From assembly GCA_008632985.1 (NCBI GenBank), contig QPGO01000276.1, positions 1-64,000 on the forward strand: a stretch of DNA of 64,000 nt. The letters run 5' to 3'. The notes under the pieces are model-generated. The model made no database searches. It saw nothing but the letters and a program-made list of their open reading frames with translations, and was not told where the DNA came from. How positions within the stretch are numbered: the first letter of the stretch is position 1; each line of letters starts with the position of its first letter. This DNA is from Psammoneis japonica (lineage: Eukaryota). The translations under genes and the position numbers were made by a program. Below, one piece after another: positions 1-64,000 of this stretch.

Positions 1-3000
1 TCAACCACTCCAATTGATTGGGAACAGAAGTGAGGCAGTGCCACAGCAATTTCTACTTGCAAACGTAAGCCACACAGCAGCACTCTGATTTCTGCACTGT
101 TCCCCCAATCAGAGCTCGGGGGAGACATCAGGCAAAGTGCATTGTGCTGTTTGGATTAGATTTGGTTGCACAACACGAACCACAGTTGTTGATCTCACTG
201 TCACATTGTCAGTGTCTTGATGCAAGTGGCGGCAGGAACATCATCTGCCACATCTTAAACTGCTGCAAACTGCTCTGCCGTGTCCAACCATGAACTTCCA
301 CCAACATCTGTTTCTGCCGATTTAGTCCATGGGCACTTGCTGCTGGTGCAGACCAAAACCAACAATCCCAATTTTTTTTGTCTAACAGAAGCAACAACTA
401 AATGCTCCTTTCTCTTCGGGAGGCACTGGAATCTTGGGAACATCTCTAGACCTTGCTTTGTGTGCAGCTCCTTTTGTGGCACTCGGTTGCGCCCACACTG
501 GCACTTCAGTCTTCATGGGAAGAATGCCTGGTTTCAATGGATCACTGGATGCTTTGAGAATTGGTTTGTGCTGCAAGCTCATTGCGAAAGCTTTGGAACC
601 GGACCCTCCACTGTGCATTTGTAGTTCTTCACCAGCTGCCACGGGATCACTGGCAAACGTAAAGGACGAGTGCTTGTGTGACAGTTTCAACAGGAGATTC
701 GTGCCCTCAAGGCCCTTGGTGGCTACGTCAGTGTCTCCCTTCCAAAAATCATCATCGGATGCATTCATTGTAAAACAGAGTTTGCCCTTCAATTGATTGT
801 TCAACAATTTACCACATTTCTTGTGATCTGCCACCTTTTTCCTTAACACCACTGCGTGGAGCCTGTTCAGTGTATTTTGCACATCCATGGCTGTTTCTTT
901 GAACAATTCTCGTGCTGCTCCAGCACAGGCCGCCTCCAGCAATTGTGTGTTGGCATCCACACTAGTCTGAGCAGCGTCTTTAAATTCTGGCTCGTCAACA
1001 TGACCACCCGGCAATTGAAAGTGCGGGCCCTTGTCTTTTTTGTGAGTTGAGTGCAACAGCAACAATCCGTGCTTGTTGTGGACTAACCACAACAAAATGA
1101 GCAAAACAAGTGAGGAGAATCAAAATCAGAGAATCTTTCATTCGCTCAATGACTTGCATCTAATGTTGGTTTGCTCACCCACCCACAAAAATGAAAGCAT
1201 GACAATCAACATTGTGACAATCCACAAGACATCTGTTGCCGGAAGAAGCCATGTTGGTTTTGACATTGTCACCCAACTGGTTTTTCTTGTGCCACTCTCT
1301 TCAGCTGTGACACAGCAAATCCACAGCAGGATAGACTGACTCCTGCTCTCTCTCACTCTCTAGCTAGTGGAGAGGCCCTCTCTGCTGCAGAGGGACCCTC
1401 TCTTCATCCCAGCAGACAGCTGACAGCTGCGCACTCTAGCCAACTGTGATGAACCCAAACAACGGCACGGTGGGCGCTGCAGCGGCCTGCCAGCTGTGCT
1501 CTGCCTGCCAGTGACGGCAGAAAACTTCTCTCCAAGTCCAAAAATGGGGGGGGAATGGGNGGGGTGCTGACAGAAGAAGGGAGGGGGGGTGAAGTGACCC
1601 CATCGCTGCTGCTGCAACAAGAGAAAAGGAAGAAAGAGAGGCAATGAAGGCAGCAAGGAAAGAAAAGGGAGCGGCAGCTCGTCATTTGTCACATTGCCTG
1701 CAGGGGGGCAGCGCCCAGGGGATGAAAGAAGGTCAAACAAGCAGGGTTTGGAGGCTGACCAGAGGATGGGACAGCAAGTTTGGAGTCAAGCTTGTGTGCC
1801 CATTGGATGGCATTTTGCAGACAGAGGACAAAACAGCCCGTCGTGCACAAAATGGTGCAAGGGTCGACCCGCTTGGGTGTGCTGCCACAACTCTCCATTT
1901 CCCATCTTCCATCTTGGCCCCAGCTGAGGTGCAACGTGCCACAGCAATCTGGAATCTGGAGCTGCAGTGAAAACAATGCACCTGCATTTGCAAAAAGCCA
2001 CTTTGATTGACAGCACTCATCATGATGTGGTGCTCTTCCTTGAGCAGCCACCCCCAACAATGCCAAGCTTGTTTTTGAAATGCAGAAATCCCACACTTGA
2101 AGACAAAGAATTTTTGAGTCACCTCTGACTGCAGATTTGGTGACATCTGCAATCACCACAAAAATGTTGGCAAAGTTCATCCAAAGTGGATTGGTGGGAA
2201 TCAGTGGACAATGCAGAGCCTTGCTGCTGTGGCAAGACTGCTTCCTCCTGCAACTTTGAAGGCTTCTGCAGTGACTTTGATTCCAATGTGCAAGTTCTCC
2301 ACAGCTTACATTGCACTGGAATGGGTTGAGTGTGGACTTCTTTTGCAGCACTTGTTGCACACACATCTGGCTGCCAGAGTCTTTTTTGCGGGATGCTGCT
2401 GTGCCCCGTGTGCCCTGCAGGCGATGAAAAAGTGGGTGTGTCACAAAGTGTTGTGAAAATGATTGTGAGCCAGTTTTGCTGCTGAGAAATGGAGTTGTGT
2501 GAACAGGGAATCTTGCCAATTTGTCATCTGTTTGGATTTTGGATTGCATCAATTGATCGTGCATTTGCACAGGGGATCATGCGAATCAAGTCATCATGCA
2601 CCATGCACAAGTGGCGTCATTGTGCAGAGCCACACTGCTGTCAGGGGGCAGACAACAGATCAGAGTGCACACACACAGGTGCTCTCTTGGCATCCTTCTG
2701 GATTTGCCCAAGACAACAGAGTCACACCCTCCTGTGGTTGTGTGCTCCAGGTGCGTGTTGGCAGCACTGCGCTGCTGCGCACAAGAGGCTGTGCATGGTC
2801 TTTCCGTGTTGTCCAGTGTAGAGGCACACTGCAGCTGTTCCACGATCTTGTGTTTTTTTTTTAATCTTCTTTTTCATTGCGCCATGGGCATTGACCCAAG
2901 ACAAAAAAAGTCACAACACTTCAGCCACAGTGGCCAGTCCACAACCCCTTCAGTGACAGCCCCACAGCCTCACAATGGACTGGCCACAACCTGTTTTGGG

Positions 3001-5800
3001 TTGGCATCATTGGCTCTCATTGCAAAACAATGACAAGGTTGTGTGCACAGCCACATGGACATCAACCAGAAGCACCAGCAAATCAATTAAAAAGAAGACA
3101 AAAAAGAAAACTGTGAGATTGCATCATGCCACATGCCAGTGGGTGCCACCACCTTCCTTGGTTTGAGCCCCTCTCTCAAATGTTCAAGTTGCTTTGGGCA
3201 AGCCAAAAAATGCCACTGTCCATTGTCTTGCACCAGCTCCATGATGCTCTCAGGCACAGAGGATGCCCAGCACTGGCTTTTCTTGCAAGCTTGTTGTTGT
3301 GGTCAAACGGTGGCTGCAAATCAGAAAGGTGGGGATGATGCATCAAAACAAGGAATGCAGAATCTTGGCATGCTTGCCAACTGCTGTCATGCCATTGGTT
3401 CAGAGAGGCTCTCTTGTTCCCATGATGCTCTTGCAATTTTCAGCAAGACACAGAGCATCATCAATGAGGGTGCTTCTGGAGCTGCTGGTGTTCCCAAAAT
3501 GCCCAACAGATTTGCCACTGTGTTGCACACAGTCTTTTGGTTGATGGGCTGTGAAATGATGATCAACATGAGCAGCCTGCAGCATGCAAACAATTTGGTT
3601 GGTTCAGCACCAAGAAAGCCCAAGTTGAAGTGCAATGCTGTCCTGGCCAAAAATTTGCTTCCAAGGTTTTTCTTTGTCAGGGCAGGTGTTAGAGAAGTGA
3701 ACATGTGGCACCACATTTGGACATTGGGCAAATTGCTCCATGGTGCAGGCAGGGTCTTTTGCTTCAAGCAAGGGTTGGCACAACTGCAGAGCACTGCCCC
3801 AATCTCCCCTGTCTCTGCAATTGTCAGTTGGTCAAAAGCATGGTGTGGTGCAGTGCTCAGACGACAAATGACCAACCAAATTTCTCTGGCATGCTGCGTG
3901 TTGTTGCCAGCACCATTCACAGCAAGATCTGACTCATTTGTGGCCTCACAAACATCTCTTGTGGTTTGTCCTGTTGGTCTGCAGCAGCCTGGCTGGTCCT
4001 CAAATGCTGACAAAACAGGGTGGTTGCACACCAACATCAATTGACTGCAAAAAATGCTGCCCTTCTCCATCAAAATGCAAGAAAGCACCCAGGTGTGTCA
4101 CAACCATTGCTGTGCTTCTTCATGGAGTGGTCGATGCATCAGGTCATTGGCAAGGTGTCAGACAAAACAACAGGTTGGTGTTGTTGCACCACCTCATGTC
4201 CACAGGATCACAAAGTTGGAGCAAACAGATGTTGCCCAATCAGCAGCACCACTCACATAAAAAATTGGAGTTGGCAAGTGGCTGCTCCCTCACAGTGCTG
4301 AACTGCTGACAATGTGTCATCTCACCATCTTCTTGCCACCCACCAACACAAGCAAATGCTGAACACACTCAGCTCCTGTTGGATGGTGTGAGTTGCAATG
4401 CCTCTTTGGGGGCAACAAGGATGCGCCATCCTGTGCTGGCCCTGAACAGGATGTGGCACCTGAAGGAAAAGGCTTCCCATCACTGCCCATCATCTTGTTG
4501 GAGTCAGCATGAAACCAAGATGGGCACAAAAAATCAAGCAGATTCAAAATCACAGCCTGGGTGGCAGGAACTGGACATGGAACTTTCTCACTCTCTCACA
4601 CACACAAGCTTGCAGGAATGTCCTCCTCTTCAGAGCCACTTGAGAAAGAAGATCTTTTTTGCAACATTGGGGGCAGAGCATGTCGCGCCATTCAGCACAA
4701 CAGTGCCAATGGCATCAGCAAGACAGAGTTGCTGCAGATGGCTTGTTGCTGTTTTTCAGGCCCTGGCATGAGTGTGGAGTGGTGCATCCATGTGCTTTCC
4801 TCAGTTGGAGCCTGATGACCTGGAGCTTTTTTTGCATTTTCCACATTTGACTCAGCACTCAAGTTCTTTCCATGGTGCAGAGATTCTTGGCAGTTCAGGT
4901 CATTGTGGTCCTTGTTGAGCAAGGGCCCTTGTTTGCACACTTTGGGCTCAAAAGGCATTTTGTGGGTTGCACTGTTGTTTGGCAATGCCAGAGCTTGTGA
5001 CTCTGCCAGTGCCACAGATCATGTTTTGTGCCAAAGTGCCAAGCTGAATTTTTTGCAGCAACTTGATGACTTTAGAAAAAGCTTGCTCCTTTGCCTCCCT
5101 CTTTTGTGGCTGGCTTCTTTTGGTTCTGCCTGAAGCTGAGCACCCATGGTGCCAGGAAGCTTGAAGAGGCAGCACTTCTCTGCTCTGCCACAACTCCTTC
5201 TCTCAGAGAACTCTCTTGCATGGGCCAGCACTGATGACAAGTGAGGAGGCAAACAATGACTGGAGCAGTTGGAGTTGTTTTTTGTGACATCTTTGACACA
5301 CCCCACAACTCTGACTGTGGTGTGCTCACCATGTGAGAGATGGATTGACCAAGGTGCAAGATGTGTGCATCTGTGTGGTGTGGCAATCACCAAGTGATGA
5401 CAGTGTGAGCTCTCTCAAAAAGTGCTGAGAAGTTTTGTGATGGGTGCTCTTGAAAGGAAGCACTCCAACCAACTGGCTTGATCTTCTGCCACTGCGATGC
5501 TGGCACCTTCTGTCTCCAGCAGATTTCTGGGCCTGTGCCAAGTGCCAAAATTTGTGGTTGTCCCGTCCAACCAACCACCTCAGCTGGGCTGCCAACTGCC
5601 TTTCATTCACAATGGAGTTGACAAGGTGCTCACAGATTGTGCATGTCTCAGCAGCTCAGTGGTTGTTTGTGCTTGACAAAACGAGTGGGGTGGCTGCTTT
5701 GGTGCCAAGAGCCAGGTGTCTGGCGGCCAAGCTGGCCTCCCCACGCTCGCCCCACACCTTCTCAGTGGCACAACTGCTGTGCAGACCAGCGCCCGTGCCG
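1..5800. other. TpA/CpG-depleted hypermutated domain 1
   Basis: Very few TA dinucleotides (about 7 by eye in 2.0-5.8 kb) and strong TG/CA excess. Normal composition resumes near 5.8-6.3 kb. Boundary is approximate. Confidence 0.85.
382..1252 (-). pseudogene. Nudix hydrolase gene, two exons, hypermutated (frame still open)
   Basis: ATG at 1252 and a GT..AG intron at 1182-1083 give MASSGNR..AFIFVVHNKHGLLLLH..FQLPGGHVDE..AARELFKETAM, a degenerate Nudix box. No Tyr in the protein. TAG at 384-382. Confidence 0.7.
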
Positions 5801-6432
5801 AGAAAATTGCGAGGTTATCTGCCCATCTGTCTGTGAGCAAATTCTGCCCTGTCTTTGTGAAAAATGGACTTGGCTGTTGTGCAGTGTGTCTGATCAGGTG
5901 CAGACAACAGTCAAGTGCATTTCTGCATGCTGTGATTGTGAAAAAAGAATGGCTCTACAGTGGCTAGAGCACAAAACGTGTGGGGACGTCCCAAAGCAAT
6001 TTATGCGTTTTGCGTCACGGGTCATTTTCGCAAGATTCCCAGTGTTTGCAAGGTGCGGTGTTTGCTGGGTTGGTTTTGCTTTTTCACGGCCGGCAAGAAA
6101 AACATCATGATGATGTTGTGTCCAATTGACATAATCACACTTGTACTGTGGGTCTTGTCTTCGACAAAAATCTGGCAACCAAAACGTCCGACAAATGACT
6201 GTTGCGCTGCAAGCATGAAGCACGAGCAAAACACTCTTACCCTCACTTTTGCTGGCATTGTGGTCATATCAATCTAAGAAGATTTATACCAGCTGACAAA
6301 ATTTGGGGTGGACGGGTCATTACAGTAGCAGTCAAACCAAATCTGAAAATCAGAACACACACAGCACAAAAGTAAAATACGAAACATGAAACAACGAAGC
6401 GGCAACAAAGAAAAGAACGACGAAGTGTCAAG

Positions 6433-9400
6433 ATGTGGTTGACATTAGCCCTAGTTGCAATTGTGCTTGTTATTCCGGCATCCGGACAAACTGAGGGAAT
6501 TGCCGTTTGGTCACAGAAAAGTGATTCCGCTCCCACGCAATATTCGTTCTGGAACGGAAGCAGTTTTGATACTCCGGTGAGCAACATGAGCACTTCACAA
6601 AGCAGCAGCTGGCGAATCATTCAGGGTGCCTACTCTGCCAAACGCGATGAGCTCATTGTCATGGGAGTCCAAAAAGACAACTCCGTTACCGCCCAAGTGT
6701 TCAATGGAAGCAACTGGGATTTTACAAGTTTTTCGCTCAACTTGGCGACACAGCCGACTTGGTGGAGCTTGGACGTCAGATATGAACGGATAAGTGACAA
6801 CGCATTGATGAAGTGGACAGTTGCTAATTCGAGCACGGTGAAATTTAGAACTTTTGCTGGTGATTCCCAAACCTGGAGCAATGAAAAAACGATCACGGGC
6901 CAACCAATCACGACTGGCAATCACAACGAACTGCAGTTGGAAGCAAGCCCAAAGTCCAATGAAATGGTCCTTGTTGTTGGCGTTGATGGTGCTAATGACT
7001 ACGCAATGGTGTGGAATGGAACAGAATGGGGTAATGGCAAAGACTTGCAAAATACCGGCAACGGCAATGTATCAAATGTAAACGTTGCGTATGAGCAACA
7101 AACTGGGAGAGCAATGGTGGTATATCGGGACTCCACCTTAAACGACTTACAGTACAATATATGGAATGGCACAGACTGGATTGGATCAGGCTCTGTTGCA
7201 TCGCCAGTTTCTAGCGTTCCTAGATATGTTGCCATAAATTCAGATCCATCAAGTGATCGAATTGCGGTGGGAGTCACGACGGAGGATAAGCACCATTGGG
7301 TAGCAATTTGGGATGGCATTAGCAATTGGGAGGATGTCGAAGAAATCGGTACTTTCACTGCAAGCAATACTTTCAAGGGCATTGCTGTAGGGTTTGAGGG
7401 CACTACCGGTCATGCGATGGCGACGTACCACGAAACCACGAAAGCAGCAGTGATATACAGAACATGGCAACCCGGCATGTCCTGGTCAACAAAGAAAGCA
7501 GGTCCCTATATTGTAGAGGACTCGAATTCCATGATGCTTTATTCAGATCCAGAGAGTGACAACATAATGTTGGCTGTCCAAGACAGTAGTGCTGAAGTCG
7601 ACTTTCGCCTGTGGAACGGAACGCATTGGGGAGGCGAGAACAAACTTGGGACAAACAGGCGAAGGAGAAAACCAACCATTTCTCTTTATCTGGAAGCCCC
7701 TTCCCATCACAACGGCCCCCAGCGACTCACCCTCGGTAGCTCCGAGCGACATGCCAAGTTCTGCGCCCTCGTCCAGTCCATCGGCCGCTCCAAGTCTTGT
7801 GCCGTCGACTGCCCCCTCAGCTCAACCAAGCAGTGCACCGTCCCTGAAACCATCCGCTGTGCCATCAACAAAACCATCGGCGATGCCAAGTGCAGCTCCA
7901 AGTGTCGCGCCGTCAGCAGAACCGTCCGCTGAGCCGAGCAACATGCCATCTACTATACCGTCAACTGTTCCGAGTTCTGCTCCCAGTGACATACCTTCCA
8001 CAAGTCCATCTTCGGAACCCAGCCTTCTACCATCCTTGAAACCTTCGACCGTACCCTCAACTACTCCCTCTGGAATCCCCAGTGCGAATCCAAGTGGCAT
8101 TCCTTTGACAACGCCTTCGTTCCAACCTAGTGATGTCCCGTCTCTGATGCCTTCTAATGTTCCGTCTGCAACTCCATCTACAGTCCCAAGTGAAGCTCCA
8201 AGTGAACTGCCATCTACTACACCATCATTAGGCCCCAGCGCTGTTCCGTCGCTTACACCTTCAACCGCACCATCTATGACCCCATCTGCGGTTCCAAGTG
8301 CAACTCCAAGCACCACGCCTTCAGTAGTTCCGTCATCCGAGCCAAGCAGTGCGCCATCTTTGATGCCTTCCACAGCACCCTCAACCCCTCCTTCGACAGC
8401 TCCGAGTAAAACACCTAGCGACATGCCATCGGCCGCTCCATCATTTGAACCTAGCCATGAGCCTAGCGACGCCCCTTCAAGTGTGCCAAGTTCCGCACCC
8501 AGTAATGTGCCATCGAATAGTCCATCCACTCAACCAAGTGATGTACCTTCTGTGCCACCGTCTACGATTCCTTCAACAAACCCATCAGCAGTTCCAAGCT
8601 CTGCTCCCAGTGACATCCCGTCAACTAGTCCATCCGATCTACCGAGCAACGCACCTTCTCTTACACCGTCTACAGTTCCATCGACACTCCCATCAGCTGC
8701 ACCCAGCAACATGCCGTCGACTAGTCCATCCACGCTACCAAGTGATATGCCGTCCTCGAGGCCATCAACAGTTCCATCGACTGCACCTTCTAAGGCGCCG
8801 AGTTCAGCTCCTAGTGACATGCCTTCAACAAAACCATCCGCAGCACCAAGTGCAGCTCCAAGTAGTGTGCCCTCAACAACGCCTTCTTCAATTCCAAGTT
8901 CGGTCCCAAGTAGTGTACCTTCAACAAATCCATCAACCGAACCCAGCGACGTTCCCAGCTTGTCACCTTCCACTATGCCTTCAATGGGCCCATCCGCTGT
9001 CCCGAGTTCTGCACCCAGCAACACACCTTCGAAGACTCCATCCACTCAGCCAAGTGATGCACCTTCCCTTGCACCGTCCTCAGCGCCTTCAACACACCCA
9101 TCAGCAGTTCCAAGTTTTGCTCCCAGTGAGGTTCCGTCGACCAGTCCTTCCGCTCAGCCAAGCGAATCACCCTCTACTGTACCGTCAACAAACCCATCAG
9201 CTGCCCCGAGTGGAGCTCCCAGTAGTGTGCCATCAATGGTACCGTCGTCTCAACCAAGCGATACGCCATCCACGACACCTTCTACTGTACCCTCTACTGC
9301 TCCATCATCAGTACCGAGTGCAGCCCCAAGTAACACACCATCTGCAAAACCCTCGACCCAACCAAGTGCTGCTCCAAGTAGTGTGCCTTCTGCAGCTCCT

Positions 9401-12400
9401 TCATCCCGACCAAGTGTGGCTCCAAGCAGTGTCCCCTCCACAGGCCCTTCCGCTATTCCAAGTGCAGCTCCAAGTGACACGCCATCGACAACACCATCAT
9501 CCGCACCGAGTAGCGAGCCATCCTTGACGCCTTCAACAAACCCGTCCGCTATTCCCTCGGTGGTCCCAAGCTCGTTACCTAGTGACATGCCCTCGACAAC
9601 TCCCTCACACGAGCCTAGCAACGCCCCTTCCAGTGTCCCAAGTTCCGCACCCAGTAATGTGCCGTCGACTAGTCCGTCCACTCAACCAAGTGATGTACCT
9701 TCTGTGCCACCGTCTACGATTCCTTCAACAAACCCATCAGCAGTTCCAAGCTCTGCTCCCAGTGACATCCCGTCAACTAGTCCATCCGATCTACCCAGCA
9801 ACGCACCTTCTCTTACACCGTCTACAGTTCCATCGACACTCCCATCAGCTGCACCCAGCAACATGCCGTCGACTAGTCCATCCACTCTACCAAGTGATAT
9901 GCCGTCCTCGAGGCCATCAACAGTTCCATCGACTGCACCTTCTGAGGCGCCGAGTTCAGCGCCAAGTGACATGCCTTCAACAAAACCATCCGCAACACCA
10001 AGTGCAGCTCCAAGTAGTGTGCCCTCAACAACGCCTTCTTCAATTCCAAATTCGGTCCCAAGCAATGTACCTTCCACAAATCCATCAACCGAACCCAGCG
10101 ACGTTCCCAGCTTGTCACCTTCCACTATGCCTTCAATGGCCCCATCCGCTGTCCCGAGTTCTGCACCCAGCAACACACCTTCGAAGACTCCATCCACTCA
10201 GCCAAGTGATGCACCTTCCCTTGCACCATCCTCAGCGCCTTCAACACACCCATCAGCAGTTCCAAGTTTTGCTCCCAGTGAGGTTCCGTCGACCGGTCCT
10301 TCCGCTCAGCCAAGCGAATCACCCTCTACTGTACCGTCAACAGCCCATCAGCTGCCCCGAGTGGAGCTCCCAGTAGTGTGCCATCAACGGTACCGTCGTC
10401 TCAACCAAGCGATACGCCATCCACGACACCTTCTACTGTGCCCTCTACTGCTCCATCATCAGTACCGAGTGCAGCCCCAAGTAACACACCATCTGCAAAT
10501 CCCTCGACCCAACCAAGTGCTGCTCCAAGTAGTGTGCCTTCTGCAGCTCCTTCATCCCGACCAAGTGTGGCTCCAAGTAGTGTCCCCTCTACAGGCCCTT
10601 CCTCTATTCCAAGTGCAGCTCCAAGTAACACGCCATCGACAACAACATCATCCGCACCGAGTAGCGAGCCATCCTTGACGCCTTCAACAAACCCGTCCGC
10701 TATTCCCTCGTTGGTCCCAAGCTCGTTACCTAGTGGCATGCCCTCGACAACTCCCTCACACGAGCCTAGCAACGCCCCTTCCAGTGTCCCAAGTTCCGCA
10801 CCCAGTAATGTGCCGTCGACTAGTCCGTCCACTCAACCAAGTGATGTACCTTCTGTGCCACCGTCTACGATTCCTTCAACAAACCCATCAGCAGTTCCAA
10901 GCTCTGCTCCCAGTGACATCCCGTCAACTAGTCCATCCGATCTACCCAGCAACGCACCTTCTCTTACACCGTCTACAGTTCCATCGACACTCCCATTAGC
11001 TGCACCCAGCAACATGCCGTCGACTAGTCCATCCACTCTACCAAGTGATATGCCGTCCTCGAGGCCATCAACAGTTCCATCGACTGCACCTTCTGAGGCG
11101 CCGAGTTCAGCGCCAAGTGACATGCCTTCAACAAAACCATCCGCAACACCAAGTGCAGCTCCAAGTAGTGTGCCCTCAACAACGCCTTCTTCAATTCCAA
11201 GTTCGGTCCCAAGCAATGTACCTTCCACAAATCCATCAACCGAACCCAGCGACGTTCCCAGCTTGTCACCTTCCACTATGCCTTCAATGGCCCCATCCGC
11301 TGTCCCGAGTTCTGCACCCAGCAACACACCTTCGAAGACTCCATCCACTCAGCCAAGTGATGCACCTTCCCTTGCACCATCCTCAGCGCCTTCAACACAC
11401 CCATCAGCAGTTCCAAGTTTTGCTCCCAGTGAGGTTCCGTCGACCAGTCCTTCCGCTCAGCCAAGCGAATCACCCTCTACTGTACCGTCAACAAACCCAT
11501 CAGCTGCCCCGAGTGGAGCTCCCAGTAGTGTGCCATCAATGGTACCGTCGTCTCAACCAAGCGATACGCCATCCACGACACCTTCTACTGTACCCTCTAC
11601 TGCTCCATCATCAGTACCGAGTGCAGCCCCAAGTAACACACCATCTGCAAATCCCTCGACCCAACCAAGTGCTGCTCCAAGTAGTGTGCCTTCTGCAGCT
11701 CCTTCATCCCGACCAAGTGTGGCTCCAAGCAGTGTCCCCTCCACAGGCCCTTCCGCTATTCCAAGTGCAGCTCCAAGTGACACGCCATCGACAACACCGT
11801 CATCCGCACCGAGTAGCGAGCCATCCTTGACGCCTTCAACAAACCCGTCCGCTATTCCCTCGTTGGTTCCAAGCTCGTTACCTAGTGACATGCCCTCGAC
11901 AACTCCATCACACGAGCCCAGCGACGCCCCTTCGATTGTCCCAAGCTCTGCACCCAGTAATGTGCCGTCCACTAGTCCATCCACTCAACCAAGTGATGTA
12001 CCTTCCGTGCCACCGTCTACAATTCCTTCACCATATCCATCCGCAGTTCCAACTTCTGCTCCCAGTGACATCCCGTCGACTAGTCCATCCGCTCAACCAA
12101 GCAAAAAACCTTCTGTTGCACCATCAAAGGCACCTTCAATAAACCCATCATCTGTTCCGAGTGCGCCCCCCAGCACAACTCCATCCTTAACTCCCTCTAT
12201 TATTCCAAGCGATTATCCTTCAAGCTCCCCGTCTTCTGACCCGTCTGGCAGACCGTCTGCAGTTCCTTCAGCGGTGTCATCTGATACACCAAGTAAAGCT
12301 CCGACGGGAGTTCCCAGCGGCATTCCGTCCTCGGCCCCATCCCATTTGCCAAGTGGTGTGCCATCTGCCTCTCCTTCTACGGAACCTTCGAAAGCGCCAT

Positions 12401-15400
12401 CAAGCGAGCCTAGCAAAGCTCCTTCAGACGCTCCTTCGAATTCGCCCTCCAACGTTCCGAGTAACATCCCCACCGGTGTCCCGTCTATGATGCCATCCGA
12501 CAGTCCAAGTTCAACCCCGAGTGAGGCTCCATCGCTGGTTCCCAGTATTTCGCCGTCCCAAGCTCCTTCATCACCTTCAGCGACACCTTCTATCATTTCA
12601 TCAACTGTACCAAGTATGTTTCCGTCTATTCAACCTTCACTTGAGTCTTCCAGTGCTCCAACAGGTGGTCCGACTCAGATACCCTCGAGAATGCCATCCG
12701 ACAGTCCTAGTTCTGTCCCCTCCGTTATGCCTTCTACCTTTCCGAGCAGAGAGCCAAGCTCGCTTCCAACCTCATCCCCAAGCACTACTCCGTTCAAAAC
12801 ACCATCGGAAGCTCCCTCTCAAGCTCCTTCGTCGCACCCAAGCAGTTTACCGTCAAGCTCGCCAACAGTGAAACCAAATGCTTCGGTGATATTTCAGATC
12901 ACAACGAACGGCACTGAAAACGCAATAATCAAAGTCGGCGAAACAATAAATTCAACCTACACCATCACCAACGACGGTAATGTTGCTCTATCGAACATTA
13001 ATCTCACCGACACCCGTGGTATTACTCCCACTTATATTTCTGGAGACATCAACAATGATGGAGTGATAGACGAAAATGAAACGTGGGCTTTCGAAGCAAT
13101 AGAAGTTGCCCAGCTTGGACCGCAGACAATCACCGGGCGTGACTGCAGACATTAACGGACAGAACTTCACTTCTAAATATTCAACTTCATACTTGGGAGG
13201 GGCTCCATCGCTAAGCGTTGAGCTGTTGACGAATGACGAGGGAAATCCAAAAGTGAGAGTTGGTGATCCAATCAACACAACATATACCGTGACCAACACA
13301 GGGAACGTTCCTTTATCCAACATTGATATTGCGGACAATCGTGGCATGACCCCAACGTTGCTTTCCGGGGATACAAACAGTAACGGAGAGCTTGATGAGG
13401 GAGAAACGTGGGTATTCCAGGCAATCGAAATCGCCCAGTCTGGATCTCAAAACATTACAGGAACGGTCAAGGCCGAGTTAAACGGGGAGATTTTCGAGAC
13501 ACAGTATTCAACGTCCTACGTTGGAGGGTCTCCGTCACTCAAGCTCACCCTGTTGACAAATGGTTTGAATGAAGCAGGGCCGATTCCTACTGGCACGGAC
13601 TTAGTTTGGATTTTTCTAGAGTGGACAATGTCGGAGACGTGCCACTTTCCAACATTACTGCCTTTGACAATAAGGGGGCGACGCCAAATCGAATCCAAGG
13701 CGACGTCAACAAAAATGATTTGCTCGACCTTGATGAACAGTGGGTATTCGTACAGCCCGGCATAGCTAAACAGGGTCAGTTTAACAACACGGGATTTGCG
13801 TCGGGTCTTTTTGGTAACGTGGTCGTTAATGACGAGGACTCGAGCTCTTACCAAGGAATTGGGACCGAGGCACCGACAGCTGCTCCCACGACCGCTCCGC
13901 CCACAATTTCGCCATCACGGCTGCCTACTACGGGTGAGCCAACGCCTCTTCCCACGTTAGATCCCGATCCATCAGTGGCTATCCAAGCGATCGCAAACGG
14001 CTTTGATATCCTGGTTATTAGCCAAGGTGAGACAATTACATGGACTTATCGAATCGCCAACACTGGCAACGTTGCCTTGTCCAATGTTGTCGTTACTGGA
14101 GGCTCGGATTCCTCCAATCTTGTACTGGGATCTGGCGATTTAAACGGCAATAATGAACTCGATGCAGATGAAACTTGGGTATATGAAACCGCTGGAGATG
14201 CCGAAATCGGTTTGTTTAGTGTCGTGGGAAAGGTTTCTGCAGAATACAATGGCGTATCCATTTCTGCGGTCGACTCGAGTCTGTACTACGGAATAACGCC
14301 AGAACCAGAAATCGGTATTGAAGAGGAAGCCAACAATGCTCTCAATGTTACAACCTATACAATCACAAACAATGGAGATACGCCACTGTCGGATTTACAA
14401 TTCACCCCAAAGCAAGGCGTGGGACCACCGCAATTGATATCGGGAGACCTTAATTTCAATGGTGAACTTGATGAGGGTGAGACTTGGGTATACGAGGCTG
14501 CAGGCATTGCCAGTGATGAGGAAGCGCCGGTTCTTGTAACGGCCAGCAATGGAAGCGGCACGCCAATCACAGCGGTTCCTCCTTCATATATACCCGATCC
14601 TCCGCCGCCACAGAATGCGGCGGTGGAAATAACCACCGTCATTAACGGAGATGATGGCTTGATTGTTCCCGTTGGAGAAGAGCTGATCTTTGAGTATTAC
14701 GTATTTAATTCGGGTGATGCCCCTTTGGCCGACGTCACCGTCAGCGAGTTGAAGGCCGGTGTAATCCTGTCTTGAGAAATCCTGACTTGCCAGGTGACAA
14801 GAGTAGCACTGCGGTGTTGGAACCAGGTGCAACCTTTATCTATCAAGCCACTACGATTGCTAGATCGGGTCTGCAAGAAAGCATTGGTGTTGTCACGGCC
14901 ACTTACAACGACAGGATGGTGTCCGATCAAGACCTTAGTTCGTATGTTGGTGCTGTTGGAGGAGCAGAACAAGGTTGTCGACCAAGCATTTGGAGTCAAC
15001 CGAAAAGGAATTGGCAGCGTTATCGCAAACGCGACATGTTTGACAATGTGTTTGGAGTGAGGGCCTTTCCTCGAAAGAGCCTTTTCTTTGTGCTGAGGCA
15101 AGGCGGATCAGGCGCAAAGGAGGCTCTTGGCCGACAGGCTGTCGCTGCGCTTCTGAATGCAGCCAATCGAAAGGTTGCATATGGACTATCCGCCAACAAC
15201 GTCATTCGCTTTGTCAAGCAAGCGTATGAAACCCGCAACTATCAGGAGGCAAAACTGTTGTTACAGCGCCTCAACAAGCGGACGTGTCCGTCTCTTGGAA
15301 GAACTCCTACTCCACGCAATAACTCCTACTCCCGGCGTCCAACTCCACGCAATAACTCCTACTCCTGGCGTCCAATTCCACGCAATACCAACTCCCAGCG

Positions 15401-15479
15401 TCCAACTCCACGCTATCGCAGAACCAGGCGACCGCGAAACAACAGCCGTTCCAAAGGAGGTGGTCGCCTTGGATGGTGA
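6433..15479 (+). CDS. Giant secreted mucin/adhesin-like protein (~3,000 aa): signal peptide, Trp-rich N-domain, Pro/Ser/Thr repeats, six DUF11/DUF7507-like repeats, basic C-domain; five apparent frameshifts
   Basis: ORFs 6433-7932, 7589-10678, 10378-13155, 13106-13765, 13606-14775 and 14772-15479 join by small indels near 7655, 10342, 13135, 13615 and 14770. N-terminus MWLTLALVAIVLVIPASG. Repeated motif YTITNxGNVxLSN...GDxNxNGxLDxxETWxF/Y. Confidence 0.8.
8459..12102 (+). repeat. Coding tandem repeat, ~3.2 near-identical copies of a 1152-bp (384-aa) unit
   Basis: The unit start gagcc(t/c)agc recurs at 8459, 9611, 10762 and 11914 (periods 1152, 1151, 1152). The 1151 period coincides with the frameshift near 10342. 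Confidence 0.95.
15304..15413 (+). repeat. Short coding repeat (PTPRNNSYSR-like, ~4 units)
   Basis: ccaactccacgcaataactcctactcc-type units near the C-terminus of the giant protein. Confidence 0.8.
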
Positions 15480-16030
15480 TTGATACTTTTCCTCAAAGAC
15501 GAGTCAACTGCTTGCGCTGTGCCAAACCAAAACTCCAAAGACATCCTCCAAAGCCTACATTAAGTCCCATGCTCTTCAATAGAATTTTGTTATAGTAATG
15601 CAAGGACACAGAGTTTCCAATCGCGATCTTTTTTTTCTGTTTATGCCTTGTCGCGACGACACTAATAGTCGTGAAAATCGACCGGCCTGACAAACGAAAC
15701 AGATGAGCACCCCAAAGAACAAATCCTCATATAGGATGGGGGGCACATGCAGCATATTATGGTGTGTCGACTTTGTTCGCGACGACGTGTCGAACGCCAT
15801 TGTCTGCAGTCCGTACTACACCAAATACTCCTAACTCCTAATTGTGATGCAGACTTCAGGATAAGACGTTACGGTGCGTGTTTGCTTGGAGGGGCGGGGC
15901 GGGCGGGCAGAGGTGCATAAATTGTCTGGTGTCGTTCGCACAGAGGCGTTCGCACGCACACGCGCTTTGATTCATGCACCTCGGGGGGGGGGATTACTTT
16001 CTAGTTATTCTCGCTCAAAGCTCAAAGCTA

Positions 16031-16618
16031 TAAACCCTTTCAGTTTTCAGAAAAAGGCCAAACCACAGCATGCCGTACATAAAATACGTAGAATTCTACG
16101 TCAACACTTTACCGTGTTGTAAATCAAAATCACGTGGTGAAAGCACGGTGAAAAGATTGAGGGGTGGAGAACGTCCACATGAGCAATGCAAGCGGTTTAA
16201 CGTTAGACAACTGTTGCTCGACACATGAAAAGATTATGTAACTCGAAACTTTCGCTGGTAGAGATGTTAAATCAAAAATTTAAGACAGTCCTTGTTTCAC
16301 CACGGTGAAGTGCGGTGAATCGCTCGCCAAATTGCCGCGCAAATCGCTGGCAATTAACTGGAGATACTTTGTGAGGCTCTAAATGACTTACAAAGTAGAT
16401 TCCTTCGGTAGACGATCATTGTGCATTGTCAAGTATGTCCATTCAATCATTTTGTGTGGTCAAGATGCGCCCCAGCGTCAAACAGGGCAGACAGTGGGTT
16501 GTCTCTTTCCTTCGTGCTTTCGCCGTGGTTTCCATTTTTTAACACGGTGAAGTGCGCACTTAATTTTGTACCAAGCGCTACAGCATGCTGTGGTTTTGCT
16601 GACTGAAAGGGTTTGTGG
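16031..16618. mobile_element. Putative MITE/foldback element with ~110-bp imperfect inverted repeats
   Basis: 16031-16150 (aaaccctttcagt..aaaccacagcatgc..caCTTtACCGTGTT..gaaagcacg) matches the reverse complement of about 16510-16618. No TSD identified. Confidence 0.5.
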
Positions 16619-16863
16619 ATTCTTGATTCTTCCATGGAGCTGCTGGAAAAAACGTCTTGCATCGTTTCGTGCGTGAAAAACATGAGCAGACGACGACTGC
16701 ATGTCACCGCACCGGCACACATGCCGACGAAGCACAAGCCGAAGATTGAGCCGAGTTGTGTGTTTCACACGAACAGCTAGTTGTGCTAAGACCATTGTCT
16801 AAAGCAGCATTTTCTCATGCCAGTCAGTTGCCAATGACCCCAAATCCTAATCTGTGCATCGAG

Positions 16864-18033
16864 TCAAATGCATGTGCATCCTGTCCGCCAACATGAAAGC
16901 TCCCAATTGTCACCAATGAGTCCAAGGCCATCACCCAAAGCATCAATCAACTTGACTTTTGGATTCTCCACAGCGCAGCATGTCAAATCTTCCGACTTGA
17001 GGTCCACACAAATGATCCTGGACCCATCGCGCCCACCCAACAAATGCACCTTGTTGATTTTCCTAGAGACCTGGATTGGCAAGGGAGTGACAGCTGTGGA
17101 AGACAGGACCTCAGAGTCAGACTGTCTCATTGAAGCCAGCTCATCCAAAAGAGCTTCAAGGCACTTGCACACGTCGCGCAGTTCATTGTCGCCATCGTGG
17201 CCGCCCCCTTCAGCAGAAGCTTCAGAAAGGAGAACTGCATGGAGAGCATCCATGTCCATGGAGTGCTGAGGCCATTGAGAGACGCAACTGAGCATCATTT
17301 CATTGCCCACAATGGACAGCTGGATGCCAGAAAGGTCCGTGGTGCAAACACCAGATGGAGCCGCAATGAGCAACACGACGTGATTGGTCTTGGTGACCGA
17401 GTCCTTGCAAGTGGCTTGCAAGACCATGGGCTTGAAGCTCTTCCAACCTCCTCCTTGCCCACCACCACGTCCTTCCACCATGAGAGCAACACCAGCTCCA
17501 TTCATGATGCCAGTGGCATCATTGTTGTTGGCAGCAGTTGGAGCTGATGTGTTCGTCCAACGAGTGCTGTCAAGGCCGCCCGAGAACAGCTGCTCGTCGT
17601 CGGAATCATCAGTGTCTGGTGATGAGAACAACAACAATGTGCGCAGCGCACGGTCAAAATGAAAATGCAAGTGTCAGCAATGATGTGACGTCACTTCCAA
17701 TTGTTGCACATGCACGCAGGAACACAATCAATGATCAAAACTCACCGTCAGGGTTCTCATTGTTGGCATTCATCGCATGACGAAGATTGAACCCAGTTTT
17801 GTCTTTGAGCCTGTTCAAGCCAGTGCGGAATCTGTCCAGTGGATGGCGCATGAACTCTGCGCGCATCTGCTGGATCTCATTTGGCATCGCGCCAGGGCTG
17901 ATCTTGCCCTCCATGTCAACATCTCCTTCAGGACTTTGCAGGCGGCGGATCCCTTGCGCCATTGTGGACGAACAAGGGGACCGGCGGCCTCCGTGTCAAG
18001 AATCGATTTGGTTCGTTGACTGAGTTTGGGCAT
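16864..18033 (-). pseudogene. Hypothetical two-exon gene, frameshifted and Tyr-less; possibly a transposon accessory ORF
   Basis: ATG at 18033, frameshift near 17910, GTGAG..CAG intron at 17745-17616 that joins ORFs 17735-17962 and 16864-17670 in frame. Family not recognised with certainty. Confidence 0.45.
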
Positions 18034-18276
18034 GTTGTTTTTTTTGTTTTCTCTTTTTTATGACAGGATTGATGGTGCAAAATCGAGAGGCGTCAAGATC
18101 CATGCTGGCATTGACGGTCAGCAACAAGAACCCCATTTTTGAATGGGTCATGGCCAACCCACCTCACTGCTTTCCGCGGGATGCTGCTCTTTTCAAATCT
18201 GAAAAACCCCAACCATCAAAATGAGATTTGAGAGAATCCCAACCGCCAAAAGTGAGAAAGGGCCTCTTGACATTGT

Positions 18277-18295
18277 GGGGGGGGGGGGGGGGGGG
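18277..18295 (+). repeat. Poly-G run (~19 nt)
   Basis: Directly visible. Confidence 0.9.
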
Positions 18296-18395
18296 CAGAT
18301 TCCCTCAAGAGCACACAACATGTCTCACTGGCCTTGTCAAAGCCTTTCATGAAATGATGCGGAGAAGAAGCGATTCTCTTTGAGGACCTGCGTTA

Positions 18396-20243
18396 GTGAC
18401 AAGATGTGATGGCCTCTTGTTTTCACAGACAATGGTGCTGAAGAATGGCGGGAAGTCAGATGATGACACAAACAACGGAGCCGACGAGTCAGATGGGGAA
18501 AATGCAGGGGACTGGAGAGATTTTCGTGCAAAACTTGCAGTGCAAGAAAAGAGCTCCACAGAAAACAAAAACACGGTCACCTCAGATAGCCCAAAGCAAT
18601 GGGCGCATGAATCTGGTCCTGTCATTGAGGCTGGATCCATTGTGCTCAGCAAGCCTGATCCAGTCTTTGGGCATGGTCTTCGACAGCAATGTTTTCACAA
18701 ATCCACGATTTTAGTTCTAAAGCACGAAGAAAACTTCTTCACACGAGCCATCCTTTTGAATTGACCTTCGGATCTGATTCTTGACAATGAATGGTGGGTG
18801 TGGTTCGGTGGCGATGTGCAGGGAATGAGATCAGACGACATTGAAATTGTTTGCTTGCACTCTCTGTCATCCAAGGCAGCTGAGGAAGTGTCGACTTTGG
18901 CAATGAAAGACATCAAGGAGAGGCTTTCCATTGAATGACTGTCGACCCTCTTGAGATGCGGTCTTCCCTCCTTGGCTCACTTGTGCTGCTTTGTTGATTT
19001 CGAGCAGCACACAACGTTTGAGAATGCAAAGGATCTAGTGAAAACTGGTGAGGCTGTTCCTTCAGATTTCTGGTTGTTCGCTGGCTGCTGCGGCTGGAGG
19101 GGAGGCCAGCTTCTTGAAGAACTGGCGCGAGACTCATGGATCATGATTTCGACAGATTCTGGAACGGTCTTGAATGAACTCACAAAACGAAACAACACAG
19201 ACATTGATCCACGTAAAGCAGGCATGGACACGTGGGAGTTTCTAATGGATTTAGTTGGACGAGATCATGCATCAACGGAAAGGTCTAGTTTTGATGATTT
19301 GATGCTGCTAGAGTGGGCCAGGGATCGTCTCGTCTTCAAAGCGTCGGGTTCAGAGAAGACGTCAAGCTTCATTGGTGGGAGGTTGAGTCGTGTTCTTGAA
19401 GGTCTTGTTGATGCTTCTGTTGACCGAGCAATTAGTGACACGAAGATTCAACCCGGATGTCTTTTTCGTGGGTCTTCCAGCAGCCAATCGCCATTTCTCT
19501 TGGCGGATCAAGATGTGCACAAGTGCATTGTTCTGGTTGCAAGTGATGATGATCAGTTCACAACGGGCGTGCACCTAAACCACCCAACATCAAAAGTGAT
19601 TGACTTGCCAGTTATCGTGCAGGGACTGAACCATTCACTCCCGGTTCCCTTTGTTCAAAAGCATGGCGGTAAATGTGAAGTAAGCGGCGAGAGCATCCGG
19701 CCGATTCTTTGGCTGCACTGCAGCCAGACACTACGAGATGCTCAAGTCGGAGTGCCTTTTCTACCATCCGAAGAGGGCATTTGGGAATGCAGTGCCGAGG
19801 AGGTTGCAAGCGCAATCGGCACAGGCATGGCTCTGCCACGAGATTTCATGGCATTGAGTGGCGGCTGCATTTGGGAAAAGACTGGTGGTGGAAGTGCGGG
19901 TGGGCTGAGAGGACAAGTGTGGGACGGTAAGTTTGAGCCTGTTTCGTTGAAACAAACTCAGGAAATCTGGGATGCTTTGAAATCACAAGATCTACTGTCG
20001 ACTACAAATGTCGATAAGAGCATCGAAATCAGCAGAGCAGCGTGGGAGATTGCTGGGCAAGACGTGAACAAGAAAGACAGCGACTCCAGCGAGGGAAATG
20101 ATGACAACAGGATCGTTTTCAGCAGCAACGTGAGAGTGTCAGATCTTGCGGACGCTGTTTTGCGACGATGGGTGGCAACATACGTTTTGAAAGCACCGAA
20201 TCTACCTGGCGGTGAGCTACCTGGGGTGGAAGGAAGGTTGTGA
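18396..20243 (+). pseudogene. AlgH/YqgE (DUF179)-like protein with two domains, hypermutated
   Basis: DWRDFRAKL, QQCFHKS.ILVL, ILLN*P (expected LNRP; TGA at 18762-18764 is consistent with CGA->TGA), WFGGDV, FAGCCGW (family GYxGW), GVHLNHP. Only one Tyr in the 430-aa ORF, at its far 3' end. 5' end uncertain; probable intron near 18.92-19.0 kb. Confidence 0.75.
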
Positions 20244-20799
20244 ACATCAGACTCATCTCCTCGCAACACTCGCTGCTGAGGTGTGAGACGCAAAGCAGAA
20301 CAACAGGGCCCTGCGTTGGGGCATTGAATCGACTTCCAGCGTGGGCTCAATAAGAATGACTCGACGATTGGAAAAAGCCTTCGATTCCATCGGGTTTGAC
20401 TGAGACAAGCAGCCTCGCGGGTTTGCTCCTTATGACTACCAAGCTTGGTGTGATAAGTTTGGAAAGCTCGCTCAAAGCTGTCCAACGTCGTCGCGCCCTC
20501 TGTCGCGGGCCGCAGAAGTATGAGCAGGACCCGTCACGGTGGTGGGAGTGTCACAGCGGTATGCCACCGTATAGGGGACATAAAAATACGTGTACGATTG
20601 TACTACAACAAGGCTCGACTGGTAACACCAAACCAGCCACTTTTACGGAGAGAGCAACTGTGAATTGCAAATGATCGCGACCATAATAAACACGAGCATT
20701 CCGATTGCCAGTTGTCCCATGGAGAGAATGGTATCGGGTACCGCTCTTGTCATGAATCCAATAGAACATGATGACAGGGTGGGGGCTCAAATTACATTG

Positions 20800-22806
20800 C
20801 TACTCAATAAAATCAATCTCTTGAAGAAGTACCTCTTCAGCAACATCTTCGAGGCGTATCAAAGCATCAGTGCGTTTAAGCGAGTCTTCCTCTTCAAATA
20901 TTGATCGACCGGCAATACTTGTCAGGTCATAGTCAAAAGGGGCCTGTCCGGCTTCCTCGAGTCCTCCAAACTTGTTAGCGTTCTCGAACAGAGATGCTTC
21001 AAATAGGTCATCTACGGCATCTTGTAACTCCACCTCATCGGGAAACGCATCAGTTACTGCACCACCGCCAACAACTGGGCCATTAAGGCCCGTGTTATTC
21101 CATACGAAAGCGTCTTCTATGGCATTACCGGCAAGTGCACGCCTACGGGCTGCCGCTACTTGATCCGCTTTCAAATCAAAATTGGTATCCTTGTAAATGT
21201 CTCCTTTCACTGCTGTTGCTTCCTGTAGTTCCAGCGTGGCCTTAAACCCTTCGTTTAGGACTTCCAGGTCAGCCCCTTGGGAGACATCTTGGGCTTCTCT
21301 GTAGATAGCAACATCTCTTGACCAGAAAGCATTTTTCTGCTTCACTGGAATGACTTCTTTAAGCCTGAATGTTACTGTTCCAGCAATCCAGATACATGCA
21401 ATATTTACAAGGGTAAGGAAAAAGGATATCGTTCCCTTTTCTGCGTAATTTGTGTCATCACCTTCGTTTCTATCATACCGGTCACTCCGTAGCATGAGAT
21501 CGTAGACCCAGCATATACCAGCATTCACAGATGGAGGAAGTAACGAAAGAGATATAGCTGCACCAACCATTCCACTGCTGTTCTTCCCAAGAGTACTGAG
21601 AGCAACGGCGATTCCAGAAGGAATGGCGACCCATATTCCAGCGACCAATCCAGTGAGGTCACCTCTACTTACCATTTCTTCACTTGGCCAATCACGCCGC
21701 TTTGGATTTCCTGTAACTGTGGTTACAATACCGCCAATTATACCAACAACAATGCATATCACAAGTGACACCACTTCATTGCGCAACGACCTGACAATCA
21801 ATGGTTTGTTCTTGATTGTTGTGAAAAATGTGATTCCTAATACCGGACCCATGATCGGAGAGACAAGCATGGAAGCAACAACTGTAGTACTACTGTCAGT
21901 CACCAGTCCAGATGCTGCTATAAAAGAAGCACACAAGACAAACGCCAGGTAGTCAAGCGTAAAGGCAGCCCCAGCTGAGATCTCCTCGACAACCTGCGCG
22001 ACACGAACTCTGGATGCAGTGTCTCGCCACTCCTTGCGTGCTCTCACGACACATTCAGCCAGTTCCTTTTTCCGCTCTTGAGTAAGAAATGGAACTTGAA
22101 CGCTGTCAGGAATGACGGTTACGAATGTTGCGTCTTTCTTCTTCGCGTCGATCTCTTCCTTGTCACTTTTCACGGAGCTTACACTGCTCCCCTCATCATT
22201 GTCTTGTTTCTTTGACTCGTCTTCAACAGTGAGCATACTTTCTTCTACAGTTGCTATTGTTTTGGATTCAGCTTTTGATTCAACTTCAACGGTCGAATGA
22301 TCGGAAACCCCCATTGCAGGTGTCATTGTAGGAAGCGAAATCTCTTTGGTGGGGCCTGCAAGTGCCGGAGGACACAAAGCGGTTTCTAGTGGGGAAACAA
22401 AGCACAAACCAACAGTGTTCCCGACTCCTATGTGTTCACAACGTGACATTATGATTGGAACCGCAGCTGCGCAAACTAGAATAGGAACAAAAACAGTTCT
22501 AGGACCGACCAAGAAACTCACGGCCTCGTAGGGGATGACTTCTTCTCGAATGAGACGATTGATCATTTTCACCAAGAGCGATTGCATTTTCACTCTGGTC
22601 AGCTTTGACGTTTGTAAGGTGCGCGCAGTTGGCTCTGTATTGGCTAAGTATTCCTTCCAAACATCATTCACATCTGTTGTGCTACTGACGGAAACTACAA
22701 CAGGTGAAGTTACAGTCACGACATATTTCGGAGTCGGGAACACCTTTTCTGGTGCCTTTGACGGGATCAATGGATCTTCAACATCTTCTTTTCCTTGATT
22801 TTTCAT
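20800..22806 (-). CDS. DUF389 (TIGR00341-like) multi-pass membrane protein
   Basis: Intact ORF, first ATG at 22806. FTLDYLAFVLCASFIAASGLVTDSSTTVVASMLVSPIMGP, EMVSRG and GAAISLSLLPPSVNAG motifs. Normal composition. Confidence 0.85.
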   Translation of the reverse strand: MKNQGKEDVEDPLIPSKAPEKVFPTPKYVVTVTSPVVVSVSSTTDVNDVWKEYLANTEPTARTLQTSKLTRVKMQSLLVKMINRLIREEVIPYEAVSFLVGPRTVFVPILVCAAAVPIIMSRCEHIGVGNTVGLCFVSPLETALCPPALAGPTKEISLPTMTPAMGVSDHSTVEVESKAESKTIATVEESMLTVEDESKKQDNDEGSSVSSVKSDKEEIDAKKKDATFVTVIPDSVQVPFLTQERKKELAECVVRARKEWRDTASRVRVAQVVEEISAGAAFTLDYLAFVLCASFIAASGLVTDSSTTVVASMLVSPIMGPVLGITFFTTIKNKPLIVRSLRNEVVSLVICIVVGIIGGIVTTVTGNPKRRDWPSEEMVSRGDLTGLVAGIWVAIPSGIAVALSTLGKNSSGMVGAAISLSLLPPSVNAGICWVYDLMLRSDRYDRNEGDDTNYAEKGTISFFLTLVNIACIWIAGTVTFRLKEVIPVKQKNAFWSRDVAIYREAQDVSQGADLEVLNEGFKATLELQEATAVKGDIYKDTNFDLKADQVAAARRRALAGNAIEDAFVWNNTGLNGPVVGGGAVTDAFPDEVELQDAVDDLFEASLFENANKFGGLEEAGQAPFDYDLTSIAGRSIFEEEDSLKRTDALIRLEDVAEEVLLQEIDFIE

Positions 22807-23149
22807 GTTCAAGAATAATTGGATGGTATTCAACGTTGCCTCTTGCCTTGTCTAGCAATGAGAGTAGACTAGACCATGCGGCACATGCCGCTTACTGCAG
22901 AGGGCCCTTCCGATGAATTTGTGAGCGAAAGGGCAACAAAACTGAAAATAATGGTCTCAAGATTCGCATGTTTTCATCAAATATATACTATATATGTATG
23001 AATGTTATTGATCTTCCGTTCAACGGAAATAATTCGAAAGCGATGCGCAGTTCAACTTTTGAAAAAAAATGCACAAGCACCACAGATGCCTTTTTTTGTA
23101 GAAACGCATCCAACAAAAAGCAGGACCAAGCACTGCAGTGTGCAGCATG

Positions 23150-25530
23150 CAGAGCCTGAAGCTGTTCAACACAGCAGCAAAGAAGACAGAGAAAAATGAA
23201 AACACAGCAAAAGAAATGTCTCGAGCCCGACATCAAGAAGCAAGTTTCTGGGAGACAGTTTTGCCTTGGGAGTCAGGCCAACCAAAACCATCTGCCAGGT
23301 GTGGCAAAAACAGTGAGAGTGAATGAACTCATGCAATGTGCTGCTGATGCAAACCTGTGTGTGGCTGACAGAGAGCCACCAGTGGGGCAACAAGAAGATG
23401 CTGCTTGGATGCTCACACACGGACATGCAAAGCCCGCCAATTTCCACTCTCTGCTGCAGCAATTCTTGTTGTCTTTTTCTTGGCTGTCTTGGCCACATTT
23501 GCTCACTTTGCTGTGGAGCCACCATGTGCAATCTGTCAAAAGCTTGGGGTGGATGCTGGTGGGCATGTGTTGGCACAACCAGTGGCATCGCGCCCCGATT
23601 GGTTGAGTTTGCAGCACAAAGCAGTGCCATGGTGTGTGTTGGCAACTGGCAGCTGGCACTCAAGTTGCTTGTGAATTCAGTGCATTCGTTGTGCACATGT
23701 GTGCATGCATGCTGGATGTCAGCAACGTGCCTGCAGCCAAGCTTTGTGTTGCACAAGAATGATGTGGTTGGGGACAGCAACTTGCTCCACCTCCTCAATG
23801 TCCCTTCAAGAGGACCTCAGACCACAGCACAACCCCAAATCCTTGAAACATCCCTGCTGAGTGTCACCTCCTTTCCCAATTTGCATCAATGGAGTGGATG
23901 CCTTAGAATGGAGGGCTCTGTGTACAAAAGGAGGAGCAGAGATCCCAACCTCAGGGTTGCTGCATTTTGAGCCTCTTGCCCTTGTTCTGCAGCAGCAAGG
24001 TGCTTGTTCTTGAGCTGCTTGCCTGTCTTTTGGCCATTGCCAACCACCCAGCAACACAAAATGTCAGTGGGAAAATTAAGAAAATCAAAGTCAAGAAAGC
24101 CAAAGCAAGCCACCAGTCAAGTGGCAGCCTCTTTGCTGCAGGGTTGAGTGAAAATGACAAATGTGGTGTGCAAAGCTGTGGGGTTGTGTTTGTTGTCATC
24201 ACTCTGAGGCAAATTCCTAAATTGTTCTCTGGCACCAATGCCCCCAAGAGCAAATCATCTTGTTTGAGAAAAAAATCATGGTTTGAGAAAAAAATTCTGA
24301 ACTCAGCCGGCTTTGCTCAGGCTTTCACACATTGGCCTCACGCTGGCCAGAGTTAAGCACATTTTTGTGACTGCTTGGATGGATCCCATTTCACTTTAAT
24401 GTGACATGCTGCAAACACAAAACATGGCTTGACAACTTGCCTTTTTGTGGCAGCATTGATGCAAGTAAAAACCAGTGGAAGTCAACTTGCAACAATTGTG
24501 TGTTCTCTGATGAAATGAAGCAACAGCAAATGTTTTCTGTTTTTTAGAGGACAGGTTGATGAGTGCAGATTGTTTGATTCTCTCTGGCACAGTTTGAGAC
24601 AACCAACACATTTTTTCTGGCATTTTCCCAGTGCCTCAGTTTTAAGTGCAACAAAAGTGCAAGCAACCCTCATTCTTTGTGCCATTTGAAGTTTGTCTTG
24701 AAACAAAAAACACCAAACTCAAATGTTCTCATCAATGAGGACAAAGAGCAGCATCAAAATGGAGCAGCTTCACCATGATGTGGGGGCAGTTGCAGAAAAT
24801 CAAATGGATCTCACAAAGAGCAAAAGATCAAGCTGCCTTTTGCAAAAAAAAAAAGAGGCAAAGCTTGATGCAAGAGCCCAAAGTCACTCAGCACAGCAGC
24901 ACAGAAGAAAGAGAAGACAAAAGCAGGAAGCGTGCCTCAACATCTTTAACCCAAAGTTGGGCAAGCCAAAGCCATCTGCAAGGTGTGGCAAAAAATGCCA
25001 CAAGCACACATGTGCTCACACATGAAGATGTGCGCACATGGCATGTGTTTGCCAGCTGTGCTGAGCACAGTTGGTGTGTTTGCCACCAGCAGTGGCTGAG
25101 GAGCTGGAACAATGCTCTAACAGTTTTTTGCAAAGCTTGTTCATTGCTCTGCTGTGGTCATTTTTTCTGTTTCTTGACTGTTTTGGACATGTTCACTCAC
25201 TTTGCCAGTGAAGCAGCAACACACAGCTCACAATTTGTGTGAGAGTGTGGAGAGGCCATTGTCATTGGCACGATGGCACATTGCCCCAGCTGCTTGATTT
25301 GGAAACACAAGCACCAACATTTCTGACTGGTGACTGGCACATGAGTTGCTTGTGTGTTTCATTGTGTGCTTTTCTCTCACTGGTGATGCCAGCACCATTT
25401 GTTCATTTAAACCCTGCAAGTGCATGTTGCAGTGTCTTTGCTCTCATTGTGTGTGCACGTGTGCATGCGTGGATGGTGGCAAAGGCCTGCAGCCAAGCTG
25501 CTGCACACTGTGAGACAACGCATTTGTGAT
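23150..25530 (+). repeat. Diverged direct duplication (about 23150-23760 vs 24885-25530)
   Basis: ccaaaaccatctgccaggtgtggcaaaaa (~23282) vs ccaaagccatctgcaaggtgtggcaaaaa (~24966); gcctgcagccaagct at ~23729 and ~25485. Confidence 0.6.
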
Positions 25531-27975
25531 GACTTCTTGTGGGATGTCATTGGCACCACATGTGAGCTAAGACACAAGCACACATGCACACACACCCACG
25601 TGCTGATGGTTGACACACATCATCATCAGTTGTCAGTGGTCATTGGCTGGGTGCAACAACATGCAGCACCGCTCAAATCTGACACACATGCCAGTCATTG
25701 CCAAACTGCAAAAAGTTTCTCAGAATTCATGGCAAGACTGGCAGCAACATCTTTTTGAAAATGGACTTTGTTGCACAATCATTTTGCCCTTGAGGACAAA
25801 GAAAGGGACATCATCTGGAATCAATTGTGTGGCCTTCATTCCTCATGGCATCAGCACACCTCAAACCTTGGTGTTGGGCTGAGAGCACTGGCCAAAATTT
25901 GATTGAGACAGCAAGACCAATAAAAAAAATTGCCAGGAGCACCACATCAACCAGAACATTGCTTTCCTGCCCCTCTGCAGCCCCACGAAAGGAAGAAGCA
26001 TGTCCAAATTGTGTTGAGCTAGAAAGGCACTCTCAGACATGCTTGGGCACTCTGTGCCAAAATGAATTTCAGCAGACATGTTCCCTGAGTTTTCCTGCCT
26101 GAACAACTGAAGATCTGGGAGTTGATCCATCACATCCTTTGGCAAGTTGCACTCGCTAGATCCACCCCACAATGGGACAGGTCAAACAGGTTTCTTGCAC
26201 AAGAAAGTTTTCCCCACCCCCAGTTAAGGACATGTGTCCCTGGGCGGCCTTTAGGTTCCAATCTGATCCTGGCAAAGCCAGCATCTGTTCATGGGAAGTG
26301 AATGAATGTGGCTGACATGAACAGCTTTCATTCTGCTGAAAAAGATTCGACGACACTGAAGCGGGCTAAAAAGGCTGCGGTGCATCAAAACTTGCCCCAC
26401 TGATTCAGCTCTTCCTGGGGGTTTAACAGCATCAATGTTTCGCAAAAAAAGCCAAGCAAAAACTGTGGAATCACTGCACATGTCATCTGTGCTCTACTGC
26501 ACACGTATGAGCACTCTTTACCAGCCTAAAATGTGATGTTGGCTCCTCCGACATGATTGAGTTGCGGGTCTTGTCTCGATGTCTCCATGCAGTCGCTGTT
26601 TGAGTTGTTGCAGGTTTTGGGGGGGTCAGTGACTCCAAGAGAGGGGGGGAGGGGAGGGGAGAAAGAAGGAGGAAGAGGGAGAAAGAAAGGGAGAGAGGAA
26701 GGGGTTGCAAGGGCAGCGAGCTTGATCTAAAATGTGGAAGTGGTTTGGAGAGCGAATCTCATTTCTTTCCCCATTTTTGCAACCCGATGTGTCAGATCTC
26801 CGGGTGACTTGCACGTTGAAGTAAATCAGTGTGAGGCACTGAAACAACATTGTGGTGTTGAAGTGTTCACAGCATAATTTCTACGTAACATTCTACGCAC
26901 TTCAGGTGTTTCCCTCCGACACAAAACAAAAAATCGACCATGACAGCCGCAAGAGCCGGCAGTCGATGCTGTCGCCGTCACTTGTGCTGCTGCTGCACCA
27001 ACAAAGCACGCATTGCAATTCACTCTGACAAATGAACATGTGAAAAGAGAGGTGTGAAAAAGGCAAAAAATGGACAGGAAATGCCTTGGCACTTTTTCCA
27101 TTGTTTTTGCAACTCGTCACTCACCTCTTGCGTTACAATTTCTGTTCATTCTTGACAGATTTAAGAGCCCTCCTTTAAGATTGGATTGTTGTTGGTGTGT
27201 CTCTTGCTGTTGTTTCGCACTGCAATCGTTGTGGCTCCAGTCAACTCTTCACCAGTCGTCAATGAGGGTTTTCTTCTAGTCATCGTGGTGAAGTTTCAGG
27301 ATTTTTGGAATGTCGCTGCTTGCGGCGTTGCCGCAGGTGCCATTGGCATGCGGTTGAAGGGATTGATGGCCACACATTGATTGTGGGTGTGATTTGTGTC
27401 CTTTTTTAATCTACAATCTACCACTTTTGGAAAAGTCCATGTGCAAGCGGCAGACGAGGTTGCCCTCATCTTTAAATGACATGGGCCACTGCCGAGGCTG
27501 CCGACTGCAGCTGTGCCTTGGCAATTTTTTTCTGCAACAATGTTCATGTGGCCTGGGATGCCGGTGCCCCCCACCTCTGAACATTGAGACGGCCAACGAG
27601 AGCCAAGGGGTTGCTCCCTGGTGAGGCGTTGACTGGCACTTCCAAGGACGGGAGTGCCTTCAACCGCCGCAGACCCGAATCTCCGTTGTGACAGGGTGCA
27701 CCTGCCCTCGAAAGGTGGTGGTTTGGTGTGTCATTGTGACAAAGCATGTGGAGGATGCAACAGCCAATGGCAACAGAAGTGTGGCAGAAAACAAATAAAA
27801 TGGTGAATTCAAAACTCATGAAAACTCAAGCTCCATTTCGAAATCACTGCTGTGCGTTGCGAGTCTACATCGCTTCTAGCCATCTCACGAGAATGTCAAC
27901 AGCAGCAGCAATGCATAAAATGTACCTGGCAGTGATGACATCTGCCTTGTTGACTGCTGTCTCTTTGGGCAATCC

Positions 27976-30900
27976 TTAGAATGCACTGGTCGACCTCTTG
28001 GTCGGGCACCCCGTCACATTGCAGCTTTGCTGCAGCTTGCATTGCAGGAAGGCAGGGCAACAGCAAGGATCAATGTCCTGCTTCCTTTGATCCCGCATCG
28101 GATCATTGAGAATTGAAAGAGCCGGTTGCACTTGACATGGAACAGATGGGAGGGCTGCACTCATGCTCAATGCAAAAGCAAGCTGCTGTGCTGGGGTGCT
28201 TCTCATGGCTTGCAGCGTGTTGAACTGCTTCTCGACTTGAACATGAGCTGCATCAAGCAATGGAGTGTCATCCACATGCACAGCTTCAACCGCCACCTTG
28301 GGGAGCCATCGCAATTTCCACAACACCACTTGCAGGTTCAACGGTTGCCGCCGCTGCAGTTTCCTTGTCTTGACGGTTTCCAGCTTCTGATCTCATTTTT
28401 CGCTTGTGTGGATTTACGACCGGTTTTGTCCCACAGAGATTGCACATGCATCTGTCTGTCTCGGGGTGTGGAGCAATTGTTTCATTTCTGGCATTCTGCT
28501 CCAGCAGGTGCCGGGACAAGAAATGCTCGCCGGTGTCCCCCTCGAGCTCCCTCACATGCGGATGTGGTGCTTTCTTCCCCTTCTTTAATGCAAGGTTGTT
28601 GACTTCAATTAGATCAAGTACATTCTGATGAGCAACCACACCCCAAAATTCATGTGGAATCTTGGCTCGCGCCGTTGCATCCATTTTCTCGATTCGCTCC
28701 TTCTCTTCAATTGTTTCACCGTACAAAGCCAATCCCTCCAAAGCAATCAAGTCCATCAATGAATGTCTCATTCCACAATTTCCATGATGTGCCAGTGAAT
28801 TGTGTGCCTTCTCCAATTTGGACTCGGGTCCTGGCAGCGTTCGCCACTTCACCAGTTTGCTTTTGACCGCAGGGATGATGCTGCAGGCCAGCACTGCTCC
28901 GACTTCGGCACTGGAGCATCCAATCCCTTCGAGGTTTCTTCAGCATTCAAAACTGCATCCTTTGTGTCGGTTGTAAATAACGACAGTCCACTGTCTGGAT
29001 CTAGATGCCCTCCAGCAGCGGGGGCTCCATCAGAGGCAGTGCACTTGCATCGAGCAAACCAATCCTCGAGCAACGTGAGCCTTTTCTCCAGCGGGTGCCT
29101 CCAGAGACAAATGCATTCCTGGCAGTGCTTCCACCTTGAAGAGTGTGTGATGTCGTGTGTCTCCTCATCAGAATGCTTCTTGTTGTTTGGCGTGCCGTCC
29201 TTCAAGGCTTGTATCACAGCTTGGCGGTCGGACCATTCGGCACATGATGCGGTTGCTTTGAGATCACTGACAGCTTGCCAATGATCAGCATGTTCTTTTT
29301 GGAGCATTCTTGCAATTCGGTGCATCCAATGAAAGAGCCCAAGGAGACAGATCATGTTCATTCCGAATGTCGTCTTCCACAACTCCGACTTGTTCGGCCA
29401 GGTGTTGCTGTGGTGGAGTTTTGGGCGTACGTTCTTTCGCCTGGCAAACTGTTCTGCCGGGTGAGCAAAATCTTTTGCTTCCAATGTTGGGGTTGGGCAA
29501 GCGGTTCCAACCTGCACCTTTTTGTTGCACATGGTGAACAGGCCTGCTGCTCCGCCTGCTTTCTTTGAGCAGTTTTTGAGAATTTGAAAAGTGTGGTCGG
29601 ATGCGACGCTCACGGCGGCTCCAACCATCTGCAACAATCTCGTGCACCTGTCATAAGAGGACGTGTCAAGAGCCGTCAATTTTGATTCGCCAGATTCGTC
29701 ACAAAGATCACAAAGTGCTGAGGGTGATGGGCTGCACCCGCCCATCCAATCCTCAAAAGACACCCACTCTTCGCTTTTGTCGATGGCTCAGCAGTGGCAC
29801 TCTTTCTGGAGTTCCACAAAACAGGCGGCTCGCATTTGGTGCAGCATGTGCGAGAACTCATCCCCATTTGCGCACGTGACAATGAAGGACTCAAGGAGTC
29901 TTGTGGTTTCCTTGGTGAGATGCCACTTGTTGCTTGCACTGGCACACTCAGGCAATGTTGGATGTGCTGACTGCAGGCTTTTTGGCAGCTTGTGCAGCAG
30001 TTGACCGTCGTTGCCCTTGCATCAAATTTTGCATTTGTTGCATTCACACCACATTGACACCGCCATGTGCATCTTCCCGCTGATGCAATGTGTTGGTGTC
30101 GCCCCACCACATCGAGTGAAGTCCATACGATCATGAATCATTTCCCCGTCGCACTCTCCGTCAATGCAGGAGAGACAGATGTTCGGATGGTTCAGCTCCC
30201 AACAAACGATGCACACTGTCACACCTTGCAGCTGATGGCAGTGACAATCAGGCGGTGAAGTGCAGTCATCCTTGGGAACTTGAAAAGACATTGCACCAGG
30301 AGGAAAAGTGCCATCCTTGACCTCCAGAATCTCATTGAGCTTGGGGCTTTTTGCTGCAGCAACAGGATGCTTGTTGCTGCCTTGTTCAAATCTCGGCTTG
30401 ACAGAATCCAACAGACAACTGACAAGAGCACTCACTGCAGCCGGGCACTTCGTCTTCTCCTCTGAATTCTCACACTTTTTCACTCGTGCTCGAATCTCTC
30501 GTTTCAAAGTCTCAACCAAAAATTTGGCATTGGTGGCCAACTTGTGGGTGTTCTCGGTGCACTCCATGGGGCCTGCAGCATCAGCCACCCCCGAATTCAC
30601 CGGCTTGCAAACATCAGAAACACCTGGAGGAGGCAACACAGCTTGAGCTGCAGGCTTCTGTGTTCCAAAATGGTCTTGCATGGTTGACACTCCCTTTTCT
30701 GGAGCATCCGGAATCGTGTTGTTTGTTTTGTGCAGCTCTTCATCATGTTGCTCTGCATCCATGGCAGCTTTGGTGATGTTCACTTGTGAGCACCTTTTTG
30801 AAAATTTGCATGCAGGATCATGGCCATGATGATGTGCAGGACCTTTGTCACATCTCGTGCATTTCTTCATTCCGTCGTCTGCTCTTGCCACCTTGCGCCC

Positions 30901-31074
30901 ACTAAAATCGCTCTGATGCGTCCGCTTCTGGCGTGTGCATGCTTGGCTTTTGCTCGTTTTGATGGAGCCTTTGCGTTTCTGGGATTGAGTGCCCATGTTT
31001 CTAAAGAAAGGATGCAGCTGCCACTCTTCAGCCACTTTTGTTGGAGCAGATTCTTCCGTTGTGTCCGTCATCAT
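27976..31074 (-). mobile_element. Degenerate DNA-transposon transposase-like gene (DUF6729-like/Mutator-clan DDE)
   Basis: Frameshifted ORFs 30022-31074, 28849-29763 and 28286-28894 carry CxxC motifs, VASDHTFQILKN, LGLFHWMHRI and SKLEKAHNSLAHHGNCGM. Family assignment is from motif recollection; no TIRs found. Confidence 0.5.
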
Positions 31075-31762
31075 CGAAGCACCAGCAGAGATTGTGCTTT
31101 TCTCTCTCGTGGGTTTTTTTGTGAGAGAATTTTTTTCATCGCGTGAGAAGTCTGTGTTGTTGTGATTTTCCGTGGCATGAAAGGAAGATGACAGTCGGTC
31201 TCCGCATCATTCTGATTCTTGTGTCTGCTTTTGGAGAGTTGTCTCAACCTCCTCGTCCCCAAGTGATTGCGTCAGATTTTCCAAAAAAGTGTTGATTAAT
31301 TGGTCGGAAAGTCCTCAACTTTCCGAGGGTCTCCCCCAAGCAGAAATCCCAAATGCTGAATTCTGATTGGCGCTCACAGTTCCATTCCTGATCCTCCCTC
31401 AAACCAAAGGTAAAGACAAACCTGTGGTGTCGCGCGTTGATTCGCGCGTGCGGCAAGCAGACGATTTTCATGCCCACCCAGTGCAGCGCCGCCCTGCCTG
31501 GCCTTGATGGCGCCCCCCTGGCTGAATGAATTGTTGCGCTGGACGCCAGCTGCGGGGCGGGACAGCGGCACCGGCGAGAATGACATCATCACATCCCTCC
31601 TGACCCGGCAGGTGTGAAAAGAAGGTCTGGTTGTGTTTTTGCATTTTTCTTTGTGTGCTGATGATGGGGCAGTTGGTGGCCAAACCCCAATGCATTTGCC
31701 ACACAAAGCAGCTCATGCTGGAGCAAAGCTGGAAGCACCCAGTGGAACCACCCCTTTTGAGC

Positions 31763-31888
31763 CCTGGCAAAGAAACAAAAAACCTGTGACAGCCCATTTC
31801 CAAATTGTCTTGTGCACATGGCGCAAGCTGAAGCTCTGGCAAAGAAACAAAAACCTTGCAACAGCCCATTTCCAAAATGTCTTGTGCA
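31763..31888 (+). repeat. Direct repeat of ~55 bp x2
   Basis: ctggcaaagaaacaaaaa..cagcccatttccaaa.tgtcttgtgcaca twice; the copies differ by gTGac versus gCAac. Confidence 0.85.
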
Positions 31889-32713
31889 CACAATTTTTTG
31901 CAATCCCCACCATGTTGAAGCCAAGGGGGGGGAGTGCTCTCTCTCTCTCTCTCTCTCTGAGTGAAAGAGTGTGCCACATGCACAAAACAAAAGAGCCCAG
32001 TTTTGCAAAGCTCTCTCAGCTGAAAAAATTCATTGGCCTTCTTGCCCTCTTGTGTGCCATCTGACATGTTTCCAAGCAAGCCAGCCAAAGCTCATGCAGG
32101 AGGCCATGGGACAGCCAGCCAACCGCCCACAACTTCTCCAGGACAGCTGATGTTGCGCGGTCACTCTCTTTGTTCTTTCTCTCTGCTCTTTTTCCCTTTC
32201 TCTTTCATGAGCACAAAGGGGCTCCACAGCAAAGCTCAACAAGGGGTTGTTTTGCAAAAAAGAGGGTGTGGGGCTCTGGGCTCTTGTTGTTGTTTTTGGC
32301 TGTCACACCATCTCCTGGCAAGAGCCCATGTTGTGTTGTTGTTCAATCAAAGGACATTGTGACAACAAAAAAGTGTCATTTTGAAGGAGCCAGGTTCACA
32401 AAGTGCACAGAATGCTGTCCAGGAGAGATTTGGAGCTCCTTTCACAACACCTGGTTCGCTTCATGGCATGATCTGCTGAACAGACAACAGCACAAGGGGG
32501 CTGCATTGGACCAGCAATGATGCCGCCACACTGCACAGCGCCAGCTACATAAGGAAAAGCGATTTGACAAAATTTCGGACCTTTCATTCCCCTTCAATAG
32601 TCCTGAGAAATATACAACGGTTCTCGTTTCGCCCCCCTCACATTTTGATGGCCGAACTAACGACAGCCTAAGGCCTCCAACAATCCTGAAATCTCGATGA
32701 CATGACTGTCATA

Positions 32714-33696
32714 ATGGAAAATACAAGGAAGTATGGTCGAAAGAGACGCTTCTTCAGAGCTTGGACTATTTCTGTGGGTCTCCTTTTGTTGCTCTTGTGG
32801 ACTCGTCCTCACATGGTCATGCAGATCAACTCGGTTGCGTCGATGAATAATCCTACAAAATATGATGACAACGGAACATGCAGCTGCCTTCGTGCGAGGA
32901 GCTGAGGCTGTTTGCACTGGTGGTTTATACGGACCGGTGTGGATGAGCCTTTGCAAAAGAGGCTTTGTAAGTCACATGACGGAAATGATGAACAAAGTGC
33001 TACAGGAAAAGTCACAAGTCTTGCGTATTTTACAAATTTGGAGCGCATACAGGTTGGGATGCTAACGATCCCTTCGCCAAGGGCATCACTGCTTTGTTGG
33101 AAAGCCCACCGATAGAGTTGCGACAAGCTCGCATTGAATACACAATGATTGAGGCATCGCCTCCTAACTATTCTGAACTTGAAAAAAATGTCAAGGCTCA
33201 CAGCTCTCTGTGCACTTTCAAGACGGTTCACGCCGGTGTCGTTCCTGACAAAGAGGATAAAGATTTGCTATTCTATGCGATAAATGAGACCATTGACGTC
33301 CACACCGGTTACGATTCCAATAGTGGAAAGCAGTTTCCGCCGTGGGTAACTCAAATCTCTTCCTTTGACAAAAGCATTGTAATGAAGGAAAGTAATCAAT
33401 GGAAGCAGTTTGGGTTGGATATAGAAGACTACATCGTTGAAACTCGCGTAAATGTGCTCAACGTCTCGGAGCTTCTTGCTCAGTCCAAAAACACAATATT
33501 TGTTCTCATCGACTCGGAGGGTCTCGACTGTAAAATCGTGGAAAGCATGCGAAGTGACATTGGCACGGAGCTCCCACCGTTTCTCTTGTATGAGCATAAG
33601 CATTGCAACAGACGCTCCGCGAACGAACATCTAAAGTCCTTGAAATATCAGATTGAAAATCTCGCGGACGACGTTGTGGCATCATATGTCCAATAA
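32714..33696 (+). CDS. FkbM-family methyltransferase-like protein with N-terminal membrane anchor; two apparent frameshifts
   Basis: Removing one T in acaaatttggagcg (~33036) gives LQIGAHTGWDANDP. Downstream IEASPPNY and LIDSEGLDCKIV motifs. Another shift near 32890. Confidence 0.65.
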
Positions 33697-33894
33697 TTTT
33701 TACCAATAATGCTTCATAGACCCTCTAAGGCTTCATCCCAACGTTTTCTGGTCAAGTTCACTGCGTTGTGCTACCTCACATTTTCGAGTTGGCTTCACGC
33801 TCGTGCTACGGTCCCTCAATTCCAAGCCGATCGAATCAATGGCTTCACATCGAGGACTTTGGCGTTTTCAATAATGTCCTTCCGTGCCATCCGA

Positions 33895-35526
33895 CTATAA
33901 TTTCCAGGGAACGCCAATTGATTCCAAGGCTTCTTTTCGGACACTGCTGAGAGTCCCGTTCCGGTACCGAGCTCGCTGCCTTTTGACCCATACTCCCAAC
34001 AATCGGTAGCTTCTGTGCTTGTAAGCGACGAGACAGTGACCGTTTTCCAATTGGTAAGCTTTTAATCGCTTAAACTTCTCATTCCATGTGTCATCATCAT
34101 CAAAACCGATCGCATCCAAGGCTTCCTTTCGATCACTACGGAGTCCGCCTCTTCTGTTCAGCTTGCGCTGCTTTGTTGCCCAATTTCCTAATGACGGGTC
34201 CTCTTCATAGTTATTCGGCACGCAACAGTGACCGTTCTGAAGCTAGAAAGCTTTCAGTCTTTCAAATTTGGAGTCCCATGCTTCATTTTCGACAGCGCGC
34301 CTCTGATGTTCCCAATCAACGCCAATTGCATCCAAGGCATCTTTGCGATTATCAATTAGCTCACCCTTGCTGTGAAGCCAACGCTGTCTTTGCATCCATT
34401 TTCCCAGAGAAGGGTTGCTCAAATACTTCTGCGGGACATGACAATCACCTTTCTCCAACTTGTAAGCTTTTAGCTGTTCGAGCTTTTCGTTCCAAGCTTT
34501 ATCATCCGGCAGGAGACCACCTTGTTGCTTTTCCCAAATAAATCCAATCGATGTCAATGCCTCTTCCCGATTAGCGAGGAGCTTGCCGCTGTGGTACAGC
34601 ACACGCTGCCTCTTTACCCATCTGCCTAACGATATATCTTTTTTGTAATTCTGAGGGACGCGACAGTGACCATTTTCCACCTGATAAGCTTTCAATTTCT
34701 GAAACTTATCCTTCCATACCTCTTCGTCAAGAGCAGGTCTAGGTGCAGTAAGCGGGTTTTTCTGCTTGCCCCATTCAAAGCCAATCGATGCCAAAGCTTC
34801 CTTGCGATCACTTCGGAGATCGCCCTCATGGTAAAGCCGGCGCTGCTTCTTGACCCATCGACCCAAAATCGGTCTTTCCTTGGACCTCTGCGGTACGCGA
34901 CAATGGCCGTGTTCCGCTTTGTATGCTTTTACGTTTTCAAACATTTTCTTCCATGTATCCTCGTAACGGGGTGTTGGTTTACGACGCAATTCTTCTGACG
35001 GGGTATTTTCCTTGCTCGTCATCGTCGTCGCCCCTTTCTCATCTAGTTTGCGTCGCTTATTCTGTTTGTCAGTCTGACTGGCAGGGACTTCATCGGAGGG
35101 ATCTCTGTCCTCATTACTTTGTTTGTTTCGCGAGGAGTTTGTTTCACCGCATTCATCCTTCTCGGCAGGTTCTGTTTCCGCAGTAACAATAGCTGCCTCC
35201 CCGTCGTTCTCCTCCAAAACATTCTCGCCTTCTTCTCTTGAATGCGCAGCTGTCTGATTCTCGTTGCTCGTCGTCGTCGTCGTCGTCTCCCCGTTCTCAC
35301 AGAGTTTGCGTCGCTTGCTTTTATCGTCATTCTGACGAGCAGGGACTTTGCTGGAGGGATCTCTGTCGGCATCATTGCTTTGTTTGTCTCTCAAGGAATT
35401 GGTTATTTCACCGCATTCATCCTTCTTCTCGGCATGCTCTGCATCCGCGGGAACACTTGCTTGCTCTTTGATCTCCTCCAAAACATTCTCGTCTTCTCTT
35501 GGATGAGCAACTGCCTGATTCTCCAT
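33895..35526 (-). CDS. Helicase-associated (HA) domain repeat protein, five HA repeats, in-frame TAG in repeat 4
   Basis: WxxxFxxLKAYxxExGHCxVP...LGxWVxxQR...RKEALxxIGFxW repeated five times. ORFs 34243-35526 and 33895-34221 are in the same frame, separated by TAG at 34245-34243. Confidence 0.85.
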
Positions 35527-36161
35527 GGTTCTTGCGTGGATGTGAATGAAAAAGAAACTTATAAAGCGTCAACGCTCTATGCGCTGCACAACATGTTCGT
35601 TGCCTGTTGATGCCTGTTGCTGTTGCCGCTCCGAGCTTGTAGCGCTATTTTAGCAGCAGGAACAGCTCGTATTTAGAGCTCGAAATGACAGTGATCGATC
35701 GCAAACAGGATTGTGATCTACAACCAATGATTCGTGCGGTCTGTTCGTCCCCCGTACTTTTAAAGCTTTCGCGCCAAATTTGCCTTGTAGAATCCAGTAC
35801 ACTTCCGGCATAGCGTAGAATCCATCCCACTGCAGGATATGCCAGAGCACGAGACCTTCGACGAGAAGGCACTACATCCCAACATAACACCGCACACCGC
35901 CCATTTGCGGCCCATGACACAAACAACAGCGCCGTTGCTTTCAGCCTTTTCCTACCAATCACTACCGTTTCTCCCTCTGATTCATCGCTAAAGTAACATT
36001 ATGTGAGTTATTGTGGTGTCTTATGCGGTGTTACAGACGCTTACGACGGAGCGGATGCATTCTTATAATATAATAATCGAATCACTCTGGTGGCATGGTT
36101 TTAGCTGTATCTCATCTCACACGCAACTTACTTTTTCTTTTTGTTCACCAGAACTGACACC

Positions 36162-38216
36162 ATGTCGTTAACTCATCGAGCGATACTCACCATGAAGCAA
36201 GCCTTGCAGGGGGCTTCGTCCGATCCAGCATTTCAGCCCGTTGTGCAAATGATTCAAATCAAAGCCGTCACGGCAAACAATGGTGCTGGTGGAGAGCGTT
36301 TTCGTGTACGTATGAAACTACTTTAGAAATGCTGTGCATGCTATTATAAGTTTCCTCGAATCGATTGTAAACTGAATTATTCTTGTTCTGATGACTCTTA
36401 TAGGTGATTCTATCGACGGAGAACACTTTATTCAGGGCATGCTTGCTACACAGTTGAATGAACTGGTGCACTCGAATCAACTCAAGGAGAACGCTCTGTT
36501 GCAGGTGGAGGACTTTATGAACAACCAGATTCAAGGCCGTACCGTAATCATTTTGTTGCGTGTGCATGTCTTGCCCTCGTCTCCGTTGGAGCGTTTGGGA
36601 AGCCCCGTAGATGTCGAAAAGGCTGGCATTCCTGCCGCTCCAGCGGCAGCACCTGCGGCTGCTCCCATGTACAATCGTACCAACAACCAGTACAGCAGTG
36701 CTCCGCCTGCGGCTGCTGCTGCCAAACCGCAAAACAGCTACAACAATAACCCCTATGGTGGCGGCGGTGGCGGTGGTAATAACCCCTACGGAGGAGGAGG
36801 AGCAGGAAATTCGTACGGCAGTCATGCTCAAGACACGGGTCGCTTTGGTGGTTCGATTGCTCGCGATTCTACCGCGGGAAGCACACCCATTACTCCCATT
36901 TCCCAGCTCAACATGTATCAAAACAAGTGGACCATTCGAGCTCGCCTCACCTCAAAGTCCGACATTCGCACCTGGAGCAACGCCAAGGGCGAGGGTTCGC
37001 TCTTTTCCATTGAGCTCTTGGACAGTTCTGGCATGGACATTCGTGCCACCTTTTTCAAGGAAGCCGTGGACAAGTTTTACCACATGTTGGAAGTCAACAA
37101 GGTTTACACGCTTTCGGGAGGGCGACTCAAGGTGGCCAATGTCCAGTAGAACACGTGCAAGTCGAGTTTTGAAATCACCTTTGATCAGAACTCGGAAATC
37201 CATCTGGACAACGATACGGGTGATATTCAAGAACAGATTTATGAGTTTGTCAGGATTGCCGATATCGAAAACACCCAAGCCAACACCAATGTCGACGTGT
37301 TGGCGGTTGTCAAGAACGTCAGCGAACCCGCCACGCTCATTAGCAAAAAGTCGGGACAGAAACTCATCAAGTGTGATTTGACGCTGGTGGACGATTCCGC
37401 TACGGAAATCAACCTGACCGTTTGGGGCGAACAGGCCCGCCGGGCGCCTTCGGAATTTGAAGGCACGCCGGTGGCGGCCTTTCGGCGTGTGCGGGTCTCG
37501 GATTATGGTGGCAAGAGTCTCTCGTCGGGATCGAGTGGTGTGCAGGTCAATCCGCGGCTACCGGAAACGGCACGCCTTTTGCAGTGGTGGCAGAGCGGCG
37601 GTGCCTCGTCGGCGCGGTCCTTGTCCACCGCGACGGGAGGAGGTGGCCGTATGGATGCCTTTGCCGACCGCAAGACGATTAGTTCCATCAAGGAGAACAC
37701 TTGGGGAATTCGGAAAAGCCCGATTGGATCAGTTTCAAGGGAACCATCAACTTTCTCAAAAAGGACAAGGAGGGTGGTGCGTGGTACACGGCGTGCGCCA
37801 ATGCTGGTGAGCCTTGCAAGAACCGTTTCAAGGTGACGCAAACCACGGATGGAAATTGGTTTTGTGACAAGTGCCAGGGTACCTTTGATCATTGTGTCCG
37901 GCGTTGGATCTTTTCGGGAACCATCAATGATGACACGAGTACCACGTGGGTGTCCTTTTCAATGAGCAGGCTGAAACGCTCTTTCAGGGCGCCACGGCGG
38001 ATGACGTGTACAAGAAAACCATGGACGAGGACAGAACCAGGATCTCTAGGACTCTTACTTTGCTCGGGCGGTTGGCACGGATTGGGTGTTCAATGCAAGG
38101 TCAAGCAAGAAAATGTTGGAGACGAAATGCGAACCAAGACGAGTGTTGTCGCCATGCAGCCTGTAGATTATGCCAAGGAGCGCAAAGAAATGCTTGCGGC
38201 TATTGCTCAGTTTTAA
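36162..38216 (+). CDS. RPA1: Replication protein A 70-kDa subunit, disrupted as assembled
   Basis: ITPISQLNMYQNKWTIRARLTSKSDIRTWSNAKGEGSLFS, RVSDYGGKSLS and WYTAC..C..WFCDKC. Intron 36306-36403. Frameshifts near 36413, 37698, 37957 and 38040-38100; in-frame TAG at 37147-37149. Confidence 0.9.
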
Positions 38217-38765
38217 GTTCAAGACGCACAGTAAGCAATGTGACCAAGAGAATGATTCGTAAAGTTGGGTTTGAACAAGCGTCTTCTGCGGGGAATTGTT
38301 ATAACATGAAGTAAAAATTATTTGTGAGTTCTTTTCTTCCTCCAACTAGCTCCAATGTCGCTCGAATATTCCTCTTGTAGGAACAGCCGAAATGCTTCAG
38401 CTTCAGAATCCGGCAAAGACTTTCGATGGTTGCCGAGGGTTCTTGGGTGCTGCTGTTCACGCAAGATTCGTGCTGCATCAGGTGTTGCAGAAACTCCTTG
38501 TCCTCTGAGGACATGAGTGACTCATCCAGCTTCTTGATTTTTTGGCTGAGATACATGGCTCTTTTCTCGCTTGCGCTTCTTCGATTTATTTCTCTGCTTC
38601 TGTGATGTGGCACTTTTCTTCATCTGAGATTTGGCATGTGATTGACAATGAGATTTCAGTGCACTGCTGGGTTTGACACACAAAAGCAGCCAATGTGTCC
38701 ACAAGTCCTGTGTTTCCAGCCCACCGGATCTCACATGAACCTCAACTCTCGTTCAGCGGTCCACT
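37978..38765 (+). repeat. Segmental duplication, copy A (RPA1 3' end plus 3' end of a convergent gene)
   Basis: Colinear with about 43812-44656, e.g. ttgctcagttttaagttcaag and ttgcagaaactccttgtcctctgaggacatgagtgactc. Confidence 0.9.
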
Positions 38766-40520
38766 TTCTGGCAACACTTGGAGAGTCAATGGGCAGGGGC
38801 AACCGCAGTGCACCATGGAGGAGATCCTGCATGGCAACATCAAAGGAGGCTGACACTGCCAGTGCTGCAGGTTGTCACAAGCTTTCCAAAGAAAGTTGTG
38901 GTGCCAGTCTTGGCACCAATGATCACATTGGTGACAGCATCAGTGCAGTCAACAACGAGGGGGCGGTGCAGTCAATGAAGCAGCCACAAGAATGCAGTGG
39001 CTGACCAATGTGAAGTTGGTGCAGATGGTCATGTCAGAAACAGAATCTCAACCAATGGTGTGGATGATGCAATCAATGAAGCCAGAAGCAGCCACAGTGC
39101 AACAGCTGATTGTAAGATCAAGGTGGTGCACATGATCAGGTTTTGGCAGCAGCAACACAGTCAATGGCACAAACAGTGCTGCAGTCAATGAACTAGAAGT
39201 GGCCCCAGCCCCAGTGATGAGCAGTGCAAAAGATTGCTGGAAAAGGCTTTTGTCTCAGGGAAGAAGAAATGGAGCATCTGCTGAGAGGCAGCAGCATCGG
39301 TGCTGAGCTCTCAGACTCACACATCACTCAATGTGACGTTGACAGTGGCACAAACAGCTTCATGAGAAGCACTCCTCTTGTGACAAAATAAAATCAAAAG
39401 CAGCCCTTGCGTGCAAGAACATTCACAAAGTGCGCACTCTGGCAATTTGTCAGAATGACAAATGCTTGTCTGAAGCAAAAAAAGTCAAAGTTGTCACTGT
39501 GGTGCTGAAACTTGCACACAGAAAACCACACTTGACATCTTCATTGTGCCAGGAGTTGGAGCTAGCCTGGGGCAAAGAGAACAGCTGTTGTCAGCAGTGA
39601 TTCCAACAGGCTTCAAAAAGACACATGTGCAAGTGTGCGGCTGCAAGCCTTTTGACTCGACCACCCCTTGCAAGCCCACCTCATGGATCCAAGCCATTTG
39701 GAGTTGCCGACACGTGCTGACCAGCAAATTTGCTGCCAGCGCAGACAAGCAGACAGCCTCAAATGCAGCTGTGACAGAATCAGCAAATGGCAGGCAACAC
39801 ATCTGAGTGCCAGAGCCTCTGCCAACAAGTTGAGACAGCAGAAAAAAGGCACTGGCTGAAGGGCGCAGCAGCATTTCTTGCAAAGGTCAGAGACACAAAA
39901 TGAAAAACAGCACCTGGCACAGCAGCACACTGTGCTGCACTGGCAGAGAACTGGGCAGCCTTTGGGAAGATGCCACGTGGGTGCAACCATGCTGGAGATG
40001 ACCTCAGAGCAGCAGGCTCTGATGCTGCAAAGCAAAAATGGAAGAGGGACTTTGGGTCAGGGGCAACAGTGCTGGTGCCAACCCTGAGTCTCTCCAGCTT
40101 GGCAACAACAGCTTTGAGAACCCACAGTTTAAAAAAAAATCCACAGTTGCTTGTCGCACTTAGAGCAGAGGGCAGTTGCCACTGCCAATGTGCCACCTCT
40201 AGGCTGCTCCAGCATTGCAGACTGTCACCACGTGCTCTCCACTGCTGCCAACTGGGGTGCAGCACCCATGTCAATGCTGCCGACCACCACAATGCCACCA
40301 GCCACAAAGTTCCAGACATGATGCCGCCGAATGCACAAAATGCAGCCGACTGCAAGGCCGCTTGCGCTTGTCTCCGACGCGACAGTGAGCGACGCCACAT
40401 GGCGCCGACTGCGGCTCAACGCTGGTCTTTCGCAGACGAGTGAGCATGGCATGCAGGCAGCAAAAATAATGTCCATGCGTGCGTCGCACTGGCAGAGTGC
40501 CAATGGCAGACAGAGCGGCA
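38400..40520. other. TpA/CpG-depleted domain 4, unidentified degenerate insertion
   Basis: TA nearly absent. Homology to the 44-kb copy stops at about 38765. No recognisable protein. Confidence 0.7.
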
Positions 40521-40885
40521 ACCGGCGCTCTAGAGTAGAGCCGCCCAAAGTAGGATGCCTTACGCTCGCATTCCTTGTTCTTTATGAAGTGTGAAAAGGG
40601 TAATCCAGAAGAAGTCACAAAGATCTTTTTCGTTTTCGTGTCGCAAGTTTCTTTCAAACGGAAACGTCACAGCCACTAAAGCGATTGACAGGCAAGCACT
40701 GTGGGACCCTGTTTCTGAGCCGTAATGGAAAGATATGGGGCTTGACCGCGTTTGCACTGAGACCCATTCTACACACGATTGTCAAACCGGCATTGAATAT
40801 GGCACAACAGCGAGTGTTGCACGCATGTAAAAAGGAGACACACGAATGAATAGCATCTATGTTGATGTACGGTATGATTGTCTCG

Positions 40886-40906
40886 AGAGAGAGAGAGAGA
40901 GAGAGA
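40886..40906 (+). repeat. (GA)n microsatellite
   Basis: Directly visible. Confidence 0.9.
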
Positions 40907-41027
40907 ACCCCCAACCGTCTCCCGAGAAGTTAGTGACTTGGTATATGCGGTGCAAGAAGAACTGTAAACCAAAGAAAATCCAGACCGACAGTCACTCTGC
41001 CCAACGACAAGTAGAACTCGGGCGTCT

Positions 41028-42338
41028 TCACTGGTCGATCCTGTGTGGCTCCGATCCACACACACAAAGGGCGTCGAGTTGCTCCGCCAAGGTGATGAGC
41101 TTGCCCTTTACTTTTTCGGTCGATTCTTGAGCAGCGCTATCCGACTTGCTGCGCGAGCCATCCTCAACGATTGAGGCATCATCCGTCTTGGGCGCCTCTT
41201 CAGTCGATGTTTTTGGCGATTTGCTGGAGTGGCGACGGCGGCGTCTAGGCGAAGGCGTGACTTCGGTTGCCACAATGGAGGAATCGTCGAACGGATGGAA
41301 AACGTCCCTAGGACTTGGTTTAGATCCCTTGTGGGGGCGTCTTTGAGGTGTGCTGTATGCTTTTCCTGTAAGTTCTTCCTCACGTCGTTTGGATTCGTGC
41401 GCCAGCGGAAGGACCCGCGTTGCTGGTGCGTCGTCGTTGCGGAACCTTGAGATGGGAACTTCGTGATTGCGCTCCGTCCGAAGGGCTGTTTCCTTGAGTG
41501 CGTCCCAGATTGCCGCTTGAGGGACTAGGCCGGATTGAGTTACAAGCCCACAAATGTCCGACGGCGCGATACGCGATAAGTCAATAGCCGTTGCCATTAA
41601 TGCTTTGGCAGAGGCTTGTCGCTTCTTGTCTTTCGGAGCATATCGATGGCCAGTCGACGACTGGGAACGGTTGGACCAGCTTAGAAGCGCTTTAAACAAG
41701 GTGACTTCCTCGCAATTCATGAGCTTGTCCGACACAACGAGCTCTAGCGATGTCGAGTCTAGGCACAATACACCCGGGGGTTGAAAATCTTGTGTCTGAT
41801 GCAGCAAGGCACATTCTGGATCCGATCGAATGGCATCCAATACGAGGCGCTGCATAGTCATGGTTTCGTCTTTGCCGTTCGCTACAACTTCATCCAGAAT
41901 GGCACACGCCCAACAAAGCTTCTTGTTGCTACCCTCATCCCAAAGGACCATTGTGACCATGTCACAGGCCAATTCTTGCAGTTTTTTAAGCGAATAGGCA
42001 CGTGCGCAATCGTACAAGTGCACTACTTCCCGTACTGAATCCATATCGCGGGTCGCTGTACGCACAAAATCGACAATGTCGTTGGTTCCACAGAATTCCA
42101 CCATGGCGCGCACCACACAGCCGCTGTAGGGCACTTTGATTTTCGGTTTCGAACACAGGAGCTGCTGCAACACGGGCGATCGAGCCCCTAGCACAAAGCG
42201 CGACGCGGGAACTTGATCCCCGTCGCTCGACACGAGAAAGACATCGGACATTTGGCTGCTATTTGCATGCGCCAACAAATCAGAGGCCAACGTCGAGTCG
42301 TCTTGCTTGGCGGCATCATTGTAGCGACGGTGAGCCAT
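41028..42338 (-). CDS. BTB/POZ domain protein
   Basis: MSDVFLVSSDGDQVPASRFVLGARSPVLQQLL, followed by BACK-like EEVTLFKALLSW. Intact, normal composition. Likely ATG at 42338. Confidence 0.85.
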   Translation of the reverse strand: MAHRRYNDAAKQDDSTLASDLLAHANSSQMSDVFLVSSDGDQVPASRFVLGARSPVLQQLLCSKPKIKVPYSGCVVRAMVEFCGTNDIVDFVRTATRDMDSVREVVHLYDCARAYSLKKLQELACDMVTMVLWDEGSNKKLCWACAILDEVVANGKDETMTMQRLVLDAIRSDPECALLHQTQDFQPPGVLCLDSTSLELVVSDKLMNCEEVTLFKALLSWSNRSQSSTGHRYAPKDKKRQASAKALMATAIDLSRIAPSDICGLVTQSGLVPQAAIWDALKETALRTERNHEVPISRFRNDDAPATRVLPLAHESKRREEELTGKAYSTPQRRPHKGSKPSPRDVFHPFDDSSIVATEVTPSPRRRRRHSSKSPKTSTEEAPKTDDASIVEDGSRSKSDSAAQESTEKVKGKLITLAEQLDALCVCGSEPHRIDQ

Positions 42339-42472
42339 GATGAAAGTGGCTGAAGGATAATGACAATAATAGAAATGAGAATCACTTCTCCAGCAACACA
42401 TGCATTTTATATGGTCTACTAAAAACATGAGGCGCGCGAACGGGTTTGGGTCTGTTCACTCCGCCAAAATCC

Positions 42473-42940
42473 CGCCATTTTTTGTCTATTTGAAATTTTT
42501 AAATAGAGAATTTCAACGGAAAAAATAACGTTCTGGACCAAGTTCAGACATGATGATTTTTCCTCGCTCATTTTACTGTACAGAAAGCTTACAGCATTGG
42601 ATGACAAAATTTCTTTACTATGGAGTAAATTAAATTTCATCATACTGAATAGGTGTGTAAAATTTTATCCTTAAGCATGACGTAGAGAACAATCTTAGTC
42701 TTGAGAAAATGAACTGGCGGGCTCATGCTGACTCACGCCATTTTTTACGTCTATCCATAATTTCTAAATAGAGAATCTCAACGGAAAAAACAACGTTCTG
42801 ACCAAGTTCAGACATGAGGATTTTAAATTAAATTTCATCATACTGGATATGGTGTATAAATTTGATCCTTAAGCATGACGTAGAGAACAATCTTAGCATT
42901 GAGAAAATCGAACTGGCGGGCGGGCTCATGCTGACTCACG
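42473..42940 (+). repeat. AT-rich tandem duplication (~265 bp plus ~205-bp internally deleted copy)
   Basis: cgccattttt..aaatagagaat..ccaagttcagacatga..ccttaagcatgacgtagagaacaatcttag..gggctcatgctgactcacg occurs twice. Confidence 0.9.
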
Positions 42941-43811
42941 GTGTTTTTTTCAGCATTGCATGACAGCGCACCGTGCAGTCCTCGAAGAGAAACACACTGT
43001 CCGAAGAAAGCACTGTGCGTTTGGCGACATTGTAGCTTTTGAAGCTAAAAAAGAGGCACAGAGACACTTTCAAACTTCGTCGCGTCCATCGGTCCAAGCA
43101 CCTGCCAGCAGGGCCAAGTGTCTTGAACAAAGCCACCGACAAAGCTGCAAAATTTAGTGGCTGACAGCTTTGACTGAGGAGACGGCGTCACCAGTCCATT
43201 GCTGCAGCAAAATGGAAAAAATTCTCTCAGTTTACTCACGTGTGTTGGTGCCAACACCATCATTTTGCTCAGGAGGCTCAAGTGTGTCCATGGAGAGTTT
43301 TGGCAGGAACGACAGCGCACACCGTGCCACAGTCTTGAAGAAATGTTTGTGCGCCAGAGGGGCAGCACAATTTGATTGGGGGGCAATTTAAAAATGTGGG
43401 CCCATCTCTCATTTTTCCACGCAGGTTTTGGGTTCATTGCATTTTGGCTTCTGTCGCATTCAATGGGGGCAGTCACACCAGCTTGGCTCACCCACAGTGC
43501 AGGCCCTATGTCTGAAATGCGGGTCAATGACTTTGCCCCGATTTTCGCTGTTGCGGGTCTGTTGTTTGTTCCTGCCTTCCCCCCCTCTCCCCAGTCTGTC
43601 CATTGTCATGTTTCCATTTTCTCACCTCCATTTTAAATTGTTGGCAAATGTCAAATTAAACAGCTGTCTGTTGCCATGCGTTTGCACACCACAAATCCAG
43701 GTTTTCGACTTCTTCCTTGCTGTCTTCCTCTGTCTGCATCTGATTGCCCTCTCCTTCTTGGTTCTCTTCTTTGCTGTCCATGCGTTGCTTGAACCAAACT
43801 TTGTCGCATGT

Positions 43812-44036
43812 GCTCTTTCAGGGTGCCTTGGTGGACGAGGCACACAAGAAAGCCATGGACAAGAACAGAGCCAGGGCAGCTTTGACTCACACTTTTTGCT
43901 TGGGCGGTTGGCATGGATTGGATGCTCAAGTGAGAGACAAAATGCAAACCAAGACAAGTGTTGTCGCTGTGCTGTGACCTGCAGATCATGCCAAGGAGGG
44001 GGCAAAGAAATGCTTGAAGCTGTTGCTCAGTTTTAA
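43812..44036 (+). pseudogene. RPA1: RPA1 3' fragment (duplication copy B), hypermutated
   Basis: Encodes DKMQTKTSVVAV..KEMLEAVAQF versus DEMRTKTSVVAM..KEMLAAIAQF in copy A. Confidence 0.85.
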
Positions 44037-44223
44037 GTTCAAGGCGTGCAGTCAGCAATGTGACCAAGAGAACAATTTGTAAAGTTGAGTTTGAAAAAGC
44101 ATCTTCTGCGGGGAAGTGAAATAAAACACGAAGTCAAAATGCATGCAAGAAATCTTTTCTTCCTCCAACTAGCTCCAGAGGGCTTGTCAATTTATTTCAT
44201 CTGCATGTGCACTGTCAAACACA

Positions 44224-45750
44224 TCATTCAACGTCGCTCGAAAATTCCTCTTGCAGGAACAGCCAAAATGTTTCATCTTCAGAATCCGGTGAGGGTTTTT
44301 CGGTGGTTGCCAAGGGTTCTTGGGTCGTGCTGCTGTCCATGCAAGATTCGTGCTGCATCAGGCATTGCAGAAACTCCTTGTCCTCTGAGGACATGAGTGA
44401 CTCGTCCAGCTCCTTTACTTCATTTGGCTGAAATAAAAGTGAACAGCTTTTTTTCTCGCTTTTGCTTCTTTGACTTGTTTTTCTGCTTCTTTGGCATGGC
44501 ACGTTTCTTCATCTGAGATTTGGCATGTGATTGACAATGAGTTTTCAGTGCACTGCTGCTTTTTGACACACGAAAGCAGCCAATGCATCCACAGGTCCTG
44601 TGCTTCCAGCCCACTGAATTGCGCATGAACCTCAATTCTCGTTCAGCAGTCCACTTGCGCTCAAACAAGGCCTTCCAATCTGCCTTTGATGCCTCAACAG
44701 CCCTGGATCATCTCTCACAAGGCCAAATCATTTGTTGCGCAAATTTCTCCACATGACAGGATCCTTCGAGAGTTCATTCCATGCCTTGCAGATGCCGCTC
44801 ATTCAAACAAGCTGTTTGCATCCCAAGAAGGAAAAAAGTGGTGAAGGACATTGCCGTGGAGACAGTCTCTGACAGGAACATCGACAATGCGCTCATCTTT
44901 TTGTTTGGTTGTTGGAGGCACATTGCGTTGAATGTTTGGCTGATCTGCGCTGTCATCCTTCTCTTCCAATCATTTCAAAGAAGTGAGCAAGCATTTGTGA
45001 CCTGTGCAAGGGCCCATTTGTTCATGAGCACTCCGCAGACCAATCAATTTGGGAAATGGCCAGTTTGTCCCACTGCGAATCGTCAGAACACTTTCACTCC
45101 CACCAGCCACCGCACTCAGCTCCGCAGATGATTCTGCCGAGACATTGTCATTGTCATGAATGGCATCAAAAAAGCTCAAAATGCCTGAAAGCTGCAAGGC
45201 GTGACCAATTTCATCCAACTCGTCTTGGCTCATTCCGTGCAAAAGCCACATGTCAGGAGAATCGCAGAGAATGGACAGCTGCCCAATGAATTCCTTGAAC
45301 AGCCCCTTGTCTCAAGAAATGTTGGAAAACACGTCTCGTCAATGACAAAGAATGTACGAAAGGCATCAAAGCAACGGTCTCATCAACTCATCTTCACACA
45401 TCCTTTTGGCATCATCATCAACCATCTGATTGTTTTCACCTTTCTGCAGCTCCCCACAGGAGACAGCAAGAGCGCGCTTTCTCAAGGGCTGAAGTGACTT
45501 CCAGAGCATTGCTGGGTTGTCAAAGAAACTGCACTTGGCAAGTGGCTCAGAATTCATGCGCAACACAAGCTCTGCATTGGAAATGCCGGCTTTTCCCAGT
45601 TTGTCAGATTTCGAACACGATGCGCAACACAACCAGATGCGATTCATGAGCAAGTCACAGCCTTCCGTTCCAAGTGTGTCGGCAAACAACACTGATGACA
45701 GCCAGAGAGCCGTGCGCAATTCTAGAGTTGCTTCGCTGATTAAGGGGGGT
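44224..45750 (-). pseudogene. Unidentified degenerate gene convergent with the RPA1 fragment
   Basis: Chain of minus-strand ORFs (45366-45719, 44774-44956, 44420-44668, 44224-44502). Its 3' part is duplicated at 38.3-38.77 kb (LDESLMSSEDKEFLQ). Confidence 0.4.
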
Positions 45751-46189
45751 CATTTGCTGCTTTTTTTAGCTCGAATTCGACCGAATGGCTTGTGATTTGC
45801 ATGATTTTTCCTGATTTTCACCGTGCTTCACCGTGGTGAAAACAACAAGCCATGAGTTTGTGACGGAGGTGGTCTGTCTATCAACTCTCGTTTGTTTTAT
45901 GTTCGTTGTGTGTCAAAGGTCATGCATGCATCAAATGTTTGTGGATGGACCACTGCATTTTTGAGCTGTGTTGACATTGCCGTCATCGTCGTGCTTCGAT
46001 CACGGTGCCTGATGTTCTCATTTCATGCGCGATCGGGGGTGAATCTAGTGCATCGCAAACTTTCTGAGTGCACTCTTGCATCCACTCGTGCCTCTCTGGA
46101 GTCCTCAACTCTTCTCACGCACCTCAACACCGCTCGTCTTGGTGATGGCACCTGGAAAGGCTCCACCCATGCCTTCACACTTCATTGGC

Positions 46190-46899
46190 AGGACCAACTT
46201 TGCAAGCACGAAGCTCTCATTCCAGACACGGACCGCTTCTCTGGTCAGAAACGTGTCATGCTCAAAAACACCATTCACCCTGTTGAAGAACTCCATTCGG
46301 TCAAGAATCAGGCAGACCAGTTTCATGTGCAGAATGGCACTGGCCTCTCATGCGAGCAATGCTGTGGGCTCCTGCTTTCTGCAGTGGCACAGTGCAACAG
46401 TGCATTCACCCCCAAGACGGTCCCACGCGCTCCGCGTCATGCCATCTGCGAACATGACCTGGCCCCCGACAACCCTGATGACGATGTGTTCTTCGACATT
46501 GACAGTGATGTTGATGTCATCCAAGCTCATGCCACACAGACTTGAAGGACCAACTTTGCAAGTGTGAAGCTCTCATTCCGGACATGGACCGCTTCTCTGA
46601 TGGTCAGAAATGCGTCATGCTCGAAAACGCCATTCACCCTGTTGAAGAACTCCATTCGGTCAAGAATCAGGCAGACCAGTTTTGTGCGCAGAATGGCACC
46701 AACCTCTCATGCGAGCAATGCTGTGGGCTCCTGCTTTCTGCAGTGCCACAGCGCAACAGTGCGTTCACCCCCAAGATGGCTTCCTGCACTCTGCATCGCG
46801 CCATCCATGAACATGACCTGGCTCCCACAGACCCTGATGACAATGTGTTCTTTGACATGGACAGTGATGTTGATGTCATCCAAGCTTGTGCTGCACAGA
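46190..46899 (+). repeat. ~357-bp tandem duplication in gag
   Basis: aggaccaactttgcaag...catccaagct at about 46190-46540 and 46547-46899. Confidence 0.9.
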
Positions 46900-47844
46900 C
46901 TCGTGACAACTCCCTCACCAGGGAACAATGGCGTTGCATTCCACCGGACCATCAGCGCATCTGGGATGCTCTGCCTCAGTCCACCAAAGCCATCATCCTT
47001 GGATCACGCACTGCTCATGCTGGCAACCACCATGACTCAACGGCCATCAATTTGCATGACCTCCATCTTGGCAGTGATGGCGACGTCAACTTGTCGGCCA
47101 ATGCTCACAACCTTGAGCCAGCCCCCGCAGCTTCCAACGTCGCAGCTGATCTGGCCGATGCTAATCCCATCCTGGCTCACCTCACCAAATGCAAGCCTTT
47201 GCCTCCCGGTGATCTGCAGCGGCTCCTTGCACCTGAACGGCCCTCTTTGGCTTGCTCTGGTGAGAAACCTCCCGGGTCTGCGTCTTCCCGCAACACAGAC
47301 ACTGACATTGAGATCAACGGTCACACTCACCGTCGTGTCAACAATCACAATGTCATCTGTTCCACCTTGACTCACAAATCGACTTGCAAGGTTGCTCTCA
47401 TTGATTGCAGCACAAACGGAGGCATTGCCGGCAAAGATGTTTGCGTCATTGCCTGCACTGATCATCAAGTTGATGCACAGGGTGTCGACAACCATCAGCT
47501 TGTCAACATTCCCATTGTCACTGTGGGCGGTGTCATCCACACCCAACATGGACCCATCATTGCCATCCTCCACCAGCGCGCCTGCACTGGCAAAGGCAAG
47601 ACCATTCACTCATGTGGCCAGCTCGAGTGGCACAAGCACGACGTCAATGATTGGTCCATCAAGGTCCCCAACGGCCTGCAGCGCATCACCACCATCAATG
47701 GTTGCATCATTCCCATCAACATCAAAGGCAGCTTGCCCTGCATTGCCATGCACCCGCACACTGACGCCAAATGGGACAACTTGCCACATGTCATCCTCAC
47801 TGGCGATGACACCTGGGATCCATCTGCACTTGACCACCAGTTCA

Positions 47845-48002
47845 CTGATGACAACACCTGGTGCGATGCCATCTCTGACCTCCAGGATGACCCTGCCACC
47901 ACTCTCTTTGATGAGTTTGGCAACTGATGACAACACCTGGTGCGATGCCATCTCTGACCTCCAGGATGACCCTGCCACCACTCTCTTTGACAAGTTTGGC
48001 AA
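47845..48002 (+). repeat. 79-bp tandem duplication inside the copia element
   Basis: Units start at 47845 and 47924 and are identical except gaTGag versus gaCAag. Confidence 0.95.
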
Positions 48003-51000
48003 CTGTTGTCATTGCCATGTCGTGAACAACGCAATGCTTGTGGACCACCTGCTTGACGACCACATCCTGCCGACATCTGATTTCTTCTACAAGTGCCATG
48101 AACGTGACATCCAGCCACAGGACCCTGACTGCAAGTCATTGCGTCCTCACTTTGGCTTCCTCCTGAAGGACACCATCCACCGCACGTTCGATTGCATGAC
48201 CCAGCATGCCTGCATGCCAGTCAGCATGCACTTGAAAAAGGCATGCAAGTCACCCAACCCAGTGCTCAACGTCCATTGCTGCAACAAACCTGTTGCCACT
48301 GACACAGTCCACTCTGACACTCCTGCAATTGATCCCGCATGCATCAGAGCACAGTTCTTTGTTGGCACCGAATCTCTCGTCACCAATGTGCATGGCACCA
48401 AGACCAACAAAGAATTTGTCAACACCCTTGAAGACAACATTTGCAACTCCACAGTGCTCTGTCCAAACTCATCAGCGATTGTGCCCAAGTCGAAATCAGC
48501 AACAAGGTGCTTGGCATTCTCCCCGCCCTCTTCATCTCCAGTTGGCAAAGCCAGCCTCATCAACAGCACCAGAACTTCACTGAACATTGCTGCCAAACCA
48601 TCAAGAACATGGCCAACATCATCATGGATTGCTTCAGCTCACCGGCTTGCACATGGCTTGTTGCCCTCATGTGCGTGTGTTTTCTGCTGAATCACACCAC
48701 CTCTGCCAAGCTCCACTGGCGCACCCCAACTGATGTGCTGACCAGATCTGCTCCCAACATCAGCCCCCTCCTCCATTTTCACTGGTGGGAACCGGTGTGC
48801 TGCCATTTGGACGACTCCGACTGGCCCTCCGAATCCCGTGAACTGCGTGGTCACTTCGTTGGCATCGCTGAACACGTTGGCCACCACATGACCTTCAAGA
48901 TTCTTTCCAACGACACCCAGAAGATTCTTCACTGGTCAAATGTACGTTCTGCTGCCAGCACGCCCTCAAAGTGCAACTTGTGTCTTGATCCTCCTGATGG
49001 GGAGACTGCTGCACCCATCATCAAATCCCGCCATGACTCTGAAGATCCACCAAATTCATCAGATGGGGAGAAGATCAGGATGCCCAAGATGCCAGTCTTC
49101 AACCCCGAGGACATCATTGGATGCACCTTCCTCATGAAGCCACAAGAAGATGGACAGCACTGCCAAGCTTGCATCGTCAAAGCTGTCGAAGACCACAACT
49201 GGGAGATTGGCGACAACCCAGAGCTCATCCAGTTCATCTGCTCCGTCAACAACAACAAGTGTGAAGAAGTCCTTGCCTGCAACTGCATCATCAACCACAC
49301 AGAGCAAGGGGAAGATGACACCACTGTGTGGAAATTTTGACGCATCGCATTGCATGAAGGACCATTGAGGCCTCACGACCCCTCATGGAAAGGCTCAAGC
49401 TACAATGCAGTGCTCAAGTGGGAAAGTGGGGAGATCATGTCTGAGCCCCTGGCCATCATTGCCAAGGACAACCCTGCAACCTGCGCCATCTGCAAACATG
49501 AACATGGCCTTCTCAAAACCAATGGATGGAAGTGCTTCCAGAAGACAGCTCTCTGTGCCAGAAGAAGCTCTTTTGCATGGCCAACCAAGCCAAGCTTTGC
49601 TCCTTTCATGTGGCCCCACGTCACAAGTGCGGATGCGAAGTGCCCCGTGACTGCAGGCACACTTTTGCTCTTGACAAGTGCAATTGCAACCGCAAGTGGG
49701 GAGATGCAACAGACCTTGAGATGAATCAACTCAACAAATGTGAGGTCTTCCACAACTGTGGGCACTGCAAGGAATCCAGTGCGCCACCCAGACACAAGAA
49801 GATCCGCGTGCACCTGGTGTGCGATGTCAAACATGATGGCAGACACAAGGCTCGCCTTGTTGCCAATGGGCATCTCACCAACACACCCATTGACAGTGTG
49901 TGCTCTGGTGCAGTGTCTCTGTGTGGCCTCCAAATGATGATCTTCCTGGCTGAACTCAACAAGCCAGAGACATGGGCCACCAACATTGGCGATGCCCATT
50001 TGGAAGCTGCGACCAAGGAGAAGCCACACATTGGCCTTTGCCATGAAGGACCCACAGACCTTCGTTGACACTCTCATGGAGAAGCACAAGTTCAAGCTAA
50101 AAGGCACTGGCCCTCTGCAGTTTCACCTTGGCTGTGACTTCTGCTGTGACTCTGACAGCACACTTTGCACGGCCCCTCGCAAGTGCATCAAACGCATGGT
50201 TGAGAATCATGCACAACTGTTTGGGGAGAAGCCTTGCACCAATGCATTGTCACCACTCGAGAAAGGAGACCATCCCAAGCTGGACACCTCCGAACTGTCA
50301 GAACCCAAAGGTGTTCAACACTTCCAGTCTCTCATTGGGTCTTTGCAGTGGGCCGCATCCCTTGGGCGCATTGACATCACCACAGCCATCATGTCCCCAT
50401 CCAGCTTCCATGCCGCACCCCGTCAAGGCCATTTGGACCGTGCCAAGCGTGTCTGCAGTTTCCTGTCTAAGATGCGACATGGTGTCTCATGAGTGCACAC
50501 CAAGGAACCCGACTGTTTGGACCTTCCCAAGCCTGTGCACGGCAATGTGAAGGAACTGATCCTAGAAGACGCACCTCAGCCCCTTGGCAAATTCATCACC
50601 ACCACACATTGTGTTGATGCGAACTTGTTTCACTGCATGCTCACTGAGCACTCTGTCACGGGCATCCTTCACATCCTCAACAAGTTCCCGGCTGACTGGT
50701 TCTCCAAGAAACAAGCTGCGGTTGAGACCGCAACTTGTGGGTCTGAATTTGTTGCCACCAGGACTTGTGCAGAGCAAATCATTGATCTGCACACCACGCT
50801 GCATCACCTTGGGGTTCCGATTCATGACCAATGTCACATGTTCAGGGACAACAAGTCAGTTGTTGACAGCACCACCATCCCGCACTCCAAGTTACACAAG
50901 CGACACACCACCCTCTTGTTCCACCGTGTGTGTGAGGTGATTGCCTCCAGTTTCCTCAGGTTCCACTTTGTCAAAGGTTCTTGCAACCCCACTGACGTCC

Positions 51001-51411
51001 TCAGCAAACACTGGGGATGCTCCCAGATTTGGAACCTCCTTGGCCCTCTAATGTTTTGGAACTTTGATTCCGAGGCCTTCAGTGATTCTGACTTTGAATC
51101 GGTTGCTGTGGACTCTTCAAGCAAACTGGGGAGTGACAGAATTTGAACAAGATTTTAGTTTGTCACACACAATCATGTGTGCTCTTAGTTCTGCGTGCAG
51201 TGCGCAATGCAGTTTGCTTTTGAGCCACTTGGCTCACAAGAATGATGACAGCAGCACCGATGTCACAACAACAGTCTTTCGGCTCCTGCAATGGTCTCTG
51301 CATGGAGACTCATCTGCCATTTAGACAGCAGCAAGGAGTCATTGTTTTCTTCCACCCAGTCATCTTTAATTTCTGTCAGATTGCAAGGGGCCGGGAGCAG
51401 TTTGTTGGCAT

Positions 51412-51413
<2 letters not shown>

Positions 51414-51446
<33 letters not shown>
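51414..51446 (+). repeat. (CT)n microsatellite
   Basis: Directly visible. Confidence 0.9.
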
Positions 51447-51449
<3 letters not shown>

Positions 51450-52034
51450 AAAAGGGTGTGTGTTGGCTAGATGTTGCTTCTTTCTCAAAAACTGCACCAT
51501 GTGGAAAAGAAGTGAGGAGTCTGTGTCAATGTTTGGTCCATTCTACATGAGGTGGGTGTCCACCTTTCATGGTGTTGTGACTGGGACAGATGAAATGTTG
51601 CTTGGAAGGGCCTGGGTGTGTGTGGATGGATGGGTGGATGGATGGGTTTGCAATTTACAAAGTTCAGAGCACAAGGAGCAAAGTGACACAATTGTCAAGT
51701 GAACGGTGCTTGCTGGCTTCAATTGACAGCCACACCCTCAAGGTGAGACCCCAGATGGGACTCTGATGCATGTTGAAAACTCCTGGTTGTGGCACATGGC
51801 CACAGAGCTCTGCAGTGTGTGAGCAGCTGCTCAATGCATGGGGAGCATGCGGGCAGCAGCTGGGTCAAGCTCAGCAAAGTGCGCCCCAAATGGTGTGGAG
51901 TGTGCATGCATTTTTCTCTCCAGCTCTGCATTTTTTAGCTCTTTCACAATTCCACTTTCCCCACCCAACAATGAAATTGACTGTTTCTTCAAATGCAAAC
52001 ACCCCGCCTTGAGAGGAGCTTGTCTGGATCTGCC

Positions 52035-53250
52035 TCACTTCCATGGCAGAGCCTGTAGAATCTGGGCGGTTCCAATGCACAGCAAATCCCCGTCGCCAAA
52101 CTCATCTGTGATTGTAAAGGAACAGAGGGTGCCTGGAATGGTGGACACTGTAAAGGTGCACAACTCACCAGCATTGGCAATGGTCCAAGGAAAAATGTCC
52201 ACCAAGACGCTGCCATTGCACACCAGACAAAAACCCATTTTGGAAGGAACAGCATCCAACATGATTTCACCACAAACAGTGTGGGCATTGGATGTGGCGA
52301 TGCTGGTTTGAGCATTGGACGGGAGATCTCCATGGTGGGTGCTGCTGAGCCGCAATCCACACAAGCCATGGTTGATGCGGTCGGGCTTGACGTGGTTGGC
52401 ATCATGGCGGGAGACCTTGTTGGCGACTCTGTCCATGGTGCCTCTGCAATGAAATCAACCACTTGTTCTTTGGCAAATGTTCCATTTCCACGAATCAAAG
52501 AATTGCCTGGACGAGAACAATTTGTGCCACAATGAACATGACAAAAACTGCCAGCATCCATTCTGTCTTGGCCCATGTCAGAAAAGGCAAAGGTGCAGGC
52601 CAGCCCGGCCTGTGCGGAAAGCGGCGCTGTGACCAAATGATTTGGCAATCCCCGACAGACTCTGGCGGGAACATTGGCAATGTTTGTTCCCTTGCAGTCC
52701 AGTTTCCATCCAGTCTCTTGTGGTTTGCTGTCCAACTGAATCACCACTGAAAGCAACTCGCAGCTTGTCGGTGCCATGGTTGTTGTCGGCATTGGAGATG
52801 GAACTGGGGAAGTTGACGTAGCTGCAGTTGGAGTGGCAGCTTTTGTTCCTGCTGCTGAGTCATTGTTGCTGCTTTTCATGGTCATTGGAACCACGACACC
52901 AATCGCAATGCCGGCCACAAGCAGTGCAATGAGAAGAATCCCCAAATGACACTTCCAGGGCTTGATCGGGACTGCATCTTCTGCACACAGAAGATTCTTG
53001 TTTTCATCTTCCTCTGGAGAGACAATGCAAGCTTCTAGAATCACATCATGCCCATTGGAGTGTCCACAATTGTCCCCATTTGCAAGCTGTGGTGCAGTTG
53101 ATGACTCTGGTCATGTGACTGAATGCTTGGAACTGCCGGGCTCTGTAATGCGCGCAACCCCCGGGAGAGATGATGCTTGTTCCTTTTGGCTTTTTTTGCT
53201 TTCTGCTGTTCAAATCAACAACAACATGACCTGCTGCTGCTCGATTCTTG
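52035..53250 (-). pseudogene. Single-pass membrane protein with Pro/Thr stalk and two extracellular repeats, hypermutated
   Basis: TM segment LGILLIALLVAGIAIGVVV. Two repeats: IQLDSKPQETGW..CTFAFSDMGQD and IMLDAVPSKMGF..CSFTITDEFGDG. Frameshifted; 5' end uncertain. Confidence 0.55.
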
Positions 53251-53549
53251 CAGCTTTCATTGTCTTTTTGCCTCATTGAATCGACTGCAAGACAAAGGTG
53301 TCTTTTGTTGTGCAGCAGCATCTTCTTGAGCAGAGGATTCTGAGCTCGTTGGAGGGAGAGGCGACTCTTTGGGCTCCATGATGTCTGCTTCCACAATGAC
53401 GCGTCAGCAATTTTGTGGTCAGACAAAAATTCTTTTGTTGCAAAAAGAGAACAGCAACAGCCAAGAAGTGACTTTCAGGGTGTCATGTCATGCTTTGAAA
53501 TTTTTAGTTTTTGATCACAAACCAGGAAAGCCCATGTGCAGAAATGGAG

Positions 53550-54800
53550 TTGAGGGGGGGAGCAGCAAGAGGTTGCATGGGATGGGCTCTGCGAGAGCAG
53601 GAGGAAAAAAGGGGCTTGCGTGACAGCATGAGGGATGAAGAGAAGAAGGAGTGAGGAGAGTCGGAGATGGGAGGGAGGAAAGGAAGTGGAATGATGGACA
53701 ATGTTGCAGGCAAGGGTTTGGACAGCCCATTGAGAAGGGGTGGCAGAGCAACAGGTGCTGCCAAAGCGGTCGGAAGCAAGCTGGCACCAAGCAAAGTGTC
53801 AGAGGCTGGAAAGAGGGCGGAAGGAGAAGTGAGAGCACAGGAGAAGGCATCGAAGGATGCAGGGGAATGAAGGAAGGAGGAAGGGTCAGGCCAGGGAGCT
53901 TTGGGCTGGGTGCAGAAGGATGAGGATGAGGAGCCAAAGAGAAAGCAATGAAAGAAGAAACCAAGGCTGCCAAGATGGTCAAGGGCAAAAGGAAGGAGAA
54001 AGCCTCCAGCAGCGTTGAGGGCTTGGACAGCAAGGGGACCATCGGAGGTGCAAGAAGAAGGGCCCAAAAACTTGGATCTTGCACTCGCATGGTGTGCCTC
54101 AGCAAGGACAGGAGAAGAAGGGGTGGGCAGGCCAGGAGGAGGGCAGGGGGGGAACTTTTGGAATGGTGACATCAACAGCAATGCATCGATGTTGGGAAGG
54201 AGCAGAGAGGGATGCAGGAGGAGGGATGGCGGTGCCTGCATCAGCTGGGCAAAGGAGAGGCCGATGGGGGGGGGAGGTTGGTGGGCTTGAGATGAACGTC
54301 ATGAGAAGAATGACAGAACTTGGAAAGAGGAGCAAGGGTGTGCGCGACAATGAAGAGAGTGTCGCGGATGCTGTTGGAAAGCTTGGACTTGTGATTGCCC
54401 TTGCAAGCAAAGGCATGATCACCGAAGGCATCTAAAGCAGCATGGCCGCAGGAACAAGGAGAACCAACAAGGGAGGAAGGGATGACAGGGAGGCGAAGCT
54501 TGCGTTGAACAGCCACAGTGTACGCATCGGAGGCAAGGCGCGAGGTGGGAAGCGCCGAGAAAGAGCATGAAGCGAGAGACTGGTGAGAGGCGAAAGGAGG
54601 GAAGGAAGGGCAATTTGAACTTTGGAGGGGGCAGCGGCAAGGGCGGAAGAGAGGATGCGTTGTTGATGAGCATGGTAGAGGCGACGGGCCAGGCCTGTAG
54701 AGCGTGGCGGTCTTGACCAGGGCCGAAAGCGAAGGAGGGGCCGAGGAAGAATCGGAAGAGAGAGCAGAGGCAAAGGAACGGAAGATAGAGTAGAGTCGCC
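53550..54800 (-). mobile_element. 5'-truncated non-LTR retrotransposon with restriction-like endonuclease (CRE/R2-type)
   Basis: QRKLRLP..CSCG..LDAFGDHAFAC..SIRDTL zinc knuckle, then LCPAD..IAVDVT (PD-D/ExK nuclease; family RPAD) and FLLPFALDHLGSLG, across frameshifts. Confidence 0.75.
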
Positions 54801-54912
54801 ATCTCAGACCTTCAAGCCTACGTCGACTTTCATTCCCTGCAGCATGTGCCGTACTCGGCAAATCGAACAAAGTACATGTATGAACATCCCACGTTCAATG
54901 TAAAAGTCTTTG

Positions 54913-55850
54913 ATGAAGGATTTAAATGGTGGAGGTGAAAGTGATTACGAACGATTAGCGAAGAAAAGGATTGCCTTTATGTCGCAGCAGCGATCCACCA
55001 CTAGCTGCGTGGTTTCTGCTGCTGCTAGTTGGACGGATGATGACGACGAAGCGTTAAAGTCACTGGAAGACACGTTGAGGATGCGACTGCAATTCAAGTA
55101 CGGGAACTTTCAACTGAGTATCCGTAACCGTTTAACACCAAACGAGTTTGAAACATTCCGTCATATGTTGGATTAAGTGGAAGTCGAGTTGGGGAACCTC
55201 TCAATCCAAACGATGAAGAGGCAAAGCGGCTGCAGAAGGAATTGGACAAATGGGACAAATGGTGCAAGAAAATTCTGCATCCATCATCAAGACGAATGGA
55301 CCGTGTGGACCGTAGGAAGAAAGCTCTTGAGATGGACCACCACATCATGTACAGTCGTGTCCGTATCAAGAAGGGAAAGACGGCCCATATTAACCTCAGC
55401 AATACCGATGCTTCATCCATTATTTTCACCGGAGGAATTGACTACGAATGGTTCAATGGATACCGTTTCATGATTTTACCCGATGGTCACGGTGGCACCG
55501 ATTGCGAGGCAGGCGTCGGTGATGAAGAACGATTTGCGTACTGTTATGATCGGGATGACCTTGTCATGTTATGCTCGGCCTGTGGCAAGGATGCAACCAA
55601 ACGGTGTTCACGGTGTAGCTGTCAATGGTATTGTTCGAAGGAATGTTTGATGCAGCACTGGCCGGTCCATAAGAAACTATGTGGCAAGAACAAACCGACA
55701 TTGAGTCAGAATCAAATCAACTGTTTGAAAGGCTTCCATGACGCTCAAGCTATGCTGTTGTCAGGGTACACGAACGCCTCCAAGATTGACGCTATCATAC
55801 AGACGATGACGTCCAGGCATTCAAAAGTGCGTTCATCGACAAATCGCTGA
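54913..55850 (+). CDS. MYND zinc-finger protein; one apparent frameshift
   Basis: CSACGKDATKRCSRCSCQWYCSKECLMQHWPVHKKLC. Adding one G at ttggatta (~55170) joins ORF 54910-55176 to the MYND frame. Start uncertain. Confidence 0.75.
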
Positions 55851-56070
55851 TGAATTCAACGAATTTTTGGAATCCATAGGTACATCTTCTTGATCAATGA
55901 ATTAATCATATTTTCGCAACCCTAAACCACAATTTTCTCTGGGATTCTGGGATGTTATTGAAAAGCGGATACTGACACTGCCTATACCATGGCGGTCTAT
56001 CGATAAAGATGGGGATATACAGTGAGAATAGATTCGAGGAACCATCGCCTTGTAGGATTTTACCCATGCA

Positions 56071-57605
56071 TTAGTTAGCTCGTGCAAAAGACACCGCGTC
56101 GGCTTCTCGTAGAACTGAGAGAACTTGATCATGGACTTGCTTGTTACTACACAGCATATTTCTGGTTTCAAGACAGAATGGCGATCCATCCAAGTCCGTG
56201 ACAATGCCACCCGCCTCGTCAATCAAGAGTGCCCCAGCAACAAGGTCCCAGCTTGACAAATCATAACCAAAATGTGCCGTCAAACGACCGGCTGCCATCC
56301 ACGCCGTTGTCAGTGCCGAGCAAGCAATCACACGCAATCCCCGAGACACGCCGTTCAGCGCCATCATGCCGCGCATGGAGGTTTCAAACGCATTTGGGTC
56401 TGCGGGGCAACCCGCATTGATGAGAGCATCACCAATTTCTGTAATGGCCTGCGCAACCTGTATCTGCTCGCCATCCATAAAGGCGCCTTGACCCTTGATT
56501 GCCGTGAACATTTCATCGGCATGGGGATCATAAACGACGCCTACAATTGGGACACCTTTATATACGACACCCATGGTTACGGCAGACAAGGCCAATCCAG
56601 AAGCAAAGTTTGCTGTCCCGTCAATAGGGTCAACAATCCAGATGAAACCAGAAGGAGAAGATTCTAGTGCATTTGTAAGAGCCGCTTCACTCGCAGCTGC
56701 ACCGGGGTCCACATCTTCTTCTCCCAAAAAGCTGTGCTCGGGAAACTTGGATCGGACAATGTCCTCCACTATGGTTTGCGCATTCTTGTCGTATTCAGTC
56801 ACAATGTCTTTGATGCTGGTTTTGATTTTAGATTCATCTGACATTTCAGAACAGCATCCCGTGTTGGATCGAATCACCTTTCCAGCCTCTCGAGCCGCCT
56901 CCACGGCCGTTGACAATATCAATTCCAATCGTCCTTGGAGAGTTCCTTCCAGGCGTTTTCGTCAATTGCTGACGACTTTTTCCTGCTCTCTTTCGCAACT
57001 ATACTGTCTTTTTCTTTCTCTTCTTCTTGTTGTAGTTTAATAAAAGCGTCCTCCCACTCGGTAAAGGTGCGAGTGACCACAAACTCTTCAATCTTGAACT
57101 CGTCATTGAGTCGAAACCGCGTTTGACCTTCCACCGCCATGGGAGTATTCTTTGGAGCAATGCCACAACTCGTTCCAGTCCATGTTCCGGTTTCATACCA
57201 ATGCGCCACAACCCAATCGCCTCGTTGACCGCATTCTGGACCGTAATGAAATTTAACGACGCAATCCGGGTGAGCCGTGACAAAATCCATGCACCGATCC
57301 ACCAAATCCTGTGCCTTGACAGTGCGTTTGCTATCGTTGATTCCACAAACGTCGCGAATTGTTGCCTCTTGAGCAAAACAATCAAGAATCATTTCTGGAT
57401 CTTGTTGATTGACTCCCTCAAAGTACTGCTGAACAACAGTCTCCATGGCTGCTTTTGTTTCTTGATCGGAAAGAGTAGTAGAAGAAAAAAGACTCATTCT
57501 GTTGGTGTTTGTGTCACATCGAACTTTATTGAGTCCCACTATGCTAAAGGCGCTTGACCTCGATTAAAGAGACGCCAGTATAATGAGCTTGCTCTTTAGC
57601 ATCAT
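56071..57605 (-). CDS. Putative plastid-targeted SnoaL/NTF2-like + inositol monophosphatase fusion, disrupted as assembled
   Basis: IMPase motifs DIVTEYD, FLGEE, WIVDPIDGTANF and WDLVAG. SnoaL-like VQQYFEGVNQQD..DCFAQEA. One added T near 56928 joins the ORFs. Leader MMLKSKLIILASL*SRSSAF is in frame, with TAA at 57566-57564. Confidence 0.8.
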
Positions 57606-58079
57606 TGTCACACTACAACTCAAAGAAATAATGACAGCCGTCGACGTGTGTTGTCGGAGGGAGTTCCCGAGATTGAATCGGATTAGTCGGGAATCCCGTA
57701 GAAGATCTTAGAGGACGAAGAAGTTCGAAGAACAGCAAGACTCAGAAGACATTTGACAAGATTGAATTTAGACAGAACAGATCAGAAAGATCATAATTTT
57801 AGAAAAGCAAAAGTTTACAGAGAGACAGAATACGTACAGCCCTTGAAGCCCTCGAACATACTTCGAAGTATAATAGGCGAAGGCCCAAGAGGCTGGGAGA
57901 CTAGAGAGACACTTGAGTGTTAAGTAAGATGGAGATTGCAGGAGAGAAATCGGTGCGCTTACCAAGCTTTGATGGTGAGCATAAGAACTTTCAGATCTGA
58001 TGGATGAGGATGCTTGCGCATGCTAGTGTGTGCGGATTTGCGCAGGCAATGAACAAGACAGTTGAAGCAGCGGACTTGC

Positions 58080-60711
58080 GGCAAAGATTTCATGCTCGTG
58101 GCTGGTTAACGACAAGCCCATGACCCAATCTCTTTGTCTGACTTCGAGCCAAAGTGTTAGTGTAAATCGTTAAGTGTCATTTCCACTTCGACACAAAGAA
58201 AGCTAAATGGTTAGCGTAAATCGTTAAGTGTCATTTCCACTTCGACACAAAGACAGCTAAATGCTTAACGGCAGTGGTCAGATTTCAAAATCTGAGCAAT
58301 ACAGAAATGTCAATGATGAATTAGGATTTTTGATTGCATCTGCCGTAAATGTCATTACGCCAATTGCACTAATGAATACACAAATGAATTTGTATTCCAT
58401 CCTTTTCCTGAACTTTGATCTATCGGCATTTTCGATACGAGTACGCGATGACAACAATAAGGCATGCTTGTGTGTGTCATGGCCATAAGCTGTGAGGCGT
58501 ACCATCACATTTGGATTGAACTCGGGGATCTTGATGTCGAAAGTAGCCATTTGTTTGACATTCGTGATTTTTCATCGCCCACAAACTGGGATTTCAACTG
58601 AGTCGAGTTGATGTTGGACGTGTTTCAAAGCACTGCATTTGATGAAACAATTGAGGGCTCTGGAATTATGGCATTTTATGCCATGGAGACTTAAAACAGT
58701 AAATGGGTTGACAATCAAGCAGTGATCGGGTTTGCCAACATTTCCAAAAATGTGACAACAAAAATTGCATCACTCAACAACCAACAACATCTCAAGAGAT
58801 AGAAACAAGAAAAGTGACTCCTCTTTGCACTTGAATTAAAAGAGACAACAATGCACAACAAACATTTGAGAAGGACAAGAAGCTCTTGAATGCATGGAAC
58901 AAGAAGAGAGTCAATGAATCGCTCTTGCTTCGAACCTCATGACCTGTTCTCTCCATGATGGTGGTTGGCTGAAAGTTTGGTGGTGGTTTTTTATGTGACT
59001 TGCAGCTTGAGGCATGTTGATGCATGAACACATGGCCCATGTGTGGTGTCACCTTTGGAATGTGCCACTTGTGGAGTTTGAGTGGACAACTCTCTGTGCT
59101 CAACCTTTGTCCGCCAAATGCTCCGTCAAAGTCCAGATGCTGCCCCATCCCACCCGACCATTGACACAAAACAGTTCTTGCAAAATGTTGTTGCCTGTTT
59201 CCCTCTTCCTCTGCAGAGCAGCTCTCTTGGTGACAGTGCTGCCCACATACCAGAATGTGCTCAAGAATGCTTTCCATTTTGCCAGCCAAGACACCCAACT
59301 CGGGGCTGTGTGGGCTCGAATCTCTCTCAAGACAAGCTGACATTTGTGCCTGGCACTGGTGGCAACGCTGAGCCCTCCTTCCTGTTTGACTTCCCAGGAG
59401 TGTGCCCAGACCTCCTGCATGCTGGGTGGCTCAACCACAAGAGTTGCTGTCTTTGTTGGTTTTGTCAGCAGGATGTGCCAAGGCTGCTCTGGCCATGTGT
59501 GCACGCCTGGCTGGCACCACAAGTCCCGGTGCAAGGACAGCTCCGACAGCACTTTCTGCTGTCAGCAAAGAGTGTGAGCTGGCTGGACTGCCAAACCCCA
59601 CACTTCACAGCTCCTTGGCAGTCACTCCAAATCAAGTGCCAACTTGGGGTCAACTGCACCTGGCTGGCTGCAATGCAAAGACAGCTGTGGCAGCACTTTG
59701 TGACAAAAAAGAGAGTGTGAGCTGGCTGGGCTCCCAACCCCACACTTCACAGCCCCTCAGCACTGGCTCCCAATCAAATGCCAGCTTGGGGCCAATGGCT
59801 GCAAAGCCATTGTTGCAAATCCCTGTGCCTGCTCCCTCACACAGCTGTGCACAGGGTCAACATGTGTGGCCTTTGCAAGATGGGCCCCTGGCTGGCTGCT
59901 GACTCCTCAGCCACGGCTTGCAACAAGCCACCACAACACAGAGCATTGTGGGGTGAGTGCAGCACAGCTTGAACAAGCAAACCATGCTGAGATCACCCAG
60001 AGTTGGCTGCTGTCCTGGGGCTCCATTCAAAGCTGAGCTGGGCTGCTTGGCTCCTTGGTGTGCAGCACATGCTTGGCATCACATTCTTGTCGCCAAGCAG
60101 CCACATGGCATGTGCCCACCATTTGTGCCTGCAACAGTGACCCCAGCCACAAAGAAGCCAACAAAAAGTTGAACCTGTTTTTGTGGTTGAAGAGTGAAGA
60201 AACAGTGAGCAAAGTTTGGTTCAAGATTTGTTGGCAATGCCAAGTGCTGGGCAACCAAAAAGAGGTGCCAAAAATGGCTGTTCTCACTCATTTCTCAAGA
60301 GGAGCTTGCACTCATGATGCAGGGTCTGAAGCAAGCACCAGTCAAGATGACAGTTTTTTCTCTCTGCTCCACTTAAAACACAGCCTTTGAGTCAATGTGG
60401 TGCTCTTTCAACAACTCACGCACACTGGGAGGAGCAGCTGGAGCCAGGGCAGCTGGCCTGGCAGGGCTTGGATGACACCCAAGCTGGGCTGCTCAGCCTG
60501 GTGGCACACACTCAGCGCCACATTGTTGCCCTCCTGCAGCCCGCAATGTGCCCCACTCTTGGCACCTGCAGCAACCACCCTGGACCAAAAGAAGCCAGCG
60601 CAACTCTGGCCATGGTTGCATGGTCAATTGTGTGTGTGTGTGTGTTCAACGGTTGATTCCCCTCTTTTTTTCTCTTTTCCTTTAACCGGCCACGAACATG
60701 AAAAAATTGCC
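58080..60711. mobile_element. Non-autonomous TIR DNA transposon (2632 bp) with 8-bp TSD, nested in copia gag
   Basis: Left end ggcaaagatttcatgctcgtggctggttaa; right end reverse complement ggcaattttttcatgttcgtggccggttaa. TSD ggacttgc at 58072-58079 and 60712-60719. Removal restores the gag frame (VEAADLPDAE). Confidence 0.9.
58157..58263 (+). repeat. ~53-bp tandem repeat x2 (subterminal in the TIR element)
   Basis: gttag(t/c)gtaaatcgttaagtgtcatttccacttcgacacaaaga.agctaaatg twice. Confidence 0.9.
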
Positions 60712-63700
60712 GGACTTGCCAGATGCTGAAACGGACGTTGTTGATGAAACTGCTGATGACGGAAAGAAGAAGAATGAAGCAAAGAAACGAAATGTGCCGT
60801 TGCAGCAGCAAATTTCACGATGGCGTTTACTGCTGAAGGTCTGATGGGCATTGTGTGTGCTTCTCAGATGACTGAGAGGCCCGGTGGGCTGGCATGGAAA
60901 ACAGTGAAGGCATTGCACGAGATGCACATGCCGCAGGACCTGATTTCGAAGGTCGAGTTGCATCGCGAATTGAACAAAGTGACATTGAAGGACAATGAAG
61001 AACCTGGAAAAATGTTTGAACAGTTGAAAGGGATTGAGAACAAGTTCAGTGCGGCATCACACAAGATTCCTGATGATGAGTTGATTGCCATCACATTTGA
61101 GAAAGCACCCAAAATGTGCAAGTCGGTTGTGACAACTGAACAATGCATCCAAGGCAATGATTTGGAAATGAAACATTTGCAAGAAGCAACGATGCAGTTG
61201 TGGAGGAACACAAGTGGTGGTTCCGAGCAAGAGAGTGCAAATGAAGTGAGTTTGACAGTGACAGAGTCGAGCATCATGTGTTGCAACTGTGGAGAGAAAG
61301 GGCACAAGGCCCATGAGTGCACCAAGCTGAGGAAACCCAAGAAAGGTGGCAGTGGTGGAGAAAAGAAATTTAAAGGAAAGTGCTTCAGCTGTGGTGAGAC
61401 AGGTCACAGGAGCAAGGATTGCTGGATGAATCCTGACAACGCGGACAAGGCTCCAGCATGGTTTAAAGAGAAACAGAAGAAGAGCAATGAGACCGGATTG
61501 TCAAGTGTGGATGCCGGAGCTAAAGTCGAGCTGTTGCTGACAAGCACGGAGACTGTGGAGTTTCCAGCAACTCTGAAATTGTTGGAGTCGGAAGAAGTGT
61601 GGGTGGCAGATTCAGGATCATCAGTTCATTCTTGTGCAAGCATGAGAGGTGCCAAGAATGTTGAGCGAGCAAGTGCTGATGACAAATTGACCATCAGCAA
61701 CAGTGCAGAGGAAGGAGCAAAGTCTGTTGTGGACTCACCTGGTGCCGCATGCAACAAGAATGGATGTGAGCTTGTGGACGCCACTCTGAAGGATGTCAGC
61801 ATTTTGCAACAAGCAACAAGTTCAACCCATTTGGCATTGCCAAGATGCAGATGCAAGGATGGGCACTTGGAGGTGACAAGAATGTGACATGGATTCGCAA
61901 GAATGGTGTCGAGATGAAATTCGACATCAAGATGCACACGAATCGAGGTGTGGCATTCGCAATGCACATGAAACGAGGACAAGGCGAGTTGTCCAACGCA
62001 ATGACACCAAGGAGGCTCAGCATTGAAAGAGCCCATTGTGAGTTGGGACATCCAAATGAAGACAAGACAAGATGCATCACAAAAATGTTGGGTTGGGAAT
62101 TGCTCATGGTGGTTTGGTGCTGTGCGAATCGTGTGTGGTGGGAAAAGCCAAGCAAAAGAATGTGCCACAGGAGAGTGAACACAAACCTGCTCAGGATGCA
62201 GGCAACCAAGCATTTTTGGATGTTGCAAGCATCAAGCAAGTCAAGGATGGTCCCAAGGTCAACTCCAAATGCTGTTGGAGGATTGTGGTTGATGAGCGCA
62301 CGCAGTTGAACCCCATGAACGCCAAGAGGCGATTGGAGAGCTGGCGCACCCTGGAGAAGACATTGCACTGGAAGCAACACCTCAAGAACCCCATGTGGAA
62401 GTCGGGGAGAGCACAGATCAACCAACGGAACATGATGAAAATGAAAATGGTGACAACGAAGAGCCAACGGAGTCTGTTGGCGGGGGAGAGATGAATGAAT
62501 CGGGTGATTCTGCCAATTTTGCACCAAATTTTGTGCCAACGACTCGATCTGGAAGAGCCATGAAACCGCCCAATGGACTCATTGCAGAGATTCAAAATGT
62601 CAAATTGACACCCGCTGAACAGAAATTTTGTGCTCACATGAAAGAACTGAATGTGTTGTCATCATTCTGTGAAGATGGTTTTGATCTGATGATCATGCAT
62701 GGACTGGAGCCAAAAGGACCAGAAGCATCTTTGGTCGGAGCCGGAGTCGGAGCCGGGTTCGACAATGCGGTGGAATTGAAAGTCATGAAGCACAACCAAG
62801 CCATGCAGACTGATGATGTGGAAGAATGGAATGATGCAGTTGAGGAAGAGCATGGCAAATTCCGGAGGTGCAAGGCATGGAAAGAAGTGCCAGCTGATGA
62901 GGTGCCGCACGATGCGAAAATCTTAAGTTCAATGTGGGCCATGAAGAAGAAAGCAGACGGAACCTGTCGTGCAAGGATCAATGCTTGTGGGTTTGAGCAG
63001 ATTGATGGAGAGCACTGCAAAGAAAGTGACAAGTCAGCACCAGTGGTGAATGACATCACAGCATGAATCGCGTTGGTTTTGATTGTTGTGGCGAATTTGT
63101 GGGCCGAGCTGCTGGGCATTCAAGGGGCATTTCTGAATGGAAGATTTGCTGAAGGAGAGAAACTTTGTGTGAAAGTTCCACAAGGATTTGAGAGATTCTA
63201 TCCAGAAAACGATGCATTGTTGTTGTCAAGGACAATTTGTGGATTGAAACAAGCAGCGATGTCATTCTGGTGCAAAACGCAGGAGGCATTCAAGAAGATG
63301 GAACATGCAAGGAGCCAAGCTGATCCCTGCTTGCAGTTCAAGTGGTTCAAGGAAGGATTGGTCATGTGGCTGACATGGGTTGATGATTGCTTGGTGGCAG
63401 GACCAACCAAACAAGTGAAAGAAGTGAAAGATCAGATGAAAGGTCTGTTCAACTGCACCAAGCTAGGAGAATTGAAAGAATGTGTTGGATGCAAGGTTGA
63501 CATTGAAAGAGACAAAGGATGGGCAAAACTTGCACAACCAGTGATGATGCAGAGCCACAAAGACGAGTTTGATTTGGGAGAAGAAACTTGTCCAAGGACT
63601 CCAGCGCCGGGAGGCTCATCACTTGTGAAAGGCAAAGACAAGGAATTAATGGAGCACAAGGATCAAAAGATTCACAGATCTGGAACAGGAAAGTTGCTGC

Positions 63701-64000
63701 ACATGATGAAATGGACAAGACCCGAGATTCTCAATGCAGTGAGAGAGCCATCAAGGCACATGAGTGGTGCTGTGAGAGCTCACATGGCTGCAATGAAGTG
63801 GGTGATGCGATGCTGTGTGAGAACACCGAAGAGAGGATTGTTGTTGAAACCAAATGCCAAGTGGAGCAGAGCCAAGGAGCATGAATTTGTCATTGTGGGC
63901 AAAAGTGATTCAGAGTGTGCAAAAGATCAGGAGACGAGGCACAGTGTGAATGATTGGAGCATGCATCTACACGAGGTGCCCATTTCGATGCGAAGCAAAA
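58700..64000. other. TpA-depleted hypermutated domain 6
   Basis: About nine TA by eye in 60.7-64.0 kb. The 355-aa gag/protease ORF 60820-61887 has no Tyr. Confidence 0.85.

Follow-up and report, generated by a model that had tools for sequence, protein, structure and literature searches.

Mettrop et al. (bioRxiv 10.64898/2026.01.13.699255) have described hypermutation confined to TpA in Bigelowiella natans, where it affects integrated DNA of giant viruses and virophages. According to that preprint, 230 of the 231 hypermutations found in two integrated viral regions of mutation-accumulation lines were A-to-G or T-to-C changes, all of them lay at TpA, arising at ∼6e-7 per site per generation, and RT and DDE domains were over-represented among TpA-poor coding sequences. 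Its Discussion adds that ADARs favour a U immediately upstream of the edited A. BjADAT2, the only eukaryotic ADAT2 for which DNA editing has been shown, deaminates both A and C; in DNA its reported contexts are GAA (adenine) and TCG (cytosine) rather than TA (PMC10354150).

We analysed a 64,000-base stretch of DNA from the diatom Psammoneis japonica (hereafter the window), for which a first-pass annotation had proposed an undescribed TpA-directed genome-defence system. Our analysis places the host among the raphid pennate diatoms. The word undescribed has been overtaken by the B. natans preprint of 2026. TpA-erasing hypermutation has thus far been reported in one other alga, an unrelated chlorarachniophyte, and we found no description of it in diatoms in the literature searched.

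Composition of the window

The whole window contains 1130 TA, compared with 4070 expected from base composition. Seven TA-poor domains (Table 1), summing to 34,750 of the 64,000 bases (54%), had observed/expected ratios (o/e) of 0.05–0.11 for TA, 0.16–0.63 for CG and 1.44–1.91 for TG and for CA, and 156 TA were counted in them versus ∼1270 expected at the gene-island rate. In the five gene islands, CG o/e was 0.84–1.07, and TA lay below expectation even there (o/e 0.51–0.60); the stretch at 26251–28750 was intermediate (TA o/e 0.20). The first-pass annotation had recognised this alternation of normal gene islands with DNA nearly lacking TA and rich in TG and CA, and it had correctly put the affected share at over half of the window, although it counted six domains. 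By TA positions, the edges of the domain at 43251–54750 lie near 42,900–43,030 and 54,700–54,790. Tyr made up 7 of 11,257 residues in stop-to-stop open reading frames (ORFs) of at least 150 aa in the poor domains and 165 of 12,095 elsewhere.

Table 1. Coordinates of the TA-poor domains and repeat features in the window
Feature	Position	Strand	Evidence or remarks
TA-poor domain	1–6000	.	TA o/e 0.09, CG 0.20; sole recognised content a diverged NUDIX-like ORF, 385–1119 (−)
TA-poor domain	17001–20000	.	TA o/e 0.11, CG 0.63; adjoins AlgH-like (DUF179) host gene
TA-poor domain	23001–26250	.	TA o/e 0.09, CG 0.16
TA-poor domain	28751–32500	.	TA o/e 0.05, CG 0.51
TA-poor domain	38501–40500	.	TA o/e 0.09, CG 0.32
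TA-poor domain of the finding	43251–54750	.	46 TA (o/e 0.07), CG 0.43, TG 1.64, CA 1.65
TA-poor domain	58751–64000	.	TA o/e 0.05, CG 0.34
Dead copia-type (CoDi-like) LTR-retrotransposon body, gag to RNase H	45856–51146	+	tblastn with intact polyproteins
Tandem duplication inside gag, 359 bp × 2, 87% alike	46190–46901	+	Copy alignment
Second copia-type element (gag with zinc knuckle, RVT_2), exits window	60711–64000	+	Pfam
Probable 5′ end of second copia element (gag start)	57767–58067	+	TA o/e 0.71, no depletion
High-copy 2.6-kb insertion	58068–60710	.	Flanking shared word CGGACTTGC; X1 joint, depth ∼5,600–8,000
Repeat copy within depleted domain, 75% alike to 37978–38766	43812–44656	+	Alignment
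Sister copy across gene island/depleted domain boundary	37978–38766	+	TA positions, alignment

The window was compared with contigs built from 31-letter words of a public run, X1, which has a single-copy word depth of ∼30–40 and may be the window's own source sample. X1 contigs matched the window with 0 differences and 0 gaps at 42867–43591, 43734–44393, 44512–45769, 53351–55924 (which crosses the right boundary of the 43251–54750 domain) and 60685–61653, and over 51457–52402 with no letter differing and a single gap. With six depleted stretches reproduced, the depletion is not an error private to the window's assembly.

Transposon content was demonstrated at 45.3–52.0 kb, at 58.0–64 kb and in one repeat pair. 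No transposon protein was recognised in about two-thirds of the depleted DNA, a scan of 123 ORFs having returned copia gag/RT and otherwise weak, chance-level matches. The proposal that the mutator is confined to transposon-rich chromatin therefore holds as far as transposon-bearing domains go, and "rich" is shown for part of the depleted DNA.

Substitutions at conserved codons of a copia element

The element at 45856–51146 is split over three frames, and the RT region where intact relatives have YVDD was not seen in its open frames. As reference we used 120 intact polyproteins (Tyr 2.9–4% and above), with tblastn matches only at 45.5–51.5 kb. Intact relatives contain ∼4% Tyr at a TA ratio near 0.66, and the lack of both in the window thus reflects decay rather than ancestral composition. 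TA frequency was 0.0023 in the element versus 0.049 in environmental relatives.

Tyr was kept at 1 of 40 conserved columns, whereas other non-Arg columns were kept at 571 of 697 (Fisher p 3e-26); Arg was kept at 17 of 56, and all conserved columns, Tyr and Arg included, at 589 of 793. The lost Tyr columns now hold Cys (22), His (12), Arg encoded by CGC (2), Phe (2) or Trp (1). Among 38 changed Tyr codons, the sense-strand A was altered in 24 and the sense-strand T in 14, so that both strands are affected. Second-position A-to-G changes were found at 24 of 40 adenines in TpA but at 2 of 214 adenines without a preceding T (p 7e-21). All five Val-to-Ala changes read GCA, that is, they came from GTA; T precedes codons starting with A in 1 of 126 cases; and Phe, Ser and Leu columns were kept at 85–93%, with no loss in TC contexts. 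These data agree with the first-pass reading of A:T-to-G:C (T:A-to-C:G) changes limited to TpA on both strands. The three copia ORFs it named do lack Tyr (0 of 470 aa at 46515–47927, 0 of 302 at 48432–49340 and 0 of 355 at 60820–61887), and the six motifs it quoted are present as written: VCDVKHDG (49817), VCSG (49898), DAHLEA (49991), CVDA (50610), TCGSEF (50733) and ICGLKQ (63235). The alternative it offered, an error-prone polymerase of the Pol eta type with A-to-G changes at WA, was not supported, the change being TpA-specific: A-preceded adenines had changed at 1 of 65 positions, comprising 0 of 41 for Lys to Arg and 1 of 24 for Asn to Ser.

Scaled to the gene islands, the surviving fraction of TA was 0.026 in RTAY, 0.070 in mixed contexts and 0.308 in YTAR, an effect close to additive per strand. 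TA before a pyrimidine was hit ∼3-fold harder than TA before a purine, and TAG was among the most resistant contexts. At Tyr codons, the Cys-to-His ratio of 24 to 14 (p 0.14) did not clearly follow the per-strand context rule. TpA equals its reverse complement, so that attack on A and attack on T leave the same sequence.

Between the two copies of the tandem duplication inside gag there are 39 transitions and 5 transversions, and one X1 contig lacks a 359-bp unit, joining 46484 to 46853. One ancestral Tyr codon has become CAC in one copy (46207) and TGT in the other (46563), indicating that some hits postdate the duplication. The summed X1 depth over the element was 1,400–70,000, and at 2 of the 40 variant places displayed, TA persists in other genomic copies where the window has TG/CA.

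CpG decay and depletion boundaries within repeats

Decay of CpG to TpG/CpA, overlooked in the first-pass annotation, runs in the same domains as the TpA process. All 40 first-position G-to-A changes in the copia element follow C. Relative to gene islands, the depleted domains differ by −0.032 in TA, −0.032 in CG, +0.034 in TG and +0.028 in CA, and the summed pyrimidine-purine steps are 0.2397 versus 0.2421; roughly half of the excess of TG/CA comes from CpG decay. GC content is unchanged because the TpA process adds as much GC as CpG decay removes. TA depletion is 91–97% complete, and one element has lost 97% of its TpA sites versus ∼70% of its CpG sites.

In environmental copies the two processes occur separately: metagenome contig L016 (TA o/e 0.06) kept Tyr at 0 of 9 and Arg at 13 of 15 columns, and L013 (TA o/e 0.33) kept Tyr at 15 of 25 and Arg at 29 of 31, whereas copy L069 kept Arg at 29 of 54 and Tyr at 34 of 36. 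At 78 of 80 environmental loci TA o/e was at least 0.44, and the TpA process is absent from most relatives with CpG decay. These results demonstrate two separate dinucleotide-specific decay processes in transposon-bearing intergenic domains, of which the TpA process is the faster and the unusual one, is nearly saturating and yields TpG or CpA on either strand, erasing Tyr codons as well as TAA and TAG stop codons.

The second copia element (Pfam zf-CCHC, 1.7e-07; RVT_2, 4e-15; Retrotran_gag_2, weak) has a TA o/e of 0.02–0.06, and Tyr makes up 0–0.3% of its ORFs. In an 831-bp contig of X1, 58067 is followed directly by 60711, and the segment at 57767–58067 is probably the 5′ end of this element, cut off by the 2.6-kb insertion; by our own reading, its frame resembles a gag N-terminus. 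The first 683 bases of the insertion have a normal TA o/e (0.47) and the remainder one of 0.00–0.09, which places a depletion boundary inside the insertion at ∼58,750. Another boundary lies at ∼38,380 in the repeat copy at 37978–38766, which has kept TA in its gene-side half and is TA-poor in its far half. This copy has TA where the copy at 43812–44656 has CA/TG 8 times, compared with 0 in the reverse direction, and CG where the other has TG/CA 21 times, compared with 6. In the far half, 61 TG + CA are shared and 4 swapped; part of the depletion there may be older than the duplication, or TA may never have stood at these sites.

Mechanism, alternatives and relation to known systems

Changes on both strands, boundaries inside repeats and differing outcomes in tandem copies argue for region-limited action in place. 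We give a probability of roughly 0.6 to an in-place, region-limited, enzyme-driven T:A-to-C:G mutator at TpA, with adenine deamination as our guess. Such a mutator would act on chromosomal DNA in situ and in repeated rounds, in a region that is set by chromatin and ends short of active genes; it would be akin in kind to the TpA-only hypermutation of silent integrated B. natans viruses and could serve a RIP-like disabling of selfish DNA. The guessed chemistry is probably DNA adenine deamination, in which a T-preceded adenine would become inosine and be read as G; the candidate enzyme would be a TadA/ADAT-fold deaminase working on DNA. Such action would follow integration; a search for an LTR pair, even with a purine/pyrimidine alphabet, found none.

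Misreading of modified bases in repeat DNA as G or C during sequencing or assembly, raised in the first-pass annotation, is scarcely credible. The platforms of the assembly and of X1, like the library type of X1, are not on record, which leaves room for it, but exact reproduction of depleted sequence by the X1 contigs at their depth would in our judgement need accurate, polymerase-read data. Similar Tyr-to-Cys/His copies also occur in unrelated public protein sets (7 of 150 representative homologues have at most 0.7% Tyr and read ETATC/HGSEF where intact ones have ETATYGSEF) and in two metagenome contigs; the TG-versus-CA outcome varies between copies, CGC at some Tyr codons means that both bases changed, and a strand-symmetric miscall should create CG as well, yet CG is depleted. 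A real process might still lack a dedicated enzyme, TpA being slowly removed by passive context-dependent replication or repair bias in heterochromatin, such as a TpA-specific lesion, mismatch-repair bias or biased gene conversion. The scarcity of TA even in gene islands fits this, and slow CpG decay marks the domains as old and silenced. We nevertheless find it improbable, given that biased gene conversion is not TpA-specific and other adenines are untouched, that TA loss outruns CpG decay and is missing from most environmental relatives with CpG decay, and that the B. natans rate is reported as ∼1000-fold above background and switched on in some lines only.

It is possible, if unlikely, that thymine is attacked instead, a TET/JBP-type dioxygenase acting within silenced repeats and oxidising the T of TpA to 5hmU/5fU, which would mispair with G or be misrepaired to give T-to-C changes in place. 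The palindromic TpA makes the two targets inseparable in the data, but TC contexts show no loss here, and 5hmU opposite A is not known to be a strong T-to-C mutagen. Dinoflagellates, also of the SAR group, are reported to mark and silence transposons with TET/JBP-made 5hmU, and older C. cohnii work found T preferentially replaced in TA and TC (PMC11572971); base-resolution mapping in Breviolum minutum reports no sequence preference (PMC11071213). Editing tied to retrotransposition, with element RNA or cDNA deaminated, the mutated copy integrated and the chromosome untouched, would account for LTR retrotransposons being the identified targets and for numerous hypermutated copies of one family (4120 X1 contigs at a likeness cut-off of 80%, for long reads, or 85% and above; 1181 of them less than 90% alike), and the TG/CA shared within part of the repeat pair fits copying of a mutated template. 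We consider it quite improbable, however: both strands are changed, a loss of 97% of sites is scarcely possible in one cycle, boundaries inside repeat copies track distance from genes, and most depleted DNA lacks recognised retroelement genes. ADARs have a 3′-G preference, and TAG, which they would favour, is among the most resistant contexts. The B. natans analogue, according to the preprint, originates in situ in integrated viruses that are silent and single-copy.

Under the favoured reading of an in-place mutator, the natural target of TadA/ADAT2-ADAT3, A34 after the invariant U33, offers a UA context that resembles the TpA target here, whereas the GAA and TCG contexts of BjADAT2 differ from it and count against a deaminase. 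ADAR/APOBEC3 editing of retroelements, as fixed in genomes, likewise restricts retroelements by deaminase hypermutation, but it acts on RNA or cDNA and marks one strand, unlike the two-stranded changes with positional boundaries seen here, and the 3′ preference of ADAR does not fit. 5-Methylcytosine deamination does occur here as the second process, turning Arg CGN into TGY or CAY/CAR; as the first-pass annotation had argued, it has no power to remove TpA; its pace here lags behind that of the TpA process, and in most environmental relatives it proceeds without that process. The same annotation had rightly set aside RIP of ascomycete fungi as the explanation of the pattern. RIP, too, acts in place on repeats and transposons, disabling them by transitions at particular dinucleotides of both strands, and it leaves normal genes separated by multi-kb domains of distinct composition, with transposon proteins that are hard to recognise; however, it changes C to T, mainly at CpA, creating TpA and lowering GC, whereas here TpA is destroyed and GC is unchanged.

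Closest is the B. natans system as its preprint presents it: T:A-to-C:G changes exclusively at TpA, giving TpG or CpA by strand and forming multi-kb clusters restricted to foreign or selfish DNA, with TpA loss coupled to CpA + TpG gain, RT and DDE-type sequences among the TpA-poor ones, and an ADAT2-like adenine deaminase proposed, the enzyme type guessed here. The host there is a chlorarachniophyte (Rhizaria) and here a diatom (stramenopile), and the targets are viruses there, whereas those identified here are copia LTR retrotransposons and repeats. TA o/e is 0.45 in its virus, versus a near-saturated 0.02–0.11 in the window, where CpG decay runs alongside and TAY is preferred over TAR, a preference absent from the main text of the preprint. 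De novo events were seen in B. natans, whereas the window presents the end state.

Dinucleotide composition and gene content of the window

Scanned 1 kb at a time, the window switches back and forth between two compositional states, with observed/expected ratios (o/e) for TA of 0.02–0.13 in one and 0.44–0.76 in the other. Segmentation by TA count gave seven TA-poor domains of 2–11.5 kb, totaling 34,750 of the 64,000 bases, with TA o/e of 0.05–0.11, CG o/e of 0.16–0.63, and TG and CA o/e of 1.44–1.91. The five gene islands have TA o/e of 0.51–0.60 and CG o/e of 0.84–1.07, and one stretch (26251–28750) is intermediate (TA o/e 0.20). Taken together, the poor domains hold 156 TA versus ∼1270 expected at the gene-island rate; the domain at 43251–54750, corresponding to the interval flagged in the first-pass annotation (42941–54400), holds 46 in 11.5 kb. 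TA depletion of these domains is confirmed and lies far beyond chance. The sliding-window ratios agree with the two-state layout that the annotation had described, although we counted seven poor domains; the ORFs it had named as Tyr-free contain no Tyr, and the six altered copia motifs it had quoted are all present as written. Over all long frames, the poor domains have 7 Tyr among 11,257 residues, and the rest of the window 165 among 12,095. The sole ambiguous base of the window is one N at position 1560.

GC content is 0.47–0.51 in the depleted domains versus 0.46–0.51 in the islands. Compared with the islands, dinucleotide frequencies in the poor domains shift by −0.032 for TA, −0.032 for CG, +0.034 for TG and +0.028 for CA, and the four pyrimidine-purine steps sum to 0.2397 versus 0.2421. 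The losses in TA and CG balance the gains in TG and CA, indicating that TA and CG each contribute about half of the TG/CA excess; the earlier explanation by TpA loss accounts for the TA half but had overlooked CpG decay (CpG→TpG/CpA), which supplies the other.

Among the sequences in the depleted DNA are the two copia elements, one repeat pair and the high-copy 2.6-kb repeat; genes carrying Pfam domains are found outside it. The intact polyproteins, named Nitzschia inconspicua entries among them, align in the window only to the dead copia element, barring low-complexity matches in the PT-repeat gene. Depth in X1, a public sequencing run with contigs matching the window, reaches thousands at 45.3–52.0 and 58.0–60.7 kb when summed over similar contigs, indicating that both families are high-copy. 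The proposal that the mutator acts in transposon-rich domains is borne out by these four features but not by the whole of the depleted DNA: a Pfam scan of its 123 ORFs found nothing beyond copia gag/RT and weak chance-level matches, leaving about two-thirds without a recognizable domain.

Features of the window
Feature	Position	Strand	Content or basis
NUDIX-like ORF	385–1119	−	
Probable repetitive secreted or cell-surface protein gene	7589–13155	+	Very large ORFs matching PT-repeat (E 1e-36) and DUF7507; ∼2.7-kb internal repeats, 95% alike; GG o/e just 0.3–0.4 over 8–12 kb
AlgH-like (DUF179) host gene	18384–19700	+	Recognizable domain at 19011–19175
ORF with three helicase-associated (HA) domains	34243–35526	−	E 4e-59; helicase domain absent from the same frame; internal 250-bp repeat at 35016–35523
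Repeat pair, copy beside gene island	37978–38766		
Repeat pair, copy inside depleted domain	43812–44656		
Copia-type (CoDi-like) LTR retrotransposon body (dead copia element)	45.8–51.2 kb	+	Alignment of 120 intact polyproteins
2.6-kb insertion	58068–60710		
Second copia element	60.7–64 kb		zf-CCHC and RVT_2 domains
Host genes of islands			DUF389, HA-domain protein, RPA-like protein, BTB, zf-MYND, IMPase, SnoaL-like protein, large PT-repeat protein

For the inositol monophosphatase gene of the neighboring island, the closest relatives with a species or genus name are from Fistulifera solaris and Amphora (65% identity), indicating a raphid pennate diatom, distinct from both, as the host. Two exceptions lie in TA-poor DNA: the NUDIX-like ORF and, in the AlgH-like gene, the region of the first exon. 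The former is kin to diatom NUDIX (MutT-like) proteins (best match E 3e-45, 49% identity), reads KET in its NUDIX box versus EET in relatives, and is unchanged in 71 of 96 conserved columns; the changes in the others are of mixed type, many of them transversions. It is without Tyr and has no conserved Tyr column; the surrounding DNA is partly TA-depleted (TA o/e 0.25), and the ORF may be a decaying paralogue. The presumed upstream exon of the AlgH-like gene (18384–18761) is Tyr-free, lies in TA-poor DNA with nearly normal CG (o/e 0.5–0.6), and matched no Pfam family at E ≤ 0.01 and no PDB chain. This exon may reflect extension into a host gene of the TpA process, that is, T:A→C:G at TpA giving TpG/CpA.

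Direction and context of the substitutions

We tallied the dead copia element codon by codon, taking a column as conserved when it covers 30 or more intact homologues and ≥70% of them share the residue. Of 793 conserved columns, 589 are kept. Tyr is kept in 1 of 40 and is replaced by Cys (TGY) in 22, His (CAY) in 12, Arg (CGC) in 2, Phe in 2 and Trp in 1, while Arg is kept in 17 of 56 and is replaced by Cys (20), His (13), Gln (3), and Trp, a stop and Pro (1 each). All other residue types are kept at 66–100% (Tyr loss versus all other non-Arg columns, Fisher p = 3e-26). Second-position adenines without a preceding T changed to G in 2 of 214 cases versus 24 of 40 at Tyr (p = 7e-21); Asp→Gly was found in 1/65, Asn→Ser in 1/24, and His→Arg, Gln→Arg, Lys→Arg and Glu→Gly together in 0/125. 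All five Val→Ala changes read GCA, from GTA, and of 126 retained codons starting with A, 1 follows a T and 91 follow a C. The base preceding first-position G→A changes is C in 40 of 40, Thr→Met reads ATG, and Ala→Val reads GTG. These codon and neighbor tallies indicate two dinucleotide-specific transition processes, TpA→TpG/CpA and CpG→TpG/CpA. T:A→C:G is confined to TpA on either strand, and C→T and G→A are confined to CpG in the manner of 5mC deamination; the CpG decay accounts for the CG loss only. The TpA-specific mutator on both strands that the first-pass annotation had proposed is supported by these counts, with 14 of the 38 Tyr changes on the other strand and no significant strand bias at Tyr codons (24 Cys-type versus 14 His-type, p = 0.14).

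The 156 TA surviving in the poor domains are mostly YTAR (TTAA 27, CTAG 23, CTAA 18 and TTAG 17). Relative to the gene islands, survival by 3′ base is 0.04 for TAT, 0.08 for TAC, 0.21 for TAG and 0.19 for TAA, and by class 0.026 for RTAY, 0.070 for mixed sites and 0.308 for YTAR. The log survival of the mixed class (−2.66) is near the mean of the two extremes (−2.41), as expected for independent strand-wise hits in which an A followed by a pyrimidine is changed ∼3 times faster. The preference may equivalently be worded as favoring a T preceded by a purine, since the sequence fits both descriptions equally well, and the Cys:His ratio at Tyr codons (24:14) is no sharp test of the strand-wise rule.

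Pol-eta-type mutagenesis, which had been offered as an alternative mechanism, produces WA→WG; it is rejected by the adenines preceded by A, of which 1 of 65 changed (Lys→Arg 0/41, Asn→Ser 1/24) versus 24 of 40 at TA. The annotation had said that fungal RIP does not fit, and this was correct: RIP is C→T at CpA, and here TpA is lost rather than gained, His→Tyr (0/30) and Gln→stop (0/21) are absent, and GC is not lowered. ADAR-type RNA hyperediting, fixed by retrotransposition, would mark the transcribed strand alone, which is at odds with the 14 of 38 Tyr changes on the other strand. ADAR editing favors a 3′ G; in the poor domains TAG and TAA survive ∼3–5 times better than TAC and TAT. GC-biased gene conversion, which turns AT into GC whatever the neighboring base and raises GC, does not fit the 2 of 214 changes at other adenines or the unchanged GC content.

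The lack of Tyr and TA might instead have been ancestral. The 120 intact homologues contain at least 2.9% Tyr (median 4.0%), and 80 metagenome loci encoding relatives have a median TA o/e of 0.66 and CG o/e of 0.68, with TA o/e of at least 0.44 in 78 of the 80. Judged from these relatives, ancestral composition is excluded as the source; an equally Tyr-free state was not seen among the intact homologues, in keeping with the earlier view of the depletion as hypermutation. For the RNase H piece, 7 of 150 representative homologues (median Tyr 3.6%) have Tyr at or below 0.7%, and these read ETATCGSEF or ETA(T)HGSEF in place of the ETATYGSEF of intact proteins. Three metagenome loci part Tyr loss from Arg loss, indicating that the TpA process is distinct from CpG decay: L016 (TA o/e 0.06) keeps 0/9 Tyr and 13/15 Arg, L013 (TA o/e 0.33) keeps 15/25 Tyr (2 Cys, 6 His) and 29/31 Arg, and L069 keeps 34/36 Tyr and 29/54 Arg. 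By its codons, L013 is at an intermediate stage of the TpA process. Five loci (L069, L018, L014, L008 and L068) combine CpG o/e of 0.12–0.22 with TA o/e of 0.44–0.52. This combination in many environmental copia relatives indicates that CpG decay alone is common and TpA erasure rare; in the window, the TpA process is more complete than CpG decay.

Sequence accuracy and probable action in the chromosome

X1, a run of unrecorded library type, contains 82% of the words sampled from 48001–58000, with a contig single-copy word depth of ∼30–40, and may be the sample from which the window came. Its contigs match the TA-poor stretches 42867–43591, 43734–44393, 44512–45769, 53351–55924 and 60685–61653 with 0 differences and 0 gaps; over a sixth, 51457–52402, there are 0 other letters and 1 gap, and a single contig spans the right boundary of the flagged domain. 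The depleted sequence is not an error private to the assembly. Because 31-letter words are exact at a depth of ∼30–40, we infer that the X1 data are accurate and polymerase-read. Sequence of the same kind is present in independent data, namely the seven Tyr-poor RNase H homologues and the metagenome loci L016 and L013. Two further public runs (X2 and X3) contain next to none of the stretch.

Indirect evidence from sequence comparison favors action in the chromosome over editing during retrotransposition. Depletion is nearly complete (91–97% of TA sites gone) and affects both strands. Between the copies of the repeat pair, TA beside the gene corresponds to CA/TG inside the domain 8 times and the reverse 0 times, and CG to CA/TG runs in the same direction 21 times versus 6 in reverse; within the 38-kb copy, TA persists in the half nearer the gene, and the far half is TA-poor. 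The depletion boundary at ∼58,750 falls 683 bases inside the high-copy 2.6-kb insertion, with TA o/e of 0.47 before it and 0.00–0.09 after. This insertion is absent from one X1 contig, in which 58067 is joined to 60711. The presumed 5′ end of the copia element that it interrupts (57767–58067), beside the SnoaL-like gene, has a TA o/e of 0.71, and the rest of that element 0.02–0.06. At the same ancestral Tyr codon of a 359-bp tandem duplication, one unit reads CAC and the other TGT. Among the 40 of 1225 variant places listed in a comparison with other genomic copies, TG/CA in the window stands against TA at 2, CG at 6 and the opposite TG/CA outcome at 3.

Against action in place, the far half of the repeat pair has 61 shared TG/CA steps and 4 swapped, so that its depletion may be older than the duplication, or TA may never have stood at these sites. 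Double differences between copies in which CA faces TG (9 and 6) were rejected as proof of a TA ancestor because a CG ancestor yields the same pattern. No LTR pair suitable for dating was found: local alignment of 44.3–46.3 kb with 50.9–53.2 kb in a purine/pyrimidine alphabet scored 30 (shuffles 21–30), and a 30-mer self-comparison of the window in the same alphabet yielded, besides short repeats, just the two tandem duplications and the 38-kb/44-kb pair. The stretch 58009–58750, a high-copy repeat (X1 summed depth ∼6,000), is normal in TA and CG content and includes a tandem duplication of 54 bp (58156–58267); adjoining the depleted part of the same insertion, it indicates that not every repeat, or part of one, is affected. 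Inside the dead copia element, a 79-bp tandem duplication (47844–48005; 2.1 copies, 97% identity) has both units TA-free, so the duplication postdates most of the hypermutation. We infer that the action is in place, by adenine deamination, thymine oxidation or something else.

Reach of the process and comparison with known systems

Diatoms and chlorarachniophytes may share an old, dedicated genome-defense system, a reading to which we give roughly one chance in three. Within silenced selfish DNA, a chromatin-guided DNA deaminase would turn adenines that follow a T into inosine, as a mirror image of RIP, and would here have acted to saturation over more than half of 64 kb. If so, the enzyme would represent a naturally occurring editor of adenine in chromosomal DNA with TpA specificity, and its switch-like activity would account for the restriction of the mark to certain lineages and copies. 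A DNA adenine deaminase with a TA preference would be of interest to base-editing work, and comparative genomics of deaminase and dioxygenase genes could find the enzyme. An ADAT2-like DNA adenine deaminase has been proposed by the authors of a preprint on the chlorarachniophyte Bigelowiella natans, in its accessible text (bioRxiv 10.64898/2026.01.13.699255). Amphioxus ADAT2 edits DNA with a preference for GAA and TCG, not TA, according to the available part of its description (PMC10354150), which makes the deaminase assignment a lead rather than a fit. A thymine-side route, thymine oxidation, has a precedent in dinoflagellates, whose transposons carry 5hmU made by a TET/JBP enzyme and for which older studies report that TA/TC is preferred (PMC11572971, accessible portion); base-resolution 5hmU mapping in another dinoflagellate species showed no preference, as far as the available text goes (PMC11071213).

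With no shift in GC content, the mark is invisible to GC plots, and it conceals transposon proteins from profile searches: at E ≤ 0.01, Pfam found nothing in ORFs 46542–47927, 47392–48690 and 48441–49340. Erasure of TAA and TAG gives rise, on either strand, to numerous long spurious ORFs that overlap one another. The window has 79 ORFs of at least 150 aa, many in TA-poor domains and often two or three overlapping. With false ORFs and failed profile searches, repeat maskers would under-call repeats and gene finders would over-call genes. The diatom case points to a widespread but overlooked disabling of selfish DNA in protists.

The signature had been put forward as undescribed, a claim that no longer stands, since the B. 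natans preprint (dated 2026-04-14) reports the same one. In its accessible text, 231 of 302 nuclear point mutations in mutation-accumulation lines fell in an integrated giant virus and virophage, and 230 of these 231 were A→G or T→C, all on TpA, at ∼6e-7 per site per generation and in some lines only; TpA-poor coding sequences were enriched in RT and DDE domains, and 124 TpA-poor, CpA+TpG-rich clusters were described (bioRxiv 10.64898/2026.01.13.699255). Diatoms are not mentioned in that text. A full-text literature search returned no description of TpA hypermutation for diatoms or other stramenopiles, and the available text of two diatom transposon papers (PMC2806351 and 10.1101/2025.10.24.684338) contains no dinucleotide, hypermutation, deamination or RIP terms, nor, in the latter, TpA. 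With the diatom, TpA-directed hypermutation would be known from two lineages and for the first time from a stramenopile, in a form far more complete than that described in B. natans. Common to both are T:A→C:G confined to TpA and multi-kb clusters poor in TpA and rich in CpA and TpG, which are present in the window. The diatom case differs in its new major lineage, its retrotransposon targets, its near saturation and its measurable secondary context, and the window presents end-state sequence only, whereas de novo origin was seen in the B. natans lines. Unlike fungal RIP, which creates TpA and lowers GC, the process in the window removes TpA and leaves GC steady.

Follow-up and report, generated by a model that had tools for sequence, protein, structure and literature searches.

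A duplicated RPA1 tail in a diatom genome records directional loss of CpG and TpA dinucleotides inside a depleted island

We analysed a stretch of 64,000 nucleotides of nuclear DNA from the diatom Psammoneis japonica (contig QPGO01000276.1, positions 1 to 64,000 of the forward strand; hereafter referred to as the window), in which the tail of the gene for the large subunit of replication protein A (RPA1) is found twice. One copy (copy A) begins in the gene itself, and the other (copy B) is a detached duplicate that lies in DNA poor in both TA and CG. The duplication is evident, copy B is the derived member of the pair, the changes that it has undergone are enriched at CG and TA, and the window as a whole is divided into domains of two sharply separated states. 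We consider it probable that copy B, a dead segmental duplicate in a silent repeat island, was rewritten by a domain-bound mutator that erases TpA, together with the decay of methylated CpG. Few places besides this pair allow the before and after states of such DNA to be compared directly and the direction of change to be checked from outside as well.

The duplicated RPA1 tail and its parent gene

Local alignment defined copy A at 37978–38766 and copy B at 43812–44656 as direct duplicates 5.8 kb apart, which confirmed the existence of the before-and-after pair proposed in the initial annotation of this DNA. A repeat search and blastn each recovered the pair as well. Of the 866 alignment columns, 656 match, 112 are mismatched and 98 contain a gap; the 768 aligned bases are 85.4% identical, and the mismatches comprise 78 transitions and 34 transversions. 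Neither the repeat search nor blastn found a third copy of the duplicated unit within the window, so the non-coding differences between A and B stay unpolarised.

The first segment of copy A (37978–38352, plus strand) consists of the 3′-terminal 239 bases of the RPA1 coding sequence and the 3′ flank. It is unmutated and sits in a normal gene domain, where the ratio of observed to expected TA (o/e) is 0.3–0.7. The downstream segment (38353–38766, plus strand) is already within a depleted island (38400–40500), which begins about 170 bases past the RPA1 stop codon, and it contains 4 TA and 14 CG in 400 columns. Copy A can thus serve as a before/after control, the role that the initial annotation had given to it, in 37978–38352 only; the role is lost from about 38400, inside the depleted island.

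Copy B lies wholly within an island that starts near 43000, about 800 bases in from the border. Its RPA1-tail segment (43812–44175, plus strand), which represents the mutated 'after' state, starts inside the coding sequence, has no start codon, and carries an in-frame TGA as well as a deletion of 21 bases and further small indels; these features mark it as a dead fragment. The downstream segment (44176–44656, plus strand) features a 53-base insertion at 44176–44228 and contains 2 TA and 12 CG. No Pfam family was found in the open reading frames shared by the downstream segments of the two copies (38302–38613 and 44227–44502, minus strand). A read-derived contig of 660 bases spans 43734–44393, across copy B, with 0 differences.

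The parent of the duplicated tail is the RPA1 gene at 36382–38216 (plus strand), identified by Pfam and tblastn. It contains the Pfam domains Rep-A_N, REPA_OB_2 and Rep_fac-A_C, and P0001, the best of the listed diatom orthologues, aligned with it by tblastn at 72% identity over 447 residues and, in addition, over the C-terminal 176 residues. The 120 RPA1 relatives listed include proteins of Mayamaea, Seminavis, Fistulifera, Cyclotella and Ditylum. Among the sequencing runs listed for 36300–38400, none was of RNA. In the window, RPA1 has one-base frameshifts near 37695, 37955, 38030 and 38091. An extra base that restores the reading frame is present at all four in every read-derived contig listed there, and at two of the four the inserted base differs between two contig variants; the four frameshifts look like assembly errors and not like decay. 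Copy A also has an in-frame TAG at 38047–38049, where 117 of the 120 orthologues have Tyr. Copy A as it stands in the window is therefore not 'clean', contrary to its description in the initial annotation. A contig-supported substitution (38181 C>A) takes away one CG of copy A, and this site was left out of the CG>TG/CA count.

Copy A is under purifying selection, with near-neutrality limited to the 133 columns of its 3′ flank. The lack of mutation in the coding part is consequently not by itself proof that the process never reached A.

Excess and direction of changes at CG and TA

The individual differences singled out in the initial annotation are all present in the DNA, each where it had been placed: ctgTAgatTAtgcc at 38161 is matched by ctgCAgatCAtgcc at 43979, gcTAttgctcag by gcTGttgctcag, gaCGaaatgCGaaccaagaCGag by gaCAaaatgCAaaccaagaCAag, gTAcaag by aCAcaag, and ggcaCGg by ggcaTGg, with ttTAag retained in both copies. 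Copy A has 32 CG and copy B has 18; CG of copy A became TG or CA in copy B at 18 sites, and the reverse is seen at 6. For TA, the counts are 18 in copy A and 6 in copy B, with 8 changes to TG or CA from A to B and 0 in reverse. The two dinucleotides therefore do converge on TG/CA in the derived copy, as had been claimed. In the gene-domain part alone (340 columns), there are 18 CG and 13 TA in copy A and 6 CG and 4 TA in copy B. The TA and the CG of copy A were both altered in copy B far more often than TG and CA taken together: 13 of 18 TA (Fisher p = 1.8e-5) and 21 of 32 CG (p = 1.6e-6), as compared with 25 of the 125 TG and CA.

A permutation test was carried out with a null in which the types of base-to-base change were preserved (20000 shuffles; 740 columns with ungapped neighbours, containing 108 mismatches). 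From A to B, 19 CG>TG/CA changes were observed against 7.38 expected, a value reached by 0 of the 20000 shuffles, and 7 TA>TG/CA changes were observed against 3.27 expected, a value reached by 685 of 20000 (about 0.03). From B to A there was no enrichment under the same null (CG, 6 against 3.96; TA, 0 against 1.21), so that the excess at CG and TA is confined to the A-to-B direction. Adjacent TG<->CA swaps were in excess as well (8 observed against 1.31 expected; 1 of 20000 shuffles reached this number). Such swaps are expected where the decay of an ancestral CG or TA has yielded TG in one of the copies and CA in its counterpart; they would also be expected, alternatively, if TG had turned into CA via a hypermutable CG or TA intermediate.

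The two parts of the duplicate showed different pictures. In the shuffle-null columns of the gene part, the changes of CG type plus those of TA type numbered 12 + 5 in copy B versus 2 + 0 in copy A. In the downstream part they ran both ways (7 + 2 in copy B versus 4 + 0 in copy A) and were accompanied by 3 TG/CA swaps. A hand count of the coding part gave transitions at ~36% of TA sites and of CG sites versus ~8% elsewhere, the ~36% being a lower bound because the susceptible TA are exhausted.

The TA signal from the pair alone is modest. The TA direction test on this pair gave p = 0.066, transversions make up 5 of the 13 changed TA, and the 6 TA>CA and 2 TA>TG changes show no significant strand bias (p = 0.29). 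The CG component bears most of the statistical weight of the pair; the TA component, although supported by the pair, becomes convincing only jointly with the island-wide data. Of the 112 mismatches, 69 fall at sites that belong to no CG or TA in either copy (16 of these sites make up the 8 TG/CA swaps), and roughly half of all differences are of other kinds, which indicates that copy B also underwent ordinary decay.

For polarisation of the changes, the C-terminal 110 residues of each of 120 diatom RPA1 proteins were aligned to the copy A tail, in which X marked the two breaks. At 23 of the 26 nonsynonymous ungapped codons, the residue of copy A was the commoner one among the orthologues (sign test, 9e-5). 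The three exceptions favouring copy B, at 38003 (D/E), 38047 (TAG/TTT) and 38181 (CGC/GGC), include neither a TA nor a CG transition. Copy A was ancestral at all 5 polarisable TA>TG/CA changes (Y>H at 38009, 38056 and 38169; V>A at 38163; I>V at 38202) and at all 7 polarisable CG>TG/CA changes (37994, 37997, 38027, 38065, 38077, 38124 and 38130). The VDY residues, which the initial annotation had taken as a guide to polarity, proved suitable for the purpose, with V present in 92 and Y in 114 of the 120 orthologues. Thus, the outgroups back copy A at 12 of 12 CG/TA transitions, and copy B is not the ancestral but the derived state.

Islands and the sequence context of TA loss

A map of the window in 500-base steps is two-state, with borders that are sharp within about 500 bases. 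Six islands, at about 1501–6000, 16751–20250, 23001–32500, 38400–40500, 43000–54500 and 58750–64000, amount to 36353 bases in total. They contain 175 TA against 2279 expected (o/e 0.08) and 884 CG against 2263 expected (o/e 0.39), with TG and CA raised to o/e values of 1.69 and 1.68, respectively, and with a G+C content of about 0.50. In the gene domains (25350 bases), the o/e values are 0.56 for TA, 0.91 for CG, 1.19 for TG and 1.22 for CA. The 500-base bins of the island that holds copy B (43000–54500) have 0–7 TA and CG o/e values of 0.1–0.84, and the corresponding ranges in the island next to RPA1 (38400–40500) are 0.04–0.17 for TA o/e and 0.15–0.56 for CG o/e. Some bins, such as 17501–18000, have 0 TA and yet a CG o/e of 0.81. 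A read contig matches 38737–40719 with 0 differences (1983 bases), and other read contigs match island DNA with 0 differences over 725 and 489 bases.

The Pfam scan took in 66 of the 131 long stop-to-stop frames of the window. Among the scanned frames, a copia element was the only recognisable island content (island 60778–64000), and none of them matched a viral family; the 22 long frames taken from the island 43000–54500 contained no Pfam family at all. We compared the copia reverse transcriptase (63067–63999) with 71 relatives at the 174 columns that are conserved in at least 60% of them. Conserved Tyr was kept at only 1 of 8 columns (5 Cys, 1 His and 1 Gln at the others), as opposed to 133 of 166 for the other residues (p = 1.5e-4). 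Two Met>Val and one Thr>Ala substitutions were each preceded by T, which points to TA>TG changes spanning the codon boundary. Between the copies of a tandem repeat within an island (46190–46901), both of which are devoid of TA, 32 of 40 differences belong to the CG/TA/TG/CA set; in two repeats of the gene domains, this set accounts for 15 of 55 differences (p = 4e-7 versus the island repeat). A TA-rich tandem repeat at 42473–42938, just outside the island, has kept 11 TA per copy. For most of the island sequence, the window contains no second copy.

Survival of TA in islands relative to gene domains depended on the neighbouring bases. By NTAN context, it was highest for TTAA (0.44), CTAA (0.40) and CTAG (0.29), followed by ATAA (0.12), GTAA (0.115), CTAC (0.105) and GTAC (0.074), and lowest for ATAG (0.037), ATAC (0.035) and ATAT (0; 0 versus 64). 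The pooled survival ratios were 0.05 for TAT, 0.08 for TAC, 0.19 for TAG and 0.24 for TAA. These values fit a per-strand preference in which TAT and TAC are lost much more readily than TAG and TAA, that is, a preference for a pyrimidine after TA. Each of the 5 TA that copy B retained, the one in ttTAag included, is part of a TAA or TAG on the plus strand. Three of the 8 TA transitions in the pair are TTAY>TCAY, which would represent the disfavoured strand under adenine deamination, so that the TAY rule is imperfect in the pair.

Biased gene conversion was rejected as a source of the island composition, with the island G+C unchanged and with CG>TG running in the opposite direction. The motif of polymerase-eta type mutagenesis is WA. 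This candidate, which predicts A>G at both TA and AA, was also rejected, the AA o/e being 1.22 in islands and 1.14 in gene domains. Methylation of adenine (6mA) at ApT was rejected in view of AT o/e values of 0.87 versus 0.93, which represent no loss.

Possible origin of the islands and relation to known systems

We propose that a segmental DNA duplication carried the last 239 coding bases of RPA1, the 3′ flank and about 410 bases further into a silent island, where two context-specific transition processes, CpG to TpG/CpA and TpA to TpG/CpA, would have acted on copy B. The parent copy A, in its gene domain, would have escaped both. The CpG part may be ascribed to deamination of 5-methylcytosine because the repeat blocks of diatoms are CpG-methylated. 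In the accessible part of a study on Cyclotella cryptica, methylation is reported mainly at CpG and is concentrated in blocks of repeats, as long as 30 kb, between which lies gene-rich DNA free of methylation (PMC5124317). The concentration of CG>TG/CA changes in repeat blocks in the present case resembles methyl-CpG decay in blocks of this kind, which would explain the CG half of the changes but is unable to account for the TA loss. The TpA part is probably a separate process tied to the same silent chromatin, given the bins with 0 TA and a CG o/e of 0.81. It would act on any DNA in place, host-derived or not, and repetition would not be needed.

The target in the pair is a fragment of the host RPA1 gene and not DNA of foreign or viral origin. 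That this scrap of a host gene was mutated, while its parent and a nearby tandem repeat were spared, argues that position, and neither foreign origin nor repetition, decides which DNA is mutated. The 0 derived TA changes in copy A, its 3′ flank included, and the intact repeat at 42473–42938 likewise indicate that the process is domain-bound and not repeat-induced.

These features bear directly on a homology-dependent, RIP-like process, in which the duplication itself would have triggered the mutation of copy B. Copy B is indeed a duplicate, repeats and a copia element are present in islands, and the downstream part has CG/TA-type changes in both copies along with 3 TG/CA swaps, as would be seen if mutation had struck the two copies once the duplication had taken place. 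We nevertheless regard this reading as unlikely. The gene part and 3′ flank of copy A have 0 derived TA and only 2 derived CG changes, the tandem repeat adjoining the island (42473–42938) keeps its TA (11 and 11), and most island sequence is without a second copy in the window. Furthermore, the hypermutated region of Bigelowiella natans is single-copy according to the available preprint text (10.64898/2026.01.13.699255), and the change seen here runs opposite to RIP, which creates TA (PMC2621366, as far as accessible). A simpler view is that copy B suffered ordinary pseudogene decay and methyl-CpG decay only, its TA losses being due to chance or to a weak general instability of TA. The dominance of CG in the pair (19 against 7.4 expected) accords with this view, as do the 685 of 20000 shuffles that reach the TA component, the 5 transversions among 13 TA changes, and the mild scarcity of TA even in gene domains (o/e 0.56). 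It is made very unlikely by the islands themselves, where TA stands at 175 against 2279 expected with TG and CA up to 1.68–1.69, where some bins have 0 TA but nearly normal CG, and where the copia element kept Tyr at 1 of 8 columns versus 133 of 166 for other residues, as well as by the TA direction of 8 to 0 in the pair.

Copy B might also be an edited retrocopy, produced by RNA-level A-to-I editing of the ADAR or ADAT type and subsequent reverse transcription; the A>G/T>C transitions with T before A are like known RNA editing, as characterised in the available text of the B. natans preprint (10.64898/2026.01.13.699255), and a retroelement is present in the island 60778–64000. Copy B, however, begins within the coding sequence, runs collinear with copy A for ~550 bases beyond the stop codon and lacks a poly-A end, and the depletion extends across whole islands with both strands equally affected (TG 1.69, CA 1.68). 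ADAR prefers a G after the edited A, unlike the pyrimidine seen here, and we hold a retrocopy to be highly improbable. Hardly any credence can be given to an artefact in which modified bases in silent DNA were miscalled, TA and CG being read as TG/CA. The window does contain local assembly errors, as seen in the four RPA1 frameshifts contradicted by contigs, and the best run contains only 0.60 of the sampled words of 36300–38400. Contigs of a separate run, on the other hand, agree with island DNA and copy B at every base over stretches of 1983, 725, 660 and 489 bases, and the differences between copies B and A also include indels and 69 changes that lie outside CG and TA.

As to the chemistry of the domain-bound, TpA-erasing mutator that we favour, enzymatic deamination of adenine to hypoxanthine at 5′-TA-3′, with TAY preferred, is possible, if somewhat doubtful; the hypoxanthine would be read as G in the following replication. 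The main alternative is that the thymine of TpA is hydroxylated or otherwise modified and then mispairs with G. A deaminase that serves in defence by mutating selfish or foreign nucleic acid would have parallels in the ADAR hyper-editing and the APOBEC editing of retroelements in animals. To our knowledge, ADAR is known solely from animals. ADAR favours U before the edited A, as noted in the available preprint text (10.64898/2026.01.13.699255). Unlike in the case of ADAR, the substrate here must be chromosomal DNA, because a non-retrocopied duplicate and whole islands were changed, and a pyrimidine is preferred after A.

In B. natans, TpA-only A:T>G:C hypermutation of two silent, integrated NCLDV/virophage regions was described with mutation-accumulation lines (Mettrop et al., bioRxiv 10.64898/2026.01.13.699255). 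According to the preprint text that is available, this process operates de novo at about 1000 times the background rate and is active only in some lines, genes poor in TpA are enriched for reverse-transcriptase and transposase domains, and the authors suggest an ADAT2-like adenine deaminase (10.64898/2026.01.13.699255). The present case resembles it, as far as that text goes, in the A:T>G:C transitions at TpA that give TpG/CpA, in the confinement to bounded, silent regions of an otherwise ordinary nuclear genome, and in the footprint of TpA depletion with CpA+TpG enrichment. The host differs, being a diatom-like stramenopile here and a chlorarachniophyte there, and so do the targets, which in B. 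natans are integrated viruses and in the window are old islands of repeats, a copia element and a fragment of a housekeeping gene of the host. The depletion is far deeper here (island TA o/e 0.08 versus 0.45 in the B. natans NCLDV region), and it is accompanied by strong CpG decay, of which the accessible preprint text reports none. A preference for a pyrimidine after TA is seen here, whereas the words 'flanking' and 'trinucleotide' do not occur in that text. The B. natans process was watched in mutation-accumulation lines, and ours is deduced from sequence only. The words 'diatom' and 'stramenopile' have no occurrence in the accessible text of the preprint (10.64898/2026.01.13.699255), and a search of the full-text literature for TpA erasure in diatoms returned no description of it, with only the B. 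natans preprint surfacing; in PMC4504042, the one match to 'TpA' was the word 'Tpase'.

RIP in Neurospora and other ascomycetes is similar in being a DNA-level burst of context-specific transitions that inactivates repeats and duplicated fragments of genes, with a dinucleotide footprint as its trace. RIP depends on RID and on a premeiotic stage. It mutates both duplicate copies, whereas the gene part of the parent is spared here (0 TA and 2 CG changes versus 5 and 12 in copy B). In terms of the bases, RIP converts CpA to TpA, and thus makes TA and lowers G+C (PMC2621366, accessible part), whereas here TA is destroyed and G+C is near 0.50.

What is new here is the outgroup-polarised before/after pair, with host DNA in an island being treated like a transposon. 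The pair means that the TA- and CG-poor composition of the island was acquired in place and not imported with foreign DNA, and that an ordinary piece of a host gene is treated as a transposon is once it is inside an island. This narrows the mechanism to something read from the chromatin state. The phenomenon, described so far in a single preprint and in an unrelated alga, is hereby extended to diatoms, which are major primary producers and include tractable model species. Gene finders and repeat finders can be expected to misread islands of this sort, because only TGA stops remain and Tyr codons become Cys or His codons. We tentatively suggest, as a plausible extension, that diatoms may carry a hitherto undescribed DNA-editing arm of heterochromatin, in which an enzyme on silent, probably CpG-methylated chromatin would convert 5′-TAY-3′ to 5′-TGY-3′ on either strand, in any DNA including scraps of essential genes, and would stop no further than ~200 bases from a working gene. 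If this is true, TAA and TAG stop codons as well as Tyr codons would be erased by the putative editing enzyme, and the system could be old and widespread in SAR lineages, since the sole other case is rhizarian; fungal RIP would then have a second counterpart among eukaryotes, one with a distinct chemistry.

RPA1 and another haplotype

In the window sequence, RPA1 contains one-base frameshifts near 37695, 37955, 38030 and 38091, and all four were mended in contigs built from public reads; at two of these four sites, the inserted base differed between two contig variants. RPA1 also has an in-frame TAG at 38047–38049, a position occupied by tyrosine in 117 of 120 orthologues. Across the gene, we observed numerous single-base differences between the window and the read contigs, while contigs from the islands (the TA- and CG-depleted domains) matched the window exactly.

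The window holds copy A (37978–38766, the RPA1 3′ end with its flank) and its dead duplicate, copy B (43812–44656). In the read contigs, 42824 was linked to 43741, such that 916 bases were skipped with 18 other letters in between, and the segment 38296–38352 was swapped for 114 letters (region 38295–38353). Thus, another haplotype is structurally different immediately beside both copies.

Repeats, an element and long frames

An A+T-rich tandem repeat (42473–42938; unit of ~200–265 bases) immediately adjoins the left border of the depleted island and is itself undepleted, with 11 TA per copy. Within the island, a tandem duplication at 46190–46901 has no TA in either copy; the copies differ at 40 sites, of which 37 are transitions and 32 fall within the CG/TG/CA set. 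A decayed copia-type element featuring a zinc knuckle and RVT_2 occupies 60778–63999 and continues beyond the window end. At six of eight columns, it has cysteine or histidine in place of a conserved tyrosine.

At 18939–20240 and 385–1119, in partially depleted stretches where the observed/expected ratio (o/e) of TA is 0.2–0.3, there are long frames that encode parts of host-like domains (AlgH-like DUF179; NUDIX). These frames may represent additional gene scraps trapped at island edges. In a gene domain, very long plus-strand frames at 7568–13152 are rich in proline, serine, threonine and alanine and repeat with a period of ~1150 bases, according to weak tblastn matches and the ORF list; they probably code for a repetitive surface or wall protein.

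Context and extent of TA loss

The TA dinucleotides left in the islands as a whole are mainly those in TTAA, CTAA/TTAG and CTAG, whereas ATAT is absent (0 versus 64 in the gene domains). Therefore, the TA-erasing process (TpA to TpG/CpA) favours a pyrimidine 3′ of TA (TAY). The sole two A>C transversions in the entire alignment of copies A and B, at 38232 and 38312, each affect the A of a TA and share one context, AGTAA>AGTCA.

The bin 17501–18000 contains no TA, yet its CG o/e is 0.81. Thus, complete TA erasure can occur where CpG decay (CG to TG/CA) has barely started.

Follow-up and report, generated by a model that had tools for sequence, protein, structure and literature searches.

New A:T to G:C mutations that arise only at TpA, on both strands of integrated viral DNA, have been reported from a mutation accumulation study of Bigelowiella natans (Mettrop et al., bioRxiv 10.64898/2026.01.13.699255, 2026). 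According to this preprint, two regions of integrated viral DNA acquired 231 new mutations, of which 230 were A-to-G or T-to-C changes, all of them at TpA, and its authors propose an adenine deaminase similar to ADAT2. In full-text literature searches, the signature turned up in the Bigelowiella preprint only, and no account of TpA hypermutation in a diatom was found. We analysed a 64,000-nucleotide stretch of DNA from Psammoneis japonica (contig QPGO01000276.1, positions 1 to 64,000 of the forward strand; hereafter referred to as the window). As in the NCLDV and virophage DNA of B. natans described in the preprint, changes from A:T to G:C occur at TpA and give TpG or CpA depending on the strand, and they are confined to foreign or mobile stretches of the chromosome, with clusters poor in TpA and rich in TpG and CpA as the long-term signature. 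The present case differs in its host, a diatom-like stramenopile, and in its targets, which are retrotransposons and a fragment of a host gene. The observed/expected ratio of TA is 0.02–0.11 here and 0.45 in the NCLDV region of the preprint, and CpG decay is superimposed here. Whereas the B. natans process was measured as new mutations, the present one is known from sequence comparison alone.

Other known processes share some of these features. The methyl-CpG decay of silenced transposons converts CG to TG or CA on either strand, and the same change is seen here as Arg to Cys or His replacements and as differences between copies; unlike in methyl-CpG decay, TA is removed and Tyr codons are converted here. 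RIP, in Neurospora and other fungi, likewise inactivates mobile DNA by dense transitions and hits both copies of a duplicate. It turns CpA into TpA and thereby raises TA, whereas here TA falls to the 0.02–0.11 of expectation given above; moreover, duplication alone is no trigger here, a tandem repeat within a PT-repeat gene being untouched. The editing of retroelements by ADAR or APOBEC is similar in that context-dependent deamination leaves retroelements full of transitions. That editing affects one strand of an intermediate, whereas here both strands were hit, tandem copies that appear private to one insertion differ from each other, and DNA other than retroelements is affected.

We consider it likely that two processes of transition mutation, both at work on the chromosomal DNA of a block that is silenced and rich in transposons, produced the reciprocal TG/CA differences between duplicates in the window (hereafter referred to as swaps), the copies having been hit independently after duplication. 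The first process would convert TpA to TpG or CpA (A:T to G:C) and would be almost complete in this block; its chemistry, which we take to be enzymatic adenine deamination in a T-A context, would act on whichever strand is exposed. The second would convert CpG to TpG or CpA by the ordinary deamination of putatively methylated cytosine and would still be in progress. Pieces of 356 bp and 79 bp would have been duplicated within an element copy, each duplicate being hit independently thereafter, and hits on opposite strands of the two would have produced a TG/CA swap. Since TA and CG read alike on both strands, it is the struck strand that decides between TG and CA. We infer that the hypermutation is linked to silencing.

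The window is an alternation of gene blocks and blocks depleted of TA and CG, as judged by the observed/expected ratios of these dinucleotides. Gene blocks have TA ratios of about 0.5 and CG ratios of 0.8–1.05. Segmentation in 500-bp windows, with a TA ratio below 0.25 as the cut-off, delimited seven depleted blocks summing to about 37 kb, in which the TG and CA ratios are 1.5–1.9; TA depletion is uniform among them (0.06–0.11) and CG depletion differs from one to another (0.19–0.65). The counts of TG and CA are nearly equal in every block, including all seven depleted ones. The largest depleted block (43001–54750; TA 0.07, CG 0.44) contains 1158 TG and 1254 CA and extends beyond the recognisable polyprotein that it harbours, and its TA ratio is as low as 0.02 at 46–48 kb. 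As found with Pfam, the genes of the window include an RPA1 gene, PT-repeat genes and one that encodes three helicase-associated (HA) domains; the RPA1, PT-repeat, HA, BTB and DUF389 genes lie in blocks of normal composition. TA depletion is confined to local stretches of apparently foreign or mobile DNA, next to which genes are normal. Retroelement identity was shown for two of the depleted blocks, and a Pfam search of 63 ORFs from the depleted blocks returned one marginal RVT_2 match, one marginal NUDIX match and nothing else.

The bases flanking the surviving TA dinucleotides differ between the two kinds of block. There are 16 R-TA-Y, 73 mixed and 101 Y-TA-R sites in the depleted blocks, as against 249, 510 and 169, respectively, in the gene blocks; ATAT goes from 65 occurrences in the gene blocks to 0 in the depleted blocks, and TTAA from 48 to 35. 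On a baseline that presumes the depleted blocks to have once had a gene-block-like composition, the TA and CG lost equal the TG and CA gained for most flanking-base pairs, and with asymmetric flanks such as T-TA-C, the gain of TG is far above that of CA. These flanks would fit a preference for a pyrimidine after the hit adenine. Such a preference would resemble the U-A-C setting of the tRNA target of TadA and not the preference of ADAR for a 3′ G. The enrichment of Y-TA-R among surviving TA is a further point of difference from the B. natans preprint, in which a term search found no discussion of it.

T-A-Y and R-T-A are equivalent readings of this flank preference, and a hit on A is indistinguishable by sequence from a hit on the paired T. 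A thymine in an R-T-A context might thus be modified, for instance by oxidation, and be misread or repaired to C, with the same conversion of TA to CA or TG as the result. We regard such a thymine chemistry as unlikely: it has no direct evidence in its favour, and the sole published proposal that we found for this signature, in the B. natans preprint (bioRxiv 10.64898/2026.01.13.699255), is adenine deamination by an ADAT2-like enzyme.

The largest depleted block contains, on the forward strand, a dead copia-like retroelement polyprotein (45856–51143), which was delimited by its protein relatives, by tblastn and by matches to copia polyproteins. It has a gag-like part at the N terminus and a copia-type reverse transcriptase at the 3′ end, with a protease-like stretch (DRGANGG) and a middle part between them. 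Although TGA stops and frameshifts break it, its frame can be traced through 57 protein relatives, which were found with the ORF at 46515–47927 (P0001; E values down to 1.8e-91) and one of which is labelled Cylindrotheca by its source. In tblastn, these relatives span 45.9–49.4 kb and 50.5–51.1 kb, and the region 50043–51143 is matched by copia polyproteins carrying RVT_2. Pfam found no domain in the ORFs of the element, nor in eight of the nine relatives examined; thus, the label 'gag' is positional only. A tblastx search over the rest of the window revealed no relative of the element, and a search for an LTR pair around it found none. The family is large, with 3971 contigs of run X1 matching at 80% or more. 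A second, unrelated copia element on the forward strand (60647–63999), recognised by its zf-CCHC and RVT_2 domains in Pfam, provided an independent test of strand symmetry, for which 71 of the 81 relatives found were used.

Tandem Repeats Finder and self-BLAST both recovered two tandem duplications within the polyprotein of the first element, one at 46190–46901 (period 359, 87% matches) and the other at 47844–48005 (period 79, 97% matches), and both of them shift the reading frame. The two copies of the former, the gag pair, occupy 46190–46542, with codon starts at mod 3 = 1, and 46546–46901, with a frame of mod 3 = 0 that runs into P0001; all coordinates refer to the forward strand. A global alignment of these copies gave 352 aligned sites with 40 differences, 37 of which are transitions. 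Six of the sites are adjacent TG/CA swaps (46207/46563, 46324/46683, 46341/46700, 46447/46806, 46528/46887 and 46533/46892). At 20 sites one copy has CG and the other TG or CA, the loss being in one copy at 11 sites and in the other at 9; three further sites have CG in both copies, so that at least one copy retains CG at 23 sites in all. TA is retained at none, and eight differences lie outside the CG and TA classes. The copies of the 79-bp duplication (47844–47922 and 47923–48001), which shifts the frame by +1, differ solely at 47912–13/47991–92, where the first reads gaTGag and the second gaCAag.

A first-pass annotation of this DNA had pointed to KHE/KCE and ICE/IHE swaps in the gag duplicates, to the gaTGag/gaCAag swap as the sole difference of the 79-bp pair, to a swap at 38482/44362 and to the same pattern in a repeat at 31.8 kb. 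The first two swaps are among the six of the gag pair and the alignment bore out the third; the fourth is present, placed at 38483/44363 (ggTGtt versus ggCAtt), and the repeat at 31.8 kb (31760–31818 versus 31832–31890) has one swap among its six differences. To evaluate the excess over chance, we placed equal numbers of transitions and transversions at random in 2000 trials per pair. The six swaps of the gag pair (0.79 expected) and the eight of the 38k/44k pair (1.29 expected) were reached in none of the 2000 trials, and the single swaps of the 79-bp pair (0.01 expected) and of the 31.8-kb pair (0.05 expected) had P values of 0.0065 and 0.046, respectively. By the same randomisation, the swap excess was not significant in repeat pairs at 35 kb and 59.5 kb (P 0.25 and 0.22).

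Both duplications are passed over in related contigs of run X1. Their joints connect 46484 with 46853 through 9 intervening letters, a net difference of 359, 47842 with 47933 through 11, a net difference of 79, and 47901 with 47986. Since the contigs skip both duplications and the duplications shift the frame, the latter are most simply private to this insertion. Five columns with Tyr as the majority residue among the relatives fall within the duplicated stretch, where copy 1/copy 2 read H/C, C/C, C/C, C/R and C/H. Loss of TA before duplication would leave no discordant pairs; two discordant as against two concordant pairs fit independent, roughly symmetric later hits. The Cys/Arg difference, as well as Tyr to Arg changes at two sites of this element, needs an extra A-to-G outside TpA and is left unexplained by the TpA process. 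Mutation would have been repeated over time, in bursts or at a steady rate. At ordinary sites, the 79-bp pair differs at 0 of about 75 and the 356-bp pair at 8 of about 290, a contrast that by our arithmetic is not significant and does not show the 79-bp duplication to be the younger.

These eight ordinary differences and the 87% identity of the gag copies would also fit a 356-bp duplication in which template switching or unequal recombination brought together pieces of two family members that had diverged beforehand, and the family is large. This origin of the differences nevertheless seems quite unlikely: it leaves unexplained the 79-bp pair, which is identical save for one swap, and even then independent hits on opposite strands of chromosomal copies would be needed in both lineages.

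We read the ancestral dinucleotides at the swap sites from protein alignments with the 57 relatives, which are 30–61% identical and have a normal Tyr content. At 46207/46563 (K[H/C]E), the relatives have Tyr in 9 of 9 and 8 of 8 cases for the two copies, and at 46447/46806 (I[C/H]E) in 8 of 11 and 12 of 17, indicating TA as the ancestor at both sites. The relatives are split between Asn and Tyr at 46528/46887, where TA is plausible. At 46324/46683 (F[H/C]), they have Lys (11–12), one Arg and one Tyr, and CGT (Arg) is the most plausible ancestor; they are uninformative at the swap sites of 46341 and 46533. At 47913/47992 in the 79-bp pair (D[E/K]), they have Glu in 26 of 40 and 17 of 27 cases and never Lys, which points to gaC Gag and hence to CG. 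The ancestry of the swaps thus appears mixed, with TA at two and probably three sites, and CG fitting the 79-bp swap and one swap of the gag pair; methyl-CpG-type decay would account for the 79-bp swap. The first-pass annotation had derived every swap from a TA or CG ancestor hit on opposite strands, an ancestry that holds as a mixture of the two: alignment with the protein relatives gave no TG or CA ancestor, as Cys or His is the majority residue at no swap site.

CG also appears ancestral where one gag copy has retained it, the CG-keeping copy having the ancestral residue at informative sites (Glu 10/12, Ala 10/12, Arg 9/14, Asp 5/13). Conversion of CG to TG or CA from an ancestral CG, as in methyl-CpG decay, was found with the relatives, in the Arg columns and in the RPA1 pair described below. 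At 46401–02, the window has TG where all covering run-X1 contigs, among the best-supported matches listed, have CA. Two degenerate-pattern scans of metagenome contigs, built on the swap regions, found nothing.

The 38k/44k pair allowed the polarity of change to be assessed at the DNA level. Copy A (37978–38766, forward strand) contains the 3′ end of RPA1 (36376–38216; Rep-A_N, REPA_OB_2 and Rep_fac-A_C domains in Pfam), a gene that appears to be intact, together with the DNA downstream of it. Copy B (43812–44656, forward strand), identified by alignment with copy A, is an indel-broken fragment of the 3′ end of RPA1 that lies in the largest depleted block. At 8 sites, five of which fall within the stretch still coding in copy A, copy B has TG or CA where copy A has TA, and the reverse occurs at none; CG in copy A corresponds to TG or CA in copy B at 18 sites, and the reverse occurs at 6. 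The flank rule predicted the direction at four of the seven asymmetric sites of this pair. These results show that the change is polarised at the DNA level and that host-derived DNA is affected once it is inside a depleted block. Depletion is accordingly not restricted to retroelement sequence, the RPA1 fragment being depleted like its surroundings.

CpG decay by itself deserves consideration as the source of all the swaps, which would then have arisen by deamination of ancestral methylated CG, on one strand in one copy and on the other strand in the other, with no TpA process at work in the duplicates. CpG methylation of transposable elements is known in diatoms (PMC9998398, on diatom DNA methyltransferases). 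The 20 sites at which CG is opposed to TG or CA and the three at which both gag copies keep CG show that such decay has gone part of the way, and the 79-bp and F[H/C] swaps fit CG ancestors. By our arithmetic, if there were about 30 CG in the ancestor and each copy lost about 0.55–0.6 of them, about five discordant pairs would be expected. The swap count on its own could thus arise without a TpA process. It is the Tyr columns that call for one: the relatives have Tyr at the K[H/C]E site and mostly Tyr at the I[C/H]E site, and Tyr codons contain TA and not CG. P0001, moreover, has no Tyr among its 470 residues, as against 1.5–5% Tyr in the 57 relatives, and decay of CpG would explain neither the near absence of TA at 46–48 kb nor the eight TA lost from the RPA1 fragment. 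We therefore hold CpG decay alone to be improbable, and return to a TpA process with CpG decay superimposed on it.

To assess strand symmetry, we compared the outcomes at columns in which one residue forms the majority among the relatives. Tyr to Cys corresponds to TA to TG on the sense strand, and Tyr to His to TA to CA. In the element at 45856–51143, 36 Tyr-majority columns now have 19 Cys, 10 His, 2 Arg, 2 Ser, 2 Phe and 1 Tyr, and the 20 such columns of the second copia element have 10 Cys, 5 His, 3 Phe, 1 Tyr and 1 Gln. Thus, 29 of the 56 columns now read TGY, 15 read CAY and 2 retain TAY. Arg behaved similarly in the first element, its 41 Arg-majority columns having 15 Cys and 1 Trp versus 8 His and 2 Gln, with Arg kept at 10; other residues were retained there to a greater extent (Leu 60/73, Asp 60/81, Asn 18/22). 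The pooled Tyr outcomes of 29 Cys to 15 His (P 0.049) favour TG on the sense strand by 2:1, so that the two strands are not hit in strictly equal measure. Both outcomes are nonetheless present, at 29:15 for Tyr and 16:10 for Arg; the strong strand bias that would have spoken against the first-pass annotation is not seen, and a lean so far from one-sided is unlike the pattern expected of RNA or cDNA editing. Hits on both strands fall short of proving that the substrate is double-stranded.

Sequence context may lie behind the 2:1 lean. Where the base before the Tyr codon is a purine, giving R-TA-Y, which is alike on both strands, Cys and His stand at 14:10, and where it is a pyrimidine, at 15:5; the two classes do not differ significantly (Fisher P 0.34). 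The comparison used 32 of the 36 columns of the first element (2 Ser and 2 Phe columns were dropped), and the flanks of the second element were tallied by eye from the list of columns. The direction of this trend is as predicted.

ADAR- or APOBEC-like editing of the single-stranded RNA or cDNA of the element during retrotransposition, fixed upon insertion, is very improbable: even though the elements are retrotransposons, both of those on the forward strand lean to sense A-to-G as just described and ADARs favour U before the edited A (bioRxiv 10.64898/2026.01.13.699255, Discussion), the polarity is not one-sided, with changes on the opposite strand in 15 of 44 Tyr and 10 of 26 Arg cases, the differences lie between tandem copies that related contigs lack, the RPA1 fragment and the DNA beyond the polyprotein are equally depleted, and TG roughly equals CA in all seven depleted blocks. 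That mutation acts on chromosomal DNA, as the first-pass annotation had maintained, is supported by the contigs without the duplications, by the frame shifts that these cause and by the affected RPA1 fragment.

The PT-repeat gene mentioned above contains a 2.7-kb tandem repeat, 8281–10973 versus 9445–12125, with 94.8% identity over 2694 bp. Its TA ratio (8281–12125) is 0.56–0.59 and that of the block around it 0.57, and the 125 differences between its copies include two swaps, with 80 of the 125 lying outside CG and TA sites. As this repeat is undepleted, duplication as such is not the trigger.

A 2026 preprint on one alga is the only known account of chromosomal DNA undergoing directed A:T to G:C mutation, and here the same signature is near saturation in transposon DNA. 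The duplicates serve as an internal test, in that they show either strand to be hit and the action not to be limited to retroelement intermediates. The present analysis adds the division of swaps into TA-derived and CG-derived ones, the RPA1 fragment, the unaffected repeat within a gene and the flank dependence of surviving TA, the last of which offers a handle on the identity of the enzyme. Since part of the swap pattern is ordinary CpG decay, readings of such swaps elsewhere should be tempered. It is possible, and we put this forward tentatively and with some doubt, that diatoms possess a defence in which enzymatic adenine deamination, at T-A-pyrimidine, acts repeatedly on either strand of silenced chromosomal DNA, independently of duplication and faster than CpG decay, and that this defence, shared with the rhizarian Bigelowiella, is an old mechanism of the SAR group (stramenopiles, alveolates and Rhizaria), possibly carried out by a TadA/ADAT2-like enzyme. 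If this is true, reciprocal TG/CA differences in young duplicates would be its diagnostic footprint.

The blocks of the window that are poor in both TA and CG (751–6250, 16501–19500, 23001–32500, 38501–40500, 43001–54750 and 58501–64000; hereafter referred to as depleted blocks) had a uniform TA observed/expected ratio of 0.06–0.11, whereas their CG ratios were spread widely, from 0.19 to 0.65. TA loss and CG loss seem to run on separate clocks. Among the TA dinucleotides left in these blocks, those flanked by a 5′ pyrimidine and a 3′ purine (TTAA, CTAA/TTAG and CTAG) were strongly over-represented and those in the reverse context, purine-TA-pyrimidine, were almost missing; ATAT occurred 0 times, as compared with 65 times in the gene blocks, where TA observed/expected is about 0.5. 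TG and CA were gained unequally where the TA flanks are asymmetric. The flanks of the surviving TA, together with this unequal gain, suggest that a pyrimidine is favoured 3′ of the targeted adenine.

At 46401–46402, within the first copy of the 356/359-bp tandem duplication in the dead copia-like element (45856–51143, forward strand), the window has TG, whereas all 15 of the 15 related contigs of sequencing run X1 covering the position have CA; thus, the same type of TG/CA swap divides this element copy from its relatives. Conserved Tyr codons at 46752 (the second-copy partner of 46393 in the first) and 47577 now read CGC (Arg), each preceded by G. Conversion of Tyr to CGC takes T-to-C plus A-to-G at a single TA, and therefore at least one change occurred outside the TpA context.

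The process spares long near-identical repeats within a gene: the PT-repeat gene (8281–12162, forward strand), in which a unit of roughly 1.16 kb is repeated in tandem about three times at 92–95% identity, has normal TA and CG content. In the gene with three helicase-associated (HA) domains (34243–35568, reverse strand), differences within an internal 250-bp repeat of 77% identity were mostly not at CG/TA sites.

The 3′ end of an apparently intact gene for RPA1, the replication factor A large subunit (36376–38216, forward strand), has a broken second copy 5.8 kb downstream (43812–44656, forward strand), which lies inside a depleted block. The pair constitutes a polarised natural experiment.
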